A stretch of 64,000 bases of DNA, taken from an uncultured Lentisphaerales bacterium. GTDB taxonomy: Bacteria > Verrucomicrobiota > Lentisphaeria > JABSQK01 > UBA12247. A model generated the notes under the pieces. That model saw only the letters and a program-made list of their open reading frames with translations. It made no database searches and was not told the DNA's origin. Within the stretch, counting starts at the first letter, position 1, and each line of letters starts with the position of its first letter. The position numbers and the translations under genes are program-made. The stretch covers positions 64,001 through 128,000 of the forward strand of contig CALSSJ010000031.1 of the NCBI GenBank assembly GCA_943788985.1, in the 5' to 3' direction. This document shows positions 1 to 64,000 of this stretch, piece by piece.

Positions 1-1889
1 GTGCTCTCCGGAGTGACAATCAGCGGCTCGTCGTGCCGGATAGCCTTGTAAAGATTGTCGTAGAAGCTGTCGTACTGCTTCTGCGGCTTCACCGGGCGCA
101 GCAGCGTCTGCCACGGTAGCCCAGAGCCATCGAAGCCAGTCACCCCTTCGCGACGGTCGGTCGCCCACGGCTGATCGATCGCAGAGATCTCCTGACACTG
201 ATCCGCGGAAAAATAGCGCGCGTGCAGTTCCTTGCCCTGGACCCAGATGGTCCCGCGTGTGCCCAGCACCACCCACGACGGCTGTACCGACGCATCGGCA
301 GAACTCATGACGATATCCAACAACTTACCGTCTGTGCAGCGAGCCATCGCCTTGATGTCATCCTCGACATTCCCCGGGTTCACAATCTGAGAGATCTGCC
401 CCCAGACAAAATCCACTGGCGCACTCAGAAACTCCAGCCCCTGATCCACCGGATGCAGACCCCAGTTTCCGGTCACTCCGCCGCCGTACTTATCCAACGT
501 CTGCCAATCATTGCGGCGGTTGAAATCACCTGCCCGACGACGAATCCGAAACACATCGCCGACCAAGCCAGAATCCACCAACTCACGCACGCACAGAAAC
601 TCCGGATCCAGCCGGTCGTTATGATGAAAAGTCAGCACCTGCCCCGACTTGCGAGCGGCAATCATGGCTTTGACCCCAGATGCTGCCAACGCCGCTGGCT
701 CCTCACATAGCACATGCTTTCCCGCAGCCAGAGCGGCAATCGTCATCGCCTCGTGTCGATGCGACGGTGTACACACGAACACCAGCTCGACATTTGGGTC
801 GGCAAGCATACTCGGGTAGTCCTCGTAATTGCGGCACTCCGGCACTGCCTGGCAGGCCTCCTCGCGCCGCTCCGGAAGCATGTCATAGACTGCCGCTAGC
901 GCCAACCCTGCATGCTCCCGAATCGCAGCAACATGATGGCTCCAGCCCATTCGCCCCAGCCCCACCACGCCGCAACGTATGGGGGCCTCCACGTCTGTCG
1001 CGCTGACCTGCACTGCCTCATCGGCCTCCGCCGTTGCAGACTCCGCAACGGCCACAGACACTGCCCGAAGAAAGCGGATATTGTCCTCAAGCCGAGCTGC
1101 TTCTGACGCACTCGTCGAAAAATCTTCGACCGTCACCCAGCCATCATAGCCAATCCCCCGCAATGCCCTAAAAAGGTCGCTAAAATCCACCTGTCCCTGG
1201 CGCAGCGGAGCTGCATCCACTTGCCACGAAAAGAGCTGCTCGCCCTCCTGAATAGTGCGACTGGGAGCCGCACTCTTGGCGTGTACATGCGCCAGATACG
1301 GCCCCAGAATCCCGAGGCCACGATCGTACTCCTCAAACCCCTCGAAGACCATGTTTCCACAGTCGTGGATGACGCCGACATCCTCTGGCGCAAATGGCTC
1401 CACCATTGCCCGTGCCGCGCTTGCTGAGGCGATTAGCGTGTTGTGATGTATCTCTACCAGCAGCCTCACACCGTATGGCCGTGCCTGACGGATTGCGCGG
1501 CCTAATCTCGCTTGAATCGTCGCCCTCGCTTCCGGCACCGTCCCCAGGCCTCCCATCCCACACACTCGCAGCTGTGCCACCCCCATGATGCTGGCGATAT
1601 GAAGTGCCCGCTCAACAGCCTCTTCGTTCGCCACCTGCACATACGTCCCAAGCGAAGGCATCTCCAGCCCGGCCGCGCGTGTACCCGCTGCGATCTCCGC
1701 ATACTTCTCGTCCGCCCAATCATCCTGCAAAGTAGCCCGGTTCCCCTTCCAAAAGGACGGTGCAGATCCGTCATCCCGATCGCGAGTCACGCGCCATTCG
1801 AGCCCATCATAGCCGTAACCAGACACGTCTGCGATCACTTCGGACGGAAGGAGGCTGGGGCAGCTTACGGTAAAAAGGGCAAATTTCAT
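1..1889 (-). CDS. Fusion of sugar-phosphate isomerase/epimerase (xylose-isomerase-like TIM barrel) and Gfo/Idh/MocA oxidoreductase; 3' end runs off the window
   Basis: Absent from the ORF track, consistent with no stop in the window. Hand translation from ATG 1889: MKFALFTVSC..GYDGLEWRV..LLVEIHH..IHDCGN..LAHVHAK..GQVDFSDLFRALRGIGYDGWVTVEDF, an Ala/Glu linker, then IRCGVVGLGRMG..VFVCTPSHRHE..GKHVLCEEP..RRNDWQTL..GGG..NWGLH. Confidence 0.85.
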   Translation of the reverse strand, partial: MKFALFTVSCPSLLPSEVIADVSGYGYDGLEWRVTRDRDDGSAPSFWKGNRATLQDDWADEKYAEIAAGTRAAGLEMPSLGTYVQVANEEAVERALHIASIMGVAQLRVCGMGGLGTVPEARATIQARLGRAIRQARPYGVRLLVEIHHNTLIASASAARAMVEPFAPEDVGVIHDCGNMVFEGFEEYDRGLGILGPYLAHVHAKSAAPSRTIQEGEQLFSWQVDAAPLRQGQVDFSDLFRALRGIGYDGWVTVEDFSTSASEAARLEDNIRFLRAVSVAVAESATAEADEAVQVSATDVEAPIRCGVVGLGRMGWSHHVAAIREHAGLALAAVYDMLPERREEACQAVPECRNYEDYPSMLADPNVELVFVCTPSHRHEAMTIAALAAGKHVLCEEPAALAASGVKAMIAARKSGQVLTFHHNDRLDPEFLCVRELVDSGLVGDVFRIRRRAGDFNRRNDWQTLDKYGGGVTGNWGLHPVDQGLEFLSAPVDFVWGQISQIVNPGNVEDDIKAMARCTDGKLLDIVMSSADASVQPSWVVLGTRGTIWVQGKELHARYFSADQCQEISAIDQPWATDRREGVTGFDGSGLPWQTLLRPVKPQKQYDSFYDNLYKAIRHDEPLIVTPES

Positions 1890-2038
1890 GATCGTATCAG
1901 ACAGGGCAGGCTCAGTTTCGGATGCAGAGCACCATACCCGCAAGCGCCGGACCGTCACCCGGCTATAGCGCGGATGTTGTTCGACCGCCCGCCGATGAAT
2001 AATATGGCGCACGACGCAATCACCACTCAGGATTTCAC

Positions 2039-2365
2039 ATGCCCGCGTTCCGGACTGCCACCGACGATTTCAAAAAGCTGCGCAACGCGGGTGGCTACTT
2101 CGCAGATAAGTCCCCGCTGATCCGGGCCGTTCTCGACAGCAGCGATGTCACCTTACTGGCCAGACCGCGCCGTTTCGGCAGAACCTTGAACATGACAATG
2201 ACGCGCTAACTCTTCGAGGCTATGAAGGAGAAACCGGGCGCTCTCTTTGACGGCCTTGCGACGACCGACGATGCCGATGCCATGAGGCATTTCGCATTTT
2301 GCGCAGTACCCCGTCATCTACCTTAGCCCCAAGGACATCAAAGGCGCCGACTGGGCGGGGGAGTC
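2039..2365 (+). pseudogene. Degraded N-terminal fragment of an AAA-ATPase-like protein (PF09820 type, usually fused to a PD-(D/E)XK nuclease)
   Basis: MPAFRTATDDFKKLRNAGGYFADKSPLI..LLARPRRFGRTLNMTMTR*, with TAA at 2207-2209. It continues LFE..LFDGL and, after a frameshift, AQYPVIYLSPKDIKG. This matches the family pattern DF..LR..YY.DK..RPRRFGK..YPVI.L; the Walker A Lys is replaced by Arg. Confidence 0.75.
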
Positions 2366-2541
2366 ACCCCAGTCGAGCTCGAACTACCGCCAGCCCCCGC
2401 GCCCTCGCTCGCCCCCATGCGCGACAAGCCCAAGCTACACGGCATGGCACACCTTGTGCAAACGCTCCTGGCAGCCGTCAACTTCCCAATTCGCCTGTCT
2501 CAGCCTGAAAAACTCCCGATCGGCAGCTCCAGCATTCCCAG

Positions 2542-3180
2542 TTACCAGCTAGCCGGACGCGTCGGCGATGCGTACACCACCCGTAGCCCCACGAAGCGCC
2601 GCGCCTCCTGCTGCCACTTCAGGGCCTTGCCCAAGGGCTCCGGCCCCAGAAAGCCCTCCAGCGTGCACTGCATCTGCACAGCACCCCGCCGGTAGTGCCC
2701 CAATTCGGCCCCGCAGCCCGGTCGCAGCCTCAGCGTCCAGGGCGCATCCTCGCGCATTTCAGTAAACACAGGCACTCCAGCGTTCCAATGCGCGACGCCA
2801 GTCACCCGCAGATGTTGATAACCGAAATCAGCAAGGGTCAATTCAAGGTCATCGTCGCGGGCTCTCTCCGCCCCTTCCCGATATCCGGGCGCATCACTCC
2901 TACTCGCCACCTGTGATGCCTCTAGTGCGTCGCGATAGCCCCTAGCGTAGCCATCCAGCACCGCCATGCGCTGCCCTTCGGTTGGGGCCTCATACAACAC
3001 ATCCGCCGTCCGGAGTGCGTGGGGAAGTAGTTGTCGCACCACGGCCTCGCCATACACAATCTGGGCCGTCTGCAACCGCTTTTGAGCCAGGCTAAACTTC
3101 GTGGTTTGGCAACCACCCAGTAACAGACAAATCCCGGCGAACAACAACTGGCTCTGGGGAAAATTTTGCCAGGGCTTCAT
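2542..3180 (-). CDS. Hypothetical lipoprotein
   Basis: 212-aa ORF with a signal peptide and lipobox-like LLLGGC. Confidence 0.6.
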   Translation of the reverse strand: MKPWQNFPQSQLLFAGICLLLGGCQTTKFSLAQKRLQTAQIVYGEAVVRQLLPHALRTADVLYEAPTEGQRMAVLDGYARGYRDALEASQVASRSDAPGYREGAERARDDDLELTLADFGYQHLRVTGVAHWNAGVPVFTEMREDAPWTLRLRPGCGAELGHYRRGAVQMQCTLEGFLGPEPLGKALKWQQEARRFVGLRVVYASPTRPASW

Positions 3181-3240
3181 CGTATTCTCTCGCTAATGAT
3201 GACCTTAGGTCCAAGCCTTGGCGGCGGCGCGCTGAGGGAA

Positions 3241-3324
3241 TGGTGGTGGGGGAAGGATTCGAACCTTCGAAGCTTACGCAGCAGATTTACAGTCTGCCCC
3301 CTTTGACCACTCGGGAACCCCACC
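3241..3324 (-). tRNA. tRNA-Tyr(GTA)
   Basis: Reverse complement GGTGGGGTTCCCGAGTGGTCAAAGGGGGCAGACTGTAAATCTGC...GGTTCGAATCCTTCCCCCACCACCA: anticodon arm GCAGA-CTGTAAA-TCTGC, long variable arm, T-loop, encoded CCA. Confidence 0.97.
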
Positions 3325-3495
3325 ACTCGGGCTTGTTCAAACCGGCTGGATTGAACTCGCTACAGCGAGAGCCCCAGAATTTAGTCGCGAGTCTGATCCT
3401 TGCAAACTGATTCCGCAATTCCTTTGTTCTTTCGTCTCACGCGCACCCCGCCATAGTGCGCGCTGCCCTTGCCCTCCGACACTGTGATTGACCCT

Positions 3496-5313
3496 ATGCT
3501 TGAGATTGCCAATCTTCACAAACGCTACGGCCCGCGCGTCGTCTTCGAAAAAGCTGCTGCCTTTATGTCCCCGAATGTCCGCATCGGCCTTGTCGGCCCC
3601 AACGGCTGCGGAAAAACCACCTTGCTGCGCATGGTCGCTGGCGAGGAGGACTGGGAAGGCGGCGATATCCGCCTCAAGAAGGGCTGTAAGATCGGCTACC
3701 TGCCCCAGGATCTCGCAGAACTTCCCGGCGCCACCATTAGCGAATCCGTACATCGCGGTGAGTATCCGGAGTACGTGGCCGAGCGCCTGCTTTCCGGCCT
3801 CGGCTTCGCCTCCGACGAATACAAGCAGCCGCCAGATAGCTTCTCCGGCGGCTTCCGTATGCGCGTGGCCCTCGCGCACTTGTTGATTGCCGAGCCCGAC
3901 ATCCTGCTCATGGACGAGCCCACCAACCATCTCGACAGGGCTAGCTGCCGCTGGCTTGAGCAGTTTCTGCGAGATACCTCGACAGCCGTCCTAATGGTCA
4001 GCCATGACACCGAGTTTCTGGACCGCACCGTCACCCACATCTGGGAAGTCTACCAGACCACCCTGCGGCCCTACACAGGAAACTATTCCCGGTTTATCAG
4101 ACAGCGCGAGGCCCGCCAAGCTCAGCTGGAATCGGCCGCCAAGTCCCAGCAGCGCAAGGTCGACAAGCTCGAGCGTTTTGTCGATCGCTTTCGCTCCAAG
4201 GCATCCAAGGCCAGTCAGGTCCAGTCCCGCATCAAAGAGCTGGACAAGGTCAAGACGATCGAGCTCGAACGCAAGACCCGCGGCTTTCAGTTCACCTTTC
4301 CTAAGCCGCCCGCAAGCGGACATTCCGTACTCAAGCTTGATCACATCGCCAAGCGCTACGAAGAAAACATCGTCTACCGCGACTTTAATCTCGAGATCGA
4401 ACGCGGCGAGCGTGTCGCGCTCGTCGGCGAGAACGGTGCTGGCAAGACCACCCTGCTCAAAATCCTCGCGGGCGTGCTCGATTTCGAGAAAGGCACCCGG
4501 ACCGTCGGCCACAACGCAACCTTGCACTACTTTGCCCAGCACCAGAGCGAGGCGCTCAATCTCGATCACAACATCATCGACTCGCTACACGAAGTTGCCG
4601 AACTTGCGGAGACTGCAGACACCCAATATCTGCGAAACGTAGCCGGTGCCTTTTTGTTCTCCGGCGAGGACCAGTTCAAGCGCATCTCCGTCCTCAGCGG
4701 CGGTGAGAAGGCCCGTGTCGCCCTCGCGCGAATGCTGATCCGGCCCACCAACACGCTGCTGCTGGACGAACCCACCAACCATCTCGACCCGCGAGCCGTA
4801 GACGTCATCACCGATGCCCTCAGCGACTTCCCAGGTACCATCGTCTTCATCTCACATGATCCCACCTTTCTGATGCGCATGGCCACTCGAGTCGTGCACA
4901 TCGAGCAGGGCGTGCCCACGCTCTACCCTGGCGGCTATGAGTACTACCTCTGGAAGCGCCGTGACCTGCTCGCCGAAGACGCAGAGATCGCAAGCGCTCC
5001 AGCCCCAAAGGCCAAGAAAGCCCCTGCTAAGCCTTCTGAGGGGGCCCGCCGCTATGAGACTGCGAAAGCCCTCAAGTCCGCCAAGCGCAAGCTAGATCGC
5101 CTTGAGAAGGCAGTCGCTGAGCTCGAGATCAGCTGCGCAGAACAGGAAACAGAGTTGGCCAGTGAAGGGGCCTACGAGGATTACGAGCTGTGGGCCAAAT
5201 TAGAAGCCACCCACCGCGAAGCACGTGCCAGGCTGGACCGGAACCTGGCTGATTGGCAGGCCCAAGCAGAAGAAGTCGAACGCCTCGACCAAGTGATGGC
5301 CAGCTTTGAATAG
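3496..5313 (+). CDS. ABC-F family ATPase (ribosome-associated, YheS/YdiF-like)
   Basis: Two ABC domains (GPNGCGKTT/FSGG/DEPTNHLD and GENGAGKTT/LSGGE/DEPTNHLD), inter-domain linker, C-terminal coiled coil, no TM segments. Confidence 0.92.
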   Translation: MLEIANLHKRYGPRVVFEKAAAFMSPNVRIGLVGPNGCGKTTLLRMVAGEEDWEGGDIRLKKGCKIGYLPQDLAELPGATISESVHRGEYPEYVAERLLSGLGFASDEYKQPPDSFSGGFRMRVALAHLLIAEPDILLMDEPTNHLDRASCRWLEQFLRDTSTAVLMVSHDTEFLDRTVTHIWEVYQTTLRPYTGNYSRFIRQREARQAQLESAAKSQQRKVDKLERFVDRFRSKASKASQVQSRIKELDKVKTIELERKTRGFQFTFPKPPASGHSVLKLDHIAKRYEENIVYRDFNLEIERGERVALVGENGAGKTTLLKILAGVLDFEKGTRTVGHNATLHYFAQHQSEALNLDHNIIDSLHEVAELAETADTQYLRNVAGAFLFSGEDQFKRISVLSGGEKARVALARMLIRPTNTLLLDEPTNHLDPRAVDVITDALSDFPGTIVFISHDPTFLMRMATRVVHIEQGVPTLYPGGYEYYLWKRRDLLAEDAEIASAPAPKAKKAPAKPSEGARRYETAKALKSAKRKLDRLEKAVAELEISCAEQETELASEGAYEDYELWAKLEATHREARARLDRNLADWQAQAEEVERLDQVMASFE

Positions 5314-6385
5314 CACGACCATCGCCAAACTCGTCGAGACCTACAAGCTGCCGAAGTTTCGCGGCGCACAGCTGCGCAAAGCCTTCTTCGAGCAGCAAGT
5401 GACCAAATTTCAGGACGTGTCCACGCTCAGCCTGCCGATGCGCCAGACCCTTGCTGCGGAGCAGCGCGTTCTGTCCTTTGACACTGAGGCCGTGTTCAAA
5501 GCCTCGGACGGGCGGGCTTACAAGGCCCTCCTGCTTCTACCCGACGGCAACCGCATCGAAACTGTCCTGCTCAATCCCAAGCCTGGTCTTTGGTCCTGCT
5601 GCATCAGCAGTCAGGTCGGTTGCGGCCTCGCCTGCACCTTCTGTGCCACTGGCAAGCTTGGCCTCTCCCGCAACCTGACCGCAGAAGAAATCTCAGACCA
5701 GGTCCTATTCTGGCGGCAATACATTTGCCAACAGCGCCTGGACGCTAGGCTTTCCAACGTCGTTTACATGGGCATGGGTGAGCCTATGCAGAACCGCCGC
5801 GAAGTCTTCGCCAGCCTGACCGAGCTCATGAATCCCGACACATTCGGCATCGGGGCTCGCCACCTCTCAGTCTCTACCGTCGGCCTCGTCAAGCCCATGA
5901 AGGAGTTCACCGATCAGTTTCCGCAGGTCAATCTTGCCCTCTCGCTACACGCAGCAAACGACACCCTGCGCGAACGCCTGATGCCCGTCAATAAATCGCA
6001 GCCACTAGCCGCACTTCGCGAAGCCCTGCAATACCACGCAGATGAGACCAATCGCAAGATTTTCCTTGAGTACATCCTGCTCAGCGGCGAGAATGACAGC
6101 GCCGAGCACGCGGAAGAGCTCGTCCGCTACGTGCGTTCAGTCGACCGCCCTGCCCTGCTCCACACCAATCTCATAGTCTACAATCCCACGGATAGCGACC
6201 ACCAAGCCAGCGCCCGCGAGCGTGCCCGGGCCTTTCGAGACCAGCTGGAAGCAGCGGGGCTCTCCGTCACCATTCGCCGTAACCTCGGCCGTGATATCGA
6301 CGCCGCTTGCGGCCAGCTCGCGCTTAAAGCAGGCGAAACGCCCGGCTACTCCCCCTCGGCTGAAAGCAGCCCAGCTTCCTTGTAG
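5306..6385 (+). CDS. rlmN: RlmN/Cfr-family radical SAM 23S rRNA A2503 methyltransferase
   Basis: CISSQVGCGLACTFCATG (CxxxCxxC), MGMGEP, SLH, NLIVYNP, DIDAACGQL. Confidence 0.88.
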   Translation: MNSTTIAKLVETYKLPKFRGAQLRKAFFEQQVTKFQDVSTLSLPMRQTLAAEQRVLSFDTEAVFKASDGRAYKALLLLPDGNRIETVLLNPKPGLWSCCISSQVGCGLACTFCATGKLGLSRNLTAEEISDQVLFWRQYICQQRLDARLSNVVYMGMGEPMQNRREVFASLTELMNPDTFGIGARHLSVSTVGLVKPMKEFTDQFPQVNLALSLHAANDTLRERLMPVNKSQPLAALREALQYHADETNRKIFLEYILLSGENDSAEHAEELVRYVRSVDRPALLHTNLIVYNPTDSDHQASARERARAFRDQLEAAGLSVTIRRNLGRDIDAACGQLALKAGETPGYSPSAESSPASL

Positions 6386-7332
6386 TAGCGAATCGCGCCC
6401 GGATGCAAAGGCGCGGACAATCCCTTGAGCATGCTCTCTTTGGTCAGGAGCTCGAATGCTGGATGCATCGCCCGAAACTTATCGAGATTGTCGAACACTT
6501 CCTTCGTGATTGCGTACACGATATCATCCGGTACATTCGTGGAAGACATCATCGTGGCCTTCACACCGAATGTAGGCGTATCTGCCTGGTTTGTGGCATT
6601 CGGATAAAGTTTTGCTGGAATCTTGTCGGTCACGTAGTACGGATTGGCCGCTACCAAATCTGCCGTCTCAGTGATCGGCACAAAATGCACCGTCCGCTTA
6701 CCCGCCGTTGCCTCCTTGAGTGCCCCATTCGGGTGCCCAACCGTATAAAAGAACGCGTCGATGCGATCATCCTTTAACATCCCGGGCGCATCCGCGGCCT
6801 TTTCATTGCTCGCCTGAATGTCCGCCTCAACATCCAAACCGGCCACCTTTAGAGCATCCATCGCGTTCAGTCGTTGTCCCGAGCCAGGATTGCCAATGTT
6901 CACACGTTTTCCCTTCAGATCTGCCAGGGTTGCGATGTTCGCAGAATCTGCGGCCACCAGCGTCACCAACTCCGGATGCACTGAGAACACCGCGCAAAGC
7001 AACTCCTGTCTCCCCTTTTCCTCCCAGGCCCCCTTCCCTTCGCAGGCCTGGTACTGGATATCAGACTGCACCATTCCGAAGTCTATATCGCCGCTGAGCA
7101 GCTGATTAATATTTGCCACCGAGCCTCCTGTAGACGATGAGGTGCACTTCAGCCCGTACAGGGCCTCCTTCTTGTTTACCAGCTCAGAGACACGGCTGCC
7201 GACCTGATAATACACACCGGTAAGGCCGCCGGTTCCGATCGTGACGTGGGTCTGCTTTAAGCCGTCGCCGCTGCCGCAGCTAGTCAGCCAGAGAGCGAGC
7301 GATCCGAGAAGAATTGATTTGAAAACGTTCAT
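6346..7332 (-). CDS. TAXI-family TRAP transporter solute-binding lipoprotein
   Basis: LTSC lipobox; IGTGGLTGVYY, STGGSVAN, DLKGKRVNIGNPGSG, PLHPGAIRYYKE. Confidence 0.9.
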   Translation of the reverse strand: MNVFKSILLGSLALWLTSCGSGDGLKQTHVTIGTGGLTGVYYQVGSRVSELVNKKEALYGLKCTSSSTGGSVANINQLLSGDIDFGMVQSDIQYQACEGKGAWEEKGRQELLCAVFSVHPELVTLVAADSANIATLADLKGKRVNIGNPGSGQRLNAMDALKVAGLDVEADIQASNEKAADAPGMLKDDRIDAFFYTVGHPNGALKEATAGKRTVHFVPITETADLVAANPYYVTDKIPAKLYPNATNQADTPTFGVKATMMSSTNVPDDIVYAITKEVFDNLDKFRAMHPAFELLTKESMLKGLSAPLHPGAIRYYKEAGLLSAEGE

Positions 7333-7391
7333 TGCGAGGTCCTGTCCAGTTGGTGATGCAGGCCTCAAGCATAGCAAGGCGATCGCCTGTG

Positions 7392-10300
7392 TCAAAACGA
7401 TGTCGTCTGTGCGTGCTCACGACACGCCTGCGCCTTACGGTTCTGGCCCATGGCATCGTAGTGCTCAGCAGCCTCCAGATACGCGCCACGCGCCTCCAAA
7501 TGCCGCGCCGCACAGGTGTGGTGCTTATTCATCCGCTTCGCTTCCAGCCAGTGTTCTGCGGCCAGCTCCCAATTTTGGCCATCCTCCGCGGCCAGCGCGC
7601 GAATCCGCGCCACTTCCTTCTCTGGCCCTATCTCGAGCTGGCACCGCTCCGCGGCCTCAAATTGCTTTGCCCAACAATGAAACTTCGCCGCGTCCCGCAT
7701 CCGCTCGCGCTCTTCGCAAAATGCGGCGGCCAACAGCTTGGTGCGCGACTCCGACTCATTGCTGACCAACTTTAAGAGTTCATCCCTCCCTGCTCGCATC
7801 CCTTCCCGAATCACGAACTCGTTCACCTCCGGTGTATCACCTGACTGCGAGGTCCGGACTAGGCAGTTGCATGCAATCTCGTATAACTCCGCATCCTCCA
7901 GCGCCCACGCAGCCTTCAGAAACTCGCCCTTGGCGCGAAGCGCCATCCCCTCCCGCATGGCCACGCCACGCTTGCAGGTCGCCACCGCCAAGCATTCCTG
8001 CGACTCCTTTGTCCGGCGAAGCTCATGGAACACACAGGCCGCCTGGTAGTACTCCTGCCTGCTGCGACAGCCCTGCGCCCGACAAAGTTTCGCGCGATCG
8101 TCCTGCCCCGCGCCCGCCCAAATCTTCTCGGCTGCCTCCCAATCCCCCTTGCCGGTCGCCACTTCCGCCCGACACCGCGCGGCCTGCACGATCTCCCCCG
8201 CACGCTCGTAGTACTCCGCCGCCGGCAGTAACTCTCCACGACGCTCCAGCACCTTGGCCAGCTCCTCCGGCTTAGCACTCTCGGTGCCGTGAGAGAGCCT
8301 AAGATCGTCCGCCTCACGCCGCATCCCAGCACGCCGATAAAGGCCGATTGCCTGCTCGATCCGGTCCAACTTCCGACAGAGCTTTGCCGCCTGCTTCCAC
8401 ATCTTCCGCGACTCGAAGTATGCCAGTCGGCAACGCGTCGACTCCTCAGCCTGTCCCGCCTTCGTGTAGCAATCCGCCGCCTCTTTCATCCGACTATGCC
8501 GCTCAAAGGCTTGCGCTGCGCGCCCCCATTCTGCGGAGTTTGCAAACAGCTCCGCCGCCTGCAGATGCTTGCCAGCCTCTGCATAGCACTCGGCAGCCTC
8601 GAGCGCCATCGACAACTCCAGATACAGCTCCGCAGCTTTGCCAAAGGCATGAACCGAGGCGTAATGCCCCGCCAGCGACTCGCGTTCACGGACCGGCTTT
8701 CCGGCCCGCCGAAAGCACTCCGCAGCCTGGCGGAAACGCTGCCGAGCCAGGAAGTAGTCCCCCTCGCTCTCCCACTCCTCAGGCGATGCGGCAAAGACCA
8801 TAAACTTCGACAGCGCGGCCGCATTATCAGACTCCAACTGACCACGAAACGGCGCCGTCTCCCACAGCGCCCTCGCTTCTGCCGTGCTCTCAAAGATTCC
8901 CAAATAGCGCCGTGCTCGCGTAACTGCCACATACGTGTGATGAATGGCACGCCGGGCGACCGGGTCCTCACGCATGGGCTCATCAGACACCAGCAATCTC
9001 TCCCAAACCTCACGGTCCCCACCAAGCGGGTTCCACAACACGCAGGCATCAAACTCCAGCCCCTTACAACTTTGCACATCGAATACACGTTCGCTGCCCA
9101 GAAGTTTCGCCAACCGGTCGCGCGCTTCTGATTCCAGCACCACTACTGCGCAGCGCGGGCCAAAGTCATTGATCTTTGCCGCGACCTCCTCCTCCGTGCC
9201 ATGCACAATCACCGGCGTCGGGCCGTGTAGCGTCGTCGACTGTAAGCCGTCGTCATCGCTGCGCCCGGTCCGCTCCCGCTGGATTGTCAGCAACGCGTTC
9301 GCCAGGCTCACAATGCTGTGCACACTCCGGAAGTTGCGGGTGAGCGAATAAATATCTGGCGCACCAGTATGGCGATCCTGGCTACGAATCAGCGTTCGCA
9401 GCTCCGCCCAGCGAAAACCACTGGGGTTCACGATCTGCTGCGGATCCGCCGCGAACAGCAGGCCATCCATGCGCCGCACCAAGCGCAGCAACAACAGCAA
9501 CTCTACTTCGGTCAGGTCCTGGCCCTCATCGCAGACCACGTGATCATACACATGCGCCGGCGCCAGCTGGCGAAGTGCAGCCCGCGCTGCATCCACGTCG
9601 TCGCTGCGATTCTGCGCTCTCAGCCAGCCCTGATACCGTTCATACACCTTGAACAGCCGCGGTCTCTCGGCCACAAACAACGGTGCCCGCTTGCGCCCCA
9701 GCCTCTCGTACGCCTCACGCGATAGTCCGACCTGCCCCGGCTCCGTACACGCGCCCTTCACAATCCCCCGAATCTCCTCCCAGGCCAATGCCGCATCTGA
9801 CAGCCGGTATGCCTGCCGATACCATTCCTCAAAGGCAGCCAGCCGAACTGACGGCAGCTCCCCGCCTGCGATCTCCGCATACAACTGTGGAAACGTGTAG
9901 AAATCAGGCACCCGCGGCGGCGTCTCCCGCCGTGACCTGAACAGATCATGAAACAACGAGCGCACAGTCTCGAGCAAAGGCTCGCTGTAGGTTACATACA
10001 GGATTCGACTCTGCGGCTGCTCCATAACCAGCCGCGCCAGCCGGTATACGCTTACCGTGGTCTTGCCGCTCCCAGCCGTGCCGCGCAGCAAAACCGGCCC
10101 TGCTAGGTACACGCTCTCCGCCTGCTCCCGTGACAGCTTCAGTTCCAAATCATTCACGGATGGGTCATCCAGCAACGCCTGCCACTCGGCCTCGTCTGCC
10201 ACGATCTCCGGCGTCAGTTCGTACCAACGAATCGACTCCACCATTGCCTCGGTCTCAGGCACATTTAGCGGATCATTTACGTACTCCAGCAGATCTGGCG

Positions 10301-10721
10301 TACCCTCCTGGTTTGGCAGCAGCGCCTCCGGGCAGTCGGGCGTCTCTGCCAAGGTTGCCGTTGCGAACTCCGCAAAATCCAAAAAACCAGTTTCTGGCAC
10401 GATATTCATCCGCCGCGCTCGATTGATATTGTCATGTCCGACAATGTCCCAGACTAAAACATGCGGCGAAAGCGCGTACGGCGGCTCAGTATCCGAGATC
10501 CGAACGACCGTAAATAGCATCCGGATTGCCCGGGTGACTCGGGCCTCATACACCGGTTTGCGGACTCCGCGAAGTGCCTTCACCCGCGTCCCATTCCCCC
10601 AGTAGCCCAGCTGCAGCCGTTCTAGCGTCTTCTGCACCTCCCCCCGAAACGGGGTCGCCTGCCCGGCTAGAAGCCCCTTTAGACGATGATGAATCAGAAT
10701 ATTGTAGAAATCGGTAGCCAT
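7392..10721 (-). CDS. SF1 UvrD-like helicase with N-terminal RelE-like domain and C-terminal TPR/SNAP-like repeats (TRANK1-like architecture)
   Basis: Helicase motifs GTAGSGKTT, YVTYS, CDEGQD, AADPQQ, LTRNFRS, KGLEFD, YVAVTRAR; repeated AAECY..AG helices; likely start MATDFYN at 10721 behind GGAGAAGAGG. Confidence 0.85.
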   Translation of the reverse strand: MATDFYNILIHHRLKGLLAGQATPFRGEVQKTLERLQLGYWGNGTRVKALRGVRKPVYEARVTRAIRMLFTVVRISDTEPPYALSPHVLVWDIVGHDNINRARRMNIVPETGFLDFAEFATATLAETPDCPEALLPNQEGTPDLLEYVNDPLNVPETEAMVESIRWYELTPEIVADEAEWQALLDDPSVNDLELKLSREQAESVYLAGPVLLRGTAGSGKTTVSVYRLARLVMEQPQSRILYVTYSEPLLETVRSLFHDLFRSRRETPPRVPDFYTFPQLYAEIAGGELPSVRLAAFEEWYRQAYRLSDAALAWEEIRGIVKGACTEPGQVGLSREAYERLGRKRAPLFVAERPRLFKVYERYQGWLRAQNRSDDVDAARAALRQLAPAHVYDHVVCDEGQDLTEVELLLLLRLVRRMDGLLFAADPQQIVNPSGFRWAELRTLIRSQDRHTGAPDIYSLTRNFRSVHSIVSLANALLTIQRERTGRSDDDGLQSTTLHGPTPVIVHGTEEEVAAKINDFGPRCAVVVLESEARDRLAKLLGSERVFDVQSCKGLEFDACVLWNPLGGDREVWERLLVSDEPMREDPVARRAIHHTYVAVTRARRYLGIFESTAEARALWETAPFRGQLESDNAAALSKFMVFAASPEEWESEGDYFLARQRFRQAAECFRRAGKPVRERESLAGHYASVHAFGKAAELYLELSMALEAAECYAEAGKHLQAAELFANSAEWGRAAQAFERHSRMKEAADCYTKAGQAEESTRCRLAYFESRKMWKQAAKLCRKLDRIEQAIGLYRRAGMRREADDLRLSHGTESAKPEELAKVLERRGELLPAAEYYERAGEIVQAARCRAEVATGKGDWEAAEKIWAGAGQDDRAKLCRAQGCRSRQEYYQAACVFHELRRTKESQECLAVATCKRGVAMREGMALRAKGEFLKAAWALEDAELYEIACNCLVRTSQSGDTPEVNEFVIREGMRAGRDELLKLVSNESESRTKLLAAAFCEERERMRDAAKFHCWAKQFEAAERCQLEIGPEKEVARIRALAAEDGQNWELAAEHWLEAKRMNKHHTCAARHLEARGAYLEAAEHYDAMGQNRKAQACREHAQTTSF

Positions 10722-10776
10722 GCCGATACCTCTTCTCCACTTCGCCGTGGAAGCAAAACCGGAAACCGAAGTACGC

Positions 10777-11928
10777 CTACTCCCGCCCTTGGCGCATTCC
10801 CACGATCTCCACATCCAGGGCCGCATCCTCGGAAGATAATGGCAGGGTCAGATCGAACAACTCCGGCTGATACTCGCCAGTGGCAGGCGGCACCACCGTG
10901 ACTCCGATCCCGATCAGCCGCAAAGCGGCTTGATCCCAGTGAGTGCGCAGTAGCCGAAATGCCGCACGAAGAATCGGGCGCTCATGGTCTGTCCCCGGCG
11001 ACAGCGTGATTTGGCGCGTGATGGTACGAAAGTCTGCCCAGCGCAACTTCAGCACAACTGTCGTAGCGAGATACGAACGATCCTTCACACGCTCCGCGAC
11101 ATGAACCGCCAAGCCCAACAGACAGGCCTCGATAGTCGCCAAATCGCCACAGTCTTCGCCAAAGGTGTTCTCGTTCGAGATAGACTTGACCGCTGACGCC
11201 TGGGAAACCGGACGCTGATCGATGCCATGGCTAAGCGCGAAGAGCCGCTCTGCGCCCTCCTGCCCGAGCAAGCCGGTCAACGCCTCGGCACCGCAACGCT
11301 GCACATCCGCGACTTTGCGGAGTCCGCAACGCTCAAGGCGTACGGCGGACTTGGGCCCAATCCCCCAGAGTCGTTGCAGGGAAAGCGGGGCCAACATTGC
11401 GGAGATCGCAGCGGGTTCTCGTGGGACAAACGTGAGCCCATTCGGCTTTTGCAGGTCGCTGGCCAGCTTAGCCAGCAGCTTATTCGGCGCGATCCCAATC
11501 GAGGCGGTCAACCCAATCTCATGCCAAATCTGTGCCTTCAGTGACTCGGCAAGAGTAATTGCTTCTTCTGCTGACGACACCTGGTCCGTGACATCGAGAA
11601 ACGCCTCGTCGACAGAAAGGCCTTCCACTTGGCTGGTTACTGCCCGAAATACGCCAAACAGTTGGTGGGAAACGTCCCGATATTGCTGCATCCGAACGGG
11701 CATGAAATGCGCGTGGGGGCAGAGCCGATGCGCAGTGCGCGACGGCATTGCCGAATGCACCCCAAACTCGCGTGCTTCATAGGACGCCGTGCAGACGACC
11801 CCGCGCTTGTCAGGCGGTGCCCCGACGATTACCGGCTCGCCTCTTAGGTGCACAGAATCCCGCTGCTCGACAGACGCGTAGAACGCGTCCATGTCTACAT
11901 GAAAAATCCAGCGGTCGGTGTCGCTCAA
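10777..11928 (-). CDS. dinB: DNA polymerase IV (Y-family)
   Basis: HVDMDAFYASVEQRD, SYEAREFGVHSAM, SVDEAFLD, NKLLAKLASDLQKPNG, little-finger C-terminus. Confidence 0.95.
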   Translation of the reverse strand: MSDTDRWIFHVDMDAFYASVEQRDSVHLRGEPVIVGAPPDKRGVVCTASYEAREFGVHSAMPSRTAHRLCPHAHFMPVRMQQYRDVSHQLFGVFRAVTSQVEGLSVDEAFLDVTDQVSSAEEAITLAESLKAQIWHEIGLTASIGIAPNKLLAKLASDLQKPNGLTFVPREPAAISAMLAPLSLQRLWGIGPKSAVRLERCGLRKVADVQRCGAEALTGLLGQEGAERLFALSHGIDQRPVSQASAVKSISNENTFGEDCGDLATIEACLLGLAVHVAERVKDRSYLATTVVLKLRWADFRTITRQITLSPGTDHERPILRAAFRLLRTHWDQAALRLIGIGVTVVPPATGEYQPELFDLTLPLSSEDAALDVEIVGMRQGRE

Positions 11929-12992
11929 CGATTGACGTGAGCGCCCTCGCTATCGTGGGCCACATCCTTTGGCACACGATTCAGCTGGAGGCGAATCTCC
12001 TGATCGGCGGTCGTGTAGTAGACATCGCGCGCCTGTGCGATCATTTGCTGCAACGTCTCCTGAAACATTGTCACCAGCAAGGTGTTCCGCGAAGTCCGGT
12101 ACTTCGGTAGAATCTTCTCGAAGTAATCAGCATCGGCCTCGACTCCAGCACGCACCCGCTGGTTATAACTCTCTGCCTCGGCAAGAATCTGCGAGGCCTC
12201 GCCCTGAGCCTGTTGCCCGAGCTTGCGGCTGAAGGCGTGTGCCCCACTGCGGCGGCTCGAGTACTCGTTCTCTGCTTCGATCACCTGGGTAAAGGCATCC
12301 AAGACCTGTCGCGGGACCTCGCGCCGGTCGAAGTACACGTTGATCGAGCTCAAGTCAATACCCACATCCAAGGCGACCAGCTTGCGCTTGAAGCGCCGCT
12401 CTACGTTGCCACGTAAGGTCTCTGAGCCTTCGTAAATCGCGCTGTCGATCGGCGTGCCAGCGACTTCCTTCACGACAGCGTTGGCCAGTGCGTTCTGAAT
12501 CATCAAATCTGCCTGACCTTCCGCGTACCCGTAGTGATAGCGCTTCAGGTTATCGATCGTGAAGTTCACACTCCAGCGCCCATGAATCACATTGTAATCT
12601 CCGGTCAAAAGATAGCTGTCGGCCGCCGTGCGTAGAGTCTCAGGGTCCGGCGGCGGGCCTTGCTGGTTGGCGGCCGCCTCCTCGTACCAGAACGAGGCAA
12701 CCACGGTGTGGCTGCGGGCCGTACGCACGCGCACCACTGAGGCAAACGGCTTCGGTAGCGCATAGTACCCCTTGCCTGGCTTCAGAGCGTCGCCCTTTAC
12801 CGCCCCAAACTGCGAGATAAAGGCCTGCTCGTTGGCATCTAGAACCGTGTAGTTGGACACCACATAGCCAATGGCGACCAGCACCATCGAGATCACAAGA
12901 ATCCGTCGAGCCAACTTCGCGGTGCGAAGAACAGCTTCTTCGCCTTCGCCACGCTGGCGGCGGCTATTGAACTGGATATCGGGGATGGGCAT
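11925..12992 (-). CDS. hflK: HflK-like SPFH/band-7 membrane protein
   Basis: Single TM, YLLTGDYNVI, VLDAFTQVIEAE, AQGEASQILAEAESY coiled coil. Confidence 0.8.
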   Translation of the reverse strand: MPIPDIQFNSRRQRGEGEEAVLRTAKLARRILVISMVLVAIGYVVSNYTVLDANEQAFISQFGAVKGDALKPGKGYYALPKPFASVVRVRTARSHTVVASFWYEEAAANQQGPPPDPETLRTAADSYLLTGDYNVIHGRWSVNFTIDNLKRYHYGYAEGQADLMIQNALANAVVKEVAGTPIDSAIYEGSETLRGNVERRFKRKLVALDVGIDLSSINVYFDRREVPRQVLDAFTQVIEAENEYSSRRSGAHAFSRKLGQQAQGEASQILAEAESYNQRVRAGVEADADYFEKILPKYRTSRNTLLVTMFQETLQQMIAQARDVYYTTADQEIRLQLNRVPKDVAHDSEGAHVNR

Positions 12993-13003
12993 GATGCGCG
13001 GGC

Positions 13004-13996
13004 TTAGTTCCGGACCGCTGGCAGCTTGGTGCCGGGCCTTGACGTGGAGTCTTGGAAACGCTTGAGTGCAGAGAACGGCGGGGTATCTGGGTCAAAGAAC
13101 AGAGTTGCCCCATGACTCAACTTCTTGAGTGCTTCGACCTCGGCCAGAAACTCGGCAAGCTCAGGCTCCTGATTGAACACGTCGTAGAACTCGGCAGCTG
13201 CTGCGTCGGCCGCACCACGCACCTTTTTGGCGCTCGCTTCCGCCTGCGCCACCACGATCCGACGTTGGCTCTCTGCTTCGGCACGAATTCGCTGTGCTTC
13301 GGCATCGCCACGGGCGAGAATCTCCTGACGAGTCGCTTCACGCTCGGCCTTCATCCGCTCAAACACCGAGATGCTGACCTTCTCGGGCAGTCCGATTTGC
13401 TTGAGCCCGACATCTACGATCTCAATCCCGAACTGGTCAAGCGAGTGAGTTTGCATGCCCGCGAGCAGATCAGCTTCGATCTGGTCGATCTTCACTTTCG
13501 TGGCATTGACATTGATCAGATCGCCAAAGTCATAACGGCTGATCACGCCGCTGCGCGTACTGCGCAGCACATTCGTCAGCAGCTCTTCCGCGACCGCAAA
13601 GCTATCACGGGTCTGGTCCACTTCCTGCACGCTGCGCAGGTACTTCATGATCTGCTCTTCACTATTCTGAATCCGCCAGCAGACGTAGACGCCGATCACG
13701 ATATTCTTGCCGTCCCTCGTGAAGGTCTCTTCCAACTCGCCAATGTTGCCGTCAAAGCACCGCACTCGACGATCCTTGCGCCATACAGTCTCGACCGGCG
13801 TGGGTAGCTTGAAATGCAGGCCCGGTGCAGCAACTCGCACTGGATTTCCCCAGCGCGTGACCACGGCGTGCTCCGTCTCCTGCACTTGGAAGGTGAAGAG
13901 TGAAATGATAAATATCGCGCACACAGCCAGCACGACAACAATCAGCGGCTTGCTGCTGTGGTGCGTTTGCGGATCGGTATGAGTATGGTCTGCCAT
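13004..13996 (-). CDS. hflC: HflC-like SPFH protein
   Basis: VVTRWGNP..PGLHFKLPTP, TRDGKNI, FGIEIVDVGLKQIGLP, VFERMKAERE; His-rich N-terminus. Confidence 0.85.
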   Translation of the reverse strand: MADHTHTDPQTHHSSKPLIVVVLAVCAIFIISLFTFQVQETEHAVVTRWGNPVRVAAPGLHFKLPTPVETVWRKDRRVRCFDGNIGELEETFTRDGKNIVIGVYVCWRIQNSEEQIMKYLRSVQEVDQTRDSFAVAEELLTNVLRSTRSGVISRYDFGDLINVNATKVKIDQIEADLLAGMQTHSLDQFGIEIVDVGLKQIGLPEKVSISVFERMKAEREATRQEILARGDAEAQRIRAEAESQRRIVVAQAEASAKKVRGAADAAAAEFYDVFNQEPELAEFLAEVEALKKLSHGATLFFDPDTPPFSALKRFQDSTSRPGTKLPAVRN

Positions 13997-14004
13997 GGTA
14001 TCCT

Positions 14005-15912
14005 CTACTTAAGCTTAAGGTCCCGAGTAAGATCAATCTCTGGATCTTCCTCGAGATTTACTTCTAGAATCTGTTTCGCACGAGTCGCAATAAACACGCA
14101 GCGCACGTCTCGCTCTGCCAGTGTCTCCATCATCAGACGTCGTGTGTAAATACTTGGTGCCTTCGCATACGCTGCACACTGCTGGGCAAACCGCAGCGAC
14201 CGCGCCTCCGGAATCAGCTTCCGCTCCTGGCGGTATGCCTCCGCATCGGCCGCCACACTGTCACTCAGCCCCTTCGCCTCATTCTGCCACGCGCGGGCAT
14301 CACCTTCTGCCCGCAACACTTTGGCCAGCAGTTCTTCTTGCGCACCAACTACCTGCTGGAAGGACTCGCCCGTTTCAACCGGTGGATGCAGATCCGTCAG
14401 CGCCACATAGGTGATCTCTACTCCCAACGGTGGCTTCACCGCCGCCACGGCCTCAGAAATCCGCCGCGTCAGCTTGGTCGCGGTGACTGTGCGACCACGA
14501 CCAACAACATCGTTAAAGCTCGACGATGCGAAGAACCGGACCAACTCGCGCTGGCAGACACCTGCCAACGGCACCCGAGGGTCATCATAGTTGTAGGCGT
14601 AAGCAAGCACATCGGCCTCAGTCTTGCCCACTCGGAAATGGATCGGGATATGAACCTGTAGCGCGGTCACCGGCACCAGTCGACTGTCCTCACCCACCTC
14701 TTCCTCGTCACTCGCAAGCAGAAAGTATCCTTCCAACGCCTCGTGGCGCTTATCCCAGGTGATCACCCGGCCTTGGGTCGTATCCAAATACGGGTCTTCG
14801 TCTTCGGGCATCCCCTCGTTCGCTTTCGCTTTCTTCTCCAACCCAACATCAATCGTCTGTACCTGGTGCGCTGGAACTCGACGAATGACCTGAAATGGCC
14901 ATGGCAGCTTCACGTGCAGGCCTGATTCGACCAGCTCCCGCTTTGAGGTGCCGCCCAGCGAGTAGGTCTCCCGAATACCAATCTCGTGCGCGCCTACCCC
15001 AACAAAACAGCCCAGCACATAGAGAATGGCAAGAGAGAGCGCCACTAGGGGCACACAGCCACGAACAACAATGGAATACACCCAGGTGTCTGAGACCTTC
15101 ACGCCAAACTGATAGTCGAGCGCAGCGGCGATATTCTCGGCGATGCTCCCGGGCTGGGTCACGAAACTCAGCGGCCGGCTCTCGTAGAGCGGTGTCACCG
15201 CTTCACCAGGAATGCGGGGCCGGTAGAAATCCAGCAGCGGACTCACTAGCAGTTCGATGGCAATAAGCGCCAGGATCGCCAAGGCTAAGATGCCGGCCGC
15301 CTTGCTCCAGCCCAGCTTCTCCTGCATCTCAGCCAACATCGCGGCCGCCAGCAAGAAGTTGAAGAACGCCGCCAGGAATGACATTTGCGCAATGGGACGC
15401 ATCCAGCGACAGCCAGCCTCACGCGAGACGCCATTCATGAAGCTTCCGCCGAGAATACACAGCACCGCCACAAATCCGGCAAATCCGGCAATGGGTACCG
15501 GAGACTGAGTCGCTGCGTTGCTGTGCGGCCCGAGGTCACGCAGCCAGAAGATGACGACGATCCCAAGCACCAACCCAACGAACACGCAGAAGATCCGAAC
15601 GCCATACTTTAGATACCCCTCGTACAACGCTCCGGCGATGCGGTCGTCACGGTCGTGGAACAGATCTTCACGGTCGTATTCGCGCTTGATCCGCCGACGG
15701 TCGTTATCCTCGTCGCGCATCGCGCGCTCTAAAAAATTGTGCCGCCAGCCAGCCAGAGCGAATAGCCAGATGATCTGAAATACCGCGGCAGCGGCCCAGG
15801 CAACAGGGTGGGAGATCCAGAACCCGGCCAGTAGAGCATACGCAATCAGCGCAAAAGTAATCAGCCCAGCAGTGCCTCTGGCGAGCAGTTCAGGACGTTG
15901 GGGCTTACTCAT
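14005..15912 (-). CDS. HflK-like SPFH protein with extra N-terminal multi-TM domain
   Basis: Multiple hydrophobic segments, then GLHVKLPWPF, LGVEITYVALTDLHPPVE, FQQVVGAQEE. Confidence 0.8.
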   Translation of the reverse strand: MSKPQRPELLARGTAGLITFALIAYALLAGFWISHPVAWAAAAVFQIIWLFALAGWRHNFLERAMRDEDNDRRRIKREYDREDLFHDRDDRIAGALYEGYLKYGVRIFCVFVGLVLGIVVIFWLRDLGPHSNAATQSPVPIAGFAGFVAVLCILGGSFMNGVSREAGCRWMRPIAQMSFLAAFFNFLLAAAMLAEMQEKLGWSKAAGILALAILALIAIELLVSPLLDFYRPRIPGEAVTPLYESRPLSFVTQPGSIAENIAAALDYQFGVKVSDTWVYSIVVRGCVPLVALSLAILYVLGCFVGVGAHEIGIRETYSLGGTSKRELVESGLHVKLPWPFQVIRRVPAHQVQTIDVGLEKKAKANEGMPEDEDPYLDTTQGRVITWDKRHEALEGYFLLASDEEEVGEDSRLVPVTALQVHIPIHFRVGKTEADVLAYAYNYDDPRVPLAGVCQRELVRFFASSSFNDVVGRGRTVTATKLTRRISEAVAAVKPPLGVEITYVALTDLHPPVETGESFQQVVGAQEELLAKVLRAEGDARAWQNEAKGLSDSVAADAEAYRQERKLIPEARSLRFAQQCAAYAKAPSIYTRRLMMETLAERDVRCVFIATRAKQILEVNLEEDPEIDLTRDLKLK

Positions 15913-17922
15913 CGCACCGCCTCCACATCCAGCGCACCGATGCCGCTACCTTCTGCTTCTTCCGAAACCAGCAGCTCCTCGCCAAAGCGAAATAGTCGGG
16001 CGCTGTTGAACAGCACGATAAAGCTGCCGATGTTATGCAAAGCTGCGGCGATTAGAACCTTCAGCACAGAGTCGCGCATCCCGAGTGTATCCGCCAGCTG
16101 CCTGAGCTGGGCATCACCAAAAATGAACATCGCGATGCCCCCCCACGATCACCGCTACCCCCAGCACCAAGTTCTGTAGAATGGTTGTCCGTGTCTTACG
16201 GGACAGCCCGATTAACGTCGGGATGCGGCGCAAATCCGTGCTCATCAGCGCGATCGAGGCACTGTTCAGAGCCACGTCGCTGCCAATAGCCCCCATGGCG
16301 ATCCCAATATTTCCGGCGGCCAAGGCGGGCGCGTCATTGACGCCATCGCCAATCACCGCAACCGTAGCCCCGCGTTTTTTCAACTCTTCGACGTAGGCCA
16401 CTTTGTCCTGCGGTAGACACTCGCTGACCACGTCATCCATCTTCAGCCGGGCGCTCACCTGCTCGGCCACAGTCCGGTTGTCGCCGGTGACCATGCTGCA
16501 AAGCAACACACCGTTCTCGCGCGCCTGCTCAATCGCTTCAGCCGCGTGTTCGCGCACCGTGTCACGCATCCCAACCCAGCCCAAGACGCGAGAGCCATTA
16601 GCCACGTAGACCACGCTCATCCCGCTCTGCTCTTCGGCTTCCTCTTCCTTGCGCGGGAGCGTAATCTTATTCTCCTCCAACCACGTGCCGCGCCCCACCC
16701 GGATGACTCCGTTCGGCGTATGGGCAAGCACGCCTCGGCCCGGCACTTCTTCTGAAGACTCGGGCGACGTCCAGCTCACATTTGCGGTCTTCGCAAGATT
16801 TCGCAGCGCAATCGCAGCCGGATGATTACTGGCGGCTTCCGCGGTGACAGCGGCAGACAGCAACTCAGACAACTCAACACCTTCTGCTGGTGCCAGCTTC
16901 TTCACCGCCAGCACGCCGTGGGTCAAGGTCCCCGTCTTATCACAGACCAGAGCGTTGATCCCCGCAGCAGCCTCGATTTGCACCACGTCCTTGACCAGAA
17001 TACCCAGCCGGGCCGCGGCCGCAATGGCCGCCACTGCCGCGGACGGCGTCGCGATCACCAAAGCGCACGGGCAGGCCATCACTAGGATCAAAACCACGCG
17101 CATCAGGTCGGCTGTGAAAAACCAGACGATCGCACTGACCATCAGAATGGTCGGCGTGTAATAGCGCACGTACTGATCAATAATCCGCATGATTGGCGTG
17201 CGAGTCTTCTCTGCGGCCAAAATCAGGTCCCGCACCTTCCCCAACGTCGTGTCCTCACCAAGGCGAGTGACTTCCACCACGATCGCACCCGTCAGATTCT
17301 CGGTCCCGGCAAAGACCTCATCGCCCTGGCTCTTATCGACCGGCAACGATTCACCAGTGATCGATGCTTGATTAACGGCCGACACGCCGCTGACGAGGGT
17401 GCCATCTACCGGAAAATTCTCACCAGGACGCACGCGAATTTTATCGCCGATCTTCAGTGCCAGCGCGGCAACCTCGGTCTCCGCGCCATCCTCCCCGAGC
17501 CGACGGGCCGTACTAGGGGCCATCTTCACCAAATCTTCGACAGAACGCATTGCGCCAATCGCCGTACGCTCCTCGATCAGGATGGCAGTCCACATAAAAA
17601 AGGCCACAATTCCGGCCTCCTGATACTTGCCAAGCACAAACGCGGCCAGAATCGCAAGCCCGACCAGTTCATTCATTAAGAAACGGCCGCTCATAATGTC
17701 GCTGATCGCGGTCTTCAGCAGTGGATAAGACAGGATGGCTGCCCCGGCGATCGCACAGATCATCGAAGCGTAGGGCTGGTCGTCATGCACCAGCCATTGC
17801 GAAATCATAGAAGTCAGAACCAAAACGGCCCCGCACAGCGCCACGCCTACATGGACCGTCGGATGGCTGTGATTGCAGCCGCCGCAGTGCTCGTCCGCGA
17901 TTCGTTCGTAACCTTTTCGCAT
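15909..17922 (-). CDS. Heavy-metal P1B-type ATPase; frameshifted at a G7 run (16138-16144)
   Basis: TGES, CPC, DKTGT, SNHP, TGDN, GDGVNDAPALA. Removing one G joins IVGG to IAMFIFG..LHNIGSFIVLFNSARL (ORF 15909-16130). Confidence 0.9.
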
Positions 17923-18194
17923 ATATCCCCGATTATAGCCTCAGTCCTACCTCGCCTTCTAATATTCGCCACAAAGGGCGAAGTCATGTAAAAGCTGCAA
18001 TCAACCGGTAATAATGCGTGCCCTAGTGGAATTCGCAACAGCCCCCCCCTGGATCTTTCCGGCTACAACCCATGCACCAATGGACACTCGGCGTACACCC
18101 TAGGGCATTCCTGGAACACAACTCTGCGCAAAATCGCCTCCAAATCCGCCACATCCCCCTAACCCACAACATCTTATGAACCATTCAGCACAAC

Positions 18195-18211
18195 TTGGCA
18201 CGAATGCTTCT
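18195..18211 (+). promoter_or_regulatory. Weak sigma-54-like promoter upstream of the OlsF-like gene
   Basis: TTGGCACGAATGCTTCT: perfect -24 TGGCACG, imperfect -12. Confidence 0.25.
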
Positions 18212-18251
18212 TTCAAGCGATCCATCAACGCCACACACGGAGAAGCACACC

Positions 18252-20008
18252 ATGAATACTGCGCCAGAACCAACACCTGCTCTGCACCTCGACAGCATCC
18301 CGGGCTTGCCAAACGTTCCCATAGTTCCCTGCATTCAGAATCCACTAGAACGGCTCTTGGGCCTGGAGCGCTGCAATCAGGTGCTCGCCAAGATTCCGGC
18401 TGACAGAACCGGAACTGCCTTCGTCGCCGCCGCGCTCGAGCAATTGCAGATCGCGACAGATGCAGCGGAGGCTGACCTAGCGAACATCCCGGAAACCGGC
18501 GGCGTGATGATTGTCGCCAACCACCCGTATGGTATGCTCGATGGCCTCCTCGTACTCGACCTCATTGCCCGCAAGCGCAAGGACGTACGCTTCATGGGCA
18601 ACGACGCTCTGGCCGCGATCCCACAGCTCGGCGACCTGCTGCTGGGCGTAGACCTCTGGAACGGCGGCAAGCGCAGCAATGCCATGGCGCTGCGGCGTTC
18701 CATCCAATGGCTCCGCGAAGGCGGGGCACTCGTCGTCTTCCCCGCTGGCCGAGTCTCCGCCCCGCGTCTCGACCGCGCAGTTGTCATGGACCGTCCTTGG
18801 CAGCCCTCCATCGGCGGCATCCTGCGCCATGCCGGCTGCCCTGCCCTGCCCGTCCATGTGAGCGGCCAAGCCGGGCTAGTCACCCAGCTGGGTGGCCTCT
18901 TGAATCGCCACATCCGCCTCCTGGCGCAGCCGCATCAGCTCACCAGCAGTGCCAACCGCACCTTTCAGATCCAGGTGGGCCATCCGGTCGATGCCAAACG
19001 TCTCGCCGCTTGCAAGGACGATCGCGACCGGAGCGAGTACCTGCAGTTTCGCAGCTACCTCCTCGCCGAGCGCGGCCGCACCGAGCGCGGGCCCTCACAC
19101 GACAGATCAGCCCGAGCAGCCCATCGCGTCTCCCCGAGAGCGTAGCCAGCTGATTGCGGAGATCGCAGACCTCAGCCCGCTCTGCACCAAGGGCACTCGC
19201 GACGTTTATGTCACAACCGGCAACTATTCGCCGAACATCCTCCACGAGCTTGGTCGCCTTCGCGAACTGACCTTCCGCGAGGTCGGTGAGGGCACCGGCA
19301 ACGCGCTCGACATCGACGACTACGACGATCACTGCGATCAGCTGCTCATCTGGGATCGCGAGGACCAGGAAATCGTAGGCGCCTACCGCTTGCGGGAAGT
19401 CAACGCCGACACAGACTCACGTGAGCTCTACTGCCACACGTCTGTACAAGCTCAAGCGCGGGTTCATGGGCCAGATCGGCCACGGCATCGAGCTTGGCCG
19501 CTCCTTCATCCAGCCATGCTATCAGCGCCAATTCAACTCCCTGCTCCTGCTCTGGCAGGGCATTGGTGCCTACGTCCAGCAGCGCCCCGGCGCCACCAAG
19601 CTCTTCGGCGCGGTCAGCATCAGCGCCGCGTACTCGCCCGCCTCGCGCCAAGCCATCCAGGAAGTCCTCGCGCACATCCGTACAGACAACCCGTTTGCGG
19701 AGTTCGCAACGCCACGCAATCCAGCGCGCTTCACCCCGTTGCGCCCGTTTCAGCGCGCAGCGCTCACCCGCTGGGGCTGCAGTGTCGAAGAACTCTCCGA
19801 GTGGATCGCCGACCTCGAGCCCAACCCCGACCTTCAGCACATTCCCGTCCTGATCCGCCAGTACGCTCGCCTCGGGGCAGTCTTCGCCAGCTTCAACGTC
19901 GATCCCGACTTTTCCTGCGCCATGGATGGGCTCATCGTCGTAGACCTCGAGCAGACCGAGCCACGCCAGCTCCGCCGCCTCTTCGGCAAGACCTGGTCGC
20001 TGACGTAG
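18252..20008 (+). CDS. PlsC-type acyltransferase fused to GNAT N-acyltransferase (OlsF-like aminolipid synthase); two frameshifts (about 19090 and 19441)
   Basis: ANHPYGMLDG (HxxxxD), VFPAGRVS; then ELGRLRELTFREVGEGTG..DIDDYD..IVGAYRL; then IELGRSFI..LLWQGIG..LFGAVSIS..FNVDPDFS..DGLIVVDL, spread over three consecutive ORFs. Confidence 0.8.
19920..19998 (+). repeat. Direct repeat copy 1 (3' end of the OlsF-like gene)
   Basis: 79 bp matching 26367-26445 with 3 mismatches, all at synonymous third codon positions. Confidence 0.95.
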
Positions 20009-20259
20009 AGAACTCCGGATAGGCCGGCGGCTTGTCAGCAGTTAGGGCCCACGCGAAAATAGCGTTCTCACCCCAGAGCGATGCCAGCAAAGCGCTCCAA
20101 TGGCTCGGCGCAGGCCACCCCCGCTATCCGCCAAGAGCAATATGATGAAATATCGGCGCGTCCCTCGCCAAAGGCTGGTGACCGTGCCGGAACGGCAGCG
20201 AAAGCCGGCAACCTTCCTGGTCTGCAATGCCGATTCCCCACGGCGAGCAGCTCCCCTCC

Positions 20260-20340
20260 GCCCAGAGGGGCGACACATGTCCTGCCGGTGGCGTGAGCCC
20301 CCGGATCACCCTCCTCACCCTTGAGCCCGGCGGGCGACAC
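20260..20340. repeat. Degenerate REP-like element (GCCC..GGGCGACAC x2 around hairpin CCGGTGGCGTGAGCCCCCGG)
   Basis: Two imperfect direct copies at 20260-20276 and 20325-20340, with a short palindrome at 20285-20304. Confidence 0.4.
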
Positions 20341-20468
20341 CGGCATATGGGGAGGGGGGAACGTTGTGCCGGCCACCGGCCTTTCTGCCCGCCGAGGTCT
20401 GCGGGGCGCCGCCCTGCGATGCCTTGCATCCTCGCGCTGCGGACTTCGCACCGGCAGGTGCTCCGACT

Positions 20469-20500
20469 GATGCAAATTGCCTGTCCCCACGCCGAAGGCC
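20469..20500 (-). repeat. REP-like 32-bp unit, inverted copy
   Basis: GATGCAAATTGCCTGTCCCCACGCCGAAGGCC is the reverse complement of consensus GGCCTTCGGCTTGGGGACAGGGGATTTGCATC with few mismatches. Confidence 0.85.
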
Positions 20501-20517
20501 TATGGTGAGTCGTTACC

Positions 20518-20538
20518 ACCGCCAACCGCCAACCGCCA
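20518..20538. repeat. 7-bp tandem repeat (ACCGCCA)x3
   Basis: Seen directly. Confidence 0.8.
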
Positions 20539-21228
20539 AGCAAACGGTGATTGAATCAGTTGAGTGCCCCTTGATGGCACACTGAAGAGACAACAATCAA
20601 GTGCTGGCAAATCAGGGCCGAGAGCGTCTGCATCCCTGCCAGGCTGTCAACCTGCTCTACACTTGGCAGGGCGGGAGCTGTAAGCGCAATGAGGATCGCC
20701 TCTCGCCACTAAGTTAAGGGCTACTGGTGTTTTGCTGCGCGAGATGTGTTGGTTGAGGGTGAGTGATCGGCGGGAGTTGTCAGCGGTGGAAGTTGCGCTC
20801 GCGGGGGCGACTGCAAGGCACGCATTACAAGCCCAAACCGCTGGAGGGCCTCGAAATCTACGGTCAAGACGTTGCGTCGACCGGGAGACGGCCAAGAAGC
20901 GCATCGCTGCGTGGACGCATGACTTGGTAGCGCGATGATTGGTCTCTTCCGCAAGGCCGAACCTCCTAGCTGGCGGCACCTCTGGCAAGCGCCATTGGAT
21001 GCAATACAACGCGCTATATGTCCCGGAAAAATCACAACATGAAGCATTGAGTCGGGCCTGATGGTGGCGATGAAGTAGTGTCTTGCGGTAGCTGACCACC
21101 TGCTCCTGTTACACCTCTGAGTTGTTTAAAACACCAATAGGCTACTTGCTTCCCCCCGTCACTGCGCTACCTTTGAAAAAGTTTGAATAGTAGTTCCTCC
21201 TCGATGAAATTAAATAGAGATTGGACCA

Positions 21229-21687
21229 ATGGTCAAAACAGCCCGCCAACTTTTTTTCCCACTGATTCTGACGATCATTTTGCCGTTGATGCCTGGGTGC
21301 GCGACCCGCTCGAAGAACATCTCCGCATCTTATGTTTCCCCAATAGAGTATTCTCATCTTGATTGCGACCAGATACGACGCGAGTTGGTTCGTGTTAACC
21401 GCCGACTCACAGATATTTCCGGAAAGCAGAACAAGGAGGCAACGAAAGACGCGGTTGCGCTCGGCGTGGGGCTTGTTGTTTTCTGGCCTGCTCTGTTTTT
21501 CATGATGAGTTCCGGAGAGAAGGAGGAAATTGCTCGTCTTAAAGGGAAATACGAGGCACTGGAAACTATCGCCATCGAAAAGAGATGCGGATTTTCCGAC
21601 GAGCTAATCGAAGCTCAACAGCAGCGTTCTGAAATGAAACGGAAAAGTTTAGATAAGAAGACACCAGCAGGGACTGAAGGTAACTAG
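21229..21687 (+). CDS. Hypothetical lipoprotein
   Basis: LMPGC lipobox; ASYVSPIEY..CDQI..GVGLVVFWPALFF..IARLKG, a pattern recalled from a widespread uncharacterised family. Confidence 0.8.
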   Translation: MVKTARQLFFPLILTIILPLMPGCATRSKNISASYVSPIEYSHLDCDQIRRELVRVNRRLTDISGKQNKEATKDAVALGVGLVVFWPALFFMMSSGEKEEIARLKGKYEALETIAIEKRCGFSDELIEAQQQRSEMKRKSLDKKTPAGTEGN

Positions 21688-21695
21688 ATTAAGAT

Positions 21696-21728
21696 CGTCG
21701 TGGGGAGGGCGTCGTGGGGAGGGCGTCG
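21696..21728. repeat. 14-bp tandem repeat CGTCGTGGGGAGGG, two full copies plus a partial
   Basis: Seen directly just after the stop of 21229-21687. Confidence 0.8.
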
Positions 21729-22008
21729 CGGAAGTCCTCACTGCCTTACGGGAGCAACACGCAGACGCCGGCCCGTTCAGGCAGGGCGTCAGGAACCGTC
21801 ATCGGGTCTAAGAAAATCAGGAGTGAACAATGTGATGTTCATTCCTCGGACTAAACACCCAGGATCCGAGGATCTGCGCTTGCACTCTACGATACTTACT
21901 GAAGGTTAACAGCGAAAGAACGGGCACAATTATTAAGCGACGGGAAATTTCTGTTTTTCCTCGACTCGCTTGAGAACAACCAGCAACGAAGAAAATAGTG
22001 GTATTCGA

Positions 22009-22530
22009 ATGAAGAGGGTCGATCAACGTGTTGCCTGCATTTTCTTTGGGCTTGCAGTATTGCTCCCTGCCCAATATGCCGCCGAGTCGCCCAAGCCGGA
22101 CTTGGCCGTTATTGAATTTGGTGAGAAAACGCTAAAGCTAAACAAACATGAGATCAAGTATCCCTTCGCAATGGACGAAATTATTGCGGCAATCGGCAAG
22201 CCCGACCGTTCAGCGTCGGTAGCCAACGTCGTTCATACATGGGATCAATATGGGATAGTTGCTTTTCAAAAAGCACCCGGGGAGCCGATTCACGCATTGC
22301 AGATTATATACTGTAATGATACCCCCCAATTCGCCCCAGAAAAACTGTTCACCGGTACTGTATTGATCAAGGATACGCAGTTCACTCCCTCCTCGGATCG
22401 ACGCGACCTTTTGCGTGCCGGATTCGCTCAGGATAGGCTCCTGACAGATTACTATACGGCAAAAATAGATGGCGTGTCACTAGTCGCAAAATACAAGCGT
22501 ATAATGTACAATCTTGAGATTTCCCGTTAG
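22009..22530 (+). CDS. Hypothetical secreted protein
   Basis: Signal peptide MKRVDQRVACIFFGLAVLLPA followed by a globular domain. Confidence 0.7.
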   Translation: MKRVDQRVACIFFGLAVLLPAQYAAESPKPDLAVIEFGEKTLKLNKHEIKYPFAMDEIIAAIGKPDRSASVANVVHTWDQYGIVAFQKAPGEPIHALQIIYCNDTPQFAPEKLFTGTVLIKDTQFTPSSDRRDLLRAGFAQDRLLTDYYTAKIDGVSLVAKYKRIMYNLEISR

Positions 22531-22685
22531 GCTCCAATTCATTCCAAGCCGCCTGCTCTTCACGAGATTCAGGACTGTCCGGACCCGCTAAGCGTGCAGG
22601 GGATGGGGCAACGCTAGCCCGCACTCAGGTAATGCCGAATGGTGCTTCCCTGCTCGCGTTAATCCGAAAAACAAGTAGCACCAAG

Positions 22686-23135
22686 ATGAAATGGACGCCA
22701 ATACACGCCATTGGAACCGGAGCGGTCTTGCTTCTTTTCTCATGCGCACACTCGACGCCCTCTACGCGTGCTTCAATCGAGGCATCCGCACCGGCGCGGG
22801 CAAGGGCGGCCGCAGGAGGGCCTGCGGTCATCTTCCGGGGCGAAGCTAGCATGCCTCGCTCAATGATAGATCGCGGCAAGTACTATCTACTGCGGGTGAC
22901 CAGGACCGGAAGTGTCTATGAAACGCTACACAAGCGAGTTGGCCCGGGATACGTGGGCTACACAAAGTGTGAGATCGACTACAGCCGCCAGGTGATGCGA
23001 ACGATCGGATACAGCGAAGTATCTGGTCTTGAGATTGGCTATTCGCCTTCCCAGTGGTTTGATTTGGTGCCGGGGTCGAGCAAGTCCGATATGTACAATT
23101 ACGTCCTCGAGAATGTCCTGCCGGCATATGACTAG
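22686..23135 (+). CDS. Hypothetical lipoprotein
   Basis: LLLFSC lipobox; GKYYLL..LHKRVG..GYTKCEID..WFDLVPGSSKSD. Confidence 0.7.
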   Translation: MKWTPIHAIGTGAVLLLFSCAHSTPSTRASIEASAPARARAAAGGPAVIFRGEASMPRSMIDRGKYYLLRVTRTGSVYETLHKRVGPGYVGYTKCEIDYSRQVMRTIGYSEVSGLEIGYSPSQWFDLVPGSSKSDMYNYVLENVLPAYD

Positions 23136-23228
23136 CTTAGCTGGGCAGCGTGGGAGCGAACGAGGCAGAATCAGGACTCGGTTGTGGTCAGCGGTTATTG
23201 ATCTGAAGAACTGAAGGAGGAGAACAGA

Positions 23229-23642
23229 ATGTTTGGTTTGGGTGGATGTAACCGAGCGGGGAGAACGAAACTGCCTTTGCTTATGGTCAGTGTGTTCTTT
23301 GTTTCAGGTTGCTCGACAACCCAAGAAGAGTTGGTCCGAGGCGAGTTGGCTGAGACTTGGCAAATATCTGCACCAATGGAGGATGTTTTTCGACGATACA
23401 AGAACTACGCGGGAGAGCATTTTAGCGGAGGCGACTTCCCGTTTGGTGGAGGCTACCGCGCAACGGGACATTTCTACGGGTCGCGAGCTGAGCTGTCCGT
23501 CAAGGTGGACGGGACTATCTCCGCCGGAACCACATACCTGCATTTCGAGCTTCAAGAACGGAGTGGAGGTACTCAAGTTCGGTGTTGGTGGTATAACCGG
23601 TTCTGGAAGAAGAATGTGGAGAAGTTTCGGAAGCTATTCTGA
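23229..23642 (+). CDS. Hypothetical lipoprotein
   Basis: Strong RBS GAAGGAGGAG; FVSGC lipobox. Confidence 0.7.
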   Translation: MFGLGGCNRAGRTKLPLLMVSVFFVSGCSTTQEELVRGELAETWQISAPMEDVFRRYKNYAGEHFSGGDFPFGGGYRATGHFYGSRAELSVKVDGTISAGTTYLHFELQERSGGTQVRCWWYNRFWKKNVEKFRKLF

Positions 23643-23785
23643 GGCACTCGTTATACGGCGGCACTCCAGTAATGACGTCGTCGGTGGAAGGCGGCTTTCG
23701 GCGTGAGCACACTGTATTTTCATCCCAGAGAAGAACACTGAACACGGTGCGTCGATGGGAGCTCTAGCCAGTCTGGGACAGAAGA

Positions 23786-23924
23786 GGCCTTCAGCTAAGA
23801 GACAGGGGATTTGCATCACATTGCGCTTGACCGGAGGGCGCTACAGAGGCAGAACGTAGGGGCCTTCGGCTTGGGGACAGGGGATTTGCATCACATAGCG
23901 CTTGACCCGAGGGCGCTACAGAGG
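23786..23924 (+). repeat. Two tandem 64-bp units (period 75 bp), each beginning with the REP-like 32-mer, immediately upstream of RAYT
   Basis: Units at 23786-23849 and 23861-23924; the second is preceded by GTAG. Confidence 0.9.
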
Positions 23925-23962
23925 TAGCTTGCATCAAATAGTCTTTCATTGAGAGGTTCCCT

Positions 23963-24937
23963 ATGCGAACAGCAAGGCTTCGGCCCAACCGGAAGGAAGG
24001 CAGCTACCTTCATCTCTATCAACGAGCCTGTGGATTTCGCTCGGATCGAATTTTCGGAGATGTCGAGCGCCAGTTCATGCTCAATCTCATTGGCAAAGTT
24101 TCGGCGTTGTATACCCTCGAAATCATTGCTGTGACGGCAATGTCTAACCACGTGCATATCGTTGCCTTCGTGCCGGGGGAGCCGCCGACACCGGAAGAGA
24201 CTTGCCGACGTTACAACGCATTCTATGCTGGCATGAAGCCGGAATTGATTGTCAACTCGCCTGACTTGGCGCGCATTCAGAAGCGTCTGGGGGACTTCAG
24301 CGTATTCATGGGGCATTGGCAACAGAGCTTCACCTGCTGGTTTAATCGCACGCGCAAGGAACAGCGGAGGGGGCGTCTGTGGGGGGACCGATTCAAGCAC
24401 ACAATCCTGGAGGGTCGTGAGGCGCTTTGGACTTGCGTGCAGTATGTGGAGATGAATCCTGTCCGTGCTGGGATCTGCGAGCAGCCGGATGACTACCGGT
24501 TCTGCAGTTGGGGGATTCGCTGCGGGAGCGGCAAGCATCCCTATGCCAGGAACTTCCTCCACCACTTACGCCGGTCGCTGGGAGATCGGGCAGGCGATTG
24601 GGCCATGCCAGATCTCGAGGCAGAATTTCGCTCGGATTTGGCTAGGAAGTTGACTGCAGAGCTTGGAGCAAGCGGCGAGGAGATTGCAGCTGCCAGTGAC
24701 CTAGCACGCGCGAAGGTTCCTGTGACGCTGCAGCTTACCCGTCGGGCCCGCTATTGGACCGATGGGGCCGTGATCGGCTCAAAGCAATTTGTGATGGAAA
24801 TCACAGCTGAGGCACTTGGCACGGAGCGGGCGAAGAAGCGACGATACGGGCGCGGCTTGATTGCCGACGGCACTGCCCTCTTCAGTATGCGCCAACTTCG
24901 AACGGTGGCTCCCTGCTCCGATCAAGATCTCGTCTGA
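23963..24937 (+). CDS. REP-associated tyrosine (Y1 HUH) transposase, RAYT/TnpA-REP
   Basis: MSNHVHIV (HUH), FTCWFNR..RRGRLWGDRFK, YVEMNPVRAG (catalytic Tyr), DYRFCSW; flanked by repeats. Confidence 0.9.
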   Translation: MRTARLRPNRKEGSYLHLYQRACGFRSDRIFGDVERQFMLNLIGKVSALYTLEIIAVTAMSNHVHIVAFVPGEPPTPEETCRRYNAFYAGMKPELIVNSPDLARIQKRLGDFSVFMGHWQQSFTCWFNRTRKEQRRGRLWGDRFKHTILEGREALWTCVQYVEMNPVRAGICEQPDDYRFCSWGIRCGSGKHPYARNFLHHLRRSLGDRAGDWAMPDLEAEFRSDLARKLTAELGASGEEIAAASDLARAKVPVTLQLTRRARYWTDGAVIGSKQFVMEITAEALGTERAKKRRYGRGLIADGTALFSMRQLRTVAPCSDQDLV

Positions 24938-25287
24938 ACATCGTTCTATTCAAGGCTGCCATGCTTGGGCGCAAAGCCGCTACCTGCAGATCACATTGTC
25001 TCGAGCGAAAAGCCTTCGGCGGAAGCCCCGCTGCTCGCATAGAGCCCTCTCATCGAAGCACAATCTGAACCAAGCTACGCCTGAACCGCCGTCTGGTGGA
25101 AGCTAATATGCGTTGAAATCGCTGCCCGTTACCGATCCTCGGTCAGTGACTCGCATTGCTCAAGCGAAGCTGGTTTTCGCGGATTCGGCCAGATCAGCAG
25201 GCCTTCGTAGGCCTTATTACTTGATTCGCCGCCCCGGGCCTTGGTAACCATCGATTCCCAAGAATCAGATCCTTGTCTTGCGTTTTC

Positions 25288-25472
25288 GATGCAAATCTCC
25301 TTCCCAAGGCCTTCAGCTTGGGGACAGGGGATTTGCATCACCGCACCAGCCCTGCATCTCGACAGGTAGGAGGCCTTCGGCTAAGGGAGGTAGCGTTTTC
25401 GATGCAAATCCCCTGTCCCCAAACCGAAGGCGGCGAAGGCGGCTCCTTTGTCCCCAAGCCGAAGGCGGCTCC
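25288..25472. repeat. Cluster of REP-like units in both orientations
   Basis: Hairpin 25288-25339 (forward unit 25308-25339), partial GTAGGAGGCCTTCGGC at about 25366, inverted unit 25401-25431, partial 25449-25466. Confidence 0.9.
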
Positions 25473-25541
25473 TCCCGTTTATTGATTCTCGGATAAATTG
25501 ATGAGAACTTGGCCGTCCGCAGAACTAGGCCATGATCTGCC

Positions 25542-25712
25542 CTATGGCTGCAGCGTCTTCTTACGCTTGCTTGGGACTGGGATGATCCGCTCGCCGGATG
25601 CAGCTTGAACACTACGTAAATCTTCGACGATGGCCTCTAGGTTATAATTAAACTTAGCCGCATGTTCTTGACGGTTCTTGCGAAGCTCAGCGATAATGTG
25701 GTCATCAGTCAT
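25542..25712 (-). CDS. Small protein downstream of the PIN gene (putative antitoxin)
   Basis: MTDDHIIAELRKNRQEHAAKFNYNLEAIVEDLR; ATGA overlap with the PIN stop. Confidence 0.7.
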   Translation of the reverse strand: MTDDHIIAELRKNRQEHAAKFNYNLEAIVEDLRSVQAASGERIIPVPSKRKKTLQP

Positions 25713-26188
25713 GAAGATTCGCCTCCTAGCAGTTGTTCCGGTGTGCAGATAATAGGGCATGAGTAGCCCGCTTTGTCAACAGTGCGAATGACGTGTGGGC
25801 GGATATGGGCATTGGCGATGTGCTTGCAGTTCCACGTTAGCAAAAAGTCCATGCAATGGACCGCCGCGATGGCGATATGCAGAGCATCTTCTGCATACTC
25901 CACTGGGATTGCATGCGCGCTCACAAATTCGTCAGCAAGGGTTTCAATGGACTTGTCGATGTCTAAGCGGGGAACGCCAGCGATTGCGGCCATGCGTTCT
26001 GCTGCGGCGTTTCTGTCACCTCGCGACGCCTCGAGTTCGACGAGCCTCGAGACATAGAGATCGTATTGCAGCCGCGTCTGCCACCAGTCCTGGGTCAGCT
26101 GCTGACGAGCTGCTGCGACAACGTCGCGACTAGGTCTGGCAGCGTGATAGCTGATGACACTGGTTTCGAGATAGACTCTTGATTTCAT
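25709..26188 (-). CDS. PIN-domain (VapC-like) toxin
   Basis: MKSRVYLETSVISY..ELEA..EDALHIAIAAVHCMDFLLTWNCKHIAN..ICTPEQL. Confidence 0.88.
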   Translation of the reverse strand: MKSRVYLETSVISYHAARPSRDVVAAARQQLTQDWWQTRLQYDLYVSRLVELEASRGDRNAAAERMAAIAGVPRLDIDKSIETLADEFVSAHAIPVEYAEDALHIAIAAVHCMDFLLTWNCKHIANAHIRPHVIRTVDKAGYSCPIICTPEQLLGGESS

Positions 26189-26334
26189 CCCCGAAATATG
26201 GATCTCGAATAGGCTCTTGGCTACTGTAGGATTCGGTATTCTGCGGGATAGCAATCATGTCGGCGACCCGCCGGCGCTCCCAGTCGGAAGGCAGCGATGA
26301 TAGTGATCAAGACCTTGAACAAGGAGGCCTTCAA

Positions 26335-26366
26335 GGCCTTCAACTAAGGGACAGGGGATTTTGATC
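26335..26366 (+). repeat. REP-like unit abutting the right direct repeat
   Basis: GGCCTTCAACTAAGGGACAGGGGATTTTGATC. Confidence 0.8.
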
Positions 26367-26461
26367 CCATGGACGGCCTCATCGTCGTCGACCTCGAGCA
26401 GACCGAGCCACGCCAGCTCCGCCGCCTCTTCGGCAAGACCTGGTCTCTCCCCAGAAAATGA
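26367..26461 (+). repeat. Direct repeat copy 2: orphan 3' end of the OlsF-like gene
   Basis: Encodes MDGLIVVDLEQTEPRQLRRLFGKTWSLPRK*; copy 1 ends TWSLT*. Confidence 0.93.
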
Positions 26462-26484
26462 CTGGGAGCGCTGAGAAAAAAGCT

Positions 26485-27036
26485 CTACACAGAGAGCTCA
26501 CAGAGGACACAGAGCCGAGCACATAGATTCAAACAGACATCTTCTCCTCTTTTCTCTGTGACCTCGGTGCTATCTGTGGTAAAAAATCCTCCCCCTCTCC
26601 CCCTGTCCCTCCTGCGTCTTATTCCTGAGATCCGCAGATTCCGGCATCCAGCCGTCCAAGCCGTCAGGGCCACCAGCGAGTCCGGACGTGGAATCGCACA
26701 GTAGCCGAGGATTCCGAACGCCCCAACGAGGAGCACGAGCCCCACGATCGCCGTCTCACGAATGCCGTGCAGCCAAACGATCGTGCCCCCGTCGTATGGC
26801 CGGACCGTATGAAATGGTTTTCCAGCTGCCTCTGCGCTCCGCCATCCATAGAGCTGGGAGGACAAGCTAAAGACGGGAAAATTCTCAGCAATCCGGTCCC
26901 AGCCCTTCTCCCGGCCGGGTGAGCTGCAGATTTCGAAGTAGTCAGAGTTCACGCGCCCGCAAAATGCCGTAAGGACGAGCCCCAACAAGATCCCGATAAC
27001 CGCTACCACCACTAGCCAGCTACGATTCCTACTCAT
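26485..27036 (-). CDS. Hypothetical membrane protein (C-terminus reads into the hairpin repeat)
   Basis: Two hydrophobic segments; RBS GGAGGGG upstream. Confidence 0.5.
   Translation of the reverse strand: MSRNRSWLVVVAVIGILLGLVLTAFCGRVNSDYFEICSSPGREKGWDRIAENFPVFSLSSQLYGWRSAEAAGKPFHTVRPYDGGTIVWLHGIRETAIVGLVLLVGAFGILGYCAIPRPDSLVALTAWTAGCRNLRISGIRRRRDRGRGGGFFTTDSTEVTEKRGEDVCLNLCARLCVLCELSV
26489..26577. repeat. Hairpin element 1 (ACAGAGAGCTCACAGAGGACACAGAG family)
   Basis: Left arm 26489-26514, imperfect right arm 26554-26577. Confidence 0.85.
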
Positions 27037-27121
27037 ACTCGCCCCCCTCCATTGCCATCATCCGTCCCGGTGAGTGCCTGACTACGATCATTTCTCATGG
27101 CGCCGGGAAGAATCTTCTACG

Positions 27122-27210
27122 ACAGAGAGCTCACAGAGGACACAGAGCCAAACAACTCCAAGTGTGAGACATTTCTTCTCTTTTCTCTGTGTCCTCGGTG
27201 AGCTCTCTGT
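27122..27210. repeat. Hairpin element 2
   Basis: 26-bp arms at 27122-27147 and 27185-27210 with one mismatch. Confidence 0.92.
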
Positions 27211-27218
27211 AAAATCCG

Positions 27219-28190
27219 TTAGCCCCAGTCAATCACTGGAAGCTGCGCGACGAAGATAGCCGCGAGGATCACGAACAAGCACAGTCCCAGCCCCAAGGAA
27301 TAGACCACACCAAGGGCGTCGGCCCGATGCGCCTTGCTGCGCAGCAAGGCGCCGTCGTGGCACCCTCTATATACCATCAGCCTCCTCGTGATCGTGCCCG
27401 GACCGACAAAGGTCGTCACCACCAAGATTCCGAGTGGTATCAGTTCAACTCGACCAAAGAGATCGATTTTTTGCTGCACAAGTATCGCCAGCAGCGCTGC
27501 GACTCCCAGTCCCCAGAGTGCGGCAGCAATCGCAAAATTCCGGCCGTTCCTGTCCGCCTCTTTCAGCGATATCGGCGTCACCGGCTTGCGTGCCACATTG
27601 TCCTCAAGCGAGGCCCGCAGCGTGCTGTCATACAGATCTGCGGGGACGCAGATGATCAGTTCAGAGAGCCAATTTCTACCGTCAAGGGTGGGACGTCGAC
27701 TCCCGGCGCGACCTTCCCTGCATTGCTCTGCATCAATTTTCGCCCATTCCCGCAATTGAAAACACAGGTCGCGTGCACCAGCGGGATCCGCCGAATTAGC
27801 CTCTACCTGAAAGCCAGCAAAAGCCGCCCACGGATAGAACCTATCTGGTTCGTCAAGCATTGGCAGCAGCAGTCCCTCTGTCGTAACCTTACCGGCCTCG
27901 CCACGCGGCCAAAACGGCAAGCTGCCCAGCATCCAAGTAAGCCATTGCGCACACACCCCCATCAGAACAACTCCCCCCAGTGTTCCCCAAAACCGTTGTG
28001 ACAGTGCCTCCACACCGACGCGGTCCCAGAACCAGCTGAAGCCCCAGAACAACAGGGCAGCGATGCTGATCAGCCTCAGCGAACCCCAGACATTGGCGCG
28101 AAACAGCTCTCGCATTTTCTCCCTGTAGACGGCCCGGGGCACCTGCCACTCGGCCAGCACCTCCATATCGCCTGTCCTCTTGTCCGTCAT
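27219..28190 (-). CDS. Hypothetical multi-pass membrane protein
   Basis: 323 aa, about 5 hydrophobic segments, 10 bp downstream of the sulfatase. Confidence 0.65.
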   Translation of the reverse strand: MTDKRTGDMEVLAEWQVPRAVYREKMRELFRANVWGSLRLISIAALLFWGFSWFWDRVGVEALSQRFWGTLGGVVLMGVCAQWLTWMLGSLPFWPRGEAGKVTTEGLLLPMLDEPDRFYPWAAFAGFQVEANSADPAGARDLCFQLREWAKIDAEQCREGRAGSRRPTLDGRNWLSELIICVPADLYDSTLRASLEDNVARKPVTPISLKEADRNGRNFAIAAALWGLGVAALLAILVQQKIDLFGRVELIPLGILVVTTFVGPGTITRRLMVYRGCHDGALLRSKAHRADALGVVYSLGLGLCLFVILAAIFVAQLPVIDWG

Positions 28191-28200
28191 GCGACCAGAA

Positions 28201-29619
28201 TCATTGTTCCAAATTTTTAGAGAGCTGCGCCTTTAGCTGGGCCACGAGCTCAGGATGCGCCGGGGCGATGTTCACCGTCTCCTTTTCTCGAGACGTGTGA
28301 TCGTAAAGCTCGATGTGCCCATTCTTGTGGGCAATGAGTCGATAGGTATCCGTACGAATCGTGGTCGCTCGACTCTGATAGGCAAGCGCCAGATGCCCCT
28401 CGACGGTGGGGTCTTGCAGCATCGCCTGCAGCGAAACACCCTGCGCAAAGTCTGGAGTCTCCACGCCAGTCAAGTCGCACAGCGTTGGAAAGATATCCAG
28501 CGTGCTCACCACGGCATTGCTCTTGCCCCCCGCCTGCTTCATGTCCGGAGCCACCATAATCAGCGGCGAACGCAACGCCTCTTCAAACAGGCTTTGCTTG
28601 CCCCAAATGCCATGCTCGCCAAGGTGCCAGCCATGGTCGCCCCAGAGAACGATCACGGTATTCTGGTCCGCGCCGGTCTCCTTCAGCTTGGCTAGGATGT
28701 CGCCAACCAATTTGTCGGCATAGCTGACGCACGCCGCATAATGCCGCCGCACGGCCTCCGCAAACGCGAGATCCTGTCGTGGATCTCTGCCCCAGCGGTT
28801 GTACTTCATGAATTCGCCGGATCCGTGCCAGGTCGTCTTTCCTTCGGGCTTTGTGGCGTGAGGAGTCGGCGGCAACGCAACGCCGTCATAGAGATCCAAA
28901 TAGTGTTTTGGGGCACCAAAAGGCAAGTGGGGTTTCAGCAGACCAATCGCCAGAAAAAACGGTCTGTCAGCCGCGGCCAGCTCTTCGAGTTGCTTGATTC
29001 CTTCCTCAGCGATCAGCCCATCCGGGTAGATTGAGTCTGGCCCCACAGCCGCCTCAAAAAGAGCAAATTCCTTCGCGTTCTTTGGCCGCGCCTTCCCATG
29101 CGCCAAGCCGTGCATAGCACCGACTGGCGTCTTCCATACGCCGACCGGCATCAAGTGCCGATCCCAGGCATTTGGCATTTCCACCTTCGCCGCGTCATTC
29201 CAGCCCGGCCCACCGCGACCGCCAGGGTGATGCGACACCTTGCCCACCGAGACCGTGGTAAACCCATGCGAACGAAACCATTCTGGCATGCTCGGCGGAA
29301 CGCGATCCGGGGATTTGGTAACTTCCTTGGCCCGCTGAAACAGCGCGGCGTTACCTGCTGCGCCGTAGCGCCCTGTCAGCAGCGTGCAGCGGGATGGCCC
29401 GCAGCTGGGAGCGTTGACATAGTGCCGTTGGAACGCACGGCCCTGGGCCGCCAACCGGTCAATGTTCGGAGAATGAATGTGCGACGCGCCAAAGCAATTG
29501 AGCTCTGGCCGTAGATCGTCAATGCACAACAGCAGTACATTTTTGGGCGGTTCCGCTGCTCCCCCTACGCATGCAGAGAGGCAGGCCCCGAGAATAGTGG
29601 CTATGAATAAACGGCTCAT
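28201..29619 (-). CDS. Formylglycine-dependent sulfatase (iduronate-2-sulfatase-like)
   Basis: [45 protein letters not shown]; signal peptide. Confidence 0.92.
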
Positions 29620-29692
29620 GGCTTTTCCTTTCTGTTCTCAATCGGCTGAGTGGCACTGTAGCAGCCCGCGCCCGGTGACTGCTTGAAGTCCA

Positions 29693-29764
29693 GCCTCATC
29701 GTCGTAGACAGACAGCGCTGGGAAAAATCTTCCACGACAGAGAGCTCACCGAGGGCACAGAGCC
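29693..29764 (+). repeat. Third, internally deleted junction copy plus a lone hairpin arm
   Basis: GCCTCATCGTCGTAGAC (29693-29709) followed by AGCGCTGGGAAAAATCTTCCACGACAGAGAGCTCACCGAGGGCACAGAGCC. Confidence 0.7.
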
Positions 29765-29923
29765 TCACACAGGAAACCGTAACGCTTCTCGTTCGTCTCA
29801 ATCCTGCCCCTTGGGCCGCCCCCTTGAGCCCATGGAGATTCCCGGCGTGCAGCTTGCACGCGCCTGCACCGGTGGCAGAATATCGGGCACCCAACCCAAG
29901 GCATCTGACAGCAGGCAGGAAGC

Positions 29924-30481
29924 ATGGCAAACGTATTGGTATTGTATCACTCTGTCACAGACTGCACAGCGCAGATGGCGCGGTACGTCGCGGATGGGGC
30001 CGCTAGCATCAAGGGCATGGACGTGAGACTTGTCGAGTTGGGCGCCGCCACTGCAGAGGACGTCGTTTGGTGCGATGGCATCGCAGTTGGCTGTCCCACC
30101 CAGATTGGCACAGCGTCTTGGCAAATGAAGAGGTTCTTCGATGAAACGCTGGTAGACCAGTGGGCCAAGATTGATGGCAAGTTTGGCTGTGCCTTCAGTT
30201 CCTCCGGCGGTTGGGGTGGGGGCGCAGAGTTAACCTGCCAAACCATCACCAATATGCTCATCAACTACGGATTTTTGGTGTTCGGCGTAGTCGAGTACGT
30301 CACGCAAACCCACACCCTGCACTACGGCGCTGTGACGGCGAAAGCACCGCGTGACGAGGCCTCTCAGCAGGCCTGTTTTAAACTGGGCGTACGCCTGGGC
30401 GAGTGGCTCGGCGTCTATGTCGACCGTGATGCAGATCTGCATCCCTTGGCAACCCGAGTAAGCGCACTGCCAAGCAGTTGA
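29924..30481 (+). CDS. WrbA-like flavodoxin-fold NAD(P)H oxidoreductase
   Basis: VLVLYHSVTDCTAQMA, DGIAVGCPTQIG, FSSSGGWGGG. Confidence 0.85.
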   Translation: MANVLVLYHSVTDCTAQMARYVADGAASIKGMDVRLVELGAATAEDVVWCDGIAVGCPTQIGTASWQMKRFFDETLVDQWAKIDGKFGCAFSSSGGWGGGAELTCQTITNMLINYGFLVFGVVEYVTQTHTLHYGAVTAKAPRDEASQQACFKLGVRLGEWLGVYVDRDADLHPLATRVSALPSS

Positions 30482-30641
30482 TCCGTCACTGCGGATGCCG
30501 GAAGATCTTTCCCGCCCGCCGTCACAAGCAACGGGACCGTGTCAGGCCTGCGCAATACGGAAGAGGACGGGAACGAGGAAACTCGGCCTTTTTTGGGGTA
30601 AAGGTGGGGAGGCATGGAGATTAGGGCCCCCGAGCCGACCT

Positions 30642-32078
30642 TCATTTCTTCTTCTTCTTGGCAACAGCTTCTCTCGTCACTTCGGGGCGCGGGAATGCCT
30701 TCAGGTAGCTATCGAGCTTTGCCTTCATCCTGGTGCGTAACGCCGCGTATTCCGGATTTCTCGCGAGATTGGTGACTTCAGCTGGATCCCTCTCCAGATC
30801 GTAGAGGCATTCGTAGGGGCCATCTGGCTCGTCATAATAGATGGCAAACTTGTAGCGCGCACCGCGCACCCCGTACCAGTTGTTGTAGCGGGAAAACTTG
30901 TGCTCGCAGTAGACCTCTTCGCGCCAGCCAGGGGAGTCTTCTCCCTTGAGCAACTTCACCAGCGACTCACCTTGATACACCGCAGGTTGAGCCAGCCCCG
31001 CCCACTCAACAATCGTCGGTGCGATATCGAGATGCGAGCCAAGTTCAGCAATCACCTGGCCGCGCCGCTCTTGGGGAAGCGTGGGGTCATAGACGATCAA
31101 TGGCACCTGCAACGACTGCTCGTAGTGGTTCCACTTGCCAGCCAGCCCACGATCGCCCATCATGAACCCGTTATCGCCGGTGTAGACAATCACCGTATTG
31201 TCAGCCAGCCCTGCGGCTTCCAACTCCGCCAGAATGCGGGCCACCGCATTGTCAATCCCCGTGATCATTCGGAAATAGGCCCGCATGTTTACCTGGTACT
31301 TCTCGGGCGTATCCCAGCGCCAAAAATAGCGCGCCCGCGACAACTCTTTCGGATTCTTCAAAAAGCCGGGCAGCGCTCTGAAGTAGCTTTCATCATCCAG
31401 CTTAGCCAGCGGGATGAAGAGGTCATCGTAGAGCCCGTCGGCTGACTCCGGCCATTGGAAGTGGAAGCCGGGCCGCTGATCTCGGTCCTCCGCATGTGAG
31501 GCATTAAAGCTCAGCGACAGGCAGAATGGCGTATCTGCTGGAGTGGTCTTGATGAATTCGATCGCCGCATCCGCACACAGATCAGTCTCGTGGCGCAGCG
31601 AGCCATCCGGCATCTTCTTAAGATAGGGGCTTCGGTTGTACGGCTTGAAGAAGTCAAACTGCGCCTTCTTATCGTCCTTCGCATAGCGGAACCCATACTT
31701 GCCGGTGAACCCCGTCCGGTAGCCATTGGCTTTAAGATAGGCAGGATAGCTCGTGGCAATATACCGCGCTGCCACTGCTGGCTCGCCAAAATTGTAGCCA
31801 TGCGAGCGCTGGGAGAGCCCGGTCATGATTGTGGCCCGGCTGGTCGCGCAGATCGGTGTCTGGCAGAAGAAGTTTGCAAAACGGGCTCCGTTCGCCGCCA
31901 GCCGATCGAGTGTAGGCGTTTGGATTAGTTCGTTGCCATAGCAACCCAGCACATCGCTCCGCTGGTCATCGGCAAGCAGAAAAATGATATTCTTCGGGAT
32001 CACAGCTGATGGCACCTGCGCGAATAGCAGCGGGACCGCGACCAGCGTCGCACAGAGGTAAATTGACAAACGATTCAT
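30642..32078 (-). CDS. Formylglycine-dependent sulfatase
   Basis: NIIFLLADDQR, ICATSRATIMTG, GYRTGFTGK, GDNGFMMGDRGLAGKW, LYDLERDPAE. Confidence 0.92.
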   Translation of the reverse strand: MNRLSIYLCATLVAVPLLFAQVPSAVIPKNIIFLLADDQRSDVLGCYGNELIQTPTLDRLAANGARFANFFCQTPICATSRATIMTGLSQRSHGYNFGEPAVAARYIATSYPAYLKANGYRTGFTGKYGFRYAKDDKKAQFDFFKPYNRSPYLKKMPDGSLRHETDLCADAAIEFIKTTPADTPFCLSLSFNASHAEDRDQRPGFHFQWPESADGLYDDLFIPLAKLDDESYFRALPGFLKNPKELSRARYFWRWDTPEKYQVNMRAYFRMITGIDNAVARILAELEAAGLADNTVIVYTGDNGFMMGDRGLAGKWNHYEQSLQVPLIVYDPTLPQERRGQVIAELGSHLDIAPTIVEWAGLAQPAVYQGESLVKLLKGEDSPGWREEVYCEHKFSRYNNWYGVRGARYKFAIYYDEPDGPYECLYDLERDPAEVTNLARNPEYAALRTRMKAKLDSYLKAFPRPEVTREAVAKKKKK

Positions 32079-32507
32079 AAATTGGTCCGGATCGTTGGCT
32101 GTGAGCAGAGAGAGGAGAGCGGTCGGTAGCAGGCCAGCTCGCGTGCACAGAGCATAAAAGATTCCTCCTCGAACACAACGTGTGCTTACCGCGATGTTTG
32201 CGTGGCACCGATCCTTGAGGGAATTTGCCCCACTTGCGTCGCCTACAAGTGGACCGCTGAAGCCCCTTTCCTTCTTAGCAGCTAGTGTGGTGTGTCATAA
32301 GTTCGACATTGTCACCGACGCGGAATGCCAGGCTGACAAGGCCCACGCCCACCAATCATCTCACGAGCTCCAGCGGCATGCTGCACAGAGGATTGATTGG
32401 CTATTGAAAGTTTAATTTCCAATGTTCTTGGGTTGAGCCCAGCCTCTAAGCGATCCGCTCTACAGCGCGCCCCTGACCGTAATGATAGTCGACTCCAGAC
32501 GTCGCGG

Positions 32508-35500
32508 CTAATCGCCTTGCGTACGCTCAATGGCAATCACGATGATTGCTGCGAGATCAAGCTTCCCGGTGCCCAGCACCGGAATCTCAGTGATCTCATA
32601 AAAATCGGCAACTTTGGGGATCGAGTAATTGGGGAACTCGCGCTCCCGCAACGCAGACACAATCTCAGTCGGGCTTTGCTCGAGTGACAGATGGAGCACG
32701 ATCAGCCGTTCGCCACGTGCGGAGTCTGGCACGCCCGTCACCACGACAACCTGCCGGTCATCAATCCGCAGAACGTCGTGCATCTCGTCCTCTAGTGCCC
32801 CATGTGGAATCATCTCACCACCAACCTTACTGAAGCGGGACAAACGCCCGGTAATGAAGATGTAGCCAGCCTGATCGATCCGCGCAAGATCGCCGGTCTC
32901 GTACCAGCCGTCCTTAAGCACGCTGGCGGTACGCTCGGGCGCATTCAAGTAGCCCTTCATCACATTCGGTCCCTTTACCAGAAGCAGACCTTCCTCGTCC
33001 GCGCCTAAGATCCGCCCATCTTCTGTAGAAACTGTGCGGACGGACACGCCATGCAGGGGCTGGCCGACGGAGTCCGGCTTCCCACACGCCTGCCCCAGCT
33101 GGGAAACATCCGCAGGCATATTCACCGACACCACCGGGGACAGCTCCGTGGCCCCGTAGCCCTCGATTGGAACCACGCCGAACTTCTCGGCAAAGGCGGC
33201 GGCTACAGCGGGACGCAAGCGCTCTGCTCCGGTGATGACCAGGCGAAGCGAGGCAAACTGCTCCGGCGTACATTTGCGAATATACAGCTGGAGAATGGTA
33301 GGCGTGGCGAAAAGAATGGTGCACTTGGCCTGCTGGACAATTTCACCAATCCTCTGCGCATCCCGCGGGTTCGGGTGATACATCACGCGCACGCCGAGCG
33401 TTAAAGGAAGCCAGAGTGTCGCGAGGAAGCCAAACGAGTGAAACATCGGCAACGCGCCTAGCAAAATGTCTTCACGCTCCAAGTGCACGACTTGGGAGAC
33501 GGTGAAGGCGTTGGTGTTAAGATTGTGGTGCGTAAGCTCGATCCCCTTTGGGGTTCCAGTGGAACCACTAGAAAACAGCACAGTGGCGGTCGCCGCCACA
33601 TCGCGCTTTTCTCGCTCGGGCAGCCGGCTCACCCTTGGCATCATTAACCCACGCAGGGCATACAGCCGGTCGGAGCGATCGATCGCCCCAGCAAGCTCGT
33701 CCAAGTACAGGTACATCTCACGCTCGGGCAGCTTCGCCTGTTCGACAAACTTGCGACTAGTTACAATGCGCTGAATCCCGCACTGCGCGATGGCATACTG
33801 CTGTGCCTCAGCGGTCGAGGTGAAGTTGAGAAAAACCGGGATTTTATTGGCTAGATAGCAGGCAAGAGCGCTGATCACGGCTCCGGAGCATGGTGGGAGG
33901 ACAATGCCGACATGTGGGCCAGGAAGCTCCGATAGCTTGCGCGAGAGCGCAAGCGCGCGCGTCATCACCTGAGCATTGGATCGCCACTCTCCGCCGGAGT
34001 CGGCAAACAGAGGCTCACCGCGACGGCGCGATCCAACTCGCAGGTAGTGATCTGGCAAGCGATGCTCTCCGTAGCCGCGTTCCGACATGGCGTCCGAAGA
34101 CAGCAGTGAAACGGCCTGACGGGCGTCGAATGGGGTGGCATTACTGGGCAACTTCTCGCCGAATGAAACGGTGACTGGCCGAGCCGCCCTGATTCGCCAG
34201 CTGCGACGACGACCGCGGCTAAAGACGCTTCCCCACATCAGCCCGAGATTGACTGGTATCACTGGAGTCTCGCAGCCCTTGGGCAACATCAGCTGATAGC
34301 CGCGCTTGAATTCGCCGATGGCACCATTCCCGGTCGCCTTCCCTTCCGGAAACATACAAACCACCTCGCCTTTTCGCAGCAGTGCCTGCACCTCCTTAAC
34401 ACCGCGGGCTAGCGCTTTGGGGCCTTCGCCCATCGGCATTTTTACGATGCCTGCCCATCTGCGAAACGGGCGCACAAGCGGGTGATCCGCGAAGCTCTCA
34501 TCGACCACAAAATGAACGTATCGACTGGTGGCAGCTCCCACCAAAAAACCATCCACATATGTCACATGATTGGCCAGCAGTAAGGCGCCACCTTCGTGTG
34601 GGACCTGGTCGCGCCCAAAGACGCGCATGCGATAAACAGTACGCGTCGCCAGTACCAAGATGAATCTGCAGAGAAAATCCGGCAGCAGGTAGAATGCAGT
34701 CGTAGTGGCGACCACCAGCACGGCCGCAGCCCACAAGTACAGGTCACGTATCGAGTATTGAAAGCAGCTTGTTCGCAGAGAATCCAGCCAATCCGGATTC
34801 GCGATTGGTTCCGCCGTGCCACCAGTCATAATGAACATCGCCAGCGAGACCAGAAACATCGCCAAAAAGGTTAGTGCATTCATCATGGCCAACGTTTTCC
34901 CGCGCACACGAACCGGGGTCCTATCCTGTAGATATACCATAAAGGGCAGAGAGAAAATTCCTGAGCCTAACCCGGTACAGGTGATTGAAATCGTGGCGTA
35001 CCAATGCGCCCAGTGCAATCCTTCATGGCCGGCTGGAATCGTCGGGCAAAGGTAAAGTAAAATCAAGAAAAACGTCAGCATGCTCGCGCCAATCGGCACC
35101 AGCCCAAACTCAGCCTTGTGGTCGGACAACTTCCCAGCAAGGAAACTGCCAAGGCCAATGCCCACAGCGCCTCCGACCTGGAGAATTGAAACCCAGGCTT
35201 TGCTAAACCCCAAGTCGTCCGGGACAAAGCTAACCAAGGATGTAAGTAGCAGCATCCCGACGCTCATGACCGTGGCATGCCCGACAATGCAGAGGAAAAT
35301 TTCGCGCGTCTGCCAGGTAAACCGCATGTTCCGCACATAGTCGGTAATAAAGTGTAGCCCAGGCCTTTGGCTGATGGTGGGCGAGTGGGTGTCTTCAGTC
35401 TTCCACGCCCCGTAGATCCCTATCACGGCCAATAAAATGAAGTAGAGGCCCAGAAAACCGACCCATTTCTCAGGTATTTCGTGATAAATGACCGCGCTGC

Positions 35501-36008
35501 CAGTCCCGAGAATGATCCCCAGGAAGCCGAACAACTCGAGAATTCCGTTCACGTTTGGCAGGTCGCGCTCATCGAACGTCTCAGGCAGGATTCCCAGAAA
35601 CGCCGGCGTAAAAAAGGTGCTTTGCAGTGCCATCAAGGAGACCCCCACAAGTAATGGGACCCAGCCCCACTCCGCAACCATGCAGAAGCAGACGGTGGCG
35701 TAGATCATCACCCCAAGTTCGCCAAACTTTCCTGCAATCAGCACTTTTCGCTTGTTAAACCGATCCCCCACCCAGCCTGAGACGGTGGGGAAAACCAGGT
35801 AAGGCAGCATGAACAGCATCGACCCAAGGGCAATGATCGCATTTCGCCGCCCAGGGTCCTCTTCATTGGCCACAGCCACAAAGGTGACAACCATCTTGAA
35901 CGCGTTGTCGTTAAAATTTCCCGCAGTCCGGGTCAGGGCAATCGGGAACAGACGCTTTCCCAGCGGCTGTTCATGCGCAGCGTGATCGCTGCTGCCTGCC
36001 TCAGCCAC
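32508..36008 (-). CDS. aas: MFS (LplT-like) + acyltransferase + acyl-ACP synthetase fusion (Aas-like)
   Basis: FNDNAFK MFS start; ANHVTYVD and FPEG; FSSGSTGTPKG, EGYGATELSP, WYETGD, RFSKVGGEM. Confidence 0.88.
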   Translation of the reverse strand: MAEAGSSDHAAHEQPLGKRLFPIALTRTAGNFNDNAFKMVVTFVAVANEEDPGRRNAIIALGSMLFMLPYLVFPTVSGWVGDRFNKRKVLIAGKFGELGVMIYATVCFCMVAEWGWVPLLVGVSLMALQSTFFTPAFLGILPETFDERDLPNVNGILELFGFLGIILGTGSAVIYHEIPEKWVGFLGLYFILLAVIGIYGAWKTEDTHSPTISQRPGLHFITDYVRNMRFTWQTREIFLCIVGHATVMSVGMLLLTSLVSFVPDDLGFSKAWVSILQVGGAVGIGLGSFLAGKLSDHKAEFGLVPIGASMLTFFLILLYLCPTIPAGHEGLHWAHWYATISITCTGLGSGIFSLPFMVYLQDRTPVRVRGKTLAMMNALTFLAMFLVSLAMFIMTGGTAEPIANPDWLDSLRTSCFQYSIRDLYLWAAAVLVVATTTAFYLLPDFLCRFILVLATRTVYRMRVFGRDQVPHEGGALLLANHVTYVDGFLVGAATSRYVHFVVDESFADHPLVRPFRRWAGIVKMPMGEGPKALARGVKEVQALLRKGEVVCMFPEGKATGNGAIGEFKRGYQLMLPKGCETPVIPVNLGLMWGSVFSRGRRRSWRIRAARPVTVSFGEKLPSNATPFDARQAVSLLSSDAMSERGYGEHRLPDHYLRVGSRRRGEPLFADSGGEWRSNAQVMTRALALSRKLSELPGPHVGIVLPPCSGAVISALACYLANKIPVFLNFTSTAEAQQYAIAQCGIQRIVTSRKFVEQAKLPEREMYLYLDELAGAIDRSDRLYALRGLMMPRVSRLPEREKRDVAATATVLFSSGSTGTPKGIELTHHNLNTNAFTVSQVVHLEREDILLGALPMFHSFGFLATLWLPLTLGVRVMYHPNPRDAQRIGEIVQQAKCTILFATPTILQLYIRKCTPEQFASLRLVITGAERLRPAVAAAFAEKFGVVPIEGYGATELSPVVSVNMPADVSQLGQACGKPDSVGQPLHGVSVRTVSTEDGRILGADEEGLLLVKGPNVMKGYLNAPERTASVLKDGWYETGDLARIDQAGYIFITGRLSRFSKVGGEMIPHGALEDEMHDVLRIDDRQVVVVTGVPDSARGERLIVLHLSLEQSPTEIVSALREREFPNYSIPKVADFYEITEIPVLGTGKLDLAAIIVIAIERTQGD

Positions 36009-36011
36009 GCG

Positions 36012-37421
36012 CTAGGCCCAGTCCCGACTAACAAGCTGTTTCAGAAAGGCGTAAGTGCGCTCGAACGACGCGATGTGCAGCCGTTCATCCGGCGAATGTG
36101 CGTTCTCGATCTGCGGGCCTACCGAGAGAAGCTCTCCCGTCCCCACGCGCTTGCCGATAATTCCCGTCTCCAGTCCTGCGTGAATTCCCTTCACCACCGG
36201 CGACTTGCCGAAACATTCCCGATAGGCCGCGATCGCATGCGTCAGCAAGGCGCTGTCCGGATTTGGGTCCCAGCCCGGGTAATCGCCGTCGCTGTGAAAG
36301 CCACAACCGAATGCCCCGGCGATCGTGCGCACCCGTTCCACCATTCGCTCTCGCTCTGCTTCTGATGACGACCTGCCGTGCATCGTTAATACGATTGCCT
36401 CGCCCGAGAACGCAGCGACCCCTAGGCTGGCTGAGGTCCGAACCATCCCCTGGCAATGAGGATCCCAGTCCAGCACCCCCTGCGGCAAAGCATGAATTAG
36501 TTTGGCGATATTTGCTCCCACGCGACAGTGTGGGACGGAGACTTGGTGCCAGTACAACTCCACGTTCGGTTCATTGGCTAGGGATGCCTGAACCGTCTGG
36601 CGGGTACGTTCGAGATCCGACTCGCTGCAGCCCGACACCAGCGCATACGCCTCACGTGGGATGGCGTTCTTCTTATTGCCGCCGTGAAAAGAGTGCACGC
36701 CCACCTGCAACGCAGCTAACCAATCCGCCAATACGTGAATTGCGTTCGCGCGCTCCTCGTGAATGTTTACACCCGAGTGCCCACCGCGCAGCCCGCGTAC
36801 TCCCGCGTGCCAGCCGTCGTGATGTCCAGTCTGCAACTCTACAGGGACCTTTACCTGCAGATCCACCCCACCTGCACAACTGATGGTAAAAACCCCATCC
36901 TCTTCGCTGTCCAAGTTCAAGATTTGGCGGCCAGACACAATGCTCGGATCCAGCTTCTGCGCGCCAGTCAGGCCGACCTCTTCATCCACCGTGAACAGCA
37001 GTTCGATCGGGCAGCGATTAGCCAGCTTCTCCGTCACGAGAGCACAGCCCAAGGCGACCGCCACACCGTTGTCCGCCCCCAACGTTGTACCATCCGCCAC
37101 GACCCAGTCTCCCGCGACGCTGGCAACAATGCCATCACGCATGAAGTTGTGCTCGGAATCCACGTTCTTCTCACACACCATGTCTAAATGCCCTTGTAGC
37201 ACCAGCGTGGGCGCGCCAGCCGCAGCGCCCAGTCCCGGCACGCAGATCACAAGATTTCCGGCCACGTCCACCCGGTGAGGCCAGCCGTGCCCATCCGACC
37301 AGTCACGCAAGTACGTGCGGAGCCGCTCCTCGCAACCCGATGGTCGCGGGATCGAACAGATGTTCTGAAAGAACCGCCAAGGACGCTCGGCAGGGCCGGT
37401 AAAAAGTGAGCTTAGGGCCAT
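36012..37421 (-). CDS. pepD: Aminoacyl-histidine dipeptidase (M20C)
   Basis: IPRPSGCE, LQGHLDMV, TTLGADNG, TVDEEVGLTGA, NLDSEE, IHAGLE, HSPDE. Confidence 0.92.
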   Translation of the reverse strand: MALSSLFTGPAERPWRFFQNICSIPRPSGCEERLRTYLRDWSDGHGWPHRVDVAGNLVICVPGLGAAAGAPTLVLQGHLDMVCEKNVDSEHNFMRDGIVASVAGDWVVADGTTLGADNGVAVALGCALVTEKLANRCPIELLFTVDEEVGLTGAQKLDPSIVSGRQILNLDSEEDGVFTISCAGGVDLQVKVPVELQTGHHDGWHAGVRGLRGGHSGVNIHEERANAIHVLADWLAALQVGVHSFHGGNKKNAIPREAYALVSGCSESDLERTRQTVQASLANEPNVELYWHQVSVPHCRVGANIAKLIHALPQGVLDWDPHCQGMVRTSASLGVAAFSGEAIVLTMHGRSSSEAERERMVERVRTIAGAFGCGFHSDGDYPGWDPNPDSALLTHAIAAYRECFGKSPVVKGIHAGLETGIIGKRVGTGELLSVGPQIENAHSPDERLHIASFERTYAFLKQLVSRDWA

Positions 37422-37539
37422 AGGCTTCTTCTAGATGGGGTCCGCGACGGGCCAATGTAGGCGGGACCCGGCGTAACGTCTACCTATAGCGCGCGTTTGC
37501 GTGCGATTAACGTACGGTGGAAGAACCGGGCGGTGCCGC

Positions 37540-38502
37540 TCAGTGCCCGCCGCCGCCAGTCACACCGGTAATCGTCAACACAAGATCACTGATGATCATC
37601 AGTGATCCGGCAGCAAGCACCAGCGCGAAATACCGACGAATCTTGGCACCACCAAACTTTTCAGCCAGCCGCACGCCAACCTGCACGCCGACGAAAGACC
37701 CGGCAAACAGGAACGCCACAAGCAGCAGGTCCACATTGCCAACCTGCCAGTTCCCCGCCCCGACCGGCGTGGCCGTCAGCAGGTTGGCGGTAGCGCCAAA
37801 ACCCGCCGCGAACATCACGTACAGCGCACTGGTGCCCACCGCCGTATGGGTCGGTACACCAAGCACGTAAACCAGAAGTGGCAGCATGATGAAGCCGCCG
37901 CCAACGCCCATCAACCCGGTCAGAACAGCCACGGCAAACGCCAGGCACAGCGGCACCCAGATGCACAAGCTTCCGGACCCGTCCGAAAGCTCGATCGACG
38001 GGCCAGCTCCGATCGCTCGCAAGCGCTTTGACAGCCCTGTCTGCACCTCTGCGTCAGCATCCGTCTTGCCGCGAGACTCCCGCGCGATCGAAATCCCCAC
38101 GCCGGTCAACAGTACGAGAAACAGAGACTTCATGACCAAGTCAAGAAGGCTAAACTCGCCATGCGCGATCGTGAAGGTCTGCGCTCCGCTGTCCAGAAGG
38201 TCCAAGAGCCACTTTCCTAACTGGACGCCCGGCAGTGCCCCAGCGGCCATCAACAGCCCCAGCTTCACATCCACTCGCCCCGCGCGCTTGTACTTGCATG
38301 CGGACAGACCGCCAGTGATCGTGATCATCAGCAAGTCGCTCCCGATCGCCGTGATGAAAGGGATGCCAAAGAGAATGCGCAACGCAGGCGTCAGCAGAAA
38401 AGCCCCGCCCACGCCAAAAAGCCCGGACAAGGTCCCGATCGAAGCACCCAACACAATAATCAAGGGCCAAATCACCTCTGTACCGGCCACTGCTGCAGTC
38501 AT
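37540..38502 (-). CDS. TauE/SafE (TSUP) family exporter
   Basis: SGLFGVGGAFLLTP and TGLMGVGGGFIMLP repeats, AVGTS; start MTAAVAG behind AGGGGG. Confidence 0.88.
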   Translation of the reverse strand: MTAAVAGTEVIWPLIIVLGASIGTLSGLFGVGGAFLLTPALRILFGIPFITAIGSDLLMITITGGLSACKYKRAGRVDVKLGLLMAAGALPGVQLGKWLLDLLDSGAQTFTIAHGEFSLLDLVMKSLFLVLLTGVGISIARESRGKTDADAEVQTGLSKRLRAIGAGPSIELSDGSGSLCIWVPLCLAFAVAVLTGLMGVGGGFIMLPLLVYVLGVPTHTAVGTSALYVMFAAGFGATANLLTATPVGAGNWQVGNVDLLLVAFLFAGSFVGVQVGVRLAEKFGGAKIRRYFALVLAAGSLMIISDLVLTITGVTGGGGH

Positions 38503-38727
38503 TAAACCCCCTGAGCTCCGTGCGTCACACGGTAGGCATCGAGTCTGTGTCGGGAAAAATCGGGGCAGTACACTCGCGCAGAGCGTAAAATTAGCCAGCT
38601 CGTCCAAAACTGAGTGAAACCCTGCCCTCGGGCATTGACAGAGGGGACCAGTCTCGCTACCTTTAGGGATAGGTGATGGCGGCAGATCCCCCATCAGCCT
38701 GTTGGCAACGGATCGGGAGACGGCGAG

Positions 38728-39291
38728 ATGGACCAGACGTTTGTGGAAGTGAGAATCGAGAATATCTCCTTGAGCAAGCTCGGCTTTATCGTCTTTCTGC
38801 GCCGACAAGATGGCGAGTATGTCCTGCCGATCTGCATCGGGGCCGCGGAAGCGCAGTCCATCGCCGCAGCCTATAACAACCAGAGCTTCCCCAGACCGCT
38901 TTCCCACGACTTATTCAAGAGCGTGCTCGAGACCCTAGAATGCACCCTAGAAAAAGTGCAGGTCACCGAATTACGCGACGGCACATTTTACGCGCGAATC
39001 TTCCTGAATAATGGAGGCGGCACCCTCGACGTTGACTCGCGCCCGTCTGATGCCATCGCCCTTGCCCTCCGCTTCGGCGTGCCGATCTGGGTAAACTCCA
39101 GCATTATTGAGCAGGCGGGCATCAGCGTAAACGGCTCCATTGGCGAAGCTGCCACTGGCGGCGAGGTCGAGGCCGATACCCCAGTCCCAGACAGCCTCTC
39201 TGCCGCACTAGCAAAGGCCATTCGCGAAGAACGCTACGAAGACGCAGCCAGGATCCGCGACCGCATCTCCGAGGAAGAAGCTCGGCATTGA
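38728..39291 (+). CDS. Bifunctional nuclease (DUF151) with C-terminal UVR domain
   Basis: LPICIGAAEAQSIA, PRPLSHDL, DSRPSDAIALA, EERYEDAARIRD. Confidence 0.9.
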   Translation: MDQTFVEVRIENISLSKLGFIVFLRRQDGEYVLPICIGAAEAQSIAAAYNNQSFPRPLSHDLFKSVLETLECTLEKVQVTELRDGTFYARIFLNNGGGTLDVDSRPSDAIALALRFGVPIWVNSSIIEQAGISVNGSIGEAATGGEVEADTPVPDSLSAALAKAIREERYEDAARIRDRISEEEARH

Positions 39292-39402
39292 GCACGAGAT
39301 TTCTTTCCACTGCACGCTGCTGCCTACTCAGTGGGGGCCGAGCGAGTAACTCAATAGTTTAAGCCCCCAAAAGTCACCACCCATGGAAACTCCCTCCTTC
39401 AG

Positions 39403-40734
39403 ATGCCAGATCCCACCACGAAGCTCTTCGTCCTGGACACCAACGTCATCCTTCACGACAGCAGTTGCCTCCACCACTTCCAGGAAAACGACGTCGTCAT
39501 TCCAATCACCGTCCTCGAGGAGCTTGATCACTTCAAGAAAGGGAATGACATCATCAACTTCCACGCACGGGACTTCGTGCGTCAACTCGACGCCCTGGCA
39601 GACGAGCGACTGTTCGAAGAAGGCGCGAAGATCGGCCCCGGACTAGGCCGCATTCGGATCCAACTCAACACCGAGTACCGCCAAGAGCTGTCCGAATCCT
39701 TCACGGAGAGGAAGCCAGACCACCTCATCTTGAATGTCGCTGTCACACTCTGTCGCGCGCATCCAGACAGACAGGTCATCCTAGTCTCCAAAGACGTAAA
39801 CCTGCGCATGAAGGCCAAGTCTCTTGGCATTCCCGCAGATGACTATCGCAATGATCACGTCGGTGACATCTCAACCCTCTACCCTGGATACCGCAGAATC
39901 GAGAGTATTCACTCGGAGATGATCGCAAAACTCTACGAGGCCCCCAACTGCATTGCCCCAGGCGAGTTAAGCCTTGAGTCTGAACCACTCCCCAACGAGT
40001 ATTTTATCCTGCGGAATGGCAAGCATTCCGCACTCTCCCGGATGGACCCCGATTCCGGCATGCTACACAAAATCAATCGCAACAACGCCTACGGCATCTT
40101 GCCCCGAAACGCCGAGCAGACATTTGCCCTCAATGCCCTTCTCGACCCCAGAATAAAGCTCGTCACTATTGCCGGAAAAGCTGGAACCGGCAAAACCCTG
40201 CTTGCTCTTGCCGCAGCGCTCGAGCAACACGAGAGGTACCGACAAATCCTGCAGGGACGCCCCATTGTCCCACTCGGAAATCGCGATATCGGCTTCCTCC
40301 CCGGTGATGTAAAATCAAAGCTTGATCCCTATATGCAGCCGCTCGCCGATAATCTCGCAGTCATCCAGAACCAGTTCAAGCACAACAGTGAAATGGATCG
40401 CCGCATCAACGAGATGCGCGGTGATGATCGCTTGATGCTCGCCCCTCTCGCCTACATCCGCGGACGCAGCCTCGTCGGCGTTTACTTTATCGTCGACGAA
40501 GCGCAGAACCTGACTCCGCACGAAGTTAAGACCATTATTACAAGGGCTGGAGAGGGCACAAAAGTTGTCCTTACCGGTGATATTTTTCAGATTGACCATC
40601 CCTATCTGGACAGTCACTCAAATGGCTTAACTACCCTCATCGAGCGCATGAAGGGGCAGCATCTTTACGCACATGTGAACATGGTCAAAGGCGAACGTTC
40701 CGAACTGTCCGAGCTGGCAAGTGATGTACTCTAA
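39403..40734 (+). CDS. PIN-PhoH protein (PhoH2/YlaK-like)
   Basis: VLDTNVILHD, VSKDVNLR; GKAGTGKT, RGRS, DEAQN, GDIFQID. Confidence 0.93.
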   Translation: MPDPTTKLFVLDTNVILHDSSCLHHFQENDVVIPITVLEELDHFKKGNDIINFHARDFVRQLDALADERLFEEGAKIGPGLGRIRIQLNTEYRQELSESFTERKPDHLILNVAVTLCRAHPDRQVILVSKDVNLRMKAKSLGIPADDYRNDHVGDISTLYPGYRRIESIHSEMIAKLYEAPNCIAPGELSLESEPLPNEYFILRNGKHSALSRMDPDSGMLHKINRNNAYGILPRNAEQTFALNALLDPRIKLVTIAGKAGTGKTLLALAAALEQHERYRQILQGRPIVPLGNRDIGFLPGDVKSKLDPYMQPLADNLAVIQNQFKHNSEMDRRINEMRGDDRLMLAPLAYIRGRSLVGVYFIVDEAQNLTPHEVKTIITRAGEGTKVVLTGDIFQIDHPYLDSHSNGLTTLIERMKGQHLYAHVNMVKGERSELSELASDVL

Positions 40735-40832
40735 TCATTGTACACATCTACAATTCAAATTCACAGTTGCGAATACCTGCGAATTGCGGATAGTATCTGA
40801 CTCCCAGAATCCATTAGATAGGAACACCCAAC

Positions 40833-41096
40833 ATGGCTAAGAAGAAAATCTCGGAGCGTGGCGCCAAAGTCGCAAGAACTCGCAAAGAACACGCAGAATT
40901 TCGCAATCGTCTCGCCGAAATGACTCCGCAGCAGTTGCGTAACTTCTTCAAGGCATTTGACGAGAGCGCTTTCGGCCGCATCGAAGCTTCCCTCGCTCGT
41001 GTGACCCAAGACCGCGTCGAGGATACAATCTCCTCGAAACTCAAGGAAATTGAGAAGCTTCAGGCAGAAGTGAGTTCGCTCAAGAGCAACGCCTAA
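40833..41096 (+). CDS. Small coiled-coil protein with a basic N-terminus
   Basis: 87 aa, own RBS (AGGAA) and downstream terminator. Confidence 0.7.
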   Translation: MAKKKISERGAKVARTRKEHAEFRNRLAEMTPQQLRNFFKAFDESAFGRIEASLARVTQDRVEDTISSKLKEIEKLQAEVSSLKSNA

Positions 41097-41122
41097 GCAG
41101 CCTTAACGGCTTATTCGGCTGG

Positions 41123-41156
41123 AAAAGCGCAGGGCCCTTGGGCTCTGCGCTTTTTT
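41123..41156 (+). terminator. Intrinsic terminator (possibly bidirectional)
   Basis: AAAAGCGCAGGGCCC-TT-GGGCTCTGCGCTTTTTT. Confidence 0.85.
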
Positions 41157-41225
41157 ACATCATAGCGCCCTGATAGCAGGCAGCTAACTTTCCCAACACC
41201 ACCCAGCTAAACTCGGACGGCGCCT

Positions 41226-43048
41226 GTGTCGACAGCCAAAAATCTTCTGTTTGGCTCCATTCTGAAGTTCGTGGGCCTTGTGCTCCAGATCGTCATCATC
41301 ATGGTAATCACGCCCAAGATGATCGAGACACTGGGTGAGGCCGCGTACGGCTTCTGGCTCACCGTACTTGCTGTGGCAGGCACCGCCGGCATAGTCGATC
41401 TGGGGATATCCCCAGCCGTCACCGCTTCGTCTCCCGCGCCCTAGGCCGCGGCGACCTGAAAGAAGCAGACCGCACAATTGCGACATCATTCTGCATCTTC
41501 AATACCCTAGGACTGTTCGTTCTGCTAGCGCTGTGCGCATTCGCAGCCTATGCCGCCATGCCCGGAAAGAATCTTAACCTCGTGGGCGATAATCCGCTCT
41601 TCCAGCAACTTTTTCCGATCATCATCGCTGCCTTCAGCTTGCAACTGGCAATCAGCTTCCCAGCAAGAGTCATAACTGCAGTCGCGAAATCACACATGCG
41701 GTTCGATATGATCGCCGTCGCGATGATGGCTCGCATCGTCCTCACCTACAGCCTCATTGCCCACATGCTCTACTTCACTGAGCCCGGCACCCGCTCCATG
41801 CTGCTACGCCTTACCGGCTTTTCCTGCGGCGGATTCGTCATCGAGTATATTATTCTGCTCTATGCTGCCAAGAAGAATCACCCCACGCTGTCCCTCAACC
41901 CCTTTACCGCCTACAAGGACGTGTTTAAGAACATCGCCGGATATAGCGCGAAAAGTATTGCGAGCCGGCTCGGGTTTTATGCATGCTACCGTGTGGATGC
42001 TCTTATTGTGGCCGAGAAACTGGATTCATCCGCCGTCACCTATTATTCGATCCCACAGCGCCTCATCAACTACTTCTTCGACATCATGGGTGCGGTGCTT
42101 GGCAACTTCGTCCCAATCTTCAGCCAGTACGAAGGCCGCGGCGAGAACGACCAGTTAACCCTACGATTCATGCAAGTCATGCGTGTCTCAATCGTCATCA
42201 CCACATTCGTCGCCGCAAGTATGGCGTTTTACGGTGGTGCATTTATCGAAAGATGGGTCGGAGATGTCCTTGTAGACCACGAACAATGTCATAATCTTCT
42301 GCTGATTCTTGTCTTCCCTGTAGCATTCGACTTAATGCACATCCCAGCGCATGGCGTTTTTTACGCCTTGAACAAGCACCACATTATGGCCTGGATTTTC
42401 GGTGCAAGTGGCTTGGTAAAACTGGTAGTTGCTTGGATTCTCATCGATCAGATCGGCTTGCCGGGATTAGCTTGGGGGCACGCCATCGCAAACTTGCTCC
42501 CGGTCATCGTCATCCCCATCATGGTCTGTCGCTGTATTAGGTACTCACCGATCAAATATTTTTCCACCATTCTTTTACCCACCTTTGCGAAGACCCTTGC
42601 CGTGCTCAGTTGCTTCTTTCTGATTGCTCGCGGTTTCCTTCTTCCCACCTATCTCAACATCGGCATTTTGGCTGGAATCCAGTCCGTACTCTTCGCTCCC
42701 ATCGCTCTCCTCGTCCTACTAGGAAAAGACGAACGTGAGTTGCTCGACACAGCCTTGCGCAATCGTTTTCGCCTGGTGGAACTCGGCGAACGCTTCGATA
42801 AAATTCGGAAGCTCCTGCTCTGGCCGATCGCGCTGTTTGCCTTTCTCGTCGTGACAGGAACTGGCGCAGATTATGGCTATTCCTTGTACGCCAAGTCGCG
42901 CCTCAAAAAGTTTGAGGCCGCCATCACCAGAGACAGCGGCGGAGTCCGCGAGAGCTGCCGGGGCCCAGTCGTATCCCGCAGTCGCCGGCTTTGTGGACTC
43001 CGCAAAGCCCGCGCTGCTGCTGATCCATGGTTTTGGCGATTCCCCTGA
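41226..43048 (+). CDS. Oligosaccharide flippase (Wzx/MOP family), frameshifted at about 41422
   Basis: LGEAAYGFW..DLGISPAV, then after restoring one C, TRFVSRALG; about 12-14 TM; RVDALIVAEKL..YYSI. Confidence 0.8.
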
Positions 43049-43745
43049 TGTTTGGCGTAAGATCGGCCCAGCCTTGGCCGAGAACGGCTACCATGTCCGG
43101 GCCATGAAGCTACCAGGCATGGCGGAAGAGATGAACCAGCACCAGCAGGCGAGCCTGACCGACTGGCGGGCAGCCGTTCGCACTGAAGTCCAGCGACTGC
43201 GCGAGCATGTGGGGGCTGAGCAGATCGTTCTTGTCGGACATTCAACCGGCGGCGCTCTCGCCGTGGACTTTGTTCAATCTGGTGGCGAGGCTGCCGGTGT
43301 CGTCTGCGTCGCTCCTGCATTCGGGGTCTCGAACGTGCGCAGCCCTGTACTCACCTCCGAGCAATGGTTCACCGTGCTGCGGCCGCTGCTGCGCTCTACC
43401 GACATGCTCGTGCGCGCGTTCCCCGTACAACTCAACTGCTCAGACGAGTCCCTGCTGATCGACGAGGTCATTCCGCTGAGCGCTTTCGACGCCTTCTTTG
43501 GCATACTGCGACACAATCGCACACAAGCAAAATCGTTCACCGGCCCAGTACGCTTCATCGTAGCCTCGCAGGACGAAGTCGTCGATAATCAGGCGGCGCG
43601 CGCCTGGTACGACGCGGTCGGTGCCAGCGACAAGGATTGGCATGAACAGCCCAAAAGCGGACACGTAATCCCGCTGGATTGCGAGTGGCAGGAGACCGTG
43701 GATCTGATCCACGACTTCGCCTCCCGCCGCAACGAGCAGCCATGA
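42873..43745 (+). CDS. Alpha/beta-hydrolase (carboxylesterase); probably joined to the upstream frame by a frameshift at about 42960
   Basis: LIHGFGDSP, GHSTGG nucleophile elbow, DEVVD, SGHVIPLD. Confidence 0.85.
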   Translation: MAIPCTPSRASKSLRPPSPETAAESARAAGAQSYPAVAGFVDSAKPALLLIHGFGDSPDVWRKIGPALAENGYHVRAMKLPGMAEEMNQHQQASLTDWRAAVRTEVQRLREHVGAEQIVLVGHSTGGALAVDFVQSGGEAAGVVCVAPAFGVSNVRSPVLTSEQWFTVLRPLLRSTDMLVRAFPVQLNCSDESLLIDEVIPLSAFDAFFGILRHNRTQAKSFTGPVRFIVASQDEVVDNQAARAWYDAVGASDKDWHEQPKSGHVIPLDCEWQETVDLIHDFASRRNEQP

Positions 43746-43819
43746 TTATGTTTGCAGACTCACTCACTGCGCGTATCGTTGCCCACAGTCACCCCAAAAC
43801 GACAGCGTAACGTCCACCT

Positions 43820-44677
43820 ATGTCCAAAGTAACAGCCGTCATTCCCTGCTACAACCATGGCCAATATGTCGATAAGGCAGTCACCAGCATTCGCGCGCAA
43901 GGTCTCGATGATATCGAGATTTTCATCGTCGACGACGGCTCCACGGCGCCTGAGACAATTTCCATCCTCGATGCCTATCCCAGCGAAAAGGCCACTGTCC
44001 TGCGCAAGCAGAACGGCCACCTTTCCTCCGCGCGAAACTACGGCGCCGAGCGTGCCACCGGCGAGTACATCTTGGGCCTCGACGCAGACGATTTCTATGC
44101 GCCCACCTTTCTCAAGCAAGCCGTGGAGATTCTCGACACCCGGCCAGAAGTAGGTGCCGTCACCTCCTTCACCCAAAACTTTGGGATCCGTACCGACCGC
44201 CACGAACGCAAAAAGGGCGGCACCGTCACCGACTTCCTGACTGCCAACCCCTGCAACGCCAGCTGCCTCTACCGCAAAGCCTGCTGGGAGGACGCTGGCG
44301 GGTTTGACGAGACCATGAAGGAAGGCTACGAGGACTGGAATTTTTGGCTTGCGGTCACAACAAAGGGCTGGGCGATCCACAGCATTCCTGACTATCTCCT
44401 CCATTATTATGTGGCCGCGCAGAGCATGGTCGTTGACTCCGACAAAAAGCGCCCGGCCCTCATGAAGCGGCTGGTCGAGAACAATCCAGAAGCCTATCGC
44501 AATCATATGGCCCAAGTCGTCTACGACGAAGAACGGAAGATTCAGGACCTGGAGCAGCGCCTGAACGAAGTGCGTGGCTCGCTCGCCTACCGCGTCGGCC
44601 GCTGCCTCACGCAACCGGGGACAGTCTTGAGCGGCATCGCTCGACGCCTGAGGAATCGCTCAGAGAACCGAGATTAG
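43820..44677 (+). CDS. GT2 glycosyltransferase
   Basis: VIPCYN, VDDGST, SARNYG, LDADD, GGFDE..EDWNFW. Confidence 0.93.
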   Translation: MSKVTAVIPCYNHGQYVDKAVTSIRAQGLDDIEIFIVDDGSTAPETISILDAYPSEKATVLRKQNGHLSSARNYGAERATGEYILGLDADDFYAPTFLKQAVEILDTRPEVGAVTSFTQNFGIRTDRHERKKGGTVTDFLTANPCNASCLYRKACWEDAGGFDETMKEGYEDWNFWLAVTTKGWAIHSIPDYLLHYYVAAQSMVVDSDKKRPALMKRLVENNPEAYRNHMAQVVYDEERKIQDLEQRLNEVRGSLAYRVGRCLTQPGTVLSGIARRLRNRSENRD

Positions 44678-44693
44678 CCGTAAAGTTCAATTT

Positions 44694-45668
44694 ATGTACT
44701 CTCTCACCGCCATTCTGCACGCGACCGATCGCAGCGCGGACTCACTTCGCCTCGAGGAGCGTGAGATACCGACTCCCGGACCAGACGAAGTTCTGGTTCG
44801 CCTCGGCTACTCCCCCGTCAACCCAGCGGATCTAAACGTCCTCAGCGGGACCTATGGCGAGCGGCTCGAGTTGCCCGGCGTCCCGGGAAACGAAGGAGCC
44901 GGGGTCGTGCGCGCACTTGGCTCGGCAGTCACTAGCTGCGAGGAAGGCGATGTCGTGATCGCACCGCGCTGTGCCGGGTTCTGGCAGCAGTACCGCTGCT
45001 TCCCTGCCGCAGAGTTGGTCGTCGTCCCACCAGGTATCTCCGAGCGTGATGCAGCAATCTTGAGCGTGAATCCAGCCACAGCCTGGTTGATGTTGCGCGA
45101 GTTTGTCCCGTTGAAGGCCGGAGACTGGATCGTGCAGAATGCCGCGAATTCCGCAGTCGGGCAATGGGTTGCGCAATTCGCAAAGGCTCGTGGCCTGCAT
45201 ACCGCAAACGTGGTCCGCAGCCAGGCCGCAGTTGACTTGCTCCTGGAACTTGGTGCCGATTGCTGTGTGCTGGATGTGACGAACTTCGCAAACCAACTCA
45301 GGCAGGCGATCACCGGCCCATGCCCCCTAGCTTTGAACGGTGTGGGCGGCGAGAATGCCCGGCAGCTCACCCGCGCACTTCAAACCCGCGGCACGCTCGT
45401 TACTTATGGTGCAATGAGTCGGGAGAACCTCTCGGTAGGCGGTGGACAGCTGATTTTCAAGGACCTCCGCTTTGTCGGCTTCTGGGTTTCCGCGTGGCTG
45501 CGCCAGGCGTCCGCTGTGGCACTGCAGAGCCTTTTTGCGGAAATCGCACACACGATTCTCGCCGAGAATCTGCGATTTCCGCAGTCCAAGCTATTCCCCC
45601 TCACGGCGCTTGCTGATGCGATCTCCGCAAGCGAGGCAGGCGGGACCAAGGTACTCTTGGAGTTGTGA
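44694..45668 (+). CDS. 2-enoyl thioester reductase-like MDR oxidoreductase (MECR-like)
   Basis: PVNPADLN, PGNEGAG, VNPATAWLML, QNAANSAVG, TYGAMS. Confidence 0.85.
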   Translation: MYSLTAILHATDRSADSLRLEEREIPTPGPDEVLVRLGYSPVNPADLNVLSGTYGERLELPGVPGNEGAGVVRALGSAVTSCEEGDVVIAPRCAGFWQQYRCFPAAELVVVPPGISERDAAILSVNPATAWLMLREFVPLKAGDWIVQNAANSAVGQWVAQFAKARGLHTANVVRSQAAVDLLLELGADCCVLDVTNFANQLRQAITGPCPLALNGVGGENARQLTRALQTRGTLVTYGAMSRENLSVGGGQLIFKDLRFVGFWVSAWLRQASAVALQSLFAEIAHTILAENLRFPQSKLFPLTALADAISASEAGGTKVLLEL

Positions 45669-46804
45669 GCGCCTGGCGCACGCACCACAGCATCTCCGAG
45701 ATTGGACGTGAGCCGTGGCAGCGCCTTGAGGTGCCGAACTTTCCGTTTGCGGACTTCGCATTTCTCGAGACACTGGAGACCTCCGGCTCCGTAGGCCCTG
45801 GCACCGGCTGGCAGCCGCTCTACCTGGCGCATTACGAGGGCGAGTTGTTGCAGGCAGCCGCCATTCTGTATCTGAAAACTGACAGCTACGGCGAGTACAT
45901 CTTCGACTGGGCCTGGGCAAATGCATACGCACGCAATGGCTGCGATTATTACCCAAAGTTGGTCAGCGCCATTCCCTTTACCCCCGCCACCGGCCCCAAG
46001 CTCCTGGTTGCGAACTCCGCACCACCAAAGCTACGAGCGGAGCTCATCGAAAGGCTGGCTTGCGAACTCCGCAACCGTGATCTTTCATCGCTGCATGCCC
46101 TGTTCGTAAATGACCAGGAATGCACCCTTTACCAAGATGCAGGCTTCCTGATTCGCGCGAGCTGTCAGTTTCACTGGCAGGACCGCGGCTACAAATCGTT
46201 CAACGAGTTCCTGGCAACGCTGCGCCAGAAAAAGCGTAAGGAGGTCCGGCGTGAGCGACGCATTGTCTCAGAGCACGGCCTTGAGATTCAGACACTCACA
46301 GGCGAGGCGATCAGGCCAGAGCACATGGCTGCCATGTACCGCTTCTATCGGGACACGACGGATCGCAAGCGTGGCAGCGCCTATCTGACTGCGGAATTCT
46401 TTGCGAACATCGCAACGCAGATGCCGAATCAAGTGGTTTTGCATCTGGCTCGAGAGGCTGATGGCTGGGTCGCTGGCGCGCTTGGCTTTCGCAAGGGGAA
46501 TGCCCTGTTCGGTCGGCACTGGGGAGCTACGGCACACTATCCTTGTCTACACTTTGAGCTGTGCTACTACCAGGGAATCGACTTCGCTATTGAGCACGGC
46601 CTCCAACTTTTCGAAGCCGGAGCACAGGGCGCGCATAAGATCCAGCGGGGATTCTCACCGGTGATTACTCGGAGTGCTCACTTGATCGCGGATCCTCGTT
46701 TTGCCGGGGCAATCGCGGCCTTCATTGAGGACGAAGACGCCTGCATCGTCCATGAGTTAGACGAGCACCAGGACGCCTATCGAGCGACCGACAGCTCGCG
46801 CTAA
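45665..46804 (+). CDS. FemAB-like GNAT protein (DUF482)
   Basis: SYGEYIFDWAWA, YYPKL..PFTPATG, GRHWG, LHFELCYYQGI, EAGAQGAHK. Confidence 0.9.
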   Translation: MSAWRTHHSISEIGREPWQRLEVPNFPFADFAFLETLETSGSVGPGTGWQPLYLAHYEGELLQAAAILYLKTDSYGEYIFDWAWANAYARNGCDYYPKLVSAIPFTPATGPKLLVANSAPPKLRAELIERLACELRNRDLSSLHALFVNDQECTLYQDAGFLIRASCQFHWQDRGYKSFNEFLATLRQKKRKEVRRERRIVSEHGLEIQTLTGEAIRPEHMAAMYRFYRDTTDRKRGSAYLTAEFFANIATQMPNQVVLHLAREADGWVAGALGFRKGNALFGRHWGATAHYPCLHFELCYYQGIDFAIEHGLQLFEAGAQGAHKIQRGFSPVITRSAHLIADPRFAGAIAAFIEDEDACIVHELDEHQDAYRATDSSR

Positions 46805-46889
46805 ACCGATTGCGGCGAGAGCCGAAACAGAGATGCATCCGAAATCGTAAGACCTGCCCGAAACTAGGCGAGATCTGGCGCTAATTTTT

Positions 46890-46904
46890 TGGCACGAATC
46901 CTGC
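46890..46904 (+). promoter_or_regulatory. Sigma-54 -24/-12 promoter upstream of the nrf remnant
   Basis: TGGCAC-GAATC-CTGC, with canonical GG-N10-GC spacing. Confidence 0.55.
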
Positions 46905-46940
46905 GCACTCACTGGCGCAGACAGTGTTCAGGAGAACTAA

Positions 46941-47642
46941 ATGAAATTGATCGAATGGCTGCTTCCACCACCACGCTGGCGTATTCCAGTGGTGATTGTG
47001 CTTGGCGCACTTAGTGGCCTTATTCTGTATACGGCATACGTTTCTCGGGCCACATCATACCAATCAGACTCGCCAACTACCTGCGTGAACTGGCACGTGG
47101 TCGCACCGCAGTATGCGACCTGGAGCCACAGGGCGCATCGTGAAGACACCGCAGATCTGGTTCAGGATGTCGTGGACCGGCAGGACAAGATCATTCAAAG
47201 CCGCGACAAGCTCGAAGAACTGTTGGTGCACGCCCATGTGGAAGCAAATAGGGCCTGCGACCTCGATGCCACCGAAGCGCAGATCAGGGACATTCTGCAG
47301 GATATCCGTCATGCCCTGTGGCGCTGCGACTATGCTGCCGCGAGCCAGGGCGGCTCATTCCACTCGCCTGTGGAGATTGGGCGCGTCATCTCGGCCGGAC
47401 TTCCGATTGTGGCGGACGCACGCCTTGAGCTTGCCCGGCTTCTTGCTGAGTTGGGTCACAGTGAGCCGGTTCCATATCCAGACATCTCGACTAAGAAAAA
47501 GGCACAGGCCTTTATCCGGCTGGATGTCGCCAAGCTTAAGGCCCAGAAGGCGGCTTTCAAGAAGAATCTGTTGCCCACCTAGAACGAGCAAGCGAAGGTG
47601 CGCGAAGCAAAATACGACACAGCAGGTCCCCTCCAGAAATAG
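46941..47642 (+). pseudogene. nrfHA: Chimeric nrfH(5')-nrfA(3') cytochrome c nitrite reductase remnant
   Basis: NrfH-like TM and SYQSDSPTTCVNWHVVAPQYATWSHRAHRE joined to NrfA-like DRQDKI..AHVEA..IRHALWRCDYAAASQGGSFHSP..PDISTKKKAQ; premature TAG at 47580, next in-frame stop at 47640. Confidence 0.85.
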
Positions 47643-47671
47643 CGGCTCGTTCGTAGCAAAGGAAACTCTGT

Positions 47672-48547
47672 ATGGCTTTATCGACTGATGGAACACGAAA
47701 AATTTTTACTGCCAAAGACTTGCTGCAGGCCAAGAAGCGCAATGATCTCCTGAAAATCGCAGAGGATAAAGGACATCACCTCAAGAAACAGAGGCGCAAC
47801 CTTCGTTACGAAGATGAGCTGTATTTGCTTCAGGCTCAGATGGTCAATCTGCAACAGTGGATCGCCAAGCACAAGATGCGGGTTGCCATCCTGTTTGAAG
47901 GCAGGGATGCTGCTGGAAAGGGCGGGTCGATCAAGCGCTTCGCCGAGCATCTGAACCCGCGGTCGATGCGAGTGGTGGCCCTCACCAAGCCGACAGACAT
48001 GGAGTCCGGGCAATGGTATTTTCGCCGCTACGTGAAGGTGCTGCCGAATCCTGGCGAGATGGTGTTCTACGATCGCAGTTGGTACAACCGTGCGGTCGTC
48101 GAACCCGTGATGGGCTTTTGCGACCGGCGACAGCATGAGCGCTTCATGGTCCAGGTGCCAGAGTTCGAGCACATGCTGTATGAAGATGGAATCTGCATCA
48201 TCAAGTTTTGGTTTTCAATCTCGCGCGAAGAACAGGAGCGACGGTTTGCTAGCCGCCTGCAGAACCCCCTGAAGGTCTGGAAGTACAGCCCAGTTGATCG
48301 CAAAGGCCAGGAACTGTGGGATCGCTACTCGTTCTATAAGGAGCAAATGTTCTCCCGCACGCACACACCCTTCTGCCCATGGACGATCGTGAGGGCCAAC
48401 GACAAGCGAACGGCCCGGTTGGAAAGTATGCGCTATGTGCTCTCGCTGTTTAACTACACCGGAAAGACCCGTGCCAAGTGTTCGCTCGCGCCCGATCCCA
48501 ACATCGTCGTGCGCTATTTCCGAGACATCGACCAGTCGGACCTTTAA
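47672..48547 (+). CDS. ppk2: Polyphosphate kinase 2
   Basis: FEGRDAAGKGG, QWYFRRY, DRSWYNRA. Confidence 0.93.
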   Translation: MALSTDGTRKIFTAKDLLQAKKRNDLLKIAEDKGHHLKKQRRNLRYEDELYLLQAQMVNLQQWIAKHKMRVAILFEGRDAAGKGGSIKRFAEHLNPRSMRVVALTKPTDMESGQWYFRRYVKVLPNPGEMVFYDRSWYNRAVVEPVMGFCDRRQHERFMVQVPEFEHMLYEDGICIIKFWFSISREEQERRFASRLQNPLKVWKYSPVDRKGQELWDRYSFYKEQMFSRTHTPFCPWTIVRANDKRTARLESMRYVLSLFNYTGKTRAKCSLAPDPNIVVRYFRDIDQSDL

Positions 48548-48549
48548 TC

Positions 48550-49350
48550 ATGCCTAGCTCAAGGACACTCACCGATGATGACGTCGCTGTTCTGAACACA
48601 GCGACCGGTCTAAAAATGCTGCTGGCAGAGCCAAAAATAGATCTGGAGCGGGCTCTGCGCTTGACCAGATACGAGCTCGAACTTCGCGCCATGCAGGCCC
48701 AGCTTGTTACGATGCAGGAGTGGATTATTCGCGAGGGTAAGCGCGTTGTCATCCTGTTTGAAGGGCGAGATGCTGCCGGAAAAGGTGGTGCAATTCGACG
48801 GATTGCCGCGCATATCAACCCGCGACACTACCGGATTGTCGCGCTGGATAAGCCTACCGCGGAGGAACGCGGCCAGTGGTACTTCCAACGCTACGTAAAC
48901 CAACTGCCAAAACCCGGCGAGATCGTGTTTTTTGATCGGAGTTGGTATAACCGGGCCGTCGTCGAACCCGTGAATGGCTTCTGCAGCGATTCCGAGTATG
49001 TCACCTTTATGACCCAGGTAAATGGCTTTGAGAAGATGATCGTGGACTCAGGCACTGCTTTGATCAAGATCTATTTCTCGATCTCCCAAGAGCAGCAAGC
49101 GGTCCGCTTTAAAGCGATTAAGCGCGATCCTCGTAAACGCTGGAAAATGACCCCGGTCGACGAGCGCGCCCAAGAGCTTTGGCATGAATACACGCACTAT
49201 AAAGAGGCGATGTTCGAGGAGACCGATACGGGGGTATGCCCGTGGATCGTGCTGGATGCAAATCGTAAGAGCGACGCGCGCTTAGAAGCCATCCGGCTTC
49301 TCCTATCTGCCATCCCGTATCAGCACGACGAACCAGAAGCGGCTCAGTAG
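48550..49350 (+). CDS. ppk2: Polyphosphate kinase 2 (second tandem copy)
   Basis: FEGRDAAGKGG, QWYFQRY, FDRSWYNRA. Confidence 0.93.
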   Translation: MPSSRTLTDDDVAVLNTATGLKMLLAEPKIDLERALRLTRYELELRAMQAQLVTMQEWIIREGKRVVILFEGRDAAGKGGAIRRIAAHINPRHYRIVALDKPTAEERGQWYFQRYVNQLPKPGEIVFFDRSWYNRAVVEPVNGFCSDSEYVTFMTQVNGFEKMIVDSGTALIKIYFSISQEQQAVRFKAIKRDPRKRWKMTPVDERAQELWHEYTHYKEAMFEETDTGVCPWIVLDANRKSDARLEAIRLLLSAIPYQHDEPEAAQ

Positions 49351-49742
49351 CAGCACACCGAGGTCGCACTGCTGGATGACGCGCCACGTGTCGGGGGACG
49401 GCGACGAATGACGACACTCGAATTAGTCATCGTCTCAAACCAGACCGTTGCTGCATTGCGGCATAGTGTGAAGCGCTCTCCAGGCATGATCACTGTCGGG
49501 CGCTTGACGCGATCACCGTCAATGAAAACGCCGTTCGACGAGCCCGCGTCGCTCAGGATTACAGATTTCCCTTCCTGGCGCAACTCGGCGTGAAACCGCG
49601 AAATTCCGTCTTCGCAAACGACCAGTTCGTTTGCCGCTTCCCGGCCGATTCGACATGGCCCCTGGGACAGATCCCAGACTAACGGCGTAGCTCCTTTCGG
49701 GACTATTCGAATAAACACTGGCAGCTCTCCGGCGGTTGACAC
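49344..49742 (-). CDS. Stand-alone FHA-domain protein
   Basis: IGR..ISRFHA..DAGSSNGVFIDG. Confidence 0.85.
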   Translation of the reverse strand: MSTAGELPVFIRIVPKGATPLVWDLSQGPCRIGREAANELVVCEDGISRFHAELRQEGKSVILSDAGSSNGVFIDGDRVKRPTVIMPGERFTLCRNAATVWFETMTNSSVVIRRRPPTRGASSSSATSVCCY

Positions 49743-49802
49743 ACATTACGTCCGTTACCAAAATTACGCTGCCTTTGGCAGGATTCAACCAGGAGACAGA
49801 AT

Positions 49803-50264
49803 ATGGCACTTCAGCCAGGCGACAAAGCACCGCAATTCAGTGGCAAGACACAGACTGGGGAGACCGTTTCACTCGACCAGTTCAGGGGCAAAACCGTCAT
49901 CCTCTATTTTTATCCCAAGGATGACACGCCCGGATGCACAAAGGAGGCTTGCTCGCTTCGTGACAACTTCGAGGTCCTGACCGAACGCGGCATCGTTGTG
50001 GTCGGTGTCAGCCCTGACGGGGTCGAGTCACATCAGAAGTTTGTAGCCAAGTATGACCTACCGTTTCAGCTGCTGGCCGACGAGGACAGGACCGTAATCG
50101 CTGCCTACGGAATTTGGGGTGAGAAGATGAACTACGGAAAGCGAAGTATGGGCATCCTGCGCCATACCTATGTGATCGGCCCGGATGGCGAAATCCGCAA
50201 GATCTTCAAGCAAGTCAAGACGGCAGAACACGCCCAGCAGATCCTGAAGTTTCTGGATTCCTGA
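49803..50264 (+). CDS. bcp: Thioredoxin-dependent peroxiredoxin Bcp
   Basis: YFYPKDDTPGCTKEAC. Confidence 0.93.
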   Translation: MALQPGDKAPQFSGKTQTGETVSLDQFRGKTVILYFYPKDDTPGCTKEACSLRDNFEVLTERGIVVVGVSPDGVESHQKFVAKYDLPFQLLADEDRTVIAAYGIWGEKMNYGKRSMGILRHTYVIGPDGEIRKIFKQVKTAEHAQQILKFLDS

Positions 50265-50273
50265 CCGGCCGCG

Positions 50274-51365
50274 TTACTGCGTCTTAAACAAGTCCCCGTA
50301 AGCCCCTAGGCCATTTTTCTCAAGCTCACTCGCCGGAATGAACCGCAATGCTGCGGAGTTGATGCAGTAGCGCAGTCCAGTCGAAGGCGGGCCATCGGGG
50401 AAGACATGGCCAAGGTGGGAATCTGCCTGCGAACTCCGCACTTCGGTTCGCACCATTCCCAGCTTGCGGTCGCTGTGTTCCACGACCGAGTCTTCGGCTA
50501 GCGGCTTGGTGAAGCTGGGCCAACCAGTCCCTGACTTGAACTTGTCAGTGGAGCTGAATAGCGGCTCCCCAGAGACAATGTCCACGTAGATGCCGGAGAC
50601 TTTGTGATCCCAGTACTCGTTTCGAAACGGGCGCTCGGTCCCGTCCTCCTGCGTCACGCGGTACTGAATATCGGTCAGGATCTCGCGCAGCTTCTCCTTG
50701 CTGGGTTTGCGCCAGGCACTGTTTAGAAACGATGGAATGTCGTCCCAGACTCGGCGGATGTACTGATCCCGCCCCGAGCCGTTGCGATAGCGTTTGTAGT
50801 GAGAGGGATTTTTCCGGTAGTAGTCCTGGTGGTACTCTTCCGCAGGATAGAACTCTGTGAGCGGCTTGACGCCAGTGGCGATGTCTTTGCCGCGAAACGC
50901 GGCCAGCGCAGCGACTGCCGCGCGAGATTGCTCCGCGACGGACTTCTGCGCGTCATCTGCGTAATAGATCGCGCTTGTGTACTGTCGCCCACGATCGACA
51001 AAGGAGCCCCCAGCATCCGTTGGGTCGATTAGGCGCCAGAAGGCTTCGACCAATTGGCTGTAGGAGATGACTTTGGGATCGAAATCCACCTTGATCGCCT
51101 CAAGATGACGGGTCTGGCCAGACGCCACCTTCTTATAGTGCGCACCGTTCTCGGCTCCCCCGGTATAGCCGGACACGACGCTCGACACGCCTGGTAGTTT
51201 TTCCAGGCTCGCTTCGGTACACCAAAAGCAGCCCCCTGCAAATACGGCGTGGGCGCTGGTGCCGTCTGTCGCGGGAGGCGCCGGTGATGAGCTTGCAGCC
51301 GGGGGCTTGGCGCAGGCGCTCATGCTAATTGCAATGATAAGGGCAGTGAGGGTGAGGCGAATCAT
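50274..51365 (-). CDS. msrAB: Exported MsrA-MsrB fusion
   Basis: Lipobox [38 protein letters not shown]. Confidence 0.93.
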
Positions 51366-51419
51366 AGAATTTCTCCGTTTGGGTTTGGTCCCTTCATTCT
51401 TAACGATGGCAACAGTAAG

Positions 51420-52343
51420 TCAGCGAAAAAATTTAAGTCGCGATCGCCGCGATGCGGTCACACTAAGACTGCTCGCGGCGGACGGGTACTCCTCGTGGAA
51501 TTCTGGCACTGGCGCGTGTGCTGGCAAAAGACTCCAAAGGTCAGGTGCAGCTAAGCACTCCAGAAAAATTTCTTTTTCGCGAAGTGCGCATTCAGTGACA
51601 AGCGGCAACAGGACCACATCGGCCGCGCAATAGCGAGTCAGCAGGGTCTTGAACGCAGGATCCGAGGTTCGACGCCAAGCCTTCCAAAGCCGTATCGCGT
51701 CGTCTCCGGCAAGCGATTCAATGTCCTCCGGGCGATGAATCCCCATTGTGCGCGCGATGGCCTTGAGCCCGCCTCTGTGCGCTTGATGGTAACAGAGCCA
51801 GCGAAGATCTAGGTGCGCGCAGGGAAGTTCCGGAATGTGAAAGTAGTCGAGAACTCGCGGCACATCGAAGGAGGCACCGTTGAAGGAGACCAACAACTTA
51901 ATCTCCGCCAGCAGCTCGAGAAAATCATCCAGATTCTCATGCTCGTAGAAGTAATGAAGCTCCCCTTGATGATAGCATGCAATCATGGCAATCGCGCTGT
52001 CGCGATCAAGTCCGGTCGTTTCTATGTCAAACCAGGCTGCACGCGGGAAATGTTCCGCCAGAATGCGCCAATGGTCGATAGGCCGCAACGTCTGACACAG
52101 CGGCAGAAGACGGTCGCACTCGAGATCGTGTTGGTTCTGCGCGATTACCGCACAGATGGGTGCGTGGAGCGTTTCCGCAAGGGGCCAGCTGGCTGTGCTC
52201 TGGATCGCCGCCCAGCTATCCAGCCCTGCATCACGAAGACGTTGCTCCCGAACTGGGCCGATTCCAGGCAGATGCAGCAACGCACCTGCGATCAGCGGTT
52301 CAAGTGTTGGCGCGAGGGTCGGCACTGGCGGACTCAACGGCAT
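51420..52343 (-). CDS. RNase H-like 3'-5' exonuclease domain protein (YprB-like)
   Basis: HLPGIGP, FDIETTGL, SFNGASFDVP, HLDL, YCAADV. Confidence 0.85.
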   Translation of the reverse strand: MPLSPPVPTLAPTLEPLIAGALLHLPGIGPVREQRLRDAGLDSWAAIQSTASWPLAETLHAPICAVIAQNQHDLECDRLLPLCQTLRPIDHWRILAEHFPRAAWFDIETTGLDRDSAIAMIACYHQGELHYFYEHENLDDFLELLAEIKLLVSFNGASFDVPRVLDYFHIPELPCAHLDLRWLCYHQAHRGGLKAIARTMGIHRPEDIESLAGDDAIRLWKAWRRTSDPAFKTLLTRYCAADVVLLPLVTECALREKEIFLECLAAPDLWSLLPAHAPVPEFHEEYPSAASSLSVTASRRSRLKFFR

Positions 52344-55188
52344 CTAATTCCTCTTCGTCTTTGTCGTCGTCTTCGACCTTTCTGCTCATAATCTGATCGA
52401 CAATGGAGAGCATGCCGAAAAGAAAGCAATGTAGCATCGCGAGCAAAGGCCATAGGACCCAGGGCTTGCCCTGGAGCTCTCTCAGCTGGGGCACGGCGAA
52501 CGCCGCGACAGCGAGCCCGATCCAGATCATACTGAGCCCCGGGCCACCCGGTAGCCGGAGGAGACGCCCCCGGATGATGTCCGCCATAATCCAGACTGGC
52601 AAAGCCAGCAGCATCAGGATCGGCAGGTCGAGTACGATCAGCTTCGACAGCGCGAAAACCAGTCCACAGCCAAGCGGAGAAAGTGCCAGAATGGCACCCA
52701 AGATACCCAGTCGGACCGACGGGGCGTCGACATCTGCGGTCTGTTCGCGGAGCACCACCTTTCTCCGTCCGATCATGTAGATCACGAACAGAAACAGAAT
52801 CCCATTCACCAGCCCGAATGCGATCTCCGGAAGACGCTTTGCGGGATTTGCCATAAGTGTGCCGCTATATTGTACGAGCCCAAAGATTGGAACTGCCCAA
52901 AGTGCGCACGCCATGAAAATAGTCCGGATGATGACCTGCTTGCGTTTGCTCAGCAGCGCGACTCTGCGGCGGCGCTTGAAGTCTCGTGCATACTGCCAGA
53001 GATTCCCTGTAACCATGTCCTTGGGGATTTCTCGAAAATAATCCCACGCTCGCTGTGCGTGGGTAATTTTACCGCGACGCTCGATATCGATTGCGCGGTT
53101 GTAGCGCTTGGCAATCTCGCGATTCACCAGCGACCGCACTTGATCCTCGCAACGTCTCCACGTGCTATGGGCACCGGCGCGCAGCGCTTCCATTGCGACG
53201 TTCACATACTCCCACTCGTCTTCCTCTATCCACTCAGGAACGATTTCCAGAATCTTGGTCGTAAGAATCTTATCGATATCGACAATCCGGTCATGGGCGG
53301 CGATGTCCTCACGAGCCGGCCGCATCTCGCTGTTTCGCGGTGGAAGCCGAAATCGTGACATCGCCTTGAGGCGGCGTAATACCTCGGTGTATTTTTCCTC
53401 GCGCAGCGCTTCCTCGATGGCTTCGATTGCCCGGGCGCGCTCTTCCAACAACGCGCGGCAGTTCTTCAGCAGCCGGGAACGCCGATCGCCAAGCTCGTCA
53501 GAATGCCAGGGATTGCTCGCGTTCAGCAGCTCGAATGCAAATGAAATACAATTCATTCCAATCGCAAGTCCAGCCTGAGTTACAGTATGATTGAGGTCAT
53601 TCTGGACGGCCCACAGTTCCTCATTGATGGTCAAGCAGCGCTCTTTCCCGTAGACTAGGTTGAGGTTCTTAATCATCTGCGAGTACTGCTGCATATTATA
53701 GCCTTTGGATGCTCTGTCTACCGCCTCGCGCAGTAGCTTATCCAGCTGACTCATTAGCGCGTTGTAGCGCGCTGCTGTCTCGAAATCAGGGCTATCAGAC
53801 AAGCACTCCTCCGGCACCGTGGCCGCGAGTTTCTCTTGGAGCTTGACCGCGCCGTTAATGTTGTACACGCGAATGGCTGAGTCGAACTCATTCAGCAAAT
53901 TGCGACGCAGCAGGATAACCTGACGCCACTCCTTCACCAGAGCAGCGGCCTCTGTATTATTTACCCCGGAAACGCCGCGCAGTGTTTGCAACGCCGCCTC
54001 AAACTCCATGAAGCCGGCCTGTCGCTTCGCTTCCTCCATTGAGCCTAAGTAGTCCTTTGCCACATTCATGTCGCAGCCACACGATGGGCAGAACTGGCTG
54101 CTGACCTTCACTTCGGTCTCACAGATGGGGCAGGCAGAGGTGCCGCGAGTCCCGCAATGCACACAAAACTTGGCCTCATCCGGGTTATTGCGCTCACAGT
54201 TGGGACAGGTCCAAGCGCGTGATCCGGGAATCGTCGAGCGCAGATCGTCATCTGTGACCGTGTTTGTGAGAACCTTGCCCTTTGGGCCGCGCGCACGAAG
54301 TGCATCACCAAACTCGACCATCGTTTGAAACCGCTCTTTAGGACGCTGAGCCAGCGCCTTGGACAGCACCGGCTGAACATCCGGTGGCAATTTTTGCGGG
54401 TCAAAATGCCGAGGCACGCGACCACTGAGCGCATACCACATCACAGCCCCAAGCGAGAAAATATCCGCTCGCTCGTCGATCTCGTTACTGGTCCATTGCT
54501 CGGGGGCCACGTACTCTGGCGTACCTATGAATTGCCCTTGGAGCGTAATATCATCCCGACTTTCTCCGTGGAGCGGACGCGCCAGGCCAAAGTCCACAAG
54601 TTTGGGGTCCATCTTCGGGGTAAGCAGTACATTGCCGGGCTTGATGTCGCGGTGAACGATGCCCTGACGATGCGCGTAGCCAAGCGCGCTGCACAACTGG
54701 ACAGTGAGCTCGCATACCTCTTCTACAGGCAGCGGGTTCCGCTTCTTGACATAGCGGCTGAGAGTAACGGGGTCCCCACTAGGCTCGCTTTCTTCGGCCA
54801 GATTGGGGCCTTGCACGTACTCCATGGTGATGAAGTGCCCGATACCATCCTGACCAATGTCATGGATCGACACGATATGCATGTGCCCCAGCGAGGCAAT
54901 GGTCTGGGCTTCACGCGCAAATCGGCGCTGGTCTCTTGAGAGGTTCGCCGCATTTGGGATCAGACGCTTTACAGCCACCATGCGATTTAGCTTGGTATCG
55001 AGCGCCTGATATACGATGCCCATTCCGCCGCGCCCAACTTCCTTGATCACGCGGTAGCGGCCGCCGATCACGTCTCCGGGCGGATCAATAATTACCGCCT
55101 GAGCGTCACACCCACGCTCGGCCTTGGGGAGCGGAGCAGCGCCCTGTTCGTCAATGGTCATCATGTCTGAGTCAAGACGATGGTCCAT
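52300..55188 (-). CDS. Hanks-type Ser/Thr kinase with double zinc ribbon and C-terminal multi-TM domain
   Basis: GRGGMG, AVK, HRDIKPGN, DFG, APE; four CxxC; about 6 TM. Confidence 0.92.
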   Translation of the reverse strand: MDHRLDSDMMTIDEQGAAPLPKAERGCDAQAVIIDPPGDVIGGRYRVIKEVGRGGMGIVYQALDTKLNRMVAVKRLIPNAANLSRDQRRFAREAQTIASLGHMHIVSIHDIGQDGIGHFITMEYVQGPNLAEESEPSGDPVTLSRYVKKRNPLPVEEVCELTVQLCSALGYAHRQGIVHRDIKPGNVLLTPKMDPKLVDFGLARPLHGESRDDITLQGQFIGTPEYVAPEQWTSNEIDERADIFSLGAVMWYALSGRVPRHFDPQKLPPDVQPVLSKALAQRPKERFQTMVEFGDALRARGPKGKVLTNTVTDDDLRSTIPGSRAWTCPNCERNNPDEAKFCVHCGTRGTSACPICETEVKVSSQFCPSCGCDMNVAKDYLGSMEEAKRQAGFMEFEAALQTLRGVSGVNNTEAAALVKEWRQVILLRRNLLNEFDSAIRVYNINGAVKLQEKLAATVPEECLSDSPDFETAARYNALMSQLDKLLREAVDRASKGYNMQQYSQMIKNLNLVYGKERCLTINEELWAVQNDLNHTVTQAGLAIGMNCISFAFELLNASNPWHSDELGDRRSRLLKNCRALLEERARAIEAIEEALREEKYTEVLRRLKAMSRFRLPPRNSEMRPAREDIAAHDRIVDIDKILTTKILEIVPEWIEEDEWEYVNVAMEALRAGAHSTWRRCEDQVRSLVNREIAKRYNRAIDIERRGKITHAQRAWDYFREIPKDMVTGNLWQYARDFKRRRRVALLSKRKQVIIRTIFMACALWAVPIFGLVQYSGTLMANPAKRLPEIAFGLVNGILFLFVIYMIGRRKVVLREQTADVDAPSVRLGILGAILALSPLGCGLVFALSKLIVLDLPILMLLALPVWIMADIIRGRLLRLPGGPGLSMIWIGLAVAAFAVPQLRELQGKPWVLWPLLAMLHCFLFGMLSIVDQIMSRKVEDDDKDEEELDAVESASADPRANT

Positions 55189-55288
55189 GCGCTAAGATTC
55201 GACGGGTTTGCAGATTCGCAACAACCGCGTTGCAAAGTGAACTGTAACCAGCTTGCCCACTTATTGCAACGTTACCGATGACATGGTG

Positions 55289-57007
55289 CTACGAAGAGAA
55301 CAGAGGGACAATCTCAAAAGCGTCGACATCCACCAATCCCTGATCGGTCAGTTTTAGTTCCGGGATGACAGGCAGAGCGAGAAATGAAAGTAACATGTAA
55401 GGGTCTGCTGTGGTGCTCCCCAATTCACGAGATACTGCTTTTAGGTGGGCCACTTGGTCTCGCACGACAGGAAGTGGAAGGTCGGACATCAGTCCCGCAA
55501 TCGGTAGCGCCAGCTCGGCCAGCACCTCTCCATCGCGCACAGCCACCAGCCCACCTCCGAGCGCAGCCACGCGCTCTGCAGCCAAGGCCATGTCTTGGTC
55601 ATTCATCCCGGCAACCACGAGATTGTGCGAGTCATGGGCGACTGAAGAAGCAAGCGCGCCTTCCGCCAGACGCAGCCCAGTAACGAAGCCCAGGCCAACG
55701 GCCTCGCTGCCATGGTGACGCTCGATGACAGCCAATTTTGCCAGGTCGCGTGCGGAGTCGGCAATGGCACAGGCATCGGCAAGAGTAGGCTCGAGCCGCT
55801 GCGTTCCCGTGATGATCTGGCCATCGCAAGCCTCGATCACACGTATTTTTCCTGCTTTTGCTGGCACGGAAAACAAGTCGGCATTTAGCGCCGGCACGGC
55901 GAAATCAGACGGCAATGCGCTGGAGTCGGGCCTGGGCAAATCAACCAGCAACTTCCCGTTCTCAGCTACCAATGTGCCTCTCCTAAATACCTGATGTATC
56001 TGAGGTGCGTCAAGCGAGTCACACGTGATCAGGTCGGCAAAACGCCCTGGACTCACCGCCCCCATGCGCTCAAGCCCGAAATACTGCGCCGCGTTAATCG
56101 TCGCCATGCGGATCGCATGCAGCGGCTTGATCCCCAACTGAATCGCCCGGCACACCAGAAAATCGATGTGCCCTTCCTCGAGTAAATCTGCCGGGTGTCG
56201 ATCATCGGTGCAGAATAGAAACCGGTGATGGTTCTCTGCGGAGACCGCAACAGCCAGCGCCTCGAGATTCTTGGCAGCAGTTCCTTCGCGAATCATCACA
56301 TAGGCGCCCGCACGGACCTTCTCTAGGGCTTCATCAGCGGTCGTACACTCGTGATCGCTGCCGATGCCAGCAGCCAGATAGGCCTGCAACGCACGGCCCG
56401 TAACGCCAGGCGCATGCCCATCGCGCACGCGTCCCTCTGCAATTTGGAGCTTGGCCATCATGTCCGGGGCCCCATCAATAACCCCAGGAAAATTCATCAC
56501 CTCAGCGAGCCCCAGCACGCCATCGGTCTTCAGCAGTCGTTGCACGTCCTGCGGACTCAACACCGCACCGGAGGTTTCCATGTGCGTCGCAGGGACGCAC
56601 GGCGATGCCATGATGTGCACATCCAGAGGCAAGTTGCGCGAAGTCCTCAACATGAACTCGACACCGGGAACACCAAGGACATTGGCAATCTCGTGAGGAT
56701 CTGCGACCACGGCTGAGGTGCCGCGCGGCACCACGGCGCGGGCATACTCAGGTGGCGTCACCATCGCGCTCTCGATATGCACGTGCGCATCCACAAAGCC
56801 CGGCAGGACAAACTGACCGCCGAGGTCGATGACCGTCTCACCATCGTACCCTCCAATGCCAGCGATCATGCCCTCGCAAATTGCGATGTCCGCAACTGTC
56901 GTTTCACCCGTAAAGACGTTCAAAATCTTCCCCCCCCGCAAGACCACGTCTGCAAGCTGGTCACCGCGGGCAACCGCGATCAAAGATTCGCGTTCCGATC
57001 GGTTCAT
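55289..57007 (-). CDS. ade: Adenine deaminase
   Basis: DAHVHIES, DPHEIANV, EVMN, DGHAP, DHEC, CTDDRHP, AHDSHN. Confidence 0.95.
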   Translation of the reverse strand: MNRSERESLIAVARGDQLADVVLRGGKILNVFTGETTVADIAICEGMIAGIGGYDGETVIDLGGQFVLPGFVDAHVHIESAMVTPPEYARAVVPRGTSAVVADPHEIANVLGVPGVEFMLRTSRNLPLDVHIMASPCVPATHMETSGAVLSPQDVQRLLKTDGVLGLAEVMNFPGVIDGAPDMMAKLQIAEGRVRDGHAPGVTGRALQAYLAAGIGSDHECTTADEALEKVRAGAYVMIREGTAAKNLEALAVAVSAENHHRFLFCTDDRHPADLLEEGHIDFLVCRAIQLGIKPLHAIRMATINAAQYFGLERMGAVSPGRFADLITCDSLDAPQIHQVFRRGTLVAENGKLLVDLPRPDSSALPSDFAVPALNADLFSVPAKAGKIRVIEACDGQIITGTQRLEPTLADACAIADSARDLAKLAVIERHHGSEAVGLGFVTGLRLAEGALASSVAHDSHNLVVAGMNDQDMALAAERVAALGGGLVAVRDGEVLAELALPIAGLMSDLPLPVVRDQVAHLKAVSRELGSTTADPYMLLSFLALPVIPELKLTDQGLVDVDAFEIVPLFSS

Positions 57008-58728
57008 GATTCTCTAGCGAGCTCGGCTTTAAGTCTCTCAACCACCGCATCAAGTGCCACCATGTCCTTCCCTTCACTGCCGCGGCGCTTGAATTCTGCC
57101 TCGCCGTTCGCAATCGTCTTGGGTGAGATGATTAGACGTAACGGGATGCCGATCAAATCCGCATCCGCGAAACTGAACCCCGCCTTCTCGCCACGGTCGT
57201 CCAACAGGACCTCAAAGCCAGAAGCGTGCAACTCGGCGTAGAGCAAATCGGCCACGGTCCGGACGGCCTCTTTCTTATAGTTAAGCGCGCAAATGTGGAC
57301 CTGATATGGCGCGATTGACATGGGCCAGATCGGACCGTACTGATCGTGCGACTGCTCGATTACGGCGGCCATAGCTCGCCCAATGCCGATGCCATAGCAG
57401 CCCATTATCAGCGGAGCACGCTTACCATTGGGATCCAAAAAGGTCGCCCCCATTGCAGCCGAGTACTTGGTCCCCAACTGGAAGATGTTTCCCACTTCGA
57501 TTCCGCGTGTGATCTCGAGCGGCTCTCCGGTAAGCGGGCAAGGGTCTCCCGCTCGCGCAGTAGCGATGTCGACGATCTCCACGGATTCCGCGAGCTCAGC
57601 AAGGTCCCGCTCGAAGTTGAAATTACGGTAGTGGTAATCTACCTCGTTGGCCCCGACGATTAGGTTTGAGGAGTGGCGCGCTGATCGGTCAAAGACCAGC
57701 TGCACCTTTTCCGCTGCGACACCAAGTGGCGAGGCATAGCCAGGAACGGAGCCGATATCCTCGATCTCACGATCCGTCGCCAAGCGCAGCTCAGACTCCT
57801 TAAGGTGGTTGCGCAGCTTGGTTTCGTTCACCTCTAGGTCGCCGCGGATGACCACGAAAACCAACTCATCATTCCCTGTGGTGTAGAACACTGCCTTGCC
57901 GGTCTGCTCCGGCGTAGCGTCGAGAAAGGCGGCTACATCTTCGATGCTCGTCTTGCCAGGAGTGTGCACCTTCTCCAGCGGTAGCGCCCCCTCCTGCACA
58001 AAGGTCAATCCAGTCGTGGCAACGTCTCGATTGGAACGGTAGCTGCGATCCGGTGACAGGAAGATGGTGTCTTCACCACACTCGGCGACAGCCATGAACT
58101 CGTGGCTGACATTTCCGCCCATCATACCAGGATCGGCCTGAATCACCTGCACGTCTTTCATACCGATACGCTGGAAGATGCTGACGTATGCATCGTGGCA
58201 ACGCTCGTAGTATGCTTCAAGGCACTCTGAATTCGCGTGGAACGAATAGCCGTCCTTCATCGTGAACTCGCGCACACGGATGAGCCCCGCCCGAGGACGA
58301 GCCTCATCCCGGTACTTGGTCTGCACTTGATAGACCATCGCCGGCAGCTGCTTATAGGAACTCAACTCGGTGCGCGCCATATGCACGACCGCTTCCTCGT
58401 GAGTCATTCCAAGCACCATGGCCTTCTCGTTTCGATCCTGAAAGCGCAGCAGCTCGTCACCGACCGTGTCGTAACGGCCGCTCTCCTCCCAGAGCTCTCC
58501 CGGCAGAACCACTGGCATCAGCATCTCCTGGCCATCGACCCGATCCATCTCTTCCCGGATAATCGCTTCTACTTTAGAGACTACGCGCCTTCCCAAAGGA
58601 AGAAGTGTATAAATACCTGCCGATACAGAACGAATGTACCCGCCTCTTAAAAGGAATCGGTGACTGACAGTCTGGGCGTCTTTTGGCGTTTCTTTTACCT
58701 GGCGGCCAACCAGCTTGGACATCCGCAT
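57004..58728 (-). CDS. proS: Proline-tRNA ligase (bacterial type with editing insertion)
   Basis: LGMTHEE, KYRDEARPRAGLIRVREF.MKDGYSF, GIEVGNIFQLG, MGCYGIG. Confidence 0.97.
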   Translation of the reverse strand: MRMSKLVGRQVKETPKDAQTVSHRFLLRGGYIRSVSAGIYTLLPLGRRVVSKVEAIIREEMDRVDGQEMLMPVVLPGELWEESGRYDTVGDELLRFQDRNEKAMVLGMTHEEAVVHMARTELSSYKQLPAMVYQVQTKYRDEARPRAGLIRVREFTMKDGYSFHANSECLEAYYERCHDAYVSIFQRIGMKDVQVIQADPGMMGGNVSHEFMAVAECGEDTIFLSPDRSYRSNRDVATTGLTFVQEGALPLEKVHTPGKTSIEDVAAFLDATPEQTGKAVFYTTGNDELVFVVIRGDLEVNETKLRNHLKESELRLATDREIEDIGSVPGYASPLGVAAEKVQLVFDRSARHSSNLIVGANEVDYHYRNFNFERDLAELAESVEIVDIATARAGDPCPLTGEPLEITRGIEVGNIFQLGTKYSAAMGATFLDPNGKRAPLIMGCYGIGIGRAMAAVIEQSHDQYGPIWPMSIAPYQVHICALNYKKEAVRTVADLLYAELHASGFEVLLDDRGEKAGFSFADADLIGIPLRLIISPKTIANGEAEFKRRGSEGKDMVALDAVVERLKAELARES

Positions 58729-58771
58729 CGGGAGTGCTCCTGAGTTTTTAAGCGCAAAGGGAAAAGTCTAG

Positions 58772-59653
58772 TCAGCTCGCGGGCACACGGCCGTCAACAT
58801 CCAGCGGCGGATCCAGAGGCGTACTCTCACCATAGACATCCAGCCAACGCTGCGAAACCTTGTTCTCGATCGCGTTATAGTCGATCACGCTGAACTTACC
58901 GGTGCTGGTGAGTGAGCCAGCGCAGACCTCGCAGCCGCCTCCGGCCTCATCTCGGCGGAACCCAGTATGGATATGCCCGCAGAGAGAAATCGACAACCGC
59001 CCGCTCATCAGTAGCTCGCGCAGAAAGAGGTTGTTGCCGCATCGACGCAGCCATGTCAGTTCCCGCCCATGCTGATCCGCGATCGGCCAATGCGAGACAA
59101 GGACCAGTCGACGTCGTCCCTCAATCACGTCGGGTTGCTCGCATTCGTTACGCAGCCAAGCCTCCGCAGCGGTCGTAACTCTGCCTCGCGCGGAAAGCAG
59201 AAAAGTCGGGCAGGCCTCGTTCACAATCAGGAAACGCACGGTCCCGAGATCAATTGAGGTTGGCAAGTCATCTAAGGACCAGCGGTTTCGGTTCAGGGCT
59301 CGAAATGTCTCGTGAAGCGCGCGATTACAGGCACTGTTGTGCACGTAGGCGTCATGATTTCCCGGGATGTACACAAACTCAAATCTCTGGTCTGCGGCCA
59401 GCGCCGCTAGTGCCTCGCGGGCCTGCTCGAACTCACATGGCTGGCTGACACTAGCCAAGTCCCCAGTACAAACGACGATATCAGGTGCCAGCGTTCGAAT
59501 CTGCTGCACAGCAGGCGCCACCAGGCTCCAGTCATGCACGTTTCTCCTGCGCATGCAAAAATGCGTCGCGCCCACCACGCGTTTATCAAAGTAGGCAGAG
59601 GCAGACTTCAGCCACGCCCCGGCGTGCAAATCCGAAATATGAATAATTCGCAT
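58772..59653 (-). CDS. Metallophosphoesterase
   Basis: HISDLH, TGD, PGNHD, HWP, GHIH. Confidence 0.9.
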   Translation of the reverse strand: MRIIHISDLHAGAWLKSASAYFDKRVVGATHFCMRRRNVHDWSLVAPAVQQIRTLAPDIVVCTGDLASVSQPCEFEQAREALAALAADQRFEFVYIPGNHDAYVHNSACNRALHETFRALNRNRWSLDDLPTSIDLGTVRFLIVNEACPTFLLSARGRVTTAAEAWLRNECEQPDVIEGRRRLVLVSHWPIADQHGRELTWLRRCGNNLFLRELLMSGRLSISLCGHIHTGFRRDEAGGGCEVCAGSLTSTGKFSVIDYNAIENKVSQRWLDVYGESTPLDPPLDVDGRVPAS

Positions 59654-59748
59654 CCGCTATCTCCGACAACTGGCAAATGTCAGGCCTCGGCGTACTGCCG
59701 GCCATTGCGAGCAACTGGTTCTGTGACGCTGTGACACCCGTCCAATCC

Positions 59749-62550
59749 CTATTGGCATAGCTTGTTTATCAGCTTCTTCCAAGTGCCGCAATCCTCCGCC
59801 GACTCACACTTGGCTTGCAGCAGCCGGCAAATTTTGTCTGTGTCAGCATCCTCTCGTGTGGCAGCATGAAGACCGTACGCAAAGTAGATGTCATCAAAAA
59901 TCCCTAGCATAAATTCGGCGCCTGCCGCCATCAGATTGATTCTCGCATCCTTGAACCTTCCTGTGACCAGCGCGAAAGCTCCGAGGTTTCGCTGCAGATC
60001 CAAGTCCTCAGAGCCGTAAGAGGTGATCGCCAATTCCTGAAACATAGGCCAGGGAATCTCTTTGATTTCCTTTTTGAAGGTTCCGATAGAGCGATAATTC
60101 CCCAGTTGTGGGCTGTGCTGCTCTTTATCAACAATCATGTGCGTCCGGCCAATGCTCAGAATTCGCTGCCGTCCAAGCCCATCGATCACAACCTCCTTGA
60201 AACGAACCTTGTGCCCGTTCAACTTGGCCCCTGTCGTCGCCACAAGCAGATAGTACTGCTGCCCCCAGCCCAAGCACTCCCCTAGGCTATCGAACCATTC
60301 GTTCCGGAGTGCGTAGAAATCCTGTTCCCTCTCTTCCAATCCCCGCAAGCTCTGCTTCAGATCGTCAAACGCTCCGCCCTCTACCGCCTCTCCGATGGCG
60401 TCGTTGAATGCGCGGTTCGCATCGGAGGCATCCCAGGCTTCAGGAACTTCAAACTTCACCATCAGCGACTTTAGCTTTCGTTGAAAGGAACGCTCTGCGT
60501 TGTCCTTGAGGTTTCGCGAAGCGCGCACCACGCCCTCCGCTCGTGAAATTTGCCGCGATGCTCTTGCCGGGTATCCCTGCTTGCCTTCGTCCGTTTGTAG
60601 GTCGCGCAACAAGTCCAAGCCCTGAGTAAAATCCCCTTCAGCACAATGCGGAACGACCGCGCCAATCACGCTCCGCCTCTCTCGCTCGAAAATCTCCTCA
60701 AGGGAGTCAACACCACGTTCGACCTCATCAAAGACGTCCTGCACAGATTGATTGACCTGCCCGATCTTGTCGATCAGCAACATGGCCTGCTCCTCATGAA
60801 CGCTCGCCAGAGCACTGGTAAAGCGACGCAGTTTCAGCCCAGCTCGCTCCTTATCCTTCCAGTCCTCTCGCAAGAACCGAACCTCGTACTCCTCAATCAT
60901 TTCCAAATCGCGTGTCACCACCCCGCCGATCCCCTTCGCCAGCTTGCGGAGAGTCAGCTCATGCTTGTCTTCTAGTCCCAGCGAGCGGTGGTAACTTGCC
61001 TGCCCATGAGGCAGTACAAAAATGCTGTCGCGATGGTTCGGGTTAGCCTTGAACTGCATGAACTGTGCATGCATATCGCGCGCTTCCTTCAAGTTCGCGG
61101 GCTTCACGCCGATCAAAGGCTGCAACTCGCGAAAGGCGGCCATTTCACTCGGTCGCGCAATCTCCAGTTGCCTTAGTAGTGATGCCTCGTCCGTCGGGGG
61201 CTTATCAGCAAGAACTGTCGCGAAAAGCGCGCCAACAATCGCCGCTATGGCCACGAGTGCCGCAACCCCAATCAAAACCGCAGGTATGACTGACTTCTTC
61301 GGCGTCCGCGATTTTTCCTTGGCCGCACCAGGCACATCTGCGTCCTGCTCGACGCTCGCCTTAGGCTGGCGCTTGCGGATGGTTGTTTTCTTCTTCGGGC
61401 CGCCTGTCTTCTTTGGGATGGCCTTCGTCGGCACGGCAGGTGCCGCCGCTTCCTCTCCCGCTATCGGTTCTTCAGTGGCGAGCTCGTCCTCATCAACGGA
61501 CTCGACCTCGACCATGGGCGCAGCCTTCTTCCGAGGCCGACGCTTCTTTTTCAGCTTGGCCGACTTCTTGGAAACAGGTGCTTCCTCCTCCTCTTCCTCT
61601 TCCTGGTCACCTACTTTCGAAAGTAGCTCGTCCAGTGCCGCGACGAGTTCTGCAGCATCATTGTAGCGGTCTTCCGGACGCTTAGCCATCATCCGGTCGA
61701 TGACCTCGGTCACCTGTGGTGGAACGCTCTCATTAACGTCATGCGCGGATTCAAGCTGGGCCTCCAGATGCATGCGGGCAATTTCACCTGCCGAATTTCC
61801 CTCAAACGGGAATCGACCTGTGACTGCATGAAAGAAGGTCGCGCCTAGGCTGTAGATGTCACCACGCACGTCCATCGGCCGGCCAAGCAACTGCTCGGGG
61901 CTGATGTACTGGGGCGTGCCCATCACCTCATCTTCCTCGTCCACATCGGCCAATTCTGCGGCCTTCCTGGCCAATCCTAGGTCGGCAAGCTTCGCTACAC
62001 CCTTGTTGGTAATCATGATGTTGTCGGGCTTGATGTCCCGGTGAACCAGCGACTGATTCTTCCACGCAAAGTCCAGCGCCTCTGCGATCTGGCGCATGAT
62101 CTGAATCGCATTCGCAATCCCGACCGTACCTTCCGCCTTCATGATCTTCTTCAGCGTGCTGCCTTCCACATACTCCATCGCGAAGAAGTAAATACCGTCT
62201 TCTTCTCCGACTGCATACGACTGAACGATATTCAAGTGGTTTAACCGGGCAGCAGCTCTCGCTTCTTTGACAAAATCCACGACGAAATCGCGATCCTGCG
62301 AGAACTCTTGCATCAAAACCTTCAAGGCAACGGGGCGATCCAGCGACAACTGATGGGCGAGGTACACCATCCCCATCCCGCCCTTGCCGATGATCTCCTT
62401 GATCACAAAATCATCAATCACCACGGACGGCGAAAAACGCGATCCAGGCACAATACTGACACCACCACAGTTCCCGCATCCGACGGGTTGACCGCATTCC
62501 GTATCAGGAATCGAAACTATACTTTGACAATGGGGACACTGAAACTGCAA
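59749..62550 (-). CDS. Membrane Ser/Thr kinase with N-terminal zinc ribbon
   Basis: CPHC..CGNC; GKGGMG, HRDIKPDN, DLG, SPE; acidic/Lys-rich linker, single TM, large helical C-terminus. Confidence 0.92.
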   Translation of the reverse strand: MQFQCPHCQSIVSIPDTECGQPVGCGNCGGVSIVPGSRFSPSVVIDDFVIKEIIGKGGMGMVYLAHQLSLDRPVALKVLMQEFSQDRDFVVDFVKEARAAARLNHLNIVQSYAVGEEDGIYFFAMEYVEGSTLKKIMKAEGTVGIANAIQIMRQIAEALDFAWKNQSLVHRDIKPDNIMITNKGVAKLADLGLARKAAELADVDEEDEVMGTPQYISPEQLLGRPMDVRGDIYSLGATFFHAVTGRFPFEGNSAGEIARMHLEAQLESAHDVNESVPPQVTEVIDRMMAKRPEDRYNDAAELVAALDELLSKVGDQEEEEEEEAPVSKKSAKLKKKRRPRKKAAPMVEVESVDEDELATEEPIAGEEAAAPAVPTKAIPKKTGGPKKKTTIRKRQPKASVEQDADVPGAAKEKSRTPKKSVIPAVLIGVAALVAIAAIVGALFATVLADKPPTDEASLLRQLEIARPSEMAAFRELQPLIGVKPANLKEARDMHAQFMQFKANPNHRDSIFVLPHGQASYHRSLGLEDKHELTLRKLAKGIGGVVTRDLEMIEEYEVRFLREDWKDKERAGLKLRRFTSALASVHEEQAMLLIDKIGQVNQSVQDVFDEVERGVDSLEEIFERERRSVIGAVVPHCAEGDFTQGLDLLRDLQTDEGKQGYPARASRQISRAEGVVRASRNLKDNAERSFQRKLKSLMVKFEVPEAWDASDANRAFNDAIGEAVEGGAFDDLKQSLRGLEEREQDFYALRNEWFDSLGECLGWGQQYYLLVATTGAKLNGHKVRFKEVVIDGLGRQRILSIGRTHMIVDKEQHSPQLGNYRSIGTFKKEIKEIPWPMFQELAITSYGSEDLDLQRNLGAFALVTGRFKDARINLMAAGAEFMLGIFDDIYFAYGLHAATREDADTDKICRLLQAKCESAEDCGTWKKLINKLCQ

Positions 62551-62902
62551 ATAATTTTCCTATTCGACGTCTATTTTCGGTATAGATAATCGCAACATAG
62601 ATCGAAAAACGCCTGTGAATTCTCCGAGATCTCGCTTGCTTCTAAAATGGTCTGCACCTGAGCGAGCAAAAAGGAATGTTCGCGCCGACGAAAAAATGTA
62701 CTCACATCCCCCAAAGTCTTCTCAGGCGAACGAATCATACCGCTCTCAAACTTGCCGAACGATTCATCAAGAAAGGTCTCCGATTCCCGTTCCCTCAGCC
62801 CGTGATGCACGAGACAGTCAATTGCGGCCTGGTTACGCTTCGCACTGATTACCCCCATCCACCTTCATGGCGATTACAAAGAGATCGGCAAGGCGCTTTA
62901 GT

Positions 62903-62918
62903 TTTCCGATATCGGAAA
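62903..62918. promoter_or_regulatory. Perfect 16-bp palindrome in the intergenic region upstream of the kinase
   Basis: TTTCCGATATCGGAAA. Confidence 0.35.
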
Positions 62919-63056
62919 GCGGTGGCATAGACAGATTCCAATCTAGTCAGCACGAAAGGTAAACCATACGATCGACTCGCCAAACGTCCAATCAACCTTG
63001 CGGTCTACGCACAAATCAGCAGTGCGTGTTGTCCGCCGCGAATCACAGGATCCGCG

Positions 63057-64000
63057 TCAGACAATTGCGCGATCTGCACAATACCAAGCTAACTCATTGG
63101 CCAATCGCCGACATTGCTTCAGCTGCGCCTGATTCGGAACGCTTCCTTCGTGGATGCAGACCATAAACATATGATCATGACCGGCGAAGGTAACCGCATG
63201 CTGCTCTAGGTAGAAGGTAAACATGTCGGCTGCGGGCAACCGGCTCTGCTTCAGAGCCTTTGCACCGCGACGATGCAGTTGCGGTCCCGCACCACATAGG
63301 CCTTCGACCAGTGACTCCAGACGTGCAGGGACATCCTTCGCAATGACGTCGCCGTTCGCATCCGCGATAATCACCCCGTCCAGACCGATCTGCGCACGCG
63401 CAACGGCGGCCAGCTGGGCTAAGCTAATCTCCTCTGACGGAACACCGAACGCCTTCGTTCACCGCCAACTCAGTCGCGCGCAAGTCGCGACTCGCGCTCA
63501 TGCAGGTCATCGTTCGGTAGGTGTGAGCGCCGAGTCCGGCCACGTCCATCAGATCCTGGACCCGCGCAAAACGCCCTTGAGCGTCTCGGTGCGCCACAAT
63601 AGCCGCGGCAATGTGAGGCCCAACACCGGCCAAGCGGCTTAGTTCGGGCTCAGTCGCCGTGTTCACGTCGACGCCGTACGGCGCCCGGCTAGCCCAAAGG
63701 ACACTATGATCAACCTTTTCCTTATCCGTCTGGCCATCTCGAATCAGCTCATTTCGCCGGGCCACGGACTCACCAAAATAGTCGTGAGCGACGCTCCGCA
63801 GTTCCAACGTATCCTGCGTGGAGATCTCATGGTCCGGTCCATTAAACGGAGTCGGCTCTGCCAACGCTGCCGGGGCCGCAACTGCACTCTCCGCAATGGG
63901 CTTTCGGACTGGTGCCGGAGGTGCTGGCAGGACGGGCGGAGCCAGAGGTTCCCGGGGCACGGGTGCAGGAGGCGGTGGCAGGCCTAAATCATCTGACGCA
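63057..64000 (-). CDS. Pro-rich linker + ComEA-like helix-hairpin-helix + roadblock/LC7-like domain; 5' end outside the window, frameshift at about 63454
   Basis: VDVNTATEPELSRLAGVGPHIAAAIVAHRDAQGRFARVQDLMDVAGLG; the shifted frame gives AFGVPSEEISLAQLA..GLDGVIIADANGDVIA. Confidence 0.7.

Follow-up and report, generated by a model that had tools for sequence, protein, structure and literature searches.

RNases of the RelE type occur as small toxins of two-gene systems and, according to recent work, also as modules of larger defence proteins. TRANK1, whose name stands for TPR and ankyrin repeat-containing protein 1, is met on the animal side. One paper lists it among neuropsychiatric GWAS genes and gives its function as unknown (PMC3463515); another reports its up-regulation after virus infection (PMC8517014). 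The accessible text of a preprint (10.64898/2026.09.30.754977) mentions a helicase that is associated with Tiamat and carries a RelE-like domain at its N-terminus; the words helicase, UvrD and TPR are absent from the accessible part of Gerdes 2025 (PMC11980606). Here we describe a protein that unites, in one permanent fusion and without an antitoxin, a domain predicted to be RelE-like, a UvrD-type motor and a repeat arm; its relatives are distributed over many bacterial phyla and the Asgard archaea. It is encoded in the window, that is, the whole stretch of 64,000 nucleotides of Lentisphaerales DNA that was analysed. We regard its three-part architecture (N-domain, helicase, repeat arm) as very probable.

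7392..10721, minus strand: the whole gene, 1,109 codons plus stop (ORF list, translation, full-length relatives at up to 50% identity)
10729..10738, minus strand: Shine-Dalgarno-like GGAGAAGAGG, 7 nt upstream of the start codon at 10721 (inspection of the sequence)
10398..10721, minus strand: N-domain, residues 1-108, with a predicted RelE/YoeB/YafQ-like (BECR) fold (Foldseek, residue conservation)
10152..10397, minus strand: connector, residues 109-190 (PE..FLDF, RWY..L, EWQ), with conserved columns F113, L114, R165 and W166
8802..10151, minus strand: UvrD/PcrA-type SF1 helicase core, residues 191-640 (Pfam UvrD-helicase, 3.9e-10)
7395..8801, minus strand: alpha-solenoid of short helical repeats, residues 641-1109 (sub-threshold Pfam, PDB profile, autocorrelation)
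10777..11928, minus strand: DNA polymerase IV gene, dinB (NCBIfam 7.3e-111, above cut-off)

Its translation and relatives confirm that the gene is real, far beyond chance. The longest frame of the ORF list (7392..10826, minus strand, 1,144 aa) is longer than the preferred gene and would overrun the dinB stop at 10777. The start at 10721, proposed by an earlier sequence-only reading of this DNA, is the better one, because its ATG has GGAGAAGAGG 7 nt upstream and the N-termini of the relatives align at this position. The motifs quoted in that reading (LERLQLGYW, VKALRG, VYEARVTRAIRMLFT, VWDIVGHD, SPEEWESEGDYF and AAECFRRAG) are all found in the 1,109-aa translation in the order given.

The helicase core scores 40.3 bits against Pfam UvrD-helicase (cut-off 23) and matches PcrA (8.2e-15) and UvrD (1.7e-13) by PDB profile. 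A score above the gathering threshold and a motif set that is complete (Q, I, Ia, II-VI) place it in the UvrD/Rep/PcrA SF1A group; orthology with UvrD, PcrA, Rep or HelD does not follow, the best NCBIfam match (pcrA) reaching 48.9 bits against an equivalog cut-off of 911. Walker A GSGKT (217-221), DEGQD (398-402), NFRS (463-466), KGLEF (553-557) and VTRAR (600-604) are readily located, and G214, G217, G219, K220, D398, E399, Q401, D402, R465, K553-L555, T601 and R602 are invariant in an alignment of 87 sequences. The intact SF1 motif set claimed earlier was thus borne out, with all catalytic motifs present and the key residues unchanged across these relatives. Judged by its motifs, the core is an SF1 ATPase/translocase of the UvrD type that has kept all of its catalytic motifs. 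The connector (residues 109-190) gave no family match; in a model of residues 1-190 it packs with the N-domain into a single confident body (pLDDT 92.3, pTM 0.90).

For the N-domain, the sequence-only reading had proposed a RelE/ParE-like pattern and a structural search as its check. The AlphaFold (AF2) model of residues 1-108 (pLDDT 87.8, confident) contains a strand (7-10), two helices (12-19, 23-37) and three further strands (58-61, 66-76, 84-95), which matches the order of the RelE/ParE fold, namely a strand, two helices and a three- to four-stranded antiparallel sheet. With this trimmed model, almost all matches listed by Foldseek in the PDB are RelE/ParE-superfamily toxins, at TM 0.6-0.75 by target. 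The best is YafQ (9lew_B, E 6.4e-4), followed by YoeB, archaeal and Thermus RelE, RelK, HigB and E. coli RelE; the top structural matches are thus the RNases YafQ, YoeB, RelE and HigB, and ParE2 is first met at rank 47. Trimming to the 108-residue core was needed, as the 190-residue model gave no meaningful Foldseek match and the RelE-like matches were absent with it. The N-domain of the window protein matched no Pfam family even at E<=10, and an HMM of the N-domain alone found no toxin among PDB sequences. Among the N-domains of relatives, 4 of 14 gave in-register, sub-threshold Pfam matches to Gp49, YoeB, HigB-like and ParE_like (the best being Gp49, E 0.0026, 18.2 bits against a cut-off of 23.9). 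A language-model search, taken as a lead only, returned ParE-like clusters as nearest (0.83-0.85). Aligned by hhalign with single E. coli YoeB, YafQ and RelE, the N-domain reached at best a non-significant E of 0.061 with YoeB, nine unrelated small proteins used as controls giving 0.11-0.62. The structural model, the weak matches in relatives and the language-model lead support the earlier proposal, and the model shows the predicted fold to be that of the RelE/YoeB/YafQ ribosome-dependent mRNA endonucleases.

The resemblance could also be convergent or a model artefact, the N-domain then being a small alpha/beta module of other descent, for instance an accessory by which the helicase binds nucleic acid. 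Such a reading would accommodate the absence of a significant match between the window protein and any toxin family, the empty search with the 190-residue model and Foldseek E-values of only about 1e-3. We nevertheless consider it very improbable: nearly all listed structural matches come from one superfamily, four relatives independently match four families of one clan, weakly and in register, the independent language-model search indicates the same clan, and the secondary-structure order of the model agrees with the RelE topology published in the accessible part of PMC11980606.

The RelE-like N-domain is under marked conservation. Of 221 relatives, 214-221 retain K48, E59, R61, R67, H96 and D97: H96 occurs in all of them, R61 and R67 in 220 each, E59 in 219 and K48 in 217. 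A conserved Glu/Arg/Arg/His set is more typical of the nuclease members of the superfamily; since ParE-type members are non-nucleases, the fold alone is no proof of RNase activity. The active site of YoeB is of the Glu-Arg-His type, and our mapping of E59, R67 and H96 onto it is tentative, based on the non-significant alignment (E 0.061). We infer that the N-domain would be an active endoribonuclease by means of its Glu59/Arg61/Arg67/His96 cluster.

The repeat arm opens with SPEEW..GDYF..AAECFRRAG and extends over the C-terminal ~470 aa. All its Pfam matches are weak and sub-threshold (SNAP, 22.5 against 25; TPR_WDR35; Clathrin), and its PDB profile matches comprise the TPR regions of IFT144 (2.6e-13), WDR19, IFT122 and WDR35, down to 6.5e-4, as well as SNAP (3e-3). 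Autocorrelation peaks lie at lags 43, 13 and 30 (z 7.1, 5.9 and 5.1). An earlier description as more than 400 aa of TPR/SNAP-like repeats holds for the extent and the SNAP-like character, but not for canonical TPRs, which would require 34-residue repeats and a Pfam TPR match above threshold; the period here is 13/30/43. The C-terminal part is confirmed as an alpha-solenoid, closest to repeats of the IFT-A/SNAP type. Between two Thermoanaerobaculia it is the fastest-evolving part of the protein, its identity being 56%, whereas the other parts reach 72-75%.

The gene starts 55 bp downstream of the dinB stop, on the same strand and with no convincing terminator between them. The sequence-only reading had been right about this position and had added possible stress co-regulation, which fared less well. 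Neither dinB nor any IMS-family gene adjoins any of 11 related loci, in a sample that leaves out the contigs of the closest relatives (50% identity). Two LexA-box consensus patterns occurred at chance level (31 against 23.6 expected, 21 against 20.4 expected), and neither was found in the relevant intergenic DNA upstream of dinB or of the helicase gene. SOS regulation was rejected on this ground, and promoter and terminator scans at the locus performed no better than shuffles. In one related locus, an SOS-response-associated peptidase is encoded about 4.5 kb away. The gene order, this peptidase, the UvrD/PcrA-type core and the ParE-like clusters of the language-model search would all suit a helicase of DNA damage or replication stress that is expressed together with dinB, in which the N-domain would be a non-catalytic ParE-like binder (for example of gyrase, RNA polymerase or a repair factor) and the repeats would recruit partners, loosely like UvrD/HelD accessory functions. 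We find it improbable, as the dinB adjacency is restricted to the window among these loci, LexA boxes are at chance, the conserved Glu/Arg/Arg/His set points to nucleases and the best structural matches are RNases.

The surroundings in the window are housekeeping-like, with dinB, HflK/Band7 proteins, a P-type ATPase and a TAXI-type binding protein; none of four scanned neighbours gave a PADLOC match, and no defence genes were seen in this neighbourhood. Enrichment near defence genes had been suggested earlier as a check: 4 of the 11 related loci have PADLOC matches within about 7 kb (pPIWI-RE, PDC-M55, PDC-S03/S17 and a DruE-like helicase) and seven have no defence neighbours, in a small sample drawn from the loci listed in the genome scan. 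Against PADLOC-DB v2, the window protein matches the GajB, RTasHel and NERD+UvrD models through its helicase core only, and corresponds to no system with partner genes. No small ORF that could encode an antitoxin lies between dinB and the gene, and no neighbour is conserved across the 11 loci. A conserved partner gene was considered and discarded, the downstream ORFs of ~450 aa being related only within Thermoanaerobaculia.

The family is large. Among the candidates scored, 341 relatives were found at E<=1e-3, the best non-self one being 50% identical over the full length, and 350 representative clusters reached E<=1e-30 when the scan was exhaustive. The N-domain was detected in 119 of 120 and in 121 of 150 listed relatives. 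When 11 of the 29 misses were re-examined by hhalign, P0207 (probability 95%) and P0246 (88%) proved to have divergent, collinear N-domains and three more reached 34-66%; many of the remaining misses start inside the helicase and are fragment-like. The alignments show the three modules to be inherited together in many bacterial phyla and Heimdallarchaeota. Effector swapping at the N-terminus found no evidence, as several of the 11 seemingly N-domain-less relatives carry divergent collinear N-domains.

In a quick tree with weak backbone support (81) and outgroups on very long branches, the distribution is patchy and clades mix phyla on short branches. The eukaryotic relatives (animals, plants, algae and fungi) form one clade; an Asgard origin for it is unsupported, since this single clade lies outside the Heimdall rows. 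Two relatives have adjoining locus tags on a single contig of 10,228 bp, which suggests a tandem pair. In Thermoanaerobaculia the gene adjoins selB in conserved synteny and is 65% identical where SelB is 73%; it diverges about like its housekeeping neighbours and its inheritance looks vertical. Vertical conservation across the lineage had been named beforehand as an argument against a defence role, and it applies in part, in Thermoanaerobaculia.

These observations bear on a housekeeping factor of RNA or ribosome quality control, of constitutive use and no suicide effector itself, whose RelE-like domain would dock on the ribosome or RNA while the SF1 motor clears or remodels stalled complexes and the repeats serve as scaffold. 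The selB synteny with its near-housekeeping divergence, the non-defence neighbourhoods of the window and of 7 of the 11 loci, the strong purifying conservation of an N-domain with no antitoxin and the retention of a single clade in animals, plants, algae and fungi would all be expected of it. The patchy distribution and phylum-mixing clades, the candidate defence genes beside 4 of the 11 loci, the fast evolution of the repeat arm and the lack of a match to known quality-control families speak against it, and we judge it unlikely.

The sequence-only reading had also ascribed the same domain order and similar motifs to animal TRANK1. A single-sequence search of long proteins did not find TRANK1, whereas the family profile returned as its top long-protein match a sea-star protein named TRANK1-like by NCBI (Patiria miniata XP_038048876.1, P0261; E 7.6e-75), in which these motifs are seen. 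The N-domain maps to residues 1084-1188 of P0261 (hhalign probability 90.8%; score 52.3, the highest of 60 shuffles being 22.9), with its Glu-x-Arg, Arg and His positions retained, the helicase to 1584-1909 (2.9e-49) and the opening of the post-helicase repeats to 2019-2106 (2.7e-7). Homology beyond the helicase core is therefore upheld for the N-domain and first repeats, which are collinear with the UvrD-like core in the sea-star protein, the family member taken for this comparison. P0261 is three times longer (3,300 aa against 1,109 aa), with ankyrin repeats at about 283-834, ~1,000 extra residues before its N-domain, a long insertion within it and ~1,100 residues beyond the matched repeats. 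The window protein has neither the ankyrin repeats nor the ~3,000-aa size and long extensions of the TRANK1 family.

Because the same three parts occur in the same order in an animal TRANK1-like protein, a testable function is suggested for the animal TRANK1 family. The prokaryotic family, in bacteria and Heimdallarchaeota, might be the ancestral state of the core found in animal TRANK1, with an N-module that is an active RelE/YoeB-type endoribonuclease. TRANK1 would then be a helicase-coupled, possibly ribosome-directed RNase and, like the Schlafens, an arm of innate immunity directed against RNA, the second of its kind and derived from prokaryotic conflict systems, and the bacterial protein a self-contained, antitoxin-free abortive-infection or stress RNase. 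We hold this full proposal to be doubtful; our literature search found no paper stating that TRANK1 is a RelE-type RNase of prokaryotic ancestry.

For the window protein itself, we tentatively favour, with slightly less than even confidence, an RNase that is driven by ATP, controls itself and acts during conflict or stress. Its activity would have to be restrained in cis, as there is no separate antitoxin, and the helicase and repeat arm would hold the endoribonuclease in check within the same chain. The repeat arm would bind a protein or complex serving as cue, and ATP binding or translocation on nucleic acid would license cleavage of RNA. The target would be mRNA at the A site of the ribosome, as with toxins of the RelE family, or else RNA that the motor threads, with RNA rather than DNA as the presumed substrate of the motor. 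The repeats may sense a phage protein and then release the RNase, as first supposed, and the outcome would be a translation shut-down in conflict with a phage or mobile element, or in stress. By analogy, such a working mode could be likened to effector-NTPase-repeat immune sensors and Schlafen RNase-helicase proteins. We counted as conflict-like the four loci with PADLOC neighbours, the phylum-mixing clades, the suggested tandem pair and the fastest-evolving repeat arm; the housekeeping-like window locus, the seven loci without defence neighbours and the Thermoanaerobaculia synteny were counted against the RNase reading.

Should the N-domain prove to be a nuclease, TRANK1 would gain a concrete activity that can be tested, and bacteria a new layout in which a single gene provides RNA cleavage under control. 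Otherwise, the family would still form a large helicase class, uncharacterised but with its domains mapped.

Among known systems, the N-domain is like the RelE/ParE type II toxins (YoeB, YafQ, RelE, HigB) in predicted fold, in secondary-structure order, tentatively in basic, Glu and His residues that are conserved on its sheet, and in the weak in-register Pfam matches of relatives. It differs in a sequence similarity under every family threshold, and whereas these toxins stand alone with ~90 aa, it is fused to a helicase and repeats without an adjacent antitoxin. The motif set and core fold family are common to UvrD/PcrA/Rep SF1A helicases and GajB of Gabija, to which the window protein adds N- and C-terminal modules; GajB models match the helicase core at 2e-14, and membership in Gabija was rejected, as only this core matches and a GajA-type partner is absent. 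Schlafen group III proteins, in which an RNase of a different nuclease fold is joined to an SF1 helicase, offer an analogy only (SLFN-g3_helicase matches at the Walker A region at a sub-threshold 2e-4), as do STAND-type sensors, which unite effector, NTPase and repeat arm in one chain, the NTPase of the window protein being an SF1 helicase and not a STAND ATPase. The protein is a member of neither the Schlafens nor the effector-NTPase-repeat sensors, and we claim no homology with them. Its C-terminal repeats resemble alpha-solenoids of the IFT-A/SNAP/clathrin type, with matches below Pfam thresholds and without a WD40 beta-propeller, and this similarity may reflect the repeat type only. The window protein has no CARF domain and its locus no Tiamat or GHKL neighbour; what it shares with the published RelE-like systems, as far as their accessible text describes them, is a RelE-like nuclease, here a putative one, controlled by a larger sensor/NTPase module.

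The gene at 7392..10721 (-) of the window encodes a 1,109-residue protein that combines an N-domain predicted to adopt a RelE-type fold, a UvrD-type helicase core and an alpha-solenoid arm, a conserved architecture without an antitoxin and with a collinear animal TRANK1-like relative. Residues of catalytic type are conserved in both enzymatic modules, N-domain and helicase.

In an ORF listing of the window, the longest frame covering the gene is 7392..10826 (-). The start at 10721 adopted by the sequence-only reading is the more likely one, because its ATG lies 7 nt past GGAGAAGAGG, the N-termini of relatives align there and the longer frame would cross the stop of the upstream gene. All motifs quoted in that reading occur in the translation in the same order, and dinB lies directly upstream as it stated: 10777..11928 (-) encodes DNA polymerase IV (NCBIfam 7.3e-111, above cut-off) after a 55 bp gap. 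The HflK-like gene overlaps dinB by 4 bp, and a P-type ATPase is also found upstream, beyond dinB and on the strand of the helicase gene. The downstream ORF, an NMT1_3/TAXI-type binding protein, overlaps the stop of the helicase gene by 4 bp. The main features of the region are the following:

Window 10777-15912 (-): packed same-strand run of Band 7 (635 aa), Band 7 (330 aa), HflK-like (355 aa) and dinB, then the helicase gene; an unusual functional mix for an apparent single transcription unit
Window 7368-7395 (-): sigma-70-like site (TTGACA, 16 nt, TG-TATGCT; 10/12) at the extreme end of the helicase gene
Window 28201-32078: sulfatases
Window 39403-40734 (+): PIN_4 and PhoH fusion (PhoH2-type RNase/ATPase), a second nuclease-NTPase fusion in the window
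Window 47672-49350 (+) and 49344-62550 (-): tandem pair of PPK2 genes, FHA-domain protein, and two Ser/Thr kinases of large size (a double zinc ribbon in one)

The sigma-70-like site could drive the binding-protein gene, the count of such sites in the region being no higher than in shuffles; promoter and terminator scans likewise gave no excess over shuffles. The remainder of the window resembles ordinary chromosome, with sulfatases, Ser/Thr kinases, prolyl-tRNA synthetase, PPK2 and one tRNA-Tyr gene. The sulfatases, taken with the PPK2, FHA-domain and kinase genes, may point to a PVC-group-like or similar genome.

The Pfam UvrD-helicase family scores above its cut-off in the window protein, and a profile comparison with the PDB gives PcrA (8.2e-15) and UvrD (1.7e-13) as closest solved relatives. 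The SF1 motif set, described as intact, proved to be so across the family: Walker A, DExQ, NxRS, KGLEF and VTRAR show little or no variation among 87 sequences. Orthology with UvrD, PcrA, Rep or HelD was rejected, NCBIfam scores reaching about 5% of the equivalog cut-offs. PADLOC models, mostly GajB, match the helicase core only, and the scanned window neighbours match no PADLOC model at all.

The RelE/ParE-like character proposed for the N-domain is supported by its predicted fold but not by sequence-level family membership in Pfam, PDB profile or hhalign searches. Pfam gave no match at E<=10 and an N-domain-only profile retrieved no toxin among PDB sequences. Alignments by hhalign with the single E. 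coli proteins YoeB, YafQ and RelE were not significant, the best being YoeB (E 0.061, 52 in-register columns) against E 0.11-0.62 for nine unrelated small control proteins. A model of residues 1-190 forms a single confident body (pLDDT 92.3, pTM 0.90), with which a PDB structure search found nothing. The model of residues 1-108 (pLDDT 87.8, pTM 0.80) runs from a strand through two helices to a sheet, and its best Foldseek match is YafQ (E 6.4e-4), followed by YoeB, H. pylori HP0894/HP0892, archaeal and Thermus RelE, M. tuberculosis RelK, RelE1 and RelE2, HigB and E. coli RelE, at target-normalised TM of 0.6-0.75; only two of the matches listed fall outside the RelE/ParE superfamily. In 4 of 14 relatives, the N-domain gave sub-threshold in-register matches to Gp49, YoeB_toxin, HigB-like_toxin and ParE_like, and a language-model search with residues 1-108 returned ParE_like, ParE_toxin and ParE-like_toxin clusters at 0.83-0.85, a level that the tool treats as a lead only. 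Together, the modelled structure supports a fold of RelE/ParE-superfamily type.

Conservation within the N-domain is concentrated on H96 (221/221), R61 and R67 (220/221 each), E59 (219/221), K48 (217/221) and D97 (214/221). The YoeB alignment, although below significance, would place R67 on the catalytic Arg65 of YoeB and, by extension, H96 on His83. A nuclease-type site in this domain is plausible.

The C-terminal residues 641-1109, window 7395-8801 (-), had been read as TPR/SNAP-like repeats. A repeat arm of SNAP/IFT-A type stands, whereas the canonical 34-residue TPR periodicity does not. Pfam matches to SNAP, TPR_WDR35 and Clathrin are all sub-threshold, and the family profile finds its best matches among solved structures in TPR regions of the intraflagellar-transport (IFT-A) proteins IFT144, WDR19, IFT122 and WDR35 (best E 2.6e-13), SNAP reaching about 3e-3. 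The arm holds 12 copies of the motif AAxxY/FxxAG, against 3 in residues 1-640, and its autocorrelation is highest at lags 43, 13 and 30, not 34; the arm is accordingly an alpha-solenoid built from short helices and not a canonical TPR array. A 2012 screen (PMC3463515) names TRANK1 among knock-downs lowering ciliation; set beside the IFT-A match, this may be coincidental and reflect the type of repeat.

The three modules travel together. At E<=1e-5 the N-domain is present in 119 of 120 relatives from a word-indexed search and in 121 of 150 from an exhaustive HMMER scan, and many of the 29 misses are fragment-like, starting within the helicase. Among 11 of these 29 re-checked by hhalign, the relatives P0207 (probability 95%) and P0246 (88%) have clearly divergent, collinear N-domains, three more gave probabilities of 34-66%, and a related N-terminal region is common to 6. 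ORF listing and sequence inspection revealed no antitoxin-like ORF at the window locus, and no partner gene is conserved beyond one class among the related loci compared. Within Thermoanaerobaculia, though not in other phyla, a short ORF upstream, about 120 aa in length (L002:9565-9927 versus L004:9519-9902, 42% identity) and a downstream ORF of about 450 aa with no clear family (L001:7853-9196 and L004:13442-14821, 58% identity) are kept.

Among the candidates scored, the word-indexed search yielded 341 relatives at E<=1e-3, the best non-self ones being 46-50% identical over their full length. The best relatives named come from Rhodothermales, Verrucomicrobiota, Thermoanaerobaculia/Acidobacteriota, Limnocylindrales and Binatia MAGs, and are labelled helicase II/PcrA or TPR protein, nothing else. 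Of the 1.84 billion representatives covered by the exhaustive scan, 4,846 match at E<=1e-3, 350 of them at E<=1e-30. A species-genome scan confirmed at least 16 loci, those listed including Thermoanaerobaculia, three cyanobacteria, Clostridium lentum, Armatimonas, Neomarinimicrobiota, Acidobacteriota, Spirochaetia and one Heimdallarchaeote; cluster look-ups confirmed additional Heimdallarchaeota members. In the set P0211, P0167 / L006:5269-8511, P0197 and P0198, which comprises Heimdallarchaeota members and related variants, those of about 1,900 aa carry an OB fold (tRNA_anti-codon) N-terminal to the N-domain and group with the Heimdall rows in the tree. Two relatives from one 10,228-bp contig have consecutive locus tags, which suggests a tandem pair.

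The N-domain would cleave RNA and be regulated from within its own chain; the solenoid would be the arm that senses or docks, and the ATPase would act as a switch or translocase, in a setting of conflict or stress. PADLOC hits lie within about 7 kb of the gene at four of 11 related loci with flanks:

L005:4622-12828: PDC-S17 nuclease, UvrD-like helicase and DruE-like helicase adjoining the family member
L008:6604-10802: pPIWI-RE system PprRE/PprDinG adjoining the family member
L014: PDC-S03 near the family member
L015:15544-18201: PDC-M55B/C candidate system (GmrSD-like) adjoining the family member

A fifth locus has a patatin-type effector match only, and the remaining loci and the window itself have none. 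A housekeeping RNA/ribosome role for the helicase-fusion protein stays a serious rival because these neighbourhoods are mixed and the gene behaves vertically in one class. In Thermoanaerobaculia it holds its position beside selB, and a comparison of two genomes gives 65% identity for its product (N-domain 75%, helicase 72%, repeats 56%), versus 73% for SelB and 74% for an M20 peptidase. Elsewhere in the family, a quick tree shows short-branched clades of mixed phyla: one unites Chloroflexota, Binatia and Acidobacteriota, another Fidelibacterota, Acidobacteriota and Spirochaetota. Stress co-regulation through dinB, suggested by the sequence-only reading, gained no support: an IMS/dinB gene adjoins the family member at 0 of 11 related loci, and two LexA-box consensus patterns are about as frequent as chance predicts, with no occurrence in the intergenic DNA concerned. 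The dinB linkage looks incidental.

A literature search outside subscription journals and domain databases found nothing joining TRANK1, UvrD and bacteria, nor TRANK1 with RelE, toxins, phage defence or RNases, and no domain analysis was among the TRANK1 and helicase matches listed. The words helicase, UvrD and TPR are absent from the sections consulted of a survey of multidomain RelE/ParE toxins (Gerdes 2025, PMC11980606).

A single-sequence search of long proteins retrieved one fungal and one plant protein only. Plant, algal and fungal relatives all have the helicase and repeat opening, and sub-profile and hhalign searches detected no N-domain in them. In P0260 (plant) and P0262 (alga), a Sen1/Upf1-type SF1B helicase (AAA_11/AAA_12, DUF6469) precedes the UvrD-like core and repeat opening, and P0260 has UBA, thioredoxin-like and UBX domains at its end. 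In the quick helicase-region tree, the four eukaryotic rows group together (SH-aLRT 99); their clade falls outside a prokaryotic one of weak support (81) and is not nested among Heimdall rows. Rooting of this tree is unsafe because the outgroups are very long branches.

The best long match of the 87-sequence profile is the 3,300-aa TRANK1-like protein of the sea star, P0261 (XP_038048876.1; E 7.6e-75). The helicase sub-profile maps to 1584-1909 (2.9e-49), the repeat-opening sub-profile to 2019-2106 (2.7e-7), where the pattern W..G.YF...AA.C..R.GDE is retained, and full-profile positions 601-798 to 1954-2157 (4.1e-18). Against the whole of P0261, the N-domain profile gave a single strong hhalign match at 1084-1188 (probability 90.8%, E 1.2e-6, score 52.3), about 120 residues before a Walker A site near 1310; reversed P0261 scored 16.8 and 60 locally shuffled copies at most 22.9 (mean 16.6, sd 2.4). 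The elements YEAR, R-I/L-L-W/F and W-D-I-V...H align. Placed module by module, homology to this animal protein thus spans all three modules in conserved order and extends beyond the helicase core, in line with the order that the sequence-only reading gave for animal TRANK1/LBA1. Another relative, P0257 (1,644 aa), has the N-domain (1.3e-8), UvrD core and first repeats, after which strong ankyrin repeats occupy about 950-1070, a compact TRANK1-like layout. Compared with the window protein, sea-star P0261 is enlarged by long extensions and by ankyrin repeats, which lie at about 283-834.
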